From Candidatus Methanomethylicia archaeon (GTDB lineage: Archaea; Thermoproteota; Methanomethylicia; CALHIW01): DNA of 40,004 bases. Positions 1 to 40,004 of this stretch are shown in pieces. Below the pieces are notes generated by a model. It did not search any database. It was not told the origin of the DNA and saw nothing but the letters and a program-made list of their open reading frames with translations. Both the position numbers and the translations under genes were made by a program. Position 1 is the stretch's first letter, and each line of letters begins with the position of its first letter. The DNA is taken from assembly GCA_938030905.1 (NCBI GenBank), contig CALHIW010000075.1, positions 1-40,004 of the forward strand, in the 5' to 3' direction.

Positions 1-1050
1 ATATGCTTTTTCATTATTTTTAAAATATGCTCTAATCGGCTCTATTATTTCATTTAAAGCTTTAGCAACAGCGATCTTTAAATCAAGTGGGTGTACTATT
101 CCACTTCTATATGCCTGTTCTAGCTCATTATACGATTTAAATTCCAGTAATCCACCATATTTTGCCTCTCTTTTAATTATTAGTGAATCCATTTTTCTAA
201 ATATTATGTACCTACATATTTCAAGTATAGGATTCGATTCTACTTGTTTTGGAGGACAGTATGCTTTTCTTATCTTGCTCTTAATATCTTCCTCCTCATC
301 ATGAATGTATATGCATGTTTCTGGTTTACTTTTACTCATTTTCGAACTTATTTGAAGATCTATTTGAGCTGATTCATCATACCCCCCCATTTTAGTCGGT
401 CCCTGTAACCCCATAAGGAGGTGATGGCTAACTATAACAGGTTTCCAAAACCCAATTTTAGGACCTATTTCTCTTGCAAGTATATTTACTCTTCGTTGAT
501 CCATTCCAAGTTGACATATATCTACTTTAAGCATAAATATATCAGTTGCCTGCATTATAGGATAAACAAGGAATGAAAATTGTTTAACTTCACTTTCCCT
601 CCTACCCATCACTGTTACACTTCTAATAACTCTATTAATAGTTACATTCCTAGAAATTTTTAAAAAGGTTTCCCAATATTCAGGCATTTCAGCAAGATCG
701 CTAGACCATTTAACTTCAACTTTATTCATATCAACACCACAAGCCCTCCACCCCTCAATGTAGTATTCTCCAGCTTTCCTGATTATATCCATATCACCGC
801 CAAACTTATTATTTAAATACGCAAACCAGTCTGCAATATAAAGTATAAAATGAATATTTGCATCAATAAAGTCTTGAAGCTTAATTGCTCTAAGAAGTCC
901 TGAACCAAGATGTAGAAGCCCCGAGGGCTCAAATCCATCATAAGCTCTAATATTACTTTTAGATGAAAGCAGATGCTTAAGCTCTTTCTCAGTTATTATC
1001 TCTTCTGTAGGCTCTCTCCTTATGAGCTCTATTCTTCTATCAGTATTCAT
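1..1050 (-). CDS. tyrS: Tyrosyl-tRNA synthetase, archaeal type; C-terminus runs off the left window edge
   Basis: Not in the supplied ORF track because the window truncates it. My translation from ATG (1050..1048) gives an uninterrupted 350-codon frame. It reads MNTDRRIELIRREPTEEIITEKELKHLL..AYDGFEPSGLLHLGS (HIGH-like)..YPIMQATD..SSKMSKSKPE (KMSKS)..KAYCPPKQVESNPILE..HPLDLK. This is collinear with archaeal TyrRS as I remember it (M. jannaschii type). Confidence 0.85.
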   Translation of the reverse strand, partial: MNTDRRIELIRREPTEEIITEKELKHLLSSKSNIRAYDGFEPSGLLHLGSGLLRAIKLQDFIDANIHFILYIADWFAYLNNKFGGDMDIIRKAGEYYIEGWRACGVDMNKVEVKWSSDLAEMPEYWETFLKISRNVTINRVIRSVTVMGRRESEVKQFSFLVYPIMQATDIFMLKVDICQLGMDQRRVNILAREIGPKIGFWKPVIVSHHLLMGLQGPTKMGGYDESAQIDLQISSKMSKSKPETCIYIHDEEEDIKSKIRKAYCPPKQVESNPILEICRYIIFRKMDSLIIKREAKYGGLLEFKSYNELEQAYRSGIVHPLDLKIAVAKALNEIIEPIRAYFKNNEKAY

Positions 1051-1179
1051 CGTAACCCCAATAATAGCTACTAGCCGTTCATTAATATATTTTAATGCTA
1101 GCTCTAAGACTTAAACTAGCTTTTAATATATTAAATACCTCAGAATACTTACATTTAGTTTTCCTGATCTTATATGAAG

Positions 1180-1210
1180 ATGGTGAAGCTTAGAGTAGGT
1201 AGATAGTCTG
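1180..1210 (+). repeat. Short copy of a dispersed repeat core (ATGGTGAAGCTTAG..GATAG.CTG)
   Basis: atggtgaagcttag at 1180-1193 is identical to 14042-14055. The following gatagtctg (1202-1210) resembles gatagctg (14063-14070). Confidence 0.35.
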
Positions 1211-1245
1211 AAATAGCAAGTTTAAGGGTGGTCTTAGTGAAGAAT

Positions 1246-1371
1246 ATGAGATTTTATAAACTATTTTTATGTACTTTACAAACTCATAAGGGAGATGTAA
1301 TTCTAATTGGAGTTGATGATAATGGTAATGCTATAAGTGTTGATGTTGAAGAGAAACTATTAAGGATTTAA
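1246..1371 (+). pseudogene. 41-codon fragment resembling the AlbA_2/Schlafen-type DNA-binding domain core (..GDVILIGVDDNGNAISV..)
   Basis: My translation is MRFYKLFLCTLQTHKGDVILIGVDDNGNAISVDVEEKLLRI*. The LIGVDDNG.I.GV-like motif is typical of the AlbA_2 domain, which normally sits in proteins of more than 350 aa. Here it is isolated and far too short. Confidence 0.25.
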
Positions 1372-1494
1372 TGAGTAAAGTAAAGTTCTCTATTGAACCT
1401 ATAATAATACATAATCAATATTTTAAAATGGTTATCAAGTTAGTATATGTATAGTTAATAGCCCAACTTGACAGCACTCCTAAATCCCCGTAAG

Positions 1495-1503
1495 ATTTAT
1501 ATG
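1495..1503 (+). promoter_or_regulatory. TATA-like box (ATTTATATG) upstream of the likely etfB start
   Basis: Centre lies ~29 nt upstream of in-frame GTG 1528, the spacing expected for an archaeal TATA box on a near-leaderless mRNA. It overlaps ATG 1501, which argues against that ATG being the start. Confidence 0.3.
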
Positions 1504-1527
1504 TTAAAGCTTTATTCCGAAGCAGGG

Positions 1528-2340
1528 GTGCTATTGGTTAGCATTATTGTTCTGGTTAAGCTAGCCATAGATGTTAGTCAGCTTCGAATCGACTCCTCAA
1601 CAGGTAAACCCTATATTGAAGAAGCACCGTTAAAAATAAGCGATATAGATAGAATGGCTATAGAGGAAGCTGTAAGGATCAAGGAGAAACATGGGGGTAG
1701 GATAACGTCAATCTCAGCTTTAACATGGCCCCCATTCACAAAAAGAATATCAGAAGCTGAAATGCCTCTAAGGGAAGTTTTAGCCATGGGTATCGATGAA
1801 GCAATACTTATAGCTGACGAAAAACTCCTACAAGCAGACACGAAAACAACAGCAAGCGTAATCACAGCAGTAATAAAAAAACTCGGAGGAGCAGATCTTA
1901 TCATAGCAGGAGAAGGAACGATAGATGGGTTCTCAGGAGTGGTAGGAGCAAGAGTGGCTGCGGGGCTCAACATACCACTCATCACATACGCTAGAAAAGT
2001 AGAACTAAAAGGAAACATAATAATAGCTGAAAGAGATTTGGAGGACTATATTGAAGCGGTAGAAACAACAATACCAGCGGTAGTAACAGTAACAAGAGAA
2101 ATAAACGTTCCAAGACTGCCAACACTACTTCAAATAAGAATGGCAATAAAGAAACCATTAAGAAAAATAACACTACAAGAAATAGAAGTGGAAGTAGAAC
2201 CAAAAATAAAACCATTTACAATAGAAGGAGTAAAAATAAGAAGAAAAAATATAATGATAGAAGGAAAAACACCTGAAGAACTCACAGAAAACCTAATCAA
2301 AAAACTAGTAGATGAAGGAGTAATAGCTCCGAAAAGGTGA
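1528..2340 (+). CDS. etfB: Electron transfer flavoprotein, beta subunit
   Basis: ORF 1468..2340. The N-terminus ..LLVSIIVLVKLAIDVSQLRID.. matches the ETF-beta M.I.V.VK.V.D start. The ORF is followed 4 nt later by etfA. Start is uncertain: TTG 1468, ATG 1501, GTG 1528 or TTG 1534. GTG 1528 is preferred from N-terminal alignment logic and the TATA-like box. Confidence 0.8.
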   Translation: MLLVSIIVLVKLAIDVSQLRIDSSTGKPYIEEAPLKISDIDRMAIEEAVRIKEKHGGRITSISALTWPPFTKRISEAEMPLREVLAMGIDEAILIADEKLLQADTKTTASVITAVIKKLGGADLIIAGEGTIDGFSGVVGARVAAGLNIPLITYARKVELKGNIIIAERDLEDYIEAVETTIPAVVTVTREINVPRLPTLLQIRMAIKKPLRKITLQEIEVEVEPKIKPFTIEGVKIRRKNIMIEGKTPEELTENLIKKLVDEGVIAPKR

Positions 2341-2344
2341 AACC

Positions 2345-3289
2345 ATGAAAATACTAACGGTCTCAGACATAAATACAGGGCTAGAACTATTGGGGTTTGC
2401 AGAAAAACTATCAATACTAATTCCACAAGTAAAAACAGAAGCATTAGTAATAGGAGAATATACAGAAGACCAGGCAAAAGAATATATGGTAAGAGGAGCA
2501 GAAAGGGTATACGTAGTAGAAGAAGCGGACATAAAAGACCCAGAAACAACAGCAACAGCAATAATAGAAACATATAACCGAACAAAACCAGACATAATAG
2601 CAATAAGAAGCATAAAAAACACAAAAGAGGCAGCAGCGAGAGCAGCTCAACAACTAGGGATAGGAACAATATCAGATATAGCAAGAATAGAGATGAAAAA
2701 TGAAAAACTAACATTCATAAGAATAATTTTGAGTGGAAAAGTAACAGCATATCAAGAAGTAATAACACCAGCAGTAGTACTTATACCACCAGGAAAATTT
2801 GAACCACCAAAACCAACAGAAAAAGCAGGTCAAATAATAAAAATACCAATAAAAACAGAGAAAAAAATAAAAACAATAAAAATTGAAGGAAAAAAGAAGG
2901 CAGCAGTAAAATTAGAAGAAGCAGAACTAATAGTATCGGTAGGAAGAGGATACAGAACCAAGGAAGACTTACAAATAGCATTCCAGCTAGCAGAAACAAT
3001 AGGAGCGCAAATAGGATGCTCAAGACCAATAGCAGCAGACCTACGCTGGCTTCCCGAAGAACATTGGGTTGGATTGTCTGGTAAGAAAGTTAGGCCGAGA
3101 ATGTATATGGCTACAGGTATTTCAGGTCAGATGCAACATATTGCTGGAATTATGGATGCTGGTATTGTTGTTGCTATTAATAAGGACTCTAATGCTCCTA
3201 TATTTCAATATGCTGATTACGGTGTTGTCGGTGACATCTATAAAATTTTACCTCTACTAACTAAGCGTTTATCAGAAATTTTAAAATAA
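2345..3289 (+). CDS. etfA: Electron transfer flavoprotein, alpha subunit
   Basis: The C-terminal FAD-binding signature ..RPRMYMATGISGQMQHIAGIMDAGIVVAINKDSNAPIFQYADYGVVGDIY.. is typical of ETF-alpha. The gene is adjacent to etfB. Confidence 0.88.
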   Translation: MKILTVSDINTGLELLGFAEKLSILIPQVKTEALVIGEYTEDQAKEYMVRGAERVYVVEEADIKDPETTATAIIETYNRTKPDIIAIRSIKNTKEAAARAAQQLGIGTISDIARIEMKNEKLTFIRIILSGKVTAYQEVITPAVVLIPPGKFEPPKPTEKAGQIIKIPIKTEKKIKTIKIEGKKKAAVKLEEAELIVSVGRGYRTKEDLQIAFQLAETIGAQIGCSRPIAADLRWLPEEHWVGLSGKKVRPRMYMATGISGQMQHIAGIMDAGIVVAINKDSNAPIFQYADYGVVGDIYKILPLLTKRLSEILK

Positions 3290-3707
3290 CTCATTTAGTT
3301 TTTATGTGGGCAGAATTGATATGAGAGAAATACATTGAATTCCCAACTTTCTTTAGCTGTTTTTATAAGATCCCCCATACCTTAAGGGCAAATAGTTTAT
3401 TAGATAAAATGTAGGCCATCATGGCGTATCCAAATTCACCCGGTAGTTGTTTAGTCAAACTTATAAGTGTGTTTCACTAAGTGCATATGCTTGAAGAGGT
3501 TAGTCTATACTGAGTTTGTAATGCTGTAAATGTACTTACAGTATCCCCTAATTACTCCTTAAGAGAATTTTGAAGGCTATGCTGATAATTCTAACTTATC
3601 AATTTATAGATCATAAATAATATTTAGATTATGTAGCCTTAGATCTATAATTGAGTAAGAAATAAAGAGAAACTTACAGTTACTAATTTATCTTAAAATT
3701 CATTGAT

Positions 3708-4079
3708 TTATTTAAGCTCGTTCATTATAGTTGTTTTTATTTCTTCAAAGCTTGGAATACCTATAATCTTATGCTTTCCATTTATTATGAAGACAGGATA
3801 ATTTCTAACTCTATATTTTAATGATTTCCATAATCCATGAGGAGTAGATACATCAATAGCGCTTATCTTAATTTTATCCCCGAAATAGTTAATGAGGCTA
3901 AAAGCTAAATCACATATCCTCATATAACTCTCCCTCACTTCAGCAGGATAGTCTCTAAGTACATTATTAATCATGGAGAGACCGGAGGCAGGAAGTAGTG
4001 GTTGACAATCCTTACAGATAGAGTAGAAGGTAGGAAACATAGTAAGGATCTCCACTTTAACCTGCAAATTCTCCACCAC
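3708..4079 (-). CDS. Small thioredoxin-fold protein with a CxxC motif (CKDC)
   Basis: 123 aa. CKDC lies near the N-terminus and a C-terminal ..YPVFIINGKHKIIGIPSFEEI.. resembles the beta-strand/cis-Pro region of glutaredoxin/thioredoxin-like proteins. Family not resolved. Confidence 0.4.
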   Translation of the reverse strand: MVENLQVKVEILTMFPTFYSICKDCQPLLPASGLSMINNVLRDYPAEVRESYMRICDLAFSLINYFGDKIKISAIDVSTPHGLWKSLKYRVRNYPVFIINGKHKIIGIPSFEEIKTTIMNELK

Positions 4080-4599
4080 TCTATCTACTCAGCCCCTTAT
4101 ATAAGCTTATTTAGCCATTATCTACTCTTATATCCATATTAAAACACCACCATTGAGGAATTTCAAACACTAGCTTATATGAGGGTTAATTCTCTGAAAC
4201 AGTTTAGTAAACTAGTAAGGGAAGCAGATGCAGTAAATAATTTATGTAAAAATATTATGAATTAAACACAAAACTCAAGTAACTATTCATCACAATTACT
4301 AATCTCTTCTACAGTTTAGCTATTCATATATTCTCAGACAAGAAACCCTCATGCATATTAACATACTTTTAATTGATAAGCATTCATATAAACATTCTCA
4401 AAATGTTAAAACATTACTTAAGGTTTACTAAAAGATCTAAATTAGTAAAAACATATATCTCTGTCTTTTGCTCTACGAACTCTATATATGAAAGTATATA
4501 GGTTGATAGCCTAGTTATCAAGTACCATCCATCATTAAATCAAGAAGGTTTTCAGAAAGAGTTAAAAGAGGTGTAGTGTTTACTATTTGTGTGTTATAC

Positions 4600-5112
4600 A
4601 TGGTTAAAGCCTTTAAGTTTGAAGGTAGAGAAATAGCCTATACAAGTGTTTTTGCTGCACTCTATGCTGTAACTGTTATTTCTCTAGCTCCAATAAGCTT
4701 TGGAGTTTATCAGGTAAGGATTGCAGATGCCCTACTACCATTATCCATGATGTTCGGTATGCCTGTAGCTGTTGGAACATGTATAGGATGTCTAGCTGCA
4801 AACTTCTATGGTGGGCTAGGAGTTATAGATGTTATTGGTGGTTCTATTGCAAATCTCGTAGCCTGTACGGTAGCCTACCATATATGTAGAAATAGCTTAA
4901 CACGTAAACGTAGAATTCTAGGATGTTTTATAGAAACAGCTATAATAACAGTTATTGTTGGTGGATATTTATCCTTTATCTTCCATATCCCCATAGAAAT
5001 AGGATTAATCAATATCCTCATCGGCTCACTTGTATCAATTAACATGCTTGGCTACCTTCTATTAGAGGCTCTGCTTAAGAGAGGTTTTAGCCCTAAACAG
5101 AGAATAGAATAG
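4600..5112 (+). CDS. QueT-family membrane transporter (queuosine/archaeosine precursor, ECF S-component-like)
   Basis: Hydrophobic multi-helix protein. ..FAALYAVTVISLAPISFGVYQVRIADALLPL..IANLVACTVAY.. matches the AALY..T...AP..F...Q.R motif pattern I associate with QueT. ATG 4600 is preferred over GTG 4576. Confidence 0.5.
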   Translation: MVKAFKFEGREIAYTSVFAALYAVTVISLAPISFGVYQVRIADALLPLSMMFGMPVAVGTCIGCLAANFYGGLGVIDVIGGSIANLVACTVAYHICRNSLTRKRRILGCFIETAIITVIVGGYLSFIFHIPIEIGLINILIGSLVSINMLGYLLLEALLKRGFSPKQRIE

Positions 5113-5374
5113 CATCTCTAATAGTAGAGTATATTTGTTAAGTTGGTTAAGATGCTTCTGTCAACTTAAACTTCTAAATTCTTCTTCACCACTCAGCCTT
5201 TTATAATATCTATCTCTTAGAAATTAATACAATATAAATCAAAAGTAACTCTAGAAATTAGGATTATGTATGTGTTTTATTCAAGTAAGCTACTATATGT
5301 TAAGATCATTTAATGCTAATATATCACGATGTATTTTATAAAGATTAATATTTTAGGTAGTAAACTACTGTTTT

Positions 5375-5854
5375 ATGCCGAAATATACCTATGTATGTTT
5401 GGGTGGTACATTTAATCATCTACATAAAGGACATAGAGTAATGATTGAGACAGCATTTACTATTGGAGACAAGGTATTAATAGGGTTAGCAGATGAACAT
5501 TTAGTAAAAACTAAGGAATACTATAACTTAATTGAGAGTTATGAAGAAAGGAAGAAGAAAATTAGAGATTTCTTAGCAGCTAAAGGATGGTTAGATAGAG
5601 TAGAAATAGTACCAATAAGTGATGCATATGGACCAGCAGTAAGCATACCTGATCTAGATGCTATAATTGTAAGTGAAGAAACAGAAAGAAGAGCTTCAGA
5701 AATAAATGAAATTAGAGAGAAGAAAGGACTTAAAAAACTAGATATAATAGTTATTAAACTAGTTAAAGCAGAGAACAATAAACCGATTTCCTCAACAAGA
5801 ATTAGAAAGGGAGAAATAGATACAGAGGGAAAAATAATTAAACATGTATTCTAA
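5375..5854 (+). CDS. Archaeal phosphopantetheine adenylyltransferase (cytidylyltransferase-fold)
   Basis: ..CLGGTFNHLHKGHRVMIETAF.. (the (T/H)xGH nucleotidyltransferase motif) plus a C-terminal ..ISSTRIRKGEID... The ~160 aa size is typical of archaeal PPAT. Confidence 0.75.
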   Translation: MPKYTYVCLGGTFNHLHKGHRVMIETAFTIGDKVLIGLADEHLVKTKEYYNLIESYEERKKKIRDFLAAKGWLDRVEIVPISDAYGPAVSIPDLDAIIVSEETERRASEINEIREKKGLKKLDIIVIKLVKAENNKPISSTRIRKGEIDTEGKIIKHVF

Positions 5855-6049
5855 TTCTGGGCAAGATGGGATAATAGAATATGAGCATCTAATAAGCCTT
5901 AACGAACCAAGTAAACCAGTCACAAAATCTTATTTATAAGCATACTCTAAAATGATCTTCTATATGTTGTAATGCTTTATAGCCTCACAACCAACTCATC
6001 CACTATATCAAGCTTAATAAAGAGCTCATCTTTAAACTCTGTATCTTAG

Positions 6050-6759
6050 GTGTATTATTATGCACGCCATGGTTGTGAAGGCTTTGTAGATTATTGCTAG
6101 CCTTTTTATATCTTATAATTATTCTTCTAAATCTTTTAAGCCATCTATAGAATCTTTAGAAGCAGATTTATCTTCTTGTAAATCTCAACATTGTATGGTT
6201 TAGGATTCCTCCCATTTCTAGAGTTTAAGGTATCTTCGCCTCCACATTCATTGATGATAACCTATCTCTCATAGCTTCAGTATCATATGCTGAGTCTGCA
6301 TATAGTTCTTTTGGAAGCTTTTCTAAGTCCTCCAATAGCTCATTGAACCTCTTAGAATCATACTCATTTCCAGAACCTAAAGCTATGCTTAAAGACATGG
6401 AGTATTCATCTACACATATATGAATCTCTACTCTCCTATGCTTAAAACTATCATACCCTATTATCCCCCCTTAGCTTCTACAGTTGAGCTATCAATACAT
6501 ACCCTACTAAGTCTCTCATATATACTAAAGCCCTAAATATCCTACCCCATAACCCCTACCAGCACTTAAGCCTCCAAGCAGTCTTATAAGAACCATAATG
6601 AATAGACATACCCATCCACCTACACCTAGTAGTCAAGATGTATAGAATGCCACTCATGATAAGTCTATCATTAAATCTAGCTTTACTAACCCCAGTTTTA
6701 GAAGGCAGGAGAGGCTCGATAAAAGTCCACTCTCTATCAGAAAGCTCACGAAACCCCAT
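6050..6759 (-). pseudogene. Decayed IS5-family (IS427/IS1031-like) DDE transposase
   Basis: The 67-aa ORF 6556..6759 is the N-terminus: LSDREWTFIEPLLP..ILYILTTRCRWMGMSIHYGSYKTAWRLKCW, then TAG. My manual translation continues collinearly in shifted frames. It reads IDSSTVEAKGG (stop at a G6 run, ~6465-6470) / GIIGYDSFKHRRVEIHICVDEYSMSLSIALGSGNEYDSKRFNELLEDL..LYADSAYDTEAMRDRL..EAKIP* / NSRNGRNPKPYNVE / FYRWLKRFRRIIIRYKK. That gives at least one in-frame stop and three frame disruptions. Confidence 0.8.
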
Positions 6760-7421
6760 ACCTAAACCTTAAAAAAGCTTAAATAATTTAGAGATGAGTT
6801 CAAAGTTTAGAGGTTATTCTAGTAACTATGCTGACTGTTTACCGTAAAAGAGCTTTAAAAAGCCTCATTTTATTCTCTTCTAATAACCCTTAATCACTAA
6901 CTCTTTGTTCTGTGTCTATTGTCCATGTTGATTTATAGTTGGTTAATGATTGACTTACATTTTGCCATTTACGTTTATGAGTTTGATTGAGGCTTATCGC
7001 AGAGACCCTAATGTTCATAGCTTAACCCCACATGATTTGATAAGGAGTTAATATAGCTTAGTTAAGCCTCATAATTAAACCATAAGTAAAACTACACAAA
7101 ATGTTAGTGTGCCATGTAGGGTTGATGTCTTCTCTTTAGGTTTAGAGGGTTTCACTAAACCTTAATATAAGATTTGTAAAATCATGTTGGGTTTATGATT
7201 ACTTTAATGAGAGTGTAATGTGAGGTAAGTCGCATCAAGACTAAATAGTGGAAGACTACACATCTCCTCATACATAAACTGAATTGTTAAACCACTAATC
7301 GAATCATGTTACAAACGATAGGCATAAACTAAATATAAGCAAATAATTAGTTAGCCTATAGAGTTTTTGATTTAGCATAAAAGAATATAAGTAGTGTATA
7401 AAATCTTAGATTGTGGTTTTA

Positions 7422-8591
7422 ATGTTTAGACGTGTTGCGATTATCGGCATTGGGCATTCAAAGTTTGGAGTTAGACAAGATGTAAATGTTAATGAGCTTG
7501 CATTTGAATCTATTAAGCCTGCAATAGAGGATGCTGGAGTTGACAAAAGAGATATTGAACTTATGGTTTTAGGATCTGTTGGAGTCTGGTATGAGGAGCC
7601 GTTACCAGTAGTAAGTATAGCTGAGTATTGTGGTTTATCAGGTGTAGGTTTACTTAGAACCGAAGCCGCTTGTGCAACTGGTAGTGCTGCATTTTTTACT
7701 GCGTATTCCGCTATTGCAAGTGGTCAGATTGATGTAGCTCTTGTTGTTGGTGTTGAGAAAATGAGGGAAGTTGATACTCTAACTGCTATTGAACTTATGG
7801 GTAGAGCTGGATGTTACCTATGGGAATTCCATAACTTTGGTATAACGTTTCCAGCATACTATGCACTACATGCAACCGCCCATATGGCTAAATATGGAAC
7901 AACAGAAGAGGATTTAGCACTAATAGCTGTTAAAAACCATAAATACGCAGCTATGAATCCTAATGCTCAATTTAGGAAGCCCATTACCATAAATGATGTT
8001 TTATCATCAATGGTTATTGCTTGGCCTCTTAAACTCTATGATTGCTGTCCTATAACTGATGGCTCCGCCACTATTATATTAGCATCAGAGAATAAGGTTA
8101 GAGAGTTTAAGGTAGATACTCCAATATGGGTTGCTGGAATTGGATATTCATCAGATACTGTAAATCTAAGTAAGAGATCTAGTTACGTTGGGCTATATCC
8201 TACAGTTAGAGCATCCCAAATGGCTTATAGAATGGCTAATATTGAACCGAAAGATGTAGAGCTAGCAAACGTTCATGATTGCTTTACAATAGCTGAACTG
8301 ATGGCCTATGAGGATCTTGGATTCTGTAGGAAGGGTGAGGGTGTAAAGCTAATTAGGGATGGGGAGGTTGAAGTTGATGGTAAAATACCAGTAAATGTTG
8401 ATGGAGGACTTAAGGCAAAAGGCCATCCGATAGGTGCAACAGGTATTTCAATGATTGCTGAATTAGCAAAGCAATTAAGAGGGGAAGCTATTGAAAGATC
8501 AAGACAAGTAGCATTTAGGAAGTATATAGCCCTAGCTCATAATGTCGGTGGAACTGGGCATTACTGCTATGTGACTATATTGAAGAGGTAG
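7422..8591 (+). CDS. Thiolase (acetyl-CoA C-acyltransferase, archaeal SCP-x-like type)
   Basis: MFRRVAIIGIGHSKFG.. start, nucleophile region ..EAACATGSAAF.., ..NVHDCFT.. and ..GHPIGATG.., and C-terminal ..HNVGGTG... Followed 5 nt later by a DUF35 partner. Confidence 0.88.
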   Translation: MFRRVAIIGIGHSKFGVRQDVNVNELAFESIKPAIEDAGVDKRDIELMVLGSVGVWYEEPLPVVSIAEYCGLSGVGLLRTEAACATGSAAFFTAYSAIASGQIDVALVVGVEKMREVDTLTAIELMGRAGCYLWEFHNFGITFPAYYALHATAHMAKYGTTEEDLALIAVKNHKYAAMNPNAQFRKPITINDVLSSMVIAWPLKLYDCCPITDGSATIILASENKVREFKVDTPIWVAGIGYSSDTVNLSKRSSYVGLYPTVRASQMAYRMANIEPKDVELANVHDCFTIAELMAYEDLGFCRKGEGVKLIRDGEVEVDGKIPVNVDGGLKAKGHPIGATGISMIAELAKQLRGEAIERSRQVAFRKYIALAHNVGGTGHYCYVTILKR

Positions 8592-8596
8592 CTGCC

Positions 8597-9025
8597 ATGT
8601 TAACCATACCAACCCTAAAATCTAAACCCATAAATTTAAGCTATGATATCCCAATAAGTAGAACTAAGCAGTTTTGGGATGGGCTTAAAGAGGGTAAAGT
8701 ACTTGCAACAAAGTGTAAGAAATGCGGAACACTAAACTTTCCACCAGCAGCAGACTGCCCAAACTGCTATTCCTCAGATATCGAATGGATACCCTTAAGC
8801 AGTGAAGGAGAAATTGAAACATTCACTCATGTCATAGTTAAGCCCCAGTCATTCCAGGAATATGAACCCTATACTATAGTCATAGTCAAACTTAAGGATA
8901 ATGTAAGAGTTTTAGCATGGCTTACAGATACATTAATAGAAAATATAAAAGTCGGAATGAAAGTTAAGCTACAGGTTAAAAAATCTCAGGAAGGAGTATT
9001 AACCTATGAATTTACACCGATTTAA
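8597..9025 (+). CDS. DUF35 (Zn-ribbon + OB-fold) thiolase-associated protein
   Basis: 142 aa with a CKKCGTLNFPPAADCPNC rubredoxin-like knuckle followed by a beta-rich OB-like C-terminus. It sits directly downstream of the thiolase, as in archaeal thiolase/DUF35 pairs. Confidence 0.8.
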   Translation: MLTIPTLKSKPINLSYDIPISRTKQFWDGLKEGKVLATKCKKCGTLNFPPAADCPNCYSSDIEWIPLSSEGEIETFTHVIVKPQSFQEYEPYTIVIVKLKDNVRVLAWLTDTLIENIKVGMKVKLQVKKSQEGVLTYEFTPI

Positions 9026-9124
9026 AATATCCTCAAATTTAAGTCATTATACCAACAGAATCCTAGTTCAATCTAGAAACCTTTATATAATTCCAATACG
9101 TATCATCTTGAACGAGGTTATTTT

Positions 9125-10318
9125 ATGAAGGTTGAAGATATTAAAAATATTGCTGTTATTGGTTCTGGAACTATGGGTCATGGTATTGCTCAAATTGCTG
9201 CAACTGCCGGATATAATGTTACAATGGTTGATGTAAACAATGAGATTTTAGCTAGAGCTATTGAGAAGATAAAGTGGAGTCTTGAGAAACTTGCTGAGAA
9301 GAGAAGAATTAAACCCGAAGATGTATCTCTTATTCTTTCACGTATTAAAACAACAACAAGACTAGAAGATGCTGCTGAAAGTGCTGATGTAGCTATAGAA
9401 GCAATACCTGAAAAAATTGAGTTAAAAAAAGAGCTCTTTGCTAGGCTTGACCAGTTAGCTTCTAAACATGCCATCCTAGCAACCAATACTTCAAGTTTAA
9501 GCATTACTGAAATATCGAGATCTACAAGTAGACCAGATAAAATTGTTGGAATGCATTTCTTTAATCCACCACAGTTAATGTCGCTATGCGAAGTAATCAA
9601 GGGGCAGTTTACAAGTGATGAAACTTTGAGCATTACTGCTGAACTTGCTAAAAAAATGGGTAAAACTGTTATTATATGTAAAAAGGATGTTAGAGGTTTT
9701 ATAGTGAATAGGGTTCTTGGAGCAGTATTTAATGAAGTATTTTGGACTGTATATCGAAAGGAATCTACAATAGAGGAAGTTGATGCATCAGTTAAGTATA
9801 AGGCAGGTTTTCCAATGGGTATATTTGAACTTGCTGACTATGTAGGGCTTGATGTACTAGCAAACGTTGCAAAAGTTATGTATGAAGCATATGGTGAAAG
9901 AATGAAGCCATGCCCATTAGCTACATCTCTACTAAATGAAGGTAAACTTGGTCAAAAAACCAGTCAAGGCTTTTACGACTGGTCAATAGGTAGGCCAAGA
10001 ATAAAGTTCACACTTGCAGGAAAATATGATATAAATAGAGTGTATACTGTAGCAGTTAATGAGGCTGCCTGGCTAATACATGAAGATGTTGCAGATCCAG
10101 TAGATATAGATACCGGTATGAAGCTTGGTGCTGGCTGGCCTTCAGGACCATGCGAATTAGGAGATAGATTAGGCCTAGATGTAGTGCTAGGTAAATTAAG
10201 GGATATGTACTCAAAATATGGTGAGGAAATGTATAGGCCATGTCCTCTTCTTGAAGACTATGTTGGTAAGGGTAGACTCGGCAAGAAAACTGGTCAAGGA
10301 TTTTACATCTATAAATAG
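9125..10318 (+). CDS. 3-hydroxyacyl-CoA dehydrogenase (NAD-binding, duplicated C-terminal domain)
   Basis: Rossmann motif IAVIGSGTMGHGIAQ, and ..NTSSLSITE..HFFNPP... Two successive C-terminal repeats end in GKLGQKTSQGFYDWS and GRLGKKTGQGFYIYK. Confidence 0.88.
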   Translation: MKVEDIKNIAVIGSGTMGHGIAQIAATAGYNVTMVDVNNEILARAIEKIKWSLEKLAEKRRIKPEDVSLILSRIKTTTRLEDAAESADVAIEAIPEKIELKKELFARLDQLASKHAILATNTSSLSITEISRSTSRPDKIVGMHFFNPPQLMSLCEVIKGQFTSDETLSITAELAKKMGKTVIICKKDVRGFIVNRVLGAVFNEVFWTVYRKESTIEEVDASVKYKAGFPMGIFELADYVGLDVLANVAKVMYEAYGERMKPCPLATSLLNEGKLGQKTSQGFYDWSIGRPRIKFTLAGKYDINRVYTVAVNEAAWLIHEDVADPVDIDTGMKLGAGWPSGPCELGDRLGLDVVLGKLRDMYSKYGEEMYRPCPLLEDYVGKGRLGKKTGQGFYIYK

Positions 10319-10327
10319 GTAGGTGTT

Positions 10328-11122
10328 ATGTCTGAAGCAAGAAGGTTTGAAAATATAATTGTGAGGAAGGAGGATAAGATAGGTTGGATAGTGCTTAATA
10401 GGCCGCATAGGCTAAACGCTATGACTATAGAGTTGCTAAATGAGCTTTCAGCAGCTCTAGATGAGTTTGAAGCTGATGGAGATGTTAGATGCATAATTAT
10501 AACGGGTGCTGGTGAAAGAGCATTTAGTGTAGGTGCTGATGTAACATCATTTTCCAGCTTAACACCAATAACAGCTGTAGAAGCATCAAGTAAGGGGCAA
10601 GAAGTAATATCGAAGATAGAAAAAATTTCAAAGCCAGTTATAGCAGCTATAAATGGATATGCTTTAGGTGGTGGATTAGAACTAGCTCTTGCATGTGACT
10701 TTAGAATAGCTTCAGAAACAAGTCAGCTAGGTCAGCCTGAAATCAAGCTTGGAATTATTCCAGGATGGGGAGGAACACAAAGACTTCCGCGAATAGTTGG
10801 CTTAGCAAAAGCCAAAGAGCTAATAATGTTAGGTGATAGAATAGTTGCTGATGAAGCTTTAAGAATTGGATTAGTACATAAAGTTGTTCAGATAGATAAA
10901 TTTGAAGAGGAAGTTAAAGCATTTGCGAGGAAGCTTGCTGAGGGCCCACCAGTAGCATTAAAATGTGCTAAGTACGCATTAAATCTTAGCACTCAGACAT
11001 CGTTGGAGACCGGATTAAGAGTTGAAGCTGAGGCGTTTGGAATGGTAATGGCTTCAAAGGACGTGATTGAAGGTATAACTGCATTTTTTGAGAAAAGAAA
11101 ACCGGAGTTTAAGGGAGAGTAG
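10328..11122 (+). CDS. Enoyl-CoA hydratase (crotonase family)
   Basis: ..IIITGAGERAFSVGADV..AAINGYALGGGLELALACDFRIAS..GIIPGWGGTQRLPR.. are classic crotonase oxyanion-hole motifs. Confidence 0.9.
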   Translation: MSEARRFENIIVRKEDKIGWIVLNRPHRLNAMTIELLNELSAALDEFEADGDVRCIIITGAGERAFSVGADVTSFSSLTPITAVEASSKGQEVISKIEKISKPVIAAINGYALGGGLELALACDFRIASETSQLGQPEIKLGIIPGWGGTQRLPRIVGLAKAKELIMLGDRIVADEALRIGLVHKVVQIDKFEEEVKAFARKLAEGPPVALKCAKYALNLSTQTSLETGLRVEAEAFGMVMASKDVIEGITAFFEKRKPEFKGE

Positions 11123-11126
11123 AAAG

Positions 11127-12338
11127 CTAGCTTAACCCCAATAAATCTATTCCAAAAACTTTCTTTAAAAGCTGTCTTATAGTTATCATTCTTTGAATCT
11201 CATTAGTTCCCTCATAAATCTTCATGATTTCAGCATCACGTAGAAGCATATCCACATAGTTTTCAACAGCTACTCCATAGCCTGCATGAATATTTATTGT
11301 CTTTAAAGCAGCTCTCTCAGCTACCTCTGTTGCATATGCTTTAGCTATTGAGGCAACAAATATCGCCTCAGGTCTTCCTTGATCTGCTAAGTATGCTGCC
11401 CAATATGTTAAAAACCTTGCTGCAAGCAGTTCTGTAAGAATATCTGTAAGATAAAATTGTATTGCTTGATATGAAATTATTGGCTTCTCGAAAACATTAC
11501 GTTGAAGAGCATAGTTTAACGATTTTTCAAATGCATTTTGAGTAAGTCCAACAGCCTGTGCAGCTACACCTATTCTTCCATGATCATAAGTATCCATAAG
11601 TATCTTAAATCCCTCACCAATAGGTCCAAGTACATTTTCCTCAGGTACTTTAACATCATCAAATATAACTTCAGCAGTATGACTCGCCTTTAATCCAACC
11701 ATCTCCATTCTTGAAGCTGATACTCCTATCCAATCCCTCTCAACAATGAAACATGTAATACCCCTCCACCTCTCTCTTCTACTTGGTGGAGAACTTGTTC
11801 TAGCAGGTACAATATAGTAGTTAGCTATATCACCACTAGTTATGAACATTTTCCTGCCTGTAAGAACCCAATGATTATTAATCTTCTTTGCCGTGGTCTG
11901 TATTCCTGCCGGATCGCTTCCACCACTTGCTTCTGTTGATGCATGTGCAGCAAGTTTTTCGCCACTAGCAATTTGTGGAAGATATTTTTTCTTTTGCTCC
12001 TCAGTACCGTATTTCAGTATTGGGTATGTAAATAATCCATGAACTAAAAGATATGTTGAAAATGCAGGATATGCTCTACATAATTCTTCAGATAGTAAAA
12101 CCATCATTAAGGTATCTCCACCTTGCCCACCATATTTTATAGGTATATCAATTCCAAAAAATCCTTGTTGAGCCGCTTTTTCATGAAGATCTCTTGGAAT
12201 TGTTCTTGTCTTCTCCATTTCAGCAATTCTTGGAATAACTTCTCTTTCAACAAATTCTCTTACAGATTTTCTAAAAATCTCATGTTCAGGCTTAAATTCC
12301 AATTTAAAATCATTAATAGACAAAAAGGGTAAAACCAA
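11127..12338 (-). CDS. Acyl-CoA dehydrogenase
   Basis: 403 aa with ..EASGGSDP..FITSG.. and a C-terminal ..IYEGTNEIQRMI.. signature. Confidence 0.9.
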   Translation of the reverse strand: MVLPFLSINDFKLEFKPEHEIFRKSVREFVEREVIPRIAEMEKTRTIPRDLHEKAAQQGFFGIDIPIKYGGQGGDTLMMVLLSEELCRAYPAFSTYLLVHGLFTYPILKYGTEEQKKKYLPQIASGEKLAAHASTEASGGSDPAGIQTTAKKINNHWVLTGRKMFITSGDIANYYIVPARTSSPPSRRERWRGITCFIVERDWIGVSASRMEMVGLKASHTAEVIFDDVKVPEENVLGPIGEGFKILMDTYDHGRIGVAAQAVGLTQNAFEKSLNYALQRNVFEKPIISYQAIQFYLTDILTELLAARFLTYWAAYLADQGRPEAIFVASIAKAYATEVAERAALKTINIHAGYGVAVENYVDMLLRDAEIMKIYEGTNEIQRMITIRQLLKKVFGIDLLGLS

Positions 12339-12700
12339 TTAACCCACCTCTATGGTTAAATTTATAATTTAATTTAAACTTTATGGGTTAAAACATGCAT
12401 ATTCATCTTCCCTCATATTCGTTATGCTGTCCTTAATTTATAAATAAATACTTACGGTTTCATATTTTATGTGAATACCATAGTAATGAGGAGAATCTGA
12501 AATTAAGCTTAAGATACACTTGGTCCCTATTAATACCAACCAATTTTGCCAATTCATATCTAAGAAAAAGAATATCCTAATTAATAAACCTAGAAGCTAT
12601 TAGGAAAAGTTAAGTAAATATCTAATTAATTCCAGATTATAAATGAAATAGTTAAATGTTTTTAGAAAACTTTTATAGGGAGAAATGATTGAAATGAGAC

Positions 12701-13669
12701 ATGGTAGAACTGGAAATTGTTAAAAATATACTAAATGGTGACAAGAAAGCAATAGCCAAAGCAATATCAATTATAGAGAATCTTAAACCTGAAGCATGCA
12801 ATATACTTAAAGCATTAAGAGAATACTATGGAAAATCCCATATAGTAGGTGTAACCGGTCCTCTCGGAATCGGCAAAAGCACGCTCATAGATAAGTTGAT
12901 ATCAATATATAGAAAGTCAAGATGCAGTATTGCCGTTATAGCCATTGATCCTACAAGTCCCTTTACTGGTGGAGCCTTACTTGGTGATAGAGTTAGAATG
13001 CAGAAGCATAGTCTTGATGATGGAGTTTTTATTAGAAGTATGGCTACAAGGGGAGGATATGGTGGCATTGCAAGAGCATTAGGTCCAACTATTAGGATTC
13101 TTGAGGCAGCAGGTTTTAATACTATAATAATTGAAAGTGTGGGTGCTGGGCAGCTTGATGTGAATATAGCAAACTATTCACATACAGTCCTACTTGTACT
13201 TGGACCCATGCTTGGTGATGAAATTCAGTTTATGAAATCAGGTATAATGGAGGTTGCAGATATATATGTTATAAACAAATCAGATAATCCAAATGCTGAG
13301 TTAGTGAGCATGATGTTAGTAGAGCTTCTTAAGTATAGAAAACATGAAGGATGGATACCTCCAGTGGTGAAAACCATCGGCTTAACCGGAATGGGAGTGG
13401 AGGAGCTCTACCGCCAAATATTGATCCATAAGGATTTTCTCCATAAAACGGATACTTTTACAAAACTTAGTAGAAAACGCTTTATGTCTGAGCTCGCAGA
13501 TAATGTTCTATATGAGTTAAACACGATTATTAAAGAGAAGCTATATAGAGACTTAGAGATTGAAAAAATAATAGAATCGTATATGAGATTTGAAATAACA
13601 TCATATAATGCAGCTAAGCAAATTATTAGACTCATACCAAAAATACTTCATTCATCTATAAATCTTTAA
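12701..13669 (+). CDS. meaB: Methylmalonyl-CoA mutase-associated G-protein chaperone (MeaB/ArgK)
   Basis: P-loop GVTGPLGIGKSTLI, ..GGALLGDRVRM.., and NKSD (NKxD). Size is ~320 aa and the gene is close to both MCM subunits. Confidence 0.88.
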   Translation: MVELEIVKNILNGDKKAIAKAISIIENLKPEACNILKALREYYGKSHIVGVTGPLGIGKSTLIDKLISIYRKSRCSIAVIAIDPTSPFTGGALLGDRVRMQKHSLDDGVFIRSMATRGGYGGIARALGPTIRILEAAGFNTIIIESVGAGQLDVNIANYSHTVLLVLGPMLGDEIQFMKSGIMEVADIYVINKSDNPNAELVSMMLVELLKYRKHEGWIPPVVKTIGLTGMGVEELYRQILIHKDFLHKTDTFTKLSRKRFMSELADNVLYELNTIIKEKLYRDLEIEKIIESYMRFEITSYNAAKQIIRLIPKILHSSINL

Positions 13670-13739
13670 TATAATAGATGTCAATTTGCTACTGAATTAT
13701 AGTTAACTTAAAACTATATATTACCAGTAAAATACCTAA

Positions 13740-14110
13740 TGATGTCTAATCTACTCCGAATATTTTACGAGTCTATTCAGGATTGCATATTTAATTAAGG
13801 TTTTACGCCATCTCTTTTAGCCTTCTTAAAAGTGGAAAAGCCCCCTGTTTGTGGAGAGAGGGCGTTACGTAGTATTGTTATGGCGTCTACTTATACCTAT
13901 CAGTCTTCGCTGAGAGGCTTAAGTAGCTCCAACCTCTTTGCTAAGAGGTGTTAGATAACTGTCTTGTTCTGGATCCAGATCCAGACAGCTTCTTAGAAGG
14001 CTTATTTAACCCGAAAGAGCTTGTGGATTAGGTTTGGATTCATGGTGAAGCTTAGCGGTTTTGATAGCTGCGACTCCATGAAGGGTCTATCTTATGCCTA
14101 GAGGCTATGA
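13740..14110 (+). pseudogene. Remnant of a repeated element, possibly the 3' end of an IS200/IS605-type tnpB (orfB)
   Basis: No ORF >=60 aa. One frame reads ..VEKPPVCGERALRS..YTYQSSLRGLSSSNLFAKRC*, which is Zn-finger/RuvC-III-like but only weakly so. Nucleotide-level similarity to 35936-36039 (minus strand): TAGAAGG..TTTAA..GAA.GAGCT..GGTGAAGCYTAG..GACTCCATGRAG. Confidence 0.3.
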
Positions 14111-14821
14111 GTATCAGCATGGGTTCACAGTCTATTTGTTTCTGAGGAGATTTAAGTTGGAGAGTAATATTCACATAGATGAAATAGGCATAGTATCATG
14201 ACTGCGAGCTAGGCTAGACTTATGGTAATAAGTCTAAAGGAAGGTGACTGATGCATGGTAGAGGATTACTGATACAATTAAGGACTGCCTAAAATTCTTT
14301 AATGTTCACCTCCCATGTCAATTCTCGAGAGAGGCATATAATGAACTTCCTAAGCTTATACAAGCTCTACTACAACAGTCTCAGACACAGCTAGCTCTAA
14401 TAGGGCTTCTAATACCCATAGTGAATGAGATATAATGACTTGAGCTAAAAATCATCAAGGAGGTGTCCTATGCCTTTAACTAAACAAGTTCCCATTTAGG
14501 ATGTATGGCTATTCTTTATTTACAAATCTATCCGTACATCCCCATTATCAGAATTATTGTTTTATAGCTTCATCATTAGTCAAGAACTTTTATTTAATCT
14601 GTAATGGGCCTAATTCCTTAACAATGAACCTCATAAAATACTCTAATACTCTGATTAAAGCTTAAAAATAGGGGTATATTGATTGGAGCTTTTAACACTT
14701 TGTATAAGGACTTTTAAAGCTAAGCTGGATGAATAATTATGGGTATTGATTAATAAGTCTTTGGACAAGTAAATTTATGATATGTATGATCTACAGCTCT
14801 AAAGTATTATGTGGTTGTGAA

Positions 14822-15223
14822 TTACTCGGCTTTATGTATTATTTGCTTTATGAATTTAGCTATATCTGCTATAGGTGTTCCCGGGAGGAAAACCTCCTTT
14901 ACGCCATGATCTTTCAGAAATTTAATATCCTCAAGTGGAATGGTACCCCCAACTACTACTATAACATTATTAATTCCTCTTTCTTTTAGAATTCTTAAAA
15001 CCTCTGGCACTAAAACATCATGTGCTCCCGAGAGAATACTTAAACCTATTACATCAACATCCTCCTGAATAGCTGTTTCAACTATTTGTTCAGGTGTATT
15101 CCATAATCCAGCATATATAACTTCCATTCCTTCTTCTGCAAGTCCCCTAGCTACAACTTTAGCTCCTCTATCATGTCCATTAAGTCCCGGCTTGGCTATA
15201 AGTACCCTAACTTTCTTCTCCAT
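14822..15223 (-). CDS. Methylmalonyl-CoA mutase, small (B12-binding) subunit
   Basis: MEKKVRVLIAKPGLNGHDRGAKVVARGL.. carries the DxHxxG-type cobalamin-binding motif. I place the start at ATG 15223, not 15277. A GGTGG lies 6 nt upstream, and this start removes the overlap with the large-subunit stop at 15234. Confidence 0.88.
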   Translation of the reverse strand: MEKKVRVLIAKPGLNGHDRGAKVVARGLAEEGMEVIYAGLWNTPEQIVETAIQEDVDVIGLSILSGAHDVLVPEVLRILKERGINNVIVVVGGTIPLEDIKFLKDHGVKEVFLPGTPIADIAKFIKQIIHKAE

Positions 15224-15233
15224 GTTGTTCCAC

Positions 15234-16904
15234 CTAGAAGATTGCTGGTTCGCGATATTTTCCATAAACCTCTTCAAATACGTACATAACCTCTCCTAGT
15301 GTTGCTTTAGCTTTAACAGCTTCAAATACTACTGGGAATAAATGATCATTTTTCTCAGCTGTTTTTCTTAGTTTATCCAGTATATAATTGACTTTTTGCT
15401 GATCTCTATTTCTTCTAAATTCATTCAAAAGTTTTCTCCTCTCATCTTCAAGTTCCAGAGGTACTTTTAAAGGTTTAAAATCATACTTTAGCTCAGCTGG
15501 TTGAAGTATGTTAACCCCAACTTTTTCTATTTCCTTTTTCTCTATTTTTCTTCTATACTCATTTGCTGATTTCGCAATTTCAATAAGGAAGTAGCCATTC
15601 TTTATGCATTCTACAACCCCACCCATTCTTTCTATTCTTTCTATTTCACTCCATGCTCTTTCCTCCATTTCGTTTGTTAGCCACTCTATATAGTATGAGC
15701 CTCCTAATGGATCAATCACATCAGCTACACCGGTTTCATGTGCTATAATACGTTGGGTAAGAGTTGCTATTTTAGCTGCTTTCTCAGTAGGAACGCAAAT
15801 TGCTTCATCAAATGAGTTTGTATGAAGTGACTGTGTTCCTCCCAAAATTGCAGCCAGAGCCTGTATTGCTACCCTAACAATGTTAAGCTCTGGGTATTGG
15901 TATGTTAATGTATGGCCTGCTGTCTGTGTATGAAATCTAAGAATCCACGCTCTAGGTTTCACTACATTAAATCTTTCACGCATAATTTTAGCCCACATAC
16001 GTCTAGCAGCTCTAAACTTCGCTATTTCTTCAAAGAAGTTATCTCCACATGCAAAGAAAAAGGAAAATGTTGATGCAACATCATCGATATTTAGTCTGGC
16101 TTCTATGCACTTTTCAATATAGGTTATGCCATTCATTATTGTCCATGCAAGCTCTTGAATAGGTGTTGCCCCAGCCTCTCTTATATGATAGCCACTTACA
16201 CTGATTGGATGCCACCTAGGAGCATTCTTAACGCAGAATTTTATAATATCAATAACGATATTAATATGTGGCTCAGGAGGAAATCTGTATGATTTTTGAC
16301 CTATAAACTCCTTAAGCATATCGTTTTGTGTTGTACCACTAACATCAGTTAAAGAGTAGCCTTGAGCTTCAGCTAGAGCAAAATGACATGCAAGAACATA
16401 TATTGCCGGAGTGTTTATAGTGTAGTTTACAGTAACCTTACCAATAGGTATTCCACTCCAAAGATCCTCCATGTCTTTAATGCATGAGACGGAAACACCA
16501 CACCTACCAACCTCTCCTCTTGCTAATGGATCATCTGAATCATATCCTAAAAGTGTTGGGTAGTCGAAGGCACAGCTTAACCCTGTCTCACCATGGGCTA
16601 TTAGATCCTTCCATCTAGAATTTGTTTCTATTGGGCTTCCAAATCCAGAAAACATTCTAATGGTCCAGAGTTTACCGCGATACATGGTTTCATAAATACC
16701 TCTTGTAAATGGATAATGACCTGGATCCCCTAGGTCCTTTTCATAACTTAGATTTTTAATATCTTCAGGTTTATAGAACTGTTTAACTCCAATACCTGAA
16801 AGTGTCTCAAACCTATTTTTTCTTTCAAGCCCCTTCCTAGCTCTTTCTCTTTCTTTTCTCTCCAGCTCGATTTGTTTTAATACCATATTGTTTATGGAAC
16901 TCAT
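15234..16904 (-). CDS. Methylmalonyl-CoA mutase, large (catalytic) subunit
   Basis: 556 aa with ..YPFTRGIY..MYRGKLWTIRMFSGFG..RFHTQTAG..SLHTNSFDEA.., typical of archaeal split MCM alpha chains. Confidence 0.9.
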   Translation of the reverse strand: MSSINNMVLKQIELERKERERARKGLERKNRFETLSGIGVKQFYKPEDIKNLSYEKDLGDPGHYPFTRGIYETMYRGKLWTIRMFSGFGSPIETNSRWKDLIAHGETGLSCAFDYPTLLGYDSDDPLARGEVGRCGVSVSCIKDMEDLWSGIPIGKVTVNYTINTPAIYVLACHFALAEAQGYSLTDVSGTTQNDMLKEFIGQKSYRFPPEPHINIVIDIIKFCVKNAPRWHPISVSGYHIREAGATPIQELAWTIMNGITYIEKCIEARLNIDDVASTFSFFFACGDNFFEEIAKFRAARRMWAKIMRERFNVVKPRAWILRFHTQTAGHTLTYQYPELNIVRVAIQALAAILGGTQSLHTNSFDEAICVPTEKAAKIATLTQRIIAHETGVADVIDPLGGSYYIEWLTNEMEERAWSEIERIERMGGVVECIKNGYFLIEIAKSANEYRRKIEKKEIEKVGVNILQPAELKYDFKPLKVPLELEDERRKLLNEFRRNRDQQKVNYILDKLRKTAEKNDHLFPVVFEAVKAKATLGEVMYVFEEVYGKYREPAIF

Positions 16905-17039
16905 GAATTAAAGTGTAATTGTAAATACTTAAAATTTTTGCTTTGTAGTTTAATTAATTCTCTATTTTTAATTGAGATATCTATAATTACCTAATTAGAT
17001 GTGTTTGGCGATTTTTTATTTCTACTATGGTACTTAGAA

Positions 17040-17140
17040 CCCTCCTTCTTCGGCTAGGTGAAGTCTCCTATGGACTGTGAAGGCTGATGCGCAAAGTTAT
17101 AGGTTGGACTTAGTACGCTCTATGGACTCTCATGAAGATC
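17040..17140 (+). repeat. Diverged copy of the dispersed repeat core
   Basis: ggtgaagtct (17057-17066) and ggactctcatgaag (17124-17137) parallel ggtgaagcttag / gactccatgaag at 14044-14083. Confidence 0.3.
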
Positions 17141-17899
17141 AAGAATTCTCCCTTATACCTGTTCACGTGGTTTCTCCTGAACGTACTCTCCTATGAAATG
17201 GTTTGCAGCTTCATGCTGAAACCTGTCCCTATTAGGGCATAAACGTGAGGGATAATCGTCGCTGTAGATGTTTTCTGAAATTTACATATTTCTTAACAAC
17301 CTCTAAAACAGTATCGGTCTTGGCATCATATCCAGCCTTCGAGAGCCTTTATGGCTTAGCTATCACCTTCCTCTCTGGATCATCTTGAGAATCAGCCTCC
17401 CTAATTATAACTGAAATGTTGTGATAAGACTTTAAGTATAAGTAGGCTATGAAAATTCAATTCCTAGTGGCATCTTACCATCTTCCAAATTTATTTCATT
17501 AAGATCATTGAAGAAAGTCCCTTACTCCCTGTATAAGTACTCATAGTGTCTTCTTAAACTCTATCTCCACTTGTGATGTCTTCAGAATCATAGTCTAGAC
17601 GGTGAAGCCGGTCTTGAAGTACTCATCACGAATCATACAAACTATAATCTCATTTGTTAGCCCGTGATTCAAAGCAACTAGAGATATAAGGGGATCCAAG
17701 AGCTAAGAAGATGAAGGAGTAAATAAACGTGCATGGTGTTTCACATCATTAAAAATCATGAAAGTCTTTCATATCAAATACAACAACTTCAATTAAAAAG
17801 AACAAATTAATTTTTCTATTTATCATTTTTGTTTATGGATTAGAAGAGTTTGATGAACGTCTAATTAGACGTAATTAAACTCTTTCAAGTCTGAACTTT

Positions 17900-18330
17900 C
17901 TTAATGGTTACGAATGTGATTCAGAAATGCTTCAGCATTAATCATAGTGTCTGTAAGCATAGGAGAATTATTGAAGGCATTCATGGATGAGATACTCAAC
18001 AGGCTGGAACCATAAGCCTCTAATAAGGATGCATATAAAGCCTAATTATCAAGCCTGATGTAATGCCAGAGTAAATGAAACTCCATGAAAGGTGAATAGT
18101 AGACTGGTCAAGATTTTAGGCAGTAGGGAATGGAGTAAGGCTATTGGTTATAGGGTAAGATGAATTGCTGAAACAGTATTTTTAACCTTATAAACGCCCT
18201 ATATGAGGAATACTCATACCAAAAACATAGAAACATAGAAGAAGAATTCGTAGCCAGCATACATATACAATACACTAATAAACCTATAGAAAGCCTCAAG
18301 AAAGAAATCAGAGAATAGACCTAACAATAA
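17900..18330 (+). pseudogene. Decayed C-terminal part of an IS4/ISH3-like DDE transposase
   Basis: One frame from 18092 reads VNSRLVKILGSREWSKAIGYRVR*IAETVFLTL*TPYMRNTHTKNIET*KKNS*PAYIYNTLINL*. This is collinear with the ..W.K..GY..R..AET.FS..KR.FG..........E......YN.. C-terminal pattern of ISH3/IS4-type transposases, but with four in-frame stops. Confidence 0.35.
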
Positions 18331-18839
18331 AAATTGAACCATAAACAAAATTTTCCATAACATGGGAATTCATAATGCTTTACATCGGAGCAGTTTACTT
18401 GGATTACCTATTATGATTAATGCAACTTAGCATTCTATACTTAATGTAGAGGTTGAGTGTTAGTATTTTGAAATTTTCTATGTGAATTAGTGGATACTCA
18501 TAATAGTTATGCTATAGAAGCTTAATGTGGATTGATGGCTAGTTTGAGATTGTTAACTACTCTTCCCAGTATAAGTAATTAACAGTTACCAAATTAAACA
18601 TTTTGCAACTACCACCTAATTCTAAACCTAGTTATTAAGAGCTATCATTTAATAAGAGATAAGACAAAGATGAATTAGTCCATCCTTATAATGAGATTAC
18701 ACCATTACCATCAAACAAAATTTGAGTTATAACATCTACAAACCAATAGTTACAATATACCATTACCATAAATAAAGTTTAAATCTATAAGATGATAAGA
18801 ATAAAGGAAGTTTTCTATGCTGTTTTAATTAGAATACGA

Positions 18840-21800
18840 TTACCTCATTCTTATACTTACTATTTCACTATATAGTTTATGTAGAACATCTTGATAGTTA
18901 ATGCTTCCCTCCTCTATTAAATCCATTATTTCTTCAAGTTTTCTTGTTGTCTCTTCAGATACAAATTCGTTAAATTCATTGGAAAGATAAATGTAGACCA
19001 TGTACCCCTTCTTCGTTGAAATTATGTTTCCTTTAAGGCTTTCCTTTACATATCCTCTTTGAAATATTGTTTCCATGATTTTAGCATATGTTGACGGTCT
19101 TCCTATTCCTCTAATTTTCATTAGTCCTATTATATCGCCCTGTGTTAGTAAATTAACTACCGGCGCCTTCCAGTTCTGTACATTTACCACTCTTACTGTC
19201 CCCTCCTTGATTTCCGGTATCAAGCGAAGAGGCTTTATAAGGCTAAAGCCAGGTTTAACTATGTGTATGTAGCCTTCAATTTTTTCAATGTGGTATTCAA
19301 TAGATATTTCGCATTTTTGCTTAATTACTTTTGTAGGTGTCATTTGGCTTGCAATAAACCTTTTAAATATAATATCATATAATGCTAGATGATCATCCGT
19401 TAATCTCTTAGCAAGTCTTATAATGCCTAATGCCAGTAGCTGTCTAAGTCTTGCTGTATCTATAGGTTTTGTTGGTCTTATACATTCATGTACTCCTTCT
19501 CCTGACCATCCACGGGGCTTAAAGAACTTTTCACCAAATCTATCCTTAATGTATTCTAATGCTATATTTTGTCCAATTGAAGAAACTCTTATACTATCAG
19601 TTCTATGATATGTTATTAAGCCTAATTCAAATAAGTCTTGAGCTAAAGTCATAATTTTATTAATACTAAACTTTAATGTTGATGCTGCCTCGTTAAGTAG
19701 CGAGTCTGTTGAAAACGGTGGCGGTGGGTTGACTTCCTCTTCCTCCTTAACAACCCATTTAACTATACATGTTAAATTTTTCAATTTATCTATTTCCTTC
19801 TTAGTCTCATCATGTTTCATCAATGGTTTTTTTAAAACTATCTTAATTCCGTTTTCTAATGTAAGTTCGAAGAAATCCTGAATATTTCTCCTAGTTTCAC
19901 TTGTCCTTTCAACAATCCAGCCTAAAACAGGAGTTTGAACTCTTCCAGCTGATAATCGGTAATTATTAAACTTAGACCATAACTTCTTACTAAGCTCAAA
20001 GCCAATCCATCTATCCTCAATTCTCCGTACTATTTGAGCCTCTACAAGTTTATGATTGATGTCACGCATATTTTTTAACGCATTTACTAATGCTCTTTTT
20101 GTTATTTCGTGAAACTCAATTCTTTTAATCATAGAAGTATATGGCATCAGCATCTGTGCAATATCCCATCCTATTTTTTCCCCCTCAGCATCAGCATCAG
20201 TTCCTATTAAAACCATATCCACCTCTAAAGCCGCTTCTCTTAATGCCTCTATAATCCACATTTTATCCTCTAGGGAAGATTGGCAGGATGGACATTCCCT
20301 TATTGGTTCTGTAAACGTTTTCTTACACTTTAAACACCTCCTAATAGTGATGTATGTTGGTACAAATTTTCCATCAATACTTAATACACCGTATAAACTA
20401 TTATTTCCCAAATCATGAGTTGGTATATCGAAGACATGTCCTCCACTAGCAGCTATGTTAAGAACTAAATCTCCTGTACTTACTTCATAAACAATTAGCT
20501 TATGAATAGTTCTTTTACTAGGTTTACCAAAGAACTTTGCTATAGTTCTTGCCTTAGTAGGCGACTCAACAACTAGAAGTGCTGTTTTAACTATGTCTTG
20601 AAACTCTGGGCTTATTACTCCATCCATTAGTTTTCTTATTGTAGCTCTATCATTATCTACAACCTCTAAAATCTCAGTAATATTGATATCCCTAATATTC
20701 TTCCAGTTTATTTCTTCAACATACCATTTAACTTCCTTCATTAATCCATTAAATGCCTTATCATCATCGATAATAACTATGGAGATACCCTTTGATACTC
20801 CTCCAAGGTATAATCTTGAAGTTCTACCTGATGCTTGAATATACGCGGCGACATCTGGAACTATAAGATATGGCTTATTCAACTCGGAGCTTATTGATAA
20901 GTGAGGTGCTAGTTTGATTTTCTCCCTGATATCCTCTCTTTCTATTAGATTTGTTAAAAACGAAATTATTTCAATAAACTTCCTCCTAACCTTTTCAAGG
21001 AAGCCTGTAAGCTCAACACCTTGTTTTACAGCATCAACTATTTTCTTCATTTCATCCCTTCTAATAATTGCTATTAAGTTCCTAAGATCCATTATGTATC
21101 TGTCTACCAAATCCTGTTCTTCCTGCTTCAATAGATCTCTTAAATTTGCAAGTAGTATTAGTATGCGTGAAGGTTTAAATTCCTCCTTAATATCGAGGCT
21201 AATTTTAAACTTTGGAACTCCAGCAAATATAACATACCTAATTCTATGTGGAATATCAATACCTCTAGTTAATGGGCTTCTATAGGAAGCTATACCGATG
21301 AGGACATCATACTTGCCATTAGTAAAATCCTCTATGAGCTTCCTTTTAGATTTACTATAAATACCAGCATTAATACCATGCTCTATGAGTTTCCTGTAAA
21401 GTTTCTCAGCATATTCTACTCCTTTATCCATTGGGATAAATACAATACCGCCAGAACCTAATCTCCCTATAAGTTCAATAACTTTATCCTCAACTACACA
21501 TACATCACGAACATATATATCCTCTATGTTTCTAGTAAATTCTATTCTGGATCCTACTTCAAATCCTAGTAGCTCATTGAATAGCTTAACTCTTTTGGTC
21601 CTCTTAGCCTTGGTTAAAGCTCCTGAAACTATGAGAGTTCCTGTCTTTGTTCTATTTATGAAGTTGCTAATAGCTTCTCTAATATTTTCAATTTCGTGCT
21701 CTATACTATCCATTTCTCTAGATGTTGTTTTTCGTCTTTGAAGCTTTGAAAGCTTAGCTCTTAGATCCACAAGTTTAAAGCCATTAGATATGATTTCAGG

Positions 21801-22523
21801 AGTTAAACCTAGAAGCATAAGTACTTTATCCAAATTCTTCGAAGATTTTAATAAAGAATCAACATCATCTACAAAAACCAAGTCGAATAGGTATTTTGAA
21901 ACTACGTTAAAGTTATTAGTGAGAAAGTTTGAAGTAGTAATTAGTACATTGAATTCACCATTAATAATCTTGTTAAGCTCCTTTTTTCTCTCATACCCAT
22001 CTAAAACTGAGTGGTAACGTGAAACTTTAATGTTTAGACTAAGCTTTTCAATAAAGGTGTTAATCTTATTGTAAACCTGCTCAGCTAAAATTGCTGTCGG
22101 AACAATAATATAGCTACGTTTCCCATTTAGAGCATTATATACTGATAATGTAATTCCAAAAACTGTCTTGCCCATACCAGTAGGAGCTATTATAGCAAAA
22201 CTTCTACCAGCTAATGCTCTTCTAGCCCATGCCCTTTGAGCACTCCAAAGTCTACTTCCAGTAGTCTTATGAAACAACTCCTCTAACTCCTTAAGCTTAA
22301 CATCGATACTAAATAGGCTGTAAAGTCCACTTAATGTATTATGACTTTTTAAAAGTTCATAAATTTTAAATTTAAAATTTTCACTATCTACTATTGACGA
22401 CATCTCGGTTATTTTCTCACATGGGATTGGAAGGCATTTCTCACAAGGTACTCCTAATGAAAGTCTTACATCTGATATATCCCCCCCACAATTCGGACAA
22501 GCATTTAAAAATAATGCCTTCAT
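18840..22523 (-). CDS. rgy: Reverse gyrase
   Basis: 1227 aa. N-terminal Zn finger CPNCGG..CEKC; helicase motifs APTGMGKT and VDDVD; second Zn finger CLKCKK..CPSC. Topo IA part has Toprim ESPTKARTI, GTDADAEGEKI and the active-site region LITYHRTDS. Confidence 0.95.
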   Translation of the reverse strand: MKALFLNACPNCGGDISDVRLSLGVPCEKCLPIPCEKITEMSSIVDSENFKFKIYELLKSHNTLSGLYSLFSIDVKLKELEELFHKTTGSRLWSAQRAWARRALAGRSFAIIAPTGMGKTVFGITLSVYNALNGKRSYIIVPTAILAEQVYNKINTFIEKLSLNIKVSRYHSVLDGYERKKELNKIINGEFNVLITTSNFLTNNFNVVSKYLFDLVFVDDVDSLLKSSKNLDKVLMLLGLTPEIISNGFKLVDLRAKLSKLQRRKTTSREMDSIEHEIENIREAISNFINRTKTGTLIVSGALTKAKRTKRVKLFNELLGFEVGSRIEFTRNIEDIYVRDVCVVEDKVIELIGRLGSGGIVFIPMDKGVEYAEKLYRKLIEHGINAGIYSKSKRKLIEDFTNGKYDVLIGIASYRSPLTRGIDIPHRIRYVIFAGVPKFKISLDIKEEFKPSRILILLANLRDLLKQEEQDLVDRYIMDLRNLIAIIRRDEMKKIVDAVKQGVELTGFLEKVRRKFIEIISFLTNLIEREDIREKIKLAPHLSISSELNKPYLIVPDVAAYIQASGRTSRLYLGGVSKGISIVIIDDDKAFNGLMKEVKWYVEEINWKNIRDINITEILEVVDNDRATIRKLMDGVISPEFQDIVKTALLVVESPTKARTIAKFFGKPSKRTIHKLIVYEVSTGDLVLNIAASGGHVFDIPTHDLGNNSLYGVLSIDGKFVPTYITIRRCLKCKKTFTEPIRECPSCQSSLEDKMWIIEALREAALEVDMVLIGTDADAEGEKIGWDIAQMLMPYTSMIKRIEFHEITKRALVNALKNMRDINHKLVEAQIVRRIEDRWIGFELSKKLWSKFNNYRLSAGRVQTPVLGWIVERTSETRRNIQDFFELTLENGIKIVLKKPLMKHDETKKEIDKLKNLTCIVKWVVKEEEEVNPPPPFSTDSLLNEAASTLKFSINKIMTLAQDLFELGLITYHRTDSIRVSSIGQNIALEYIKDRFGEKFFKPRGWSGEGVHECIRPTKPIDTARLRQLLALGIIRLAKRLTDDHLALYDIIFKRFIASQMTPTKVIKQKCEISIEYHIEKIEGYIHIVKPGFSLIKPLRLIPEIKEGTVRVVNVQNWKAPVVNLLTQGDIIGLMKIRGIGRPSTYAKIMETIFQRGYVKESLKGNIISTKKGYMVYIYLSNEFNEFVSEETTRKLEEIMDLIEEGSINYQDVLHKLYSEIVSIRMR

Positions 22524-23053
22524 ATATTGCCTAAAGCCTAATCATTCCAATGCTATTAAACTTTTCTAATGCGATATTTATCTTGTGAAGTTAAAACAAT
22601 TAACTACATGACTTCATATTTAAAGTTTATAGAGTCTTAATGTCAGATCTTAAGTACCGAATTAGTGATTTATAATTATTACTACATAAAAATTTAATTA
22701 CATGTTATGTGTCATCATGATTTAGTAGTGCTACTATATGGAGGCTGGCTAAATCCATAATTTTAGATATTGATTTTCCATAATTCTTGAGGAGTTAGTA
22801 AAAACGTTAAGCTTGACAAGCTAAGATTGATGAGAACTCCATTAACTCAAAAAATCCATAAGATGATAAATACATTAATATAATCACGTATATATATATC
22901 TATGTTAACTATAAGTGTACCTCCCATAATCTTAATTCATAAGTTTAAATCTCTCTTACGGTAAGACTTACCCCTTCCTTAAATATTGTAGTTGTTAATC
23001 AGCTATGTTTATCTACTTAAGTTACTGGAATGCTATTAACATGAAACATAGAT

Positions 23054-23719
23054 TTAATGATTGCTGGATAACGCCTCATTAATGAATGGATTAATACTCT
23101 TTTCTCTACCTATTGTTGTTTCAGGACCATGACCAGGATATATCACCGTTGTATCTGGAAGATTTTGAAGTAGCTTTCTTAGTGAGTTTTTTAATTCCTC
23201 CCATGATCCACCTGGAATATCAGTTCTACCTACACTACCCCTAAATATTGTATCTCCACTTAGCAAGCTCTTTAACTCCCTAATATATATGCTTATACTA
23301 CCTGGAGAATGGCCTGGTGTATGGATTATTTTAAGCTTAAATTCTTCAAATTCTACCTCTACTTCATTATCAAGAATTATATCTGGATTTTGAGGCTCAT
23401 CAATATTAGTTCTTAGGAAAAGATATGAGCTAATCTTAGCGTAGCTAAGCATTTCTAAGTCTAACTTATGAATTATGAATAAGCCTCCTCTGCTCTCCTT
23501 TAGTTTTTTAACGGCTGAAACATGGTCAAAATGTCCATGGGTAGCAATAATATATTTAATATGAGTATTCTTGAGAGCTTTAATTATTTTAGCTGGATCC
23601 CATCCAGGATCCACGACTATAGCATTATTTGTATTCTCATCAACTAATATGTAACAGTTTGTTTCAAGAGGCCCAACAGTTACTTTTCTTATCTTAAATA
23701 TGGATCTAACCATATTCAT
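23054..23719 (-). CDS. Metallo-beta-lactamase-fold hydrolase (glyoxalase II-like)
   Basis: THGHFDH (HxHxDH), ..HTPGHSPGS.., ..GDTIFRGSVGRTD.., ..YPGHG... Confidence 0.8.
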   Translation of the reverse strand: MNMVRSIFKIRKVTVGPLETNCYILVDENTNNAIVVDPGWDPAKIIKALKNTHIKYIIATHGHFDHVSAVKKLKESRGGLFIIHKLDLEMLSYAKISSYLFLRTNIDEPQNPDIILDNEVEVEFEEFKLKIIHTPGHSPGSISIYIRELKSLLSGDTIFRGSVGRTDIPGGSWEELKNSLRKLLQNLPDTTVIYPGHGPETTIGREKSINPFINEALSSNH

Positions 23720-23860
23720 GCTAATTAGCTATCAAATATATAATTAACGCATTTGGTAAGAAATTAGCAGTTATACAAGTTCTAGGGAGCTCACCATTAA
23801 TTAGTTTGTAGAATATATAAGGTTGAGTTATTTTAATAACTTAGCTATTTGGTGAGTTAA

Positions 23861-24931
23861 ATGGTTGATGAGAAAATAGTTAAAATAGCTAACTTACTTC
23901 TTGAGTATTCAACAGAGGTTAAAAGCAATGATAAAGTATTAATATATGCTGATTTAGCTGCTAAAGATTTAGCGTTGGAAATTTATAAAAATGCTCTTAT
24001 TAAGGGGGCTTATCCATGGATTAGAGTTGAAATTCCTGGAAGACAATACATGTTTTATAAGTATGCTCAAGATAAGCATATTCAATTCTTTCCTGAAATC
24101 GATATGTTCGAAATTAAAAATACTGATGTATATATTGCTTTAAGAGCTCCATTAAATGTAAAGGAGCTTTCATCTATTGATCCATCAAGAATTGGTATAC
24201 GAATGAAAGTTTTAAAACCTATATTTGATTGGCGTGTTGAAAAAACAAGATGGGTTGTTTTCTATTATCCAACTGAAGGATTAGCGCAGGAAGCAGGTAT
24301 GTCTCTTCAAGAGTTTGAAGACTTTGTATTTAACGCTTGCCTTATTGATTGGAAGAAAACATCTATAGAACTACATAAAATTAAAGATAGACTTAATAAA
24401 ACAGATAAAGTTAAAATTATAGGCCTAGATACCGATATAGAATTTAGCGTCAAAAATAGAAGCTCTGTGGTCGCTGATGGTAAGAGAAACATGCCTGATG
24501 GAGAAGTTTTCACATCAGTGGTTGAAGATAGCGTTAATGGAGTAGTAAGATTTGACATACCAGCAGCTTTTTATGGAAACATAGTTGAAGATATCTATTT
24601 AAAATTTAAAGACGGCGTTGTCACTGAGTGTAAGGCTAGATTTAATGAAGTTTTTCTCAAAAAAATACTAGATACAGATGAAGGAGCTAGAAGAATAGGT
24701 GAGTTTGGCATAGGTCTTAACTACAATATTACCAGAAGTGTTAAGGAAATACTGTTTGATGAGAAAATTGGAGGTACAATACATTTAGCATTGGGAAGAG
24801 GCTATAGTGAAACTTTAAGTAAAAATGAATCAGCAATACATTGGGATATGATTAAAGATCTAAGAGTCGATGGAAAAATATACTTTGATGATGAACTAGT
24901 AATGAAGGATGGAAAATGGTTTATACTATGA
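23861..24931 (+). CDS. Aminopeptidase, M29 (AmpS/PepS/aminopeptidase T) family
   Basis: 356 aa. ..NMPDGEVFTS.. and ..GGTIHLALGRGY..NESAIHWDMI.. match the metal-ligand regions of M29 thermophilic aminopeptidases as I recall them. Confidence 0.7.
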   Translation: MVDEKIVKIANLLLEYSTEVKSNDKVLIYADLAAKDLALEIYKNALIKGAYPWIRVEIPGRQYMFYKYAQDKHIQFFPEIDMFEIKNTDVYIALRAPLNVKELSSIDPSRIGIRMKVLKPIFDWRVEKTRWVVFYYPTEGLAQEAGMSLQEFEDFVFNACLIDWKKTSIELHKIKDRLNKTDKVKIIGLDTDIEFSVKNRSSVVADGKRNMPDGEVFTSVVEDSVNGVVRFDIPAAFYGNIVEDIYLKFKDGVVTECKARFNEVFLKKILDTDEGARRIGEFGIGLNYNITRSVKEILFDEKIGGTIHLALGRGYSETLSKNESAIHWDMIKDLRVDGKIYFDDELVMKDGKWFIL

Positions 24932-24994
24932 AATGGTTTTAAAATATTTAGGCTTTTTCTATATCTTTATTATTATAAATATGGGTGTGTTATG

Positions 24995-25600
24995 GATTTA
25001 AACATTATTGTTAATTCTTTCATATCTTATTATCGCTCTTCTGAATGTTTAGCTATGAGTTAAATCTCTACTACTAATCTTATTCTCCACATCTACATCG
25101 TATAGTATATCTCCATTCCTAGGATTTCATATGTTGCCTCCACACATCTTCAATCACTCTTACCCTATCTACATCATATGCTAAACCTCATAGAGCTTTT
25201 AGACTACACTTAAACTTATTGTAAAGATGGTTGAAGAGTTTAAGTCATGAACATTACCAAGATATTGTATTTGTAAGAACCTCATCAACAATTACATAGA
25301 TCCCACATTCTTCCATGCTTAAGTATCATGCCTCCCAATTCCCGGCCTCTATAACTATCCATATTCCTCACATCATAGATACCAGAAACCTTAATACCCC
25401 ATCCTCCCAAAGCGTCCTCCAGAAGTCGCATAGAAGACATCTACAAGCATACCACCCACAGCCACTATAGACAATGTAAAGTAATGATATTAATCAGCAA
25501 CCATAACCCCCACCCTAATAGACTAGAGGAGGCAAATATCAATCAGGCCCCACCCAAGACCACTAATCCACTCCATAAAGCTATAAAAACAAGACCTAAA
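24995..25600 (-). pseudogene. Second, more decayed copy of the IS5-family transposase seen at 6050-6759
   Basis: Minus-strand fragments are collinear with copy 1. LISLLYIVYSGCGW matches ILYILTTRCRW. MDSYRGRELGG.. matches IDSSTVEAKGG. GLAYDVDRVRVIEDV matches ADSAYDTEAMRDRL. TFRRAIIRYERINNN matches RFRRIIIRYKKASNN. Numerous stops and frameshifts. Confidence 0.45.
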
Positions 25601-26110
25601 TATTTTGAAACTATCTCTATAAATAAACATTAATTATGGCTCTCCTGTAATTCTTCATTACAGGCCGTGTTTAGAGTAGGCTATTATGTGATTCATGGCT
25701 TTCACTCCCCTCTTTACTATCAGAGGATGCAGACCTCCACTATCAATAGTAAGGAAGCAAACATCAAAAGCTTATAGCTTAAAGTTGTATGTAGTTTAAC
25801 TTCCTACATTTAAAGACATGAGTATCCTGTTTTACATATCTACATCTTAAATATTCTTACAAAATCATAAATGGCCTTAGGATATTCGCAATAAGGAAAA
25901 TTACGAAAAGAATTTCTAGCTTTCCTAGCTACTAGATAAGTTGTGAATTTTTTATCTTCAAGAAAGCTTATCGGCTTAAATATAAGGTTAAGGAATACCT
26001 TGTAAATACACTTAAACATACTCAAAATATAGAGGGAATCGGCAATAATGCTATAAAGGATATTTTCTATCTATTATTTAGAAATGTTCTATTTATATGC
26101 TACTTAGAAA

Positions 26111-26147
26111 TTTTTATATATACCATTTCCTTCTAGGGTTTAGGTGG
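26111..26147 (+). promoter_or_regulatory. TATA-like box (TTTTTATATAT, 26111-26121) and Shine-Dalgarno-like AGGTGG (26142-26147) ahead of TTG 26154
   Basis: Both lie inside the 5' end of the long ORF 26097..27248. AGGTGG sits 6 nt before in-frame TTG 26154, which precedes the basic/hydrophobic signal-anchor KNIGKKAVIIIVVILIV. Confidence 0.35.
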
Positions 26148-26153
26148 CCTGTA

Positions 26154-27248
26154 TTGAAAAATATAGGTAAAAAAGCTGTTATAATTATAGTGGTTATTCT
26201 TATAGTTTCAATAGCAATATTTCTTACAACATTTAGTAAGCCAGTAGAGTCTAGACATATCACCATTAAATTTTCATATCAGCCCTCAGATCATCATTTA
26301 CCAGCCTTCATTATGTTAAGTAAAAAATGGATTGAGTTTGAAGCTGCTAAGCTTGGATACAGTATAGCTATTATTGAGAAGCCGTTCCCTAGTGGTCCAC
26401 CACAAGTTGAGAGGTTTCTAGCTGGTGATATCGATGTTATGTATGTCGGTGTAGCTCCAGTTATTAGTGCTGTAGCTAAGTATCTTGAGGCTAAGCAATC
26501 TGGCCGATCTATACCGCAGGCTATTGTAGTTGCTATAGCTCAATACCATGGCTCAGCGCTTATAGTAAATCCTGAATTAAACTATACTGGTCCAAAAAGC
26601 CTAATTGGAAAAGTAGTTGCAACATATCCTCCTGGTAGTATTCAGCATACAATCATGATTAACTGGCTTAGAAATAATGGATTAAAACCTGGAGATTTAG
26701 GTGATCCTAATGTAAATGTATATATTAAACCAGTTTCTGGTTCTCAGGAACAGATCGAATTATTATTAGCTAGAAAGGTAGATGCTATATTTGCCCCATC
26801 ACCAACTCCTGAAATTTGTGAAGTTAAAAATATTGGTAAAGTAGCTATTTCAAGCGGTGATATGGTACCAAATCATCCATGCTGTGTATTTACCATAAGT
26901 AGAGAGTTCTACGAGAAATATCCGGATTTAGCTAAACTACTAGTTAAGCTGCATGTAAAAGCTGAGAGATACATTGCTGAGAATACGGTTGAAGCTATTG
27001 AAATTGGTGCTTTAAAACTTTCTGAGCTTTGGGGCTATAATACAACTTTCACTAGATACGTATTGATGAAAACATTTACAGATAATAAAACAAAAATTAT
27101 ATTTAATCCAGATCCAGGTAAGGCTGAGGAGGGATTGGTTATGTTTATTAATGCAATGTATAATATAGGATCAATAAAGGTTAAACCGGAAGTTAATGAT
27201 TTGCTTAACAAATCAATATATGATGAAGCCGTTAAAGAATCCTTATAA
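26154..27248 (+). CDS. ABC transporter substrate-binding protein, NMT1/SsuA/TauA-like (NitT/TauT family)
   Basis: N-terminal membrane anchor followed by a periplasmic-binding-protein-like body. It is followed directly by a cognate permease and ATPase. Start uncertain (ATG 26097 or TTG 26154). Confidence 0.65.
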   Translation: MKNIGKKAVIIIVVILIVSIAIFLTTFSKPVESRHITIKFSYQPSDHHLPAFIMLSKKWIEFEAAKLGYSIAIIEKPFPSGPPQVERFLAGDIDVMYVGVAPVISAVAKYLEAKQSGRSIPQAIVVAIAQYHGSALIVNPELNYTGPKSLIGKVVATYPPGSIQHTIMINWLRNNGLKPGDLGDPNVNVYIKPVSGSQEQIELLLARKVDAIFAPSPTPEICEVKNIGKVAISSGDMVPNHPCCVFTISREFYEKYPDLAKLLVKLHVKAERYIAENTVEAIEIGALKLSELWGYNTTFTRYVLMKTFTDNKTKIIFNPDPGKAEEGLVMFINAMYNIGSIKVKPEVNDLLNKSIYDEAVKESL

Positions 27249-27277
27249 GTTAATTTCTATTTGATAGTTGACAATAT

Positions 27278-28033
27278 ATGAAGTTTAGAGATGGCTTAAC
27301 ATCGTTAACATCTATTACTGTATTTACTTTACTATGGGAACTGGCTTCAGAAATTCGAATTCTTCCTGCTACTTTACCTAGGCCTATTGATGTTGCTTTC
27401 TCCATTTATACATTAATAGATAAAATTCCAGTACATGCATATCATAGTATTAGCCATTTCATGGCCGGATTTGCTATGGCTTTAGTTATTGCTATTCCTA
27501 TTGGCGCGTTGTCTGGATGGTACCATTTAGTAAGGGCTTTTATTAAGCCTATAGTAGAGATTATTAGACCAATTCCGCCAATAGCATGGATTCCATTCGC
27601 CCTCATATCTTTTAGAAATGATTTTGAAGCATCCTCCCTCATAATATTTATAGGTTCCTTCTTTCCAATATTTACAAATACCTTTCTAGGATTTAGTAAT
27701 GTACCATTAGAGTACGTAGAAATAGCTAAGACGTTAGGAGCTAGTGATCTATATATTCTAGTTAAAGTTGCTCTTCCATCCTCTCTTCCATCTATACTAA
27801 GTGGTATTAGAACTGGTGTAGGTATTGGATGGATGTGCGTTGTTGCAGCTGAAATGTTTGGTCCTCCAGGTCTAGGTCTTCAAATAATGAATATGAGATA
27901 TTTGCATGATATATCTGCAGTAGCAGCATACATGTTAATTATCGGTGTAATAGGCTTTATTCTCGAGAGAATTGTTAGAATTGTTGAGATTAAAACTTTA
28001 AAGTGGCAAAAAGGCTTTATTAGACAATTTTAA
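27278..28033 (+). CDS. ABC transporter permease (NitT/TauT family, SsuC/TauC-like)
   Basis: 251 aa, ~6 TM, with an EAA-like loop ..YVEIAKTLGASDLYILVKVALPSSLPSILSGIRTG... Confidence 0.8.
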   Translation: MKFRDGLTSLTSITVFTLLWELASEIRILPATLPRPIDVAFSIYTLIDKIPVHAYHSISHFMAGFAMALVIAIPIGALSGWYHLVRAFIKPIVEIIRPIPPIAWIPFALISFRNDFEASSLIIFIGSFFPIFTNTFLGFSNVPLEYVEIAKTLGASDLYILVKVALPSSLPSILSGIRTGVGIGWMCVVAAEMFGPPGLGLQIMNMRYLHDISAVAAYMLIIGVIGFILERIVRIVEIKTLKWQKGFIRQF

Positions 28034-28789
28034 GTGGTTGTATTGGCTGAGCTAAATATTGTAGGTGTTAGCAAATCTTTCAATAATCTTAAAGTACTTA
28101 ATAACATATCATTCACCGCTAAACCTGGAAAGCTTATTGGGGTTTTAGGTCCTTCAGGCTGTGGTAAAACAACTCTTCTAAGAGTTTTAAGCGGTATCGA
28201 AAAGGCAGATTCCGGTAAAGTGCTTATTAATAATGAAGCACCCGACACATGTAAACATAAAATAGGCTATGTTCCTCAGAGCCTTACACTATATCCTTGG
28301 AGAACTGTTGAGGAAAACGTCCTATTTGGATTGGAAATTAGGGGTACTGATAAAAAATCCAGTAGTGAACTTGCTTATAATCTTCTTAAAGCTGTAGGAT
28401 TATATGAATTTAAAGATTATTATCCTCATGAAATATCTGGAGGTATGAAAGCTAGGGCATGTCTTGCAAGGGCTTTAGCTATAGATCCCGATGTCCTACT
28501 AATGGATGAGCCCTTTGCAAATATTGATACCCAAACAAGATACTACCTTCAGCTTGAAGTTCTTAAAATTCATCAGAAATATAAGAAAACCACTGTGTTT
28601 GTAAGTCATAATGTTGAGGAAATAGTTTTTTTAGCTGATACCGTAATTGTTTTAACAAGAAGGCCAGCAACGGTAAAGAAAGAACTAGATCTCTCAACAA
28701 TACTACCGAAGCCCAGAAGCATATTTAGTGAAGAATTTCTAAACATTAGGAAAAACCTTATCCAACTAATTCAGGAAGAATTTACATAA
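28034..28789 (+). CDS. ABC transporter ATP-binding protein (NitT/TauT family, SsuB/TauB-like)
   Basis: Walker A GPSGCGKTT, signature ISGGMKARACLARAL, Walker B LLMDEPF. A GTG start abuts the permease stop. Confidence 0.88.
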   Translation: MVVLAELNIVGVSKSFNNLKVLNNISFTAKPGKLIGVLGPSGCGKTTLLRVLSGIEKADSGKVLINNEAPDTCKHKIGYVPQSLTLYPWRTVEENVLFGLEIRGTDKKSSSELAYNLLKAVGLYEFKDYYPHEISGGMKARACLARALAIDPDVLLMDEPFANIDTQTRYYLQLEVLKIHQKYKKTTVFVSHNVEEIVFLADTVIVLTRRPATVKKELDLSTILPKPRSIFSEEFLNIRKNLIQLIQEEFT

Positions 28790-29024
28790 AAGTTTCTAAC
28801 CTAATGTCATTAGAAACTCACTAGAAGCATCTGATAATATTTTCAAAACAGCACAATTATACCTCATATCAAATATCATGAGACCGTTTTCCTAATACTT
28901 ACATGTCATACACGTAGACTTAACATTATAATATATTCCTTAAGAACCAATTAAGACTGTAGAGCTCCATTATAGGTCTTATTAATGAAGTTTATAATTA
29001 TTGTAAAATTATTCTCAATACATT

Positions 29025-29369
29025 CTACCCATCTTCATCTTTAATGCTATTCAAATCTATTTTTCCAATACATGAATCACATTGAAAACCCTTCTTTTCT
29101 AAATCTACATTAAGCTCTTTTAGGCTCAAATATGCTGGATGAAAATCACCATTTTCAGCTAATGTTTTAAGAATTTCTATTCCATAGTTATAGTTTTCCT
29201 CTTGAATATATTTAAATGCCTCCATATATAAAACAATCTTTATTGACTCTCCCACCTCTTCATTCTCGACGTATCCAGGATCATAGTAGAGTTTACCAAG
29301 ACATTTATTACATAGCTTATATCTAAATAAGACCTTAAGCGCTGAATCAATAGTTGCCAACTCAGTCAT
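29025..29369 (-). CDS. 114-aa zinc-ribbon protein resembling only the N-terminal module of tRNA pseudouridine synthase Pus10
   Basis: ..YKLCNKCLGKLYYDPGYVENEEVGESIKIVLYME.....FQCDSCIGKIDL... A C-x2-C-L-G-(R/K) knuckle plus a distal CxxC is the pattern I recall for the Pus10 N-terminal Zn ribbon. No THUMP or catalytic part follows; 235 bp of ORF-free DNA comes next. Confidence 0.35.
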   Translation of the reverse strand: MTELATIDSALKVLFRYKLCNKCLGKLYYDPGYVENEEVGESIKIVLYMEAFKYIQEENYNYGIEILKTLAENGDFHPAYLSLKELNVDLEKKGFQCDSCIGKIDLNSIKDEDG

Positions 29370-29488
29370 GAATAAATATTGAATACATTAAATATTTAAA
29401 CATTTACAGGAATATCTTAAACATTCTTAATCTAGCAATTAATGCAGTCCTCATATAGAATCATTAATAAGATTTTGGAAAAATTTAT

Positions 29489-31495
29489 ATGAGTGTTGAC
29501 TCAACTAATCTCGCTATGAATCTAACTTCCCCATCACCAACGTTAATGTATGCTTTAGCTATTGGGTCGTTGGTGATGTTTATTTATGGTTTCTACATTA
29601 GAGTTAAGGTTTACGGTATTACTGGATTTATTAATCAGTTTAAGTATTTTTCTAGAAATTATATTAAGTTTTTAAAGGATGTTCTTCTTCAAGGTAGAGT
29701 ATTAAATGATCCTTACATTGGTATTTCACATTTTCTAATTATGTATAACTTCCTAATACTTCTATTTGGAAAAGTTATTCTCGGCTTTCCCTTTCTATTT
29801 AATCTAAATCTTCCATTAGTGCTAATTTTTGGTAGCTTCTATTTTCAGTATTCAAGTTTAATTATGGACATCTCCGGTATTCTATTTATTGTAGGTGTTT
29901 GTCTAGCATTAATTAGAAGAATGGTGATTAGACCTTGGAAGCTTGAAACTGGAATGGAAGATTTTCTAGCTCTAGCAGCTTTACTATATCTAGGGCTATC
30001 AGGATTATTAACTGAAAGTTTTAAACTTAGATTTTCCCCATCATCTCCCACATGGTCTCCTATAGGCTCTATGATCTCACTACTTTTGACTGGTATACCA
30101 ATTAGTACTGCGGAAACTCTTCATATATTGTTTTGGTGGTCACACGTCCTTGTAGCATGCATTATTATAGCAGCTACTCCATACTCTAAGTTTTGGCATA
30201 TTTTAGCTGTACCAGGGAATATTGCTATTCAATCTGATAAGCCATTAGGCTCATTAGCAACTCCATTCCTACTATCTGAGTTGCTAAGCAATCCTGAGGT
30301 GATGGAGAAGGTTCGATTTGGAGTAGGTAGTGTTTGGGATCTTGATTGGCCTAGTAAGTTTATGATTGATTCCTGTACTAATTGTGGAAGATGTGATGAA
30401 GTTTGTCCTGCTGTAGCTTCAAAGAGAGCTTTAAAGCCTAGAGTGATAATTCAAAAACTTAAAAAACAACTCATAACTGGGCATATTGAAACGTTAACCG
30501 GCTCAATAATATCTGAAGATGAGATCTGGTCCTGTACAACATGTGGGAAATGCATGATCACATGTCCTGCATGGATAAGTCACGTAGACTTTATAGTTGA
30601 TCTTAGAAGATGGCTTATAGGAAATTCTAGACTTGATAAGAGGAAAAGCGATCTATTAAGTAATCTAGCTTATTCCTCAAATAGCTTAGGAATGCCGCAG
30701 TGGGATAGACAAGAATTAGCAGCTAAGTTAAATGTTAGAACTATTCATGAAAATTCTAACGTTGAATATTTACTTTGGATTGGATGTTTAGCCTCATATG
30801 ATAGTAGAGCTATTAAAATTTTGGAATCCCTCATAAAGATTCTTAAAAATGCTAATATAAGTTTTACAGTGCTTGGAGCTGAAGAGACATGCTGCGGTGA
30901 TCCTGCGAGGAGACTAGGGGAAGAAAGCAGATTTCAAGAAATAGCATTGAATAATATTGAACTATTTAAGAAGTATGATATCAAGAAAATACTAACTCTT
31001 TGTCCACATTGCTATAATACATTTAAAAATGAATATCAAAAACTTGGATTATTAAATACTGAGGTTTACCACTACTCTGAGCTTATTGAAAATCTTATAA
31101 GACGGGGGGCTGTCAGAATGAGCAAAACAGTAGCTACTGTGGTGGTACTTCATGATCCATGCTATTTATCACGATACAACAACATATACAATCAACCTAG
31201 AGCTATTTTAAAACAAGTTCCAGGATTAAAGGTTAAGGAGGCTGGGAATAGAGGGAAAAAGACATTTTGTTGTGGGGGTGGTGGTGCAAACTATTGGTAT
31301 GAAGTACCTGAAGAGAGAAGAATCAGCGTTATAAGACTTGAAGAGCTTACAGATCTAAATGTAGAAAGAGTGATTACTGAGTGTCCATTTTGCTTAGCAA
31401 TGCTTGAAGATGCTGCAAGAATTAAGGGTATTGATGAGAAAATATCTATATGTGATTTAACCGAAATTGTTTCTAAATCTTTAGATGGAGTGTGA
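29489..31495 (+). CDS. Fusion protein: NarI/DsrM/HdrE-like membrane domain + HdrD/DsrK-like Fe-S domain with two CCG motifs
   Basis: The N-terminal ~260 aa are multi-TM, with ..SHVLVACIIIAATPYSKFWHILAVPG... Then come CTNCGRCDEVCP and CTTCGKCMITCP, and two CCG-type units: GCLASYD..CCGDPARRLG..CPHC and DPCYLSR..FCCGGGGANYW..CPFC. Confidence 0.8.
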   Translation: MSVDSTNLAMNLTSPSPTLMYALAIGSLVMFIYGFYIRVKVYGITGFINQFKYFSRNYIKFLKDVLLQGRVLNDPYIGISHFLIMYNFLILLFGKVILGFPFLFNLNLPLVLIFGSFYFQYSSLIMDISGILFIVGVCLALIRRMVIRPWKLETGMEDFLALAALLYLGLSGLLTESFKLRFSPSSPTWSPIGSMISLLLTGIPISTAETLHILFWWSHVLVACIIIAATPYSKFWHILAVPGNIAIQSDKPLGSLATPFLLSELLSNPEVMEKVRFGVGSVWDLDWPSKFMIDSCTNCGRCDEVCPAVASKRALKPRVIIQKLKKQLITGHIETLTGSIISEDEIWSCTTCGKCMITCPAWISHVDFIVDLRRWLIGNSRLDKRKSDLLSNLAYSSNSLGMPQWDRQELAAKLNVRTIHENSNVEYLLWIGCLASYDSRAIKILESLIKILKNANISFTVLGAEETCCGDPARRLGEESRFQEIALNNIELFKKYDIKKILTLCPHCYNTFKNEYQKLGLLNTEVYHYSELIENLIRRGAVRMSKTVATVVVLHDPCYLSRYNNIYNQPRAILKQVPGLKVKEAGNRGKKTFCCGGGGANYWYEVPEERRISVIRLEELTDLNVERVITECPFCLAMLEDAARIKGIDEKISICDLTEIVSKSLDGV

Positions 31496-31528
31496 TTATG
31501 GTTACTAAATTATTATGGAGGTGGTTTT

Positions 31529-32047
31529 ATGAGTATTATTAAAGTACTTGCTGATTACCCACGTCTTATTATAGTTTTACTTCTAGGACTATGTATTATA
31601 CTAATACTAGCGTTAAGTATTCCACCATATGTTTCACCACAAGAACCCTACTGCTATGGATGTCATAGATACATATATTTAGGAAATCATAGTAAACTTG
31701 GCGATGAGCCAAAGGTATGCTCTTTCTGTCATATTGTTAGCTGGCCTATTGAACCAAATCATGGCGCACTACGTCTACTAAATGGTACAATAATTAAAGA
31801 TAAAACAATACAGTGTAGTCAATGTCATGCTAAAGAGCCTAATCTATGGAATGAAAGCGTTCACACTATAATTAATTACACATGGGAATCCTCATGGATA
31901 GTACGTCCATCACGGCTGGAAGATGTTACTCTTCAGCCACCATTAATTACTCCAAGTCCAGTTCCCTTAAAATATCAATATGTTATTCCATTATTGACAC
32001 TACTAGCTATTCTAGTAATTGTTTTAGCTAAACCTAGTTTAAGGTGA
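31529..32047 (+). CDS. Tri-haem c-type cytochrome, DsrJ/HmeE-like, with N-terminal signal anchor and C-terminal TM helix
   Basis: Three CXXCH motifs: CYGCH (31652-31666), CSFCH (31718-31732) and CSQCH (31814-31828). Hydrophobic N-terminus RLIIVLLLGLCIILILAL; C-terminus PSPVPLKYQYVIPLLTLLAILVIVLAKPSLR. GGAGGTGG lies 4 nt upstream of the ATG. Confidence 0.75.
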   Translation: MSIIKVLADYPRLIIVLLLGLCIILILALSIPPYVSPQEPYCYGCHRYIYLGNHSKLGDEPKVCSFCHIVSWPIEPNHGALRLLNGTIIKDKTIQCSQCHAKEPNLWNESVHTIINYTWESSWIVRPSRLEDVTLQPPLITPSPVPLKYQYVIPLLTLLAILVIVLAKPSLR

Positions 32048-32051
32048 TGTA

Positions 32052-32831
32052 ATGGGTAGTGTAAGTAGAAGAGATTTTCTAAAGATACTATGTATAGCCC
32101 CTATTCTTTTATTTACATCAAAAATCCTCACAGAATCCATTAAACTTAGTAGTGAAGTTAGTAGTACGGAATCTAACAACAATATTTTCCCTAAGTATGC
32201 CATGGTAATAGATCTATCTAAATGTACTGGATGTAGGATATGTATGTATGCATGCATTAAGGAGAACAATATAGGTAGAAATTCTGGGTTCAGCTATATT
32301 AAGGTCTATGCTTTACCCCGTGGTGTACTCGATATAGATATTGGTGATGAATGTTATAGCGAAACTGAAGAGGATAAATGGTATATACCTGTTCAGTGTA
32401 TGCAATGTGATGATCCACCATGTGTTAAAGTATGTCCTGTAGGTGCAACCTTTAAACTTGAAACCGGTGTTGTTTGGGTAGATCATAGGAGATGTATTGG
32501 ATGTAGATTATGCATGGCTGCCTGTCCATATAATGCCAGGCGTTTTAACTGGATCTGGCCTCAAGTACCTAAAGATGAACTGAATCCCAATGCTCTCCCA
32601 CCTAGACCTGCTGGAGTTGTAGAGAAATGTATTTTCTGCCCTCATCGAGTTACACGTGGATTAAAACCTAGATGTGTTATCGAATGTCCAACAGGTGCCA
32701 GATATTTTGGTGATTTAAACAATCCTGAAAGTGAGGTATCGAAGCTCATAAGGGAAAACGTATCCTTTAGGCTCAGAGAGGATCTTGGATATAAGCCCCG
32801 TATTTACTATATTAATAGGGGATATAAATGA
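32052..32831 (+). CDS. Tat-exported 4x[4Fe-4S] ferredoxin-like subunit (DsrO/HmeA/NrfC/PsrB type)
   Basis: Twin-arginine signal MGSVSRRDFLKIL... Cys clusters CTGCRICMYAC, CMQCDDPPCVKVCP, CIGCRLCMAACP and CIFCPHR..CVIECP. Confidence 0.85.
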   Translation: MGSVSRRDFLKILCIAPILLFTSKILTESIKLSSEVSSTESNNNIFPKYAMVIDLSKCTGCRICMYACIKENNIGRNSGFSYIKVYALPRGVLDIDIGDECYSETEEDKWYIPVQCMQCDDPPCVKVCPVGATFKLETGVVWVDHRRCIGCRLCMAACPYNARRFNWIWPQVPKDELNPNALPPRPAGVVEKCIFCPHRVTRGLKPRCVIECPTGARYFGDLNNPESEVSKLIRENVSFRLREDLGYKPRIYYINRGYK

Positions 32832-34321
32832 ATTATGACATGAATGAGCTTAATAAAGTATTAAAACCTCTTACATATACATCAAAGAAATTTTACATAT
32901 TCACCTCAGTATTAATGGTAACCATTACATGGTTTTTATATGCTTGGTATATTCAGTTAGAGTATGGACTTGGAGTTACAGGTATGAGAGATTATGTTAT
33001 TTATGGATTATATATAGCTAACTTCGTTTTTCTAATAGGCGTTAGCCATGCTGGTATAGCTATTTCTGCTGGTGTTAGATTATTAAGAGTTATAGTTCTT
33101 AAGCCTATTGTTAGAATGGCTGAACTACTAACAGCTGTTAGTCTAGTTATAGCTTTTATGAATGTACTTTTTGATTTAGGTAGGCCTGAAAGAGTTCTTA
33201 ATATGTTTGCTTATGGAAGATGGCTTTCAGTTTTAGTATGGGATATGACATCAATAACAACATATTTAGTAGCAACAATAATATATCTTTATATAACGAT
33301 GAGAGAGGATATAGCGCTATGTGCTAAGTATCTTCTAAAGAGATCATGGCTATATAAAATAGCCTCATTAAAATATAAGTATGATATATTATCTAGGAAA
33401 GCTCATGAGAAGGCTGCATGGTGGCTTGCTCTAGTAATACTTCCAATAATGGTAAGTGTTCATACTGTTGTATCCTGGGTTTTTGGCTTAATGGTTAGGC
33501 CTGGATGGTATAATCCGTTTTTTGGGCCGTATTTTGTAACTGGGGCTATTGCTTCAGGTGTTGCAACAATTATAATGGTTGCTGCTGTTTTTAGAAAGAT
33601 TTTTCAATGGGAATTCCTTATCACTCCCCAGATATTTAGAATTTTATCCAATTTTCTTAGAGTTGTTTTAGCGATCTACGTATACTTCATGATATGTGAG
33701 CAGGTTACAATAAGATATTTAGGTCCAGCACGTGAAAAGGAGATTTCAAATATTCTCTTTTTTGGAGACTATGCAACTTTATACTGGTTTGTAGTGATCA
33801 TAACATTAGTTATCCCATTTATTATGCTTTCAACTTATACATTTATACCTAAATTTTTCAGCATAAAACTTATTGTTTTAGCTGCTACTCTGATCAATAT
33901 TGGATTATGGATTAAGAGAATTATAATAGTTATTCCTGTACTTTTAAGACCAGAACTACCGTATCCACTAGGTATATATATCCCAACATGGGTTGAGTTC
34001 TCACTTATAATTGGAGGATATGCTATAGCAGCATTAATTTATACCATATTTGTTAAGCTATTTCCAATAGTTGAATTAGCCATTATAGGCCCTCATGAAG
34101 CCTCAGAAAATTCAGAACCACAACTAAGGGTTAAAAAGGATCTTCCAGTAGCTTTAGCAATCATTGGTGTTTTAGCATTAATCTCTGGAATGTTGGGAAT
34201 GTCCTATGTAAAGTATCCATATTCATACCCCGAAGTACCCTGGGCACCAGCAGCATGGCTTCTGGGAATAATAACTTTACTGTCAATTCCACTAGCATAT
34301 GTACTATTTTTTAAGGAGTAA
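32828..34321 (+). CDS. NrfD/PsrC/DsrP-family integral membrane quinone-interacting subunit
   Basis: 497 aa, hydrophobic throughout (>=10 predicted helices by eye). Its ATGA overlap with the preceding Fe-S subunit is the standard NrfC-NrfD pairing. Confidence 0.75.
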   Translation: MNYDMNELNKVLKPLTYTSKKFYIFTSVLMVTITWFLYAWYIQLEYGLGVTGMRDYVIYGLYIANFVFLIGVSHAGIAISAGVRLLRVIVLKPIVRMAELLTAVSLVIAFMNVLFDLGRPERVLNMFAYGRWLSVLVWDMTSITTYLVATIIYLYITMREDIALCAKYLLKRSWLYKIASLKYKYDILSRKAHEKAAWWLALVILPIMVSVHTVVSWVFGLMVRPGWYNPFFGPYFVTGAIASGVATIIMVAAVFRKIFQWEFLITPQIFRILSNFLRVVLAIYVYFMICEQVTIRYLGPAREKEISNILFFGDYATLYWFVVIITLVIPFIMLSTYTFIPKFFSIKLIVLAATLINIGLWIKRIIIVIPVLLRPELPYPLGIYIPTWVEFSLIIGGYAIAALIYTIFVKLFPIVELAIIGPHEASENSEPQLRVKKDLPVALAIIGVLALISGMLGMSYVKYPYSYPEVPWAPAAWLLGIITLLSIPLAYVLFFKE

Positions 34322-34417
34322 CTGAGTATTTTAATCTTAATTATCACAGAGTCTATCATTGAAATTAAGATGTAAGTATTTATAGATAATAAATTCTATG
34401 TAAATTTCCTAATTTCA

Positions 34418-34435
34418 TTTCAAATATATTTGAAA
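34418..34435. repeat. Perfect 18-bp palindrome TTTCAAATATATTTGAAA
   Basis: Self-complementary by direct inspection, with partial extension (CTAA..TTAG). It lies in the 656-bp ORF-free gap between the NrfD-like gene and the NarI-like gene. Confidence 0.6.
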
Positions 34436-34977
34436 TTAGCATGTGAAATCATGAATTCAGAATATGGAGAGGCAAAGTTGCACAGTTAATAACTAAAGAT
34501 TATTAAAGGGAAGATATTCTATGGTAGATATGCGAATTGTGGAGTCAAATAGTTAGTTATACATTTTATTCTCACAAATCTTTAATATAATGTATTTACC
34601 TCAATTAGGTTCTCAGCCCCAAATTACATCATGTTTTAAATCTACTACTCTATATAAAGCTCTTAATACTTAGCATCATCAGTTAATACAACACTTTGAA
34701 GCTCTAAGTAATCTTAGCTCTATCAAGAATTTAAACATATTTCACATCAACGAATCTATGTGTAAGACATATTTCCCAATAAGCACTCAAGCAACATAGT
34801 AACATATTCTATGCTCATAGCAGCATCATCAATCATAATAACCTTAATCCTCTTATCAAATTTGATAGCCTAAAATAAGCAATGATAATATAAATACGTA
34901 AACCCCTAACAATAGTAAAGTTAGCAAGATGAATATGAAGAAAGCAACTTTTATAAATTACTTCTAATTATGTAGTT

Positions 34978-35718
34978 ATGACTTCTCAATACTTGGAAAT
35001 AGTTACGTTTAAAATTCTTCCATTAATTACTTATGTAGTTTTTACATTGGGTGTAATTCTTAAACTATCTTCATGGATTAAGCGTACATATAGTGTTTCC
35101 GCTAGGAATAATGTACTACCAATTAAAAAGCTAACATTATCTATTATTCTACAAACTTTAATATCAACTATTTCAAGATATGTATTACAGTTTAAGCTAT
35201 TAAGGGGCTCACATAAGCTTTGGGTAGTATCCTGGATAACTTTTCATATACCTGTACTTTTTATAATATTCGGGCATCTCCGCGGCTTTGGAGTGTGGTC
35301 CTTAGAATGGTTTACATGGATAGCACCTAAAGAATTTCTCAAATACACTCTTCCGATGATACTTGGAGTTGTAGTCATGGTAGCATTAATAACCCTAGTA
35401 ATGTATAGGCTGATTTACTTAAGATCAGTTTCAAACATAAGTAATTATATTGTTCTTTTCCTATTAATTTTAGTGGTTGGAAGTGGGAATTTAATGAGGT
35501 TTTCCCTATTTACTATTGAGGAAAAAGTGATTGTAATACCTCCAGGATTTACATTAAGATTAGAACATACACCTAATATTAACCTACTAATACTTCATTC
35601 AATACTTGTACAGATTCTAGTAATGTATGTTCCATTTAGTCCACTATTACATATATATGTATCACCATTTTTAATGATAGTAAATGAAGTAAAAAGAATT
35701 AGAATAAGTGAAAGCTAA
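34978..35718 (+). CDS. NarI/DsrM/HdrE-type di-haem cytochrome b (stand-alone)
   Basis: 246 aa, ~5 TM. His90/His100 (FHIPVLFIIFGH, spacing 10) and a His pair spaced 18 (LILHSILVQILVMYVPFSPLLH) reproduce the H56/H66 and H187/H205 spacing of E. coli NarI. C-terminal PFS.L.H motif. Confidence 0.7.
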   Translation: MTSQYLEIVTFKILPLITYVVFTLGVILKLSSWIKRTYSVSARNNVLPIKKLTLSIILQTLISTISRYVLQFKLLRGSHKLWVVSWITFHIPVLFIIFGHLRGFGVWSLEWFTWIAPKEFLKYTLPMILGVVVMVALITLVMYRLIYLRSVSNISNYIVLFLLILVVGSGNLMRFSLFTIEEKVIVIPPGFTLRLEHTPNINLLILHSILVQILVMYVPFSPLLHIYVSPFLMIVNEVKRIRISES

Positions 35719-35719
35719 T

Positions 35720-36563
35720 ACTTATGGTATTGTCTTATAAATCTATTATGCTAATATGATTTATCAGTTGATCTAATATCAAATTAAGCATTGTTTCTTG
35801 AGCTTTGAAATTATGAACATATATTTTAAGAAGCCTCTCAACAACCAGTTTTGAGGCCATATACTTCTGAGTCTGCATCTAAACTGTTCTTCACAGCTCC
35901 ATGACTCTCTCGACTCTATTCCTGTACCCATAAGTTCTCCATGGAGTCCACGGTTACATATCTCTAATCCTGAGGAACTGATTACTAGGCTTCACCCCAG
36001 CTTGAGTATTGAATTAGCTCTTCCTTAAACACCCTTCTATGTTCTTGGGAATATCATGTTTACAGGATTAGCCTGAGCTCATAAATCTTGGAACATCTCC
36101 TGAACATGGATTGTCATAGCATTCCCTAGTGTTATCTTACTACCAGAACGATATTGAAAGGCAATAGCACGATCCTGTAGAGCTTAACTTAGACTTCTTC
36201 AATCTCAGTCTTATAGAATACGCTCAGATAGGTCAATCACGTAACCCCCTGAGAATCATAGAGAATTAGCACTCTGCAACTATTTAACTAGATGAGACAC
36301 ATACCCTCATCCATTCAACTCATAGCTCTAAATCTATTGTAGTTAGCAATATGCTTAGATGAAGGGACAACATTCAGACCACTTATGTCGAAGTAGATTC
36401 CTCAAGACATAAAGAATCACCATCTCCTGGCTTGATGCTTGTGGAAGCATCTTCTTGTCCAGTTAAAGTCCTTGGAAAGACATATCACAGCCTCAATAGC
36501 CTCCAGAGCCTTCACCTCTAAACCCAAGATAAATCCTCCAATTACAACGTCTAGCTTTCTCAT
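35720..36563 (-). pseudogene. Decayed element, possibly the C-terminal half of an IS200/IS605-type tnpB plus its 3' flank
   Basis: No ORF >=60 aa. Minus-strand reading from ATG 36563 gives MRKLDVVIGGFILGLEVKAL.. (RuvC-I-like?), ..VLILYDSQGVT.. (RuvC-II-like?), and ..RCSKIYEL.. / ..SCKHDIPKNIEG.. (Zn-finger/RuvC-III-like?). The repeat core follows at 35985-35996 and 35936-35948. Confidence 0.3.
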
Positions 36564-36621
36564 AGAGTAAGTTTAGGTGCAACAACTAGAAAGGTTATAG
36601 GTAACCCAATATTTATCTCCT

Positions 36622-37125
36622 TTATGCCAACATGATGTTGTCAATAATTATAAATCCCTGCTCTTCATAACATATATCTCTAGCTACTCTCACCAATTCT
36701 TTCATTAACTCTTCAATTGAACTTTTATTCTTCAACTTATATAGATGTGTGTAGTTATTTCTCCTATCAGTGCATCCAAACCCCTTTATTACTCCTTTAA
36801 AGAAATTATTACTAAGTAGCTTATTAGCTACTATAGATTCAAGTAAATCCTTAGATTTGAGGTAAAATACAGCTTTAATTCTAACCTTGGGATTTACTGT
36901 TAAATAATCTATATGCCACTTTATCCTCTTATTTAATTTTAAATGTCTATAAATTCTAGCTTTCAAGCCACCAGGTCCTCTAGCACTACCTATATATACG
37001 TATACCCCTCTCTCTAATTTACGTTTTCCAAGACATCCTATTTTAATATTAATATCATTAACTACCTCTATAACTAATATGTATGTCCCCTTTGATTCCG
37101 GTATATTTGCCTTCCATTTCTTCAT
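36622..37125 (-). CDS. DUF123 protein (GIY-YIG/Uri-like nuclease fold)
   Basis: ..GTYILVIEV..GVYVYIGSARGPGGLKARIYRHLKLNKRIKWHIDYL.. is the hallmark core of archaeal DUF123. Confidence 0.7.
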   Translation of the reverse strand: MKKWKANIPESKGTYILVIEVVNDINIKIGCLGKRKLERGVYVYIGSARGPGGLKARIYRHLKLNKRIKWHIDYLTVNPKVRIKAVFYLKSKDLLESIVANKLLSNNFFKGVIKGFGCTDRRNNYTHLYKLKNKSSIEELMKELVRVARDICYEEQGFIIIDNIMLA

Positions 37126-37868
37126 AATCAGTATATTTTAAATTAAAATATTATATAGTTGTTACTACAGTATCTATAACCTTGATTATAAATATTCTTT
37201 TAACGATTGAAAACTTGCTAACTATCTACAAGCTCCATTATCTAATTCTTAATCTTACAATGCTTTACTCTTATCTAGCTATAATCAACAATAAGAAACA
37301 GTCATTAGCATTTCTTACTGTATTAAGGATAAATATTCAGAACTCAGATGATCATAAACATCCTTTCTAAGAATGAAGAAACATCCTAAGTAAATGTTAA
37401 TATGATTACATTATGGTATGATAACAACTCTATATATACTAAGCATATTAACTTTAATCATGCCTAGTTTGATACAATTATATAAACTCTAAGATGAGAA
37501 TTTCGGTAGAGTCAAGATGAATACCATTTTCGGCCAAGCTTATGAAGCATTAATCATCGCTGAGGAAAATTAAAGTTCTGAAGTATTGTAAGTCCAAGTT
37601 TATTGTGGATAAGATTCCTGGCTTAAGGAAGCCTTAATAGAGTTTAACCATTAACATCAAACCTTAGACTAAGAAGCATATAAATCATTCTTCCTATTCC
37701 TAAACAGAGAACAAACACATTCAACAAGATAATCACCAACATAAAGCATTAAAAATACATATGTTTAAACAAATACTATAAAGCTCCTAATGAGCTAAAG
37801 AGTAATAATATACTGGACAATAATAATAGCCATGCTTTAGCGGACTTAGCTTCCCTAAATATGTATAA

Positions 37869-38165
37869 CTATGCTGCTCCCATAAACTCTGTTATTAATG
37901 CTAAAATCAGCCCCCCTACTATTAGGTTTTTCCCCCTATATCTATCAACTCCTGAAAAATATAATAGAAAGCCAGATGTAGCTAATGTAATATAGGATAT
38001 TCTTGCAATTGCTAAGATAAGTAGGTTTGCACGAGTGAAAAATTCTGATGCTATTTGTTCAAGAACACTAAAGAACTCATCAATTTTACCAATCAAATCC
38101 GATAGGTCCAGTAGCATCACACCACTAGTAATCATATTTGATATAAAGTAATTAAAAACATCCAA
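37869..38165 (-). CDS. Hypothetical small membrane protein (2-3 predicted helices)
   Basis: 98-aa ORF with hydrophobic stretches LLILAIARISYITLATSGFLLYF and LIVGGLILALITEFMG. No recognisable family. It is divergent from tatA. Confidence 0.3.
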   Translation of the reverse strand: MDVFNYFISNMITSGVMLLDLSDLIGKIDEFFSVLEQIASEFFTRANLLILAIARISYITLATSGFLLYFSGVDRYRGKNLIVGGLILALITEFMGAA

Positions 38166-38288
38166 TATGCAAGTTTAAATAATTTAATTTTTCACAGCTT
38201 CTAATTTAAGTCTAATATGATAAAGCAATTAACTATTTAAGGATAGATAAGTTTAAATTCCTCCTCCTCTAAAGTTATATCGAGGATT

Positions 38289-38573
38289 ATGATGCTACTA
38301 GCAATAATGAATTGGGAATGGATTATTGTGATTGTGTTGATAGTGGTTATATTCCTGTGGGGTCCTCAAAAGCTTCCGGAGCTTGCTAAATCGATAGGGC
38401 TAGCGAAGAAAGAATTTGAGAAGGCTTCTAAAGGCATCGAGGATGAAATTAGAAAATCCTCAACAACAGATGAAAGAATAATAGAAATTGCTAAGAATCT
38501 CGGTATAAAAACTGAAGGTAAAACACGTGAGCAAATAATACAAGAAATACTTGAGAAAACACGTGCTAGATGA
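38289..38573 (+). CDS. tatA: Twin-arginine translocase TatA/E
   Basis: ..WEWIIVIVLIVVIFLWGPQKLPELAKSIGLAKKEFEKASKG.. shows a TM helix, the G-P-x-K-L-P hinge and an amphipathic helix. The true start may be the internal ATG (MNWEW..). Confidence 0.85.
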   Translation: MMLLAIMNWEWIIVIVLIVVIFLWGPQKLPELAKSIGLAKKEFEKASKGIEDEIRKSSTTDERIIEIAKNLGIKTEGKTREQIIQEILEKTRAR

Positions 38574-38715
38574 TTTAGTAGCTTTCACAAATTAACTAAT
38601 CTTAAGTTTTAGCTTAAACAGCCCCATTAATACCATTAATAATGAAGATTGATTATGTTTAAGCTAAATCTAAAAATTTAAAATCCTACTGTAATAGCAT
38701 TTAATGTGATCTCCA

Positions 38716-39621
38716 TTGTCTAATGAGATAGCTTTTTCAGAGCATATTGAGGAGCTTAAGGCTAGATTAAAAGTCATAATTTACTGTTTACTAATATCAT
38801 CCATTGCGATGATGGTTATTCCAGCAAACACCGACTTTACAAGAAATCCTTTAAATTTCTATGAACCCCTAATAGGCTTAATTCTTAGAAGTATTAGATC
38901 ATATATTTTAGAATCCCCATTTCTATTCTATTCTTTAAACTCAACTCGATTAGAACTTATAGCTGTAGAGATTACAGCCCCTCTTGAACTTTATGTTTTA
39001 ACATCAATATTATTTGGTGTGCTCGTATCCATGCCTGTTATAGCATATGAAGTCTACAAGTTTATAGATCCTGCTCTATATCCACATGAGAGAAAAATGA
39101 TATATCCATTCATAACTTCATTTACGATACTGTTCATTGTTGGTGGGCTTTTCGGCTTTTTCATTTTATGTCCATTCTTAATATGGGCTATGCTTCCATT
39201 CTATCATATAGTTGGTGCTCAAGCAGTCATTTCTGTAATTGATTTCTACAATGTAATATTCTTTACAGTTTTAATGACTGGTCTATCATTTACAATACCT
39301 GTTATCTTCGTTATTTTTGTAAAACTTGGCTTTATAGATACTACTATTATAACTAAGAGAAGACGATATATATATGCAGCATTATTTATACTTACAGCAA
39401 TTATAACGCCTAATGGTGGTCCATTAGCTGATTTAGCACTATTTATACCTATGATTATACTGCTTGAAGTAGCAGTTCTAGTAGCTAAGAAATATGAAGG
39501 TATTAGAGAGAGAAGATTTACATTATTTCCATCAGTAAAATATGTAAAATGTAACTATTGTGGAGCTGAAATATCTGAAGGCTCTGTTTTCTGTAGTCGA
39601 TGTGGTCGTGCTACTAAATAG
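38716..39621 (+). CDS. tatC: Twin-arginine translocase TatC with a C-terminal zinc-ribbon extension
   Basis: N-terminal ..FSEHIEELKARLKV.. (the HL.ELR motif region), six hydrophobic helices, then CNYCGAEISEGSVFCSRCG at 39550-39603. TTG start assumed. Confidence 0.85.
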   Translation: MSNEIAFSEHIEELKARLKVIIYCLLISSIAMMVIPANTDFTRNPLNFYEPLIGLILRSIRSYILESPFLFYSLNSTRLELIAVEITAPLELYVLTSILFGVLVSMPVIAYEVYKFIDPALYPHERKMIYPFITSFTILFIVGGLFGFFILCPFLIWAMLPFYHIVGAQAVISVIDFYNVIFFTVLMTGLSFTIPVIFVIFVKLGFIDTTIITKRRRYIYAALFILTAIITPNGGPLADLALFIPMIILLEVAVLVAKKYEGIRERRFTLFPSVKYVKCNYCGAEISEGSVFCSRCGRATK

Positions 39622-40004
39622 TTGATGGTAGTTATTATAAAATTCTGCTCAGGAATCTAACTTTAGTTATGGAATGAGTAAGTAAATCTAAACAATATTT
39701 AAAAAAGATAAGATATATTTAAGATTGATCATTTAGACAAAATGTTTACGATAACAGATAAATATCTAAAGATAAGACGGCTTCAAGATTAATAAGATTT
39801 TAGGAAGGCGGAGCTGTAACATCTAAACTAGTGAATGAAGCCGAAACGTATAAAGACAGGCTAAACACTGAAACCTTATTGCATACACCATATTTCCAAG
39901 GCGAGCTAAAAGGCAACTGATGAAGCTTAATGAAGTAAAAGTTGTAAATTCATCTTAAGACGAGAGAGCTTGCCACTTATTTCTAGTAAATTTAATCATG
40001 CTTA

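Follow-up and report, generated by a model that had tools for sequence, protein, structure and literature searches.

The 40,004-nt stretch of DNA analysed here (the window), from a hot-spring archaeon, carries a cluster of four genes on its forward strand. Gene 1 is a 668-aa open reading frame (ORF) at 29489–31495; in its relatives the start corresponds to 29516, giving 659 aa (29516–31495). It is followed by gene 2 (‘J’; 31529–32047, 172 aa), gene 3 (‘O’; 32052–32831, 259 aa) and gene 4 (‘P’; 32828–34321, 497 aa). Both the ORFs and the sequence bear out the initial annotation of four co-directional, coupled genes, spaced by 33 nt, 4 nt and a 4-nt ATGA overlap. A TTTATA element at ~29481, ~30 nt 5′ of 29516, would fit a leaderless archaeal transcript, and Shine-Dalgarno-like motifs accompany genes 2, 3 and 4 (GGAGGTG, AGGTGAT and AGGGGAT, respectively). 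The neighbourhood, consisting of gene 1, J, O, P and a NarI-like gene, was found at eight loci (L001–L008) in two sequence groups, with proteins 80–93% identical to those of the window, and synteny of the four-gene cluster extends to at least three related genomes. Compared with these relatives, genes of the neighbourhood have dN/dS values of 0.08–0.22 at dS 0.29–0.65, with genes 1–4 at 0.08–0.20, and the cluster is under purifying selection. Together, the Shine-Dalgarno-like motifs, the 4-nt overlap, the retained synteny and the dN/dS of 0.08–0.20 indicate that genes 1–4 form one functional unit.

The setting of the operon differs from that first described, in which it sat between a truncated gene and transposon debris. 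The 114-aa upstream ORF is of the same length in every relative and so is no recent truncation, and a search for repeat or transposase evidence found none, showing only local indels against the related loci. Upstream of the operon lies a sulfonate-type ABC transporter whose synteny is conserved. The reverse gyrase noted in the window is present (NCBIfam, 1324 bits; cutoff 472), and the proposed crenarchaeal origin was roughly right, the nearest metagenome-assembled genomes (MAGs) being labelled Candidatus Methanomethylicia at NCBI.

Gene 1 had been read as a NarI/DsrM-like membrane domain fused to an HdrD/DsrK-like domain. This description holds for its parts: Pfam detects Nitrate_red_gam, a Fer4 dicluster and two CCG domains, so that a single chain combines a five-helix NarI-like haem-b domain, an HdrC-like domain carrying a pair of cubane [4Fe-4S] motifs and an HdrB-like domain whose two CCG (non-cubane cluster) motifs are complete. 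The homology, however, lies elsewhere, as gene 1 belongs as a full-length member to EMO/EtfD, a family of ETF:(methyl)menaquinone oxidoreductases. It matches Mycobacterium smegmatis EtfD (PDB 9OJN; MsEtfD), a wire from ETF to menaquinone (PMC13083937), with 256 bits (5.8e-75), and its AF2 model (pLDDT 87.6) returned 9OJN as the best Foldseek match over the full length (TMq 0.82). The Syntrophus aciditrophicus EMO (SaEMO), described in structure and in complex with ETF (bioRxiv 10.64898/2026.08.18.745454), is 33% identical to gene 1 with both domains covered (375 bits). A Vulcanisaeta homologue, among the nearest outside the genus, is 42% identical and is encoded directly after etfB-etfA. Residues H81, H219 and H237 of gene 1 align with the SaEMO haem ligands H87, H233 and H251, three His described as conserved across EMO-like membrane domains (bioRxiv 10.64898/2026.08.18.745454), and E176 aligns with the twin-haem Glu, E187. 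The proposed quinone-proximal E22 and H109 of SaEMO are conserved neither in gene 1 nor in most family members, and the long disordered C-terminal tail of MsEtfD has no equivalent in gene 1.

The fused architecture of ~640–710 aa is widespread, with 994 gene 1 homologues at E≤1e-20, and most of the 120 homologues listed cover >90% of the query. Given this distribution and its family membership, gene 1 is not a new compression of DsrM and DsrK. Homologues often adjoin etfAB, which lies within 3 kb at 24 of 80 genome loci; O and P are not found beside EMO in most of these genomes. In unrelated bacteria EMO does adjoin multihaem cytochrome c-NrfC-NrfD modules, directly downstream at L057 and also at L019, L031, L040 and L054.

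These assignments bear on the possibility that the operon encodes a genuine Dsr/Hme-type complex, whose CCG domain would reduce or oxidise a DsrC-like trisulfide or disulfide and exchange electrons with the quinone pool; J-O-P would then work as in DsrMKJOP, where its role is still enigmatic, and dsrAB and dsrC would lie elsewhere in the genome. As a reference for genuine Dsr proteins we used L099, a true dsrEFH-MKJOP-dsrC cluster. Gene 1 reaches only 38 bits with the NCBIfam DsrK model (cutoff 400), is only 19% identical to the L099 DsrK (45 bits) and has no match to the L099 DsrM. DsrM holds two His/His haems, requiring four His, whereas gene 1 shows the three-His EMO pattern. DsrK, like HmcF and TmcB, carries one CCG motif and the conserved Cys of a (G/T)ECGH motif (PMC10861901); the L099 DsrK has GECGH, in contrast to gene 1, which lacks ECGH and has two CCG motifs, both complete.

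Both CCG motifs of gene 1 keep the full set of five Cys, as in HdrB/HdrD; in SaEMO and MsEtfD, the two characterised enzymes, the site of the distal cluster is changed (PMC13083937; bioRxiv 10.64898/2026.08.18.745454). Because of this five-Cys set, the CCG domain may be capable of thiol/disulfide chemistry, and gene 1 could be pictured as a fused HdrDE-like membrane reductase of a heterodisulfide or other low-molecular-weight disulfide, drawing on membrane-pool electrons to reduce its substrate in the cytoplasm while J-O-P feeds the pool from an external donor. EMO and HdrDE are near-identical in structure (PMC13083937; bioRxiv 10.64898/2026.08.18.745454), and several Hdr systems for an unknown disulfide have been reported in the candidate lineage (PMC9723716). 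The two are nevertheless reported to form distinct clades, and ETF-dependent reduction has been demonstrated for the Syntrophus EMO (both bioRxiv 10.64898/2026.08.18.745454). Furthermore, the nearest gene 1 relatives adjoin etf or beta-oxidation genes where their context was checked. Weighed on these points of published clades, ETF-dependent activity and gene context, a disulfide reductase seems unlikely to us.

The product of gene 2 has the three CXXCH motifs originally reported (CYGCH, CSFCH and CSQCH at residues 42, 64 and 96), and hydropathy shows a signal/anchor helix at the N-terminus and a transmembrane anchor at the C-terminus. It is thus predicted to be an extracytoplasmic three-haem c-type cytochrome. 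Since His 54, 78 and 112 are also invariant in the alignment columns, the sequence suggests that it binds three bis-His haems. Only four close and six remote relatives were found. Gene 2 is 32% identical to the tetrahaem protein of L014, and its family consists of membrane-anchored tetrahaem modules, gene 2 itself having lost one of the haems. Against a Dsr-type complex, the DsrJ model does not match gene 2 even at E≤10, and neither its motifs nor its invariant columns leave a Cys or Met free to take part in His/Cys or His/Met ligation.

Gene 3 was annotated as a Tat-signal protein with four [4Fe-4S] clusters, in agreement with its N-terminus (MGSVSRRDFLK, containing the Tat signal SRRDFLK), its four Cys clusters, its Pfam match to Fer4_11 and its PDB matches to ArrB and PsrB; we predict a ferredoxin of the NrfC/PsrB/DsrO type that is exported by Tat and has four [4Fe-4S] motifs. 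On account of this signal, and of the signal and anchor helices of gene 2, both J and O would be placed outside the membrane. Gene 4 is NrfD-like, as first described (Pfam NrfD, 1.6e-30). Its best solved match is ActC (6F0K_C, 4e-36), and its R364 aligns with ActC R395, a family-wide Arg. By hydropathy, a core of ~10 helices is joined by a C-terminal extension of ~75 aa with two more hydrophobic segments.

Among NCBIfam models, gene 3 matches DsrO best, at 213.6 bits and above the cutoff of 200, ahead of QrcC (182.8) and ArrB (150), and the best named match of gene 4 is DsrP (120.5 bits; cutoff 350). A Dsr/Hme-type complex would also agree with the identity of genes 3 and 4 to the L099 DsrO (40%) and DsrP (46%), and with the upstream sulfonate-type transporter. 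However, the DsrO and DsrP models give equal scores to Fe-S and NrfD subunits adjoining molybdopterin subunits, so these scores do not discriminate. The closest P, 58% identical to gene 4, is found in L014, and gene 4 is 52% and 49% identical to NrfD proteins encoded after Tat-molybdopterin and Fe-S genes in archaeal MAGs (L012 and L013). Genes 3 and 4 are generic NrfC/NrfD proteins, as near to molybdoenzyme anchors (49–52%) as to a true DsrP (46%). They are ordinary members of NrfCD/PsrBC, ACIII (ActBC) and Qrc (QrcCD), from which the operon differs in that a small three-haem cytochrome replaces the catalytic subunit, a molybdopterin subunit is absent and P has its two-helix extension.

The likeness to the DsrMKJOP of sulfate reducers and the Hme of Archaeoglobus on which the initial annotation rested thus stands at the level of domains, with the same parts list and order: membrane haem-b, cytoplasmic CCG, anchored three-haem cytochrome c, Tat Fe-S and NrfD. 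It fails in the homology of gene 1, where M and K are fused and of the EMO clade, and of J, which is unrelated to DsrJ. The HmcABCDEF and TmcABCD transmembrane complexes of sulfate reducers follow the same modular wiring from outside to inside: both pair a multihaem cytochrome c in the periplasm with a NarI-like cytochrome b and an HdrD-like CCG protein, and Hmc adds NrfC- and NrfD-like subunits. The scores, in contrast, are weak (TmcB 56, HmcF 40 and HmcB 95 bits, far under cutoffs), the cytochromes are unlike, and HmcF and TmcB bear the one-CCG/ECGH signature (PMC10861901). Pfam detected no DsrAB, DsrC, Apr, Sat or molybdopterin domain among the 28 non-overlapping ORFs of at least 90 aa in the window (NCBIfam alone was applied to the reverse gyrase ORF, and five ORFs that overlap larger genes lay outside the scan), and dsrEFH is not near the operon. 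Nor do dsr genes occur in those flanks of the related loci that were covered, which in L005 extend ~3.5 kb beyond tatC. Considering all of this, we regard a genuine Dsr/Hme-type complex as quite improbable.

While the absence of these catalytic partners from the window was thereby upheld, the earlier reading had overlooked other candidates. The window encodes the ETF beta subunit (etfB, 1468–2340, forward strand; Pfam ETF 1.5e-33, NCBIfam EtfB-type matches) and alpha subunit (etfA, 2345–3289, forward strand; Pfam ETF and ETF_alpha, NCBIfam). A beta-oxidation set at 7413–12338 (Pfam, NCBIfam) comprises a thiolase with its OB-fold partner, 3-hydroxyacyl-CoA dehydrogenase, enoyl-CoA hydratase and acyl-CoA dehydrogenase, the last at 11127–12338 on the reverse strand. 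All of these genes share the window with the operon, and ETF is probably the partner that had been missed. In contrast to EMO genes that adjoin etfAB, gene 1 heads an operon with c-type cytochrome, NrfC-like and NrfD-like genes, and etfBA is 26 kb away; in the relative L005 an etf gene lies ~7.5 kb upstream. The 26-kb distance counts against ETF as the donor, as does the sole metabolic reconstruction of Culexarchaeia, the candidate lineage, which leaves cytochromes, quinones and respiration unmentioned and proposes EtfAB-Acad bifurcation instead.

Downstream, 656 nt from gene 4 and with a TATA-like element of its own, a stand-alone NarI/DsrM-like protein is encoded at 34978–35718 on the forward strand (Nitrate_red_gam 24 bits; NCBIfam DsrM 30.8 bits). 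It has five helices and the canonical four-His dihaem pattern (H90/H100/H207/H225), is present in all relatives with a dN/dS of 0.17–0.22, and is possibly an accessory gene of the operon. The tatA and tatC genes reported downstream were recovered by Pfam on the forward strand at 38289–38573 (TatA_B_E) and 38716–39621 (TatC), positions kept in relatives, and would provide an export route for subunit O.

Cytochrome c-NrfC-NrfD units link a membrane quinone site to redox partners beyond the cell membrane. We propose that the operon is an EMO plus cytochrome c-NrfCD hybrid carrying beta-oxidation electrons from ETF to a three-haem cytochrome that faces outward, a proposal to which we give about an even chance of being right. 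Acyl-CoA dehydrogenases of beta-oxidation would charge the ETF encoded by etfBA, and, once reduced, this ETF would bind gene 1 at its CCG domain in the cytoplasm. Electrons would pass two non-cubane Fe-S clusters and two cubane ones on their way to the haem(s) b in the membrane domain with its five helices. From there, we infer either that EMO reduces a quinone pool, which NrfD, NrfC and the cytochrome re-oxidise, or that all four proteins associate in one Dsr/Hmc-like supercomplex.

The flow might instead be reversed, or the modules independent. J-O-P would then act like Qrc, passing electrons from an external donor (for instance H2 or formate, via periplasmic enzymes) to the quinone pool, while EMO works separately or runs backwards for ETF-dependent reductions, the operon being shared only through the shared pool. 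NrfCD modules are bidirectional and QrcCD reduces menaquinone (PMC13059093), QrcC is the second-best model for O, the L014 cytochrome-O-P trio stands without EMO, and EMO occurs mostly without O/P. Nevertheless, translational coupling through the 4-nt gap and ATGA overlap, along with strict co-conservation, points to stoichiometric co-production; no hydrogenase or formate dehydrogenase was seen near the operon, and quinol reducing ETF would be energetically unusual. We therefore find this arrangement doubtful.

No acceptor or terminal reductase gene was seen near the operon. Under the ETF-to-cytochrome route that we favour, beta-oxidation electrons would reach an acceptor outside the cytoplasm, and charge might be separated across the membrane in the process. 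Each module is already known elsewhere and their combination, EMO with cytochrome c-NrfCD, is new; most likely, it serves the electrons of fatty-acid oxidation rather than sulfite reduction.

The four open reading frames on the forward strand were borne out at the positions in the initial annotation, and so was their spacing of 33 nt, 4 nt and a 4-nt ATGA overlap: gene 1 (29516–31495, in a frame open from 29489), the cytochrome gene J (31529–32047), the ferredoxin gene O (32052–32831) and the membrane-protein gene P (32828–34321). Pfam supports the annotated domain content, with NarI, a ferredoxin dicluster and two CCG domains in gene 1, Fer4_11 in O and NrfD in P. No Pfam family matched J; reading its sequence confirmed three CXXCH motifs (residues 42, 64 and 96), and hydropathy places a hydrophobic helix at each end. 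The Tat signal of O was likewise confirmed, the protein starting MGSVSRRDFLK. Shine-Dalgarno-like motifs precede J, O and P (GGAGGTG, AGGTGAT and AGGGGAT, respectively), while gene 1 has none and carries a TTTATA element ~30 nt ahead of the ATG at 29516, the start chosen by gene callers in all relatives (659 aa). This arrangement suggests a leaderless gene 1 followed by three translationally coupled genes.

A search of 5.8 billion clustered proteins returned only four close relatives of J, at 80–88% identity, and, as an exact look-up of gene 1 matched no recorded contig, the genomic context of the operon was taken from these relatives. Their contigs, from Jinze (China), Yellowstone and other metagenomes, share one run of genes: an SsuA-type ABC transporter, a 114-aa ORF, gene 1, J, O, P, a 246-aa NarI-like gene, DUF123, tatA and tatC. 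In comparisons with two relatives, dN/dS was 0.08–0.22 at dS 0.29–0.65 for all five membrane-complex genes. The operon is a real, conserved unit. The nearest metagenome-assembled genomes (MAGs) carry the NCBI label Candidatus Methanomethylicia archaeon, and the window also encodes reverse gyrase. A link of the lineage to Culexarchaeia is possible: the Jinze relative has 31.9% GC compared with 32.4% in JZ-Bin-30, and metagenome 3300005860 yielded Culexarchaeia MAGs, but the Yellowstone relative has 34% GC compared with 39% in the published YNP-WB MAGs.

Gene 1 had been read as a compressed DsrMK. Its sequence, predicted fold and histidine pattern instead identify it as an EMO/EtfD homologue. 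The best solved relative is chain A of PDB entry 9OJN (256 bits), the EtfD of M. smegmatis, which according to the depositors' paper is an electron wire running from ETF through four Fe-S clusters and haem b to menaquinone. An AlphaFold2 model of gene 1 (pLDDT 87.6) matches 9OJN over its full length (TMq 0.82, E 1e-35), and the next structural matches, LutA, HdrB and NarI, are to single domains only. Pfam, hydropathy and the model together reveal the single-chain EMO architecture, in which a five-helix NarI-like domain is joined to two cubane motifs and two CCG (non-cubane) motifs. This fused architecture of 640–710 aa is common in archaea and bacteria, with 994 matches at E≤1e-20, and most of the 120 matches listed cover more than 90% of the query. 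Across both domains, gene 1 is 33% identical (375 bits) to the EMO of Syntrophus aciditrophicus (SaEMO), which is reduced by acyl-CoA dehydrogenase together with EtfAB and whose structure has been determined both in the presence and in the absence of ETF; the Syntrophus CCG domain has been made in E. coli. The SaEMO ligands H87, H233 and H251, reported in the Syntrophus work as conserved across EMO-like membrane domains, align with H81, H219 and H237 of gene 1, which are invariant in a 16-sequence alignment; likewise, E176 aligns with SaEMO E187, the glutamate that holds the twin-haem cation.

Some homologues are encoded close to etf genes. Among the nearest proteins outside the genus is one from Vulcanisaeta moutnovskia (42% identity, 499 bits) encoded directly after etfB-etfA; another homologue (43% identity) has thiolase and methylmalonyl-CoA mutase genes around it, and etfAB occurs within 3 kb of the gene 1 homologue in 24 of 80 further genome loci.

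DsrK, HmcF and TmcB share a defining signature, a single CCG motif together with the Cys in (G/T)ECGH (PMC10861901). The DsrK of a genuine dsr cluster, L099, carries GECGH, whereas gene 1 has no ECGH motif and two CCG motifs, each complete with five cysteines (C433/468/469/505/508 and C558/594/595/632/635). Gene 1 scores 38.4 bits on the NCBIfam DsrK model (cutoff 400), and its match to L099 DsrK (19% identity, 45 bits) falls well below its scores against the two characterised EMO/EtfD proteins, in a comparison that sets EMO/EtfD against DsrK. The full cysteine set of both CCG motifs makes a thiol/disulfide function like that of HdrDE possible on sequence grounds; HdrDE, in which HdrD and HdrE are separate subunits acting on a thiol heterodisulfide, forms a cluster distinct from EMO in the literature. 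The assignment of gene 1 to EMO/EtfD also fits its membrane part. DsrM is a stand-alone cytochrome b carrying two haems, each with His/His ligation and thus four His in all, whereas in gene 1 the domain is fused and contains the three invariant His of the EMO pattern (81, 219 and 237). Gene 1 matched neither the NCBIfam DsrM model nor, in BLASTP at E≤10, the DsrM of L099.

The reading of J as a DsrJ-type cytochrome fared no better: NCBIfam cytoc_DsrJ gave no match even at E≤10, and BLASTP against L099 DsrJ was non-significant (E 1.1). DsrJ is characterised by His/Met and His/Cys haem ligation (PMC10861901). J shares the three CXXCH motifs, but its extracytoplasmic part holds no free Cys and no Met, so that DsrJ-type ligation is not available to it. 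With three further invariant His (54, 78 and 112), the natural reading is that J would carry three bis-His haems. No significant match to J was found among PDB sequences, and its predicted structure (pLDDT 45.6 from a 5-sequence alignment) was not good enough to support a fold search.

Only six remote relatives of J emerged from a profile search against 1.84 billion representatives. These are C-terminally anchored tetrahaem modules, some of them tandemly repeated, and the tetrahaem partner of the closest NrfD relative (locus L014) is 32% identical to J. J itself has lost the fourth haem motif (CxxCHxPHQP). In three of the remote relatives the module is repeated in tandem, with a single C-terminal membrane anchor: P0247 and P0249 have two modules each, and the 963-aa P0250 has 11 stretches matching the module; these three proteins are possibly extracytoplasmic haem wires.

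By sequence, O and P are generic NrfC and NrfD proteins. Together they have the make-up of a quinone-interacting NrfCD-type module: O is a Tat-exported four-cluster ferredoxin (SRRDFLK, four Cys motifs), followed by P, a membrane protein of the cofactor-less NrfD type (Pfam 1.6e-30), whose best-matching solved structure is ActC of alternative complex III. R364 of P aligns with ActC R395, an arginine regarded as NrfD family-wide (PMC13059093). In the profile searches against Dsr families, O scores above the DsrO cutoff (213.6 bits, cutoff 200) and P below the DsrP cutoff (120.5 bits, cutoff 350). These two models score alike on molybdopterin-linked subunits, with 148–208 bits on DsrO for FeS subunits of molybdopterin-containing clusters (L013, L019 and L057, the last two at 198–208) and 118–135 bits on DsrP for NrfD subunits adjoining Tat-molybdopterin genes (L012 and L013), so that neither score can tell Dsr apart from other NrfCD modules. 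Ranked by identity, P is closest to the cytochrome-O-P trio of L014 (58%), ahead of the archaeal molybdoenzyme anchors of L012 (52%) and L013 (49%), L099 DsrP (46%) and another molybdoenzyme anchor in L097 (40%).

The claim that the window lacks dsrAB and dsrC held among the 28 ORFs scanned with Pfam (the reverse gyrase ORF was scanned with NCBIfam only), and neither turned up in the 10 kb flanking the operon in the relatives. By contrast, L099 has dsrEFH, dsrM, dsrK, dsrJ, dsrO, dsrP and dsrC together. Because three defining features that were looked for are absent, we do not file the operon under DsrMKJOP. In L099 (GCA_053530615.1) we also observed that DsrK and DsrP (6065–7693 and 9001–10485) end in a nearly identical Cys-rich tail of ~35 aa, C.LCGA.FSSM..CCEHAEKEHKIARASCDMCC, which looks like a duplicated metal-binding module on two subunits.

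The module had further been described as having no catalytic partner within the window, yet a plausible one is present: etfB and etfA lie at 1468–3289, 26 kb from the operon, and the window also holds genes for acyl-CoA dehydrogenase, thiolase, 3-hydroxyacyl-CoA dehydrogenase and enoyl-CoA hydratase. In the best-supported and most likely reading, reduced ETF would hand electrons from beta-oxidation to gene 1, and the cytochrome c-NrfC-NrfD unit would take them onward to the outward side of the membrane, either by way of a quinone pool or inside one Dsr/Hmc-like assembly. We rate the operon as a Dsr/Hmc-like architecture whose cytoplasmic entry module is probably an ETF dehydrogenase. Comparable gene sets occur in bacteria: in a bacterial MAG (L057, 3447–10999), the genes directly after an EMO gene encode a multihaem cytochrome, then NrfC, NrfD, a Tat-molybdopterin protein and a NapC-like cytochrome, and a group of Eubacteriales MAGs has this set in another gene order. 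The bacterial MAG cluster at L019 (3488–11944) likewise links an EMO/EtfD homologue to a multihaem cytochrome c, NrfC, NrfD, a Tat-signal molybdopterin protein and a cytochrome of the NapC/NrfH-like kind. The L057 and L019 clusters suggest that ETF dehydrogenases are recurrently associated with periplasmic respiratory modules, and L057 and the Eubacteriales MAGs provide independent hints that the pairing of EMO with cytochrome c-NrfCD may be functional. With the present lineage, L057 and the L019 group make at least three candidates for an independent origin of EMO beside cytochrome c-NrfC-NrfD. A stronger version, which we consider rather unlikely, has all four proteins joined in a single transmembrane supercomplex through which reduced ETF would be wired directly to the outward-facing cytochrome c; the supercomplex would either dispense with a free quinone pool or cycle quinone and translocate protons in a Dsr-like manner. 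Beside the beta-oxidation genes, the window encodes a methylmalonyl-CoA mutase large subunit, a B12-binding subunit and a MeaB GTPase (12701–16904); the closest gene 1 relative outside the genus, at locus L009, adjoins the same mutase genes.

Both flanks differ from their first description. The supposedly truncated gene upstream is a 114-aa ORF (29025–29369, minus strand) that weakly resembles the zinc-ribbon part at the N terminus of the tRNA pseudouridine synthase Pus10, and its unchanged length in every relative marks it as a stable small gene rather than the product of a recent truncation. Directly upstream and syntenic in all relatives lies a three-gene ABC transporter of the aliphatic-sulfonate/nitrate/taurine (SsuA/NitT/TauT) family (26097–28789, plus strand), whose best NCBIfam names, SaoX, SaoP and SaoA, all score below their cutoffs. 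Downstream, a stand-alone 246-aa NarI/DsrM-like protein (34978–35718, plus strand) retains the canonical dihaem His pairs H90/H100 and H207/H225, with spacings of 10 and 18. Its gene has its own TATA-like element and is under purifying selection, with no adjoining Fe-S or catalytic partner. The protein is conserved in all relatives (80–85% identity); it may belong to the complex as a fifth component or may serve another role.

Transposon debris, as originally stated, was rejected. A repeat scan of 28.7–40 kb gave only short, chance-level repeats. An extra ~880 bp (35726–36607) between the NarI-like gene and DUF123 is absent from three relatives (L001, L003 and L005), in which these genes are 13–17 nt apart; it contains no ORF longer than 50 aa, and self-BLAST detected no further copy of it, either in the window or in the loci retrieved. 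Decay is visible at two other places. A PrpR_N-like gene of 178 aa, intact in L001 (3584–4120), is reduced to a remnant with an in-frame stop at 25863–26013, and only the first 17 codons of a 150-aa ORF (L001 15114–15566) are left at 37517–37567. Scans of the window for tRNAs and Rfam families found nothing.

Each module of the operon is already known, and what appears to be new is their combination in one operon. We found no description of an EMO-cytochrome-NrfCD operon in the literature and no paper that combines 'DsrMKJOP' with 'Methanomethylicia'; the Culexarchaeia metabolic reconstruction and two of its supplements make no mention of cytochrome c, NrfD, menaquinone, DsrC, ccmF or polysulfide. 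A Dsr-like parts list, even one that passes the DsrO model, is no proof of sulfur metabolism, and annotation pipelines could mislabel loci of this kind as dsrMKJOP. What J-O-P does in true Dsr complexes is still termed an enigma (PMC10861901), and a J-O-P-like module joined to another type of cytoplasmic entry module offers a useful comparison for it.

ETF re-oxidation is the bottleneck of anaerobic fatty-acid and amino-acid oxidation, and the membrane acceptor of ETF was structurally resolved only in 2025–2026. An EMO translationally coupled to cytochrome c-NrfCD would specify the next destination of the electrons within one transcript, here in an uncultured hot-spring archaeon without any proposed respiratory chain. 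If the supercomplex were true, it would mean that the Dsr/Hmc architecture was put together independently with an ETF dehydrogenase at its core, and it would provide a respiratory outlet for beta-oxidation electrons in a hyperthermophilic archaeal lineage that has until now been described as fermenting and cycling hydrogen without cytochromes.
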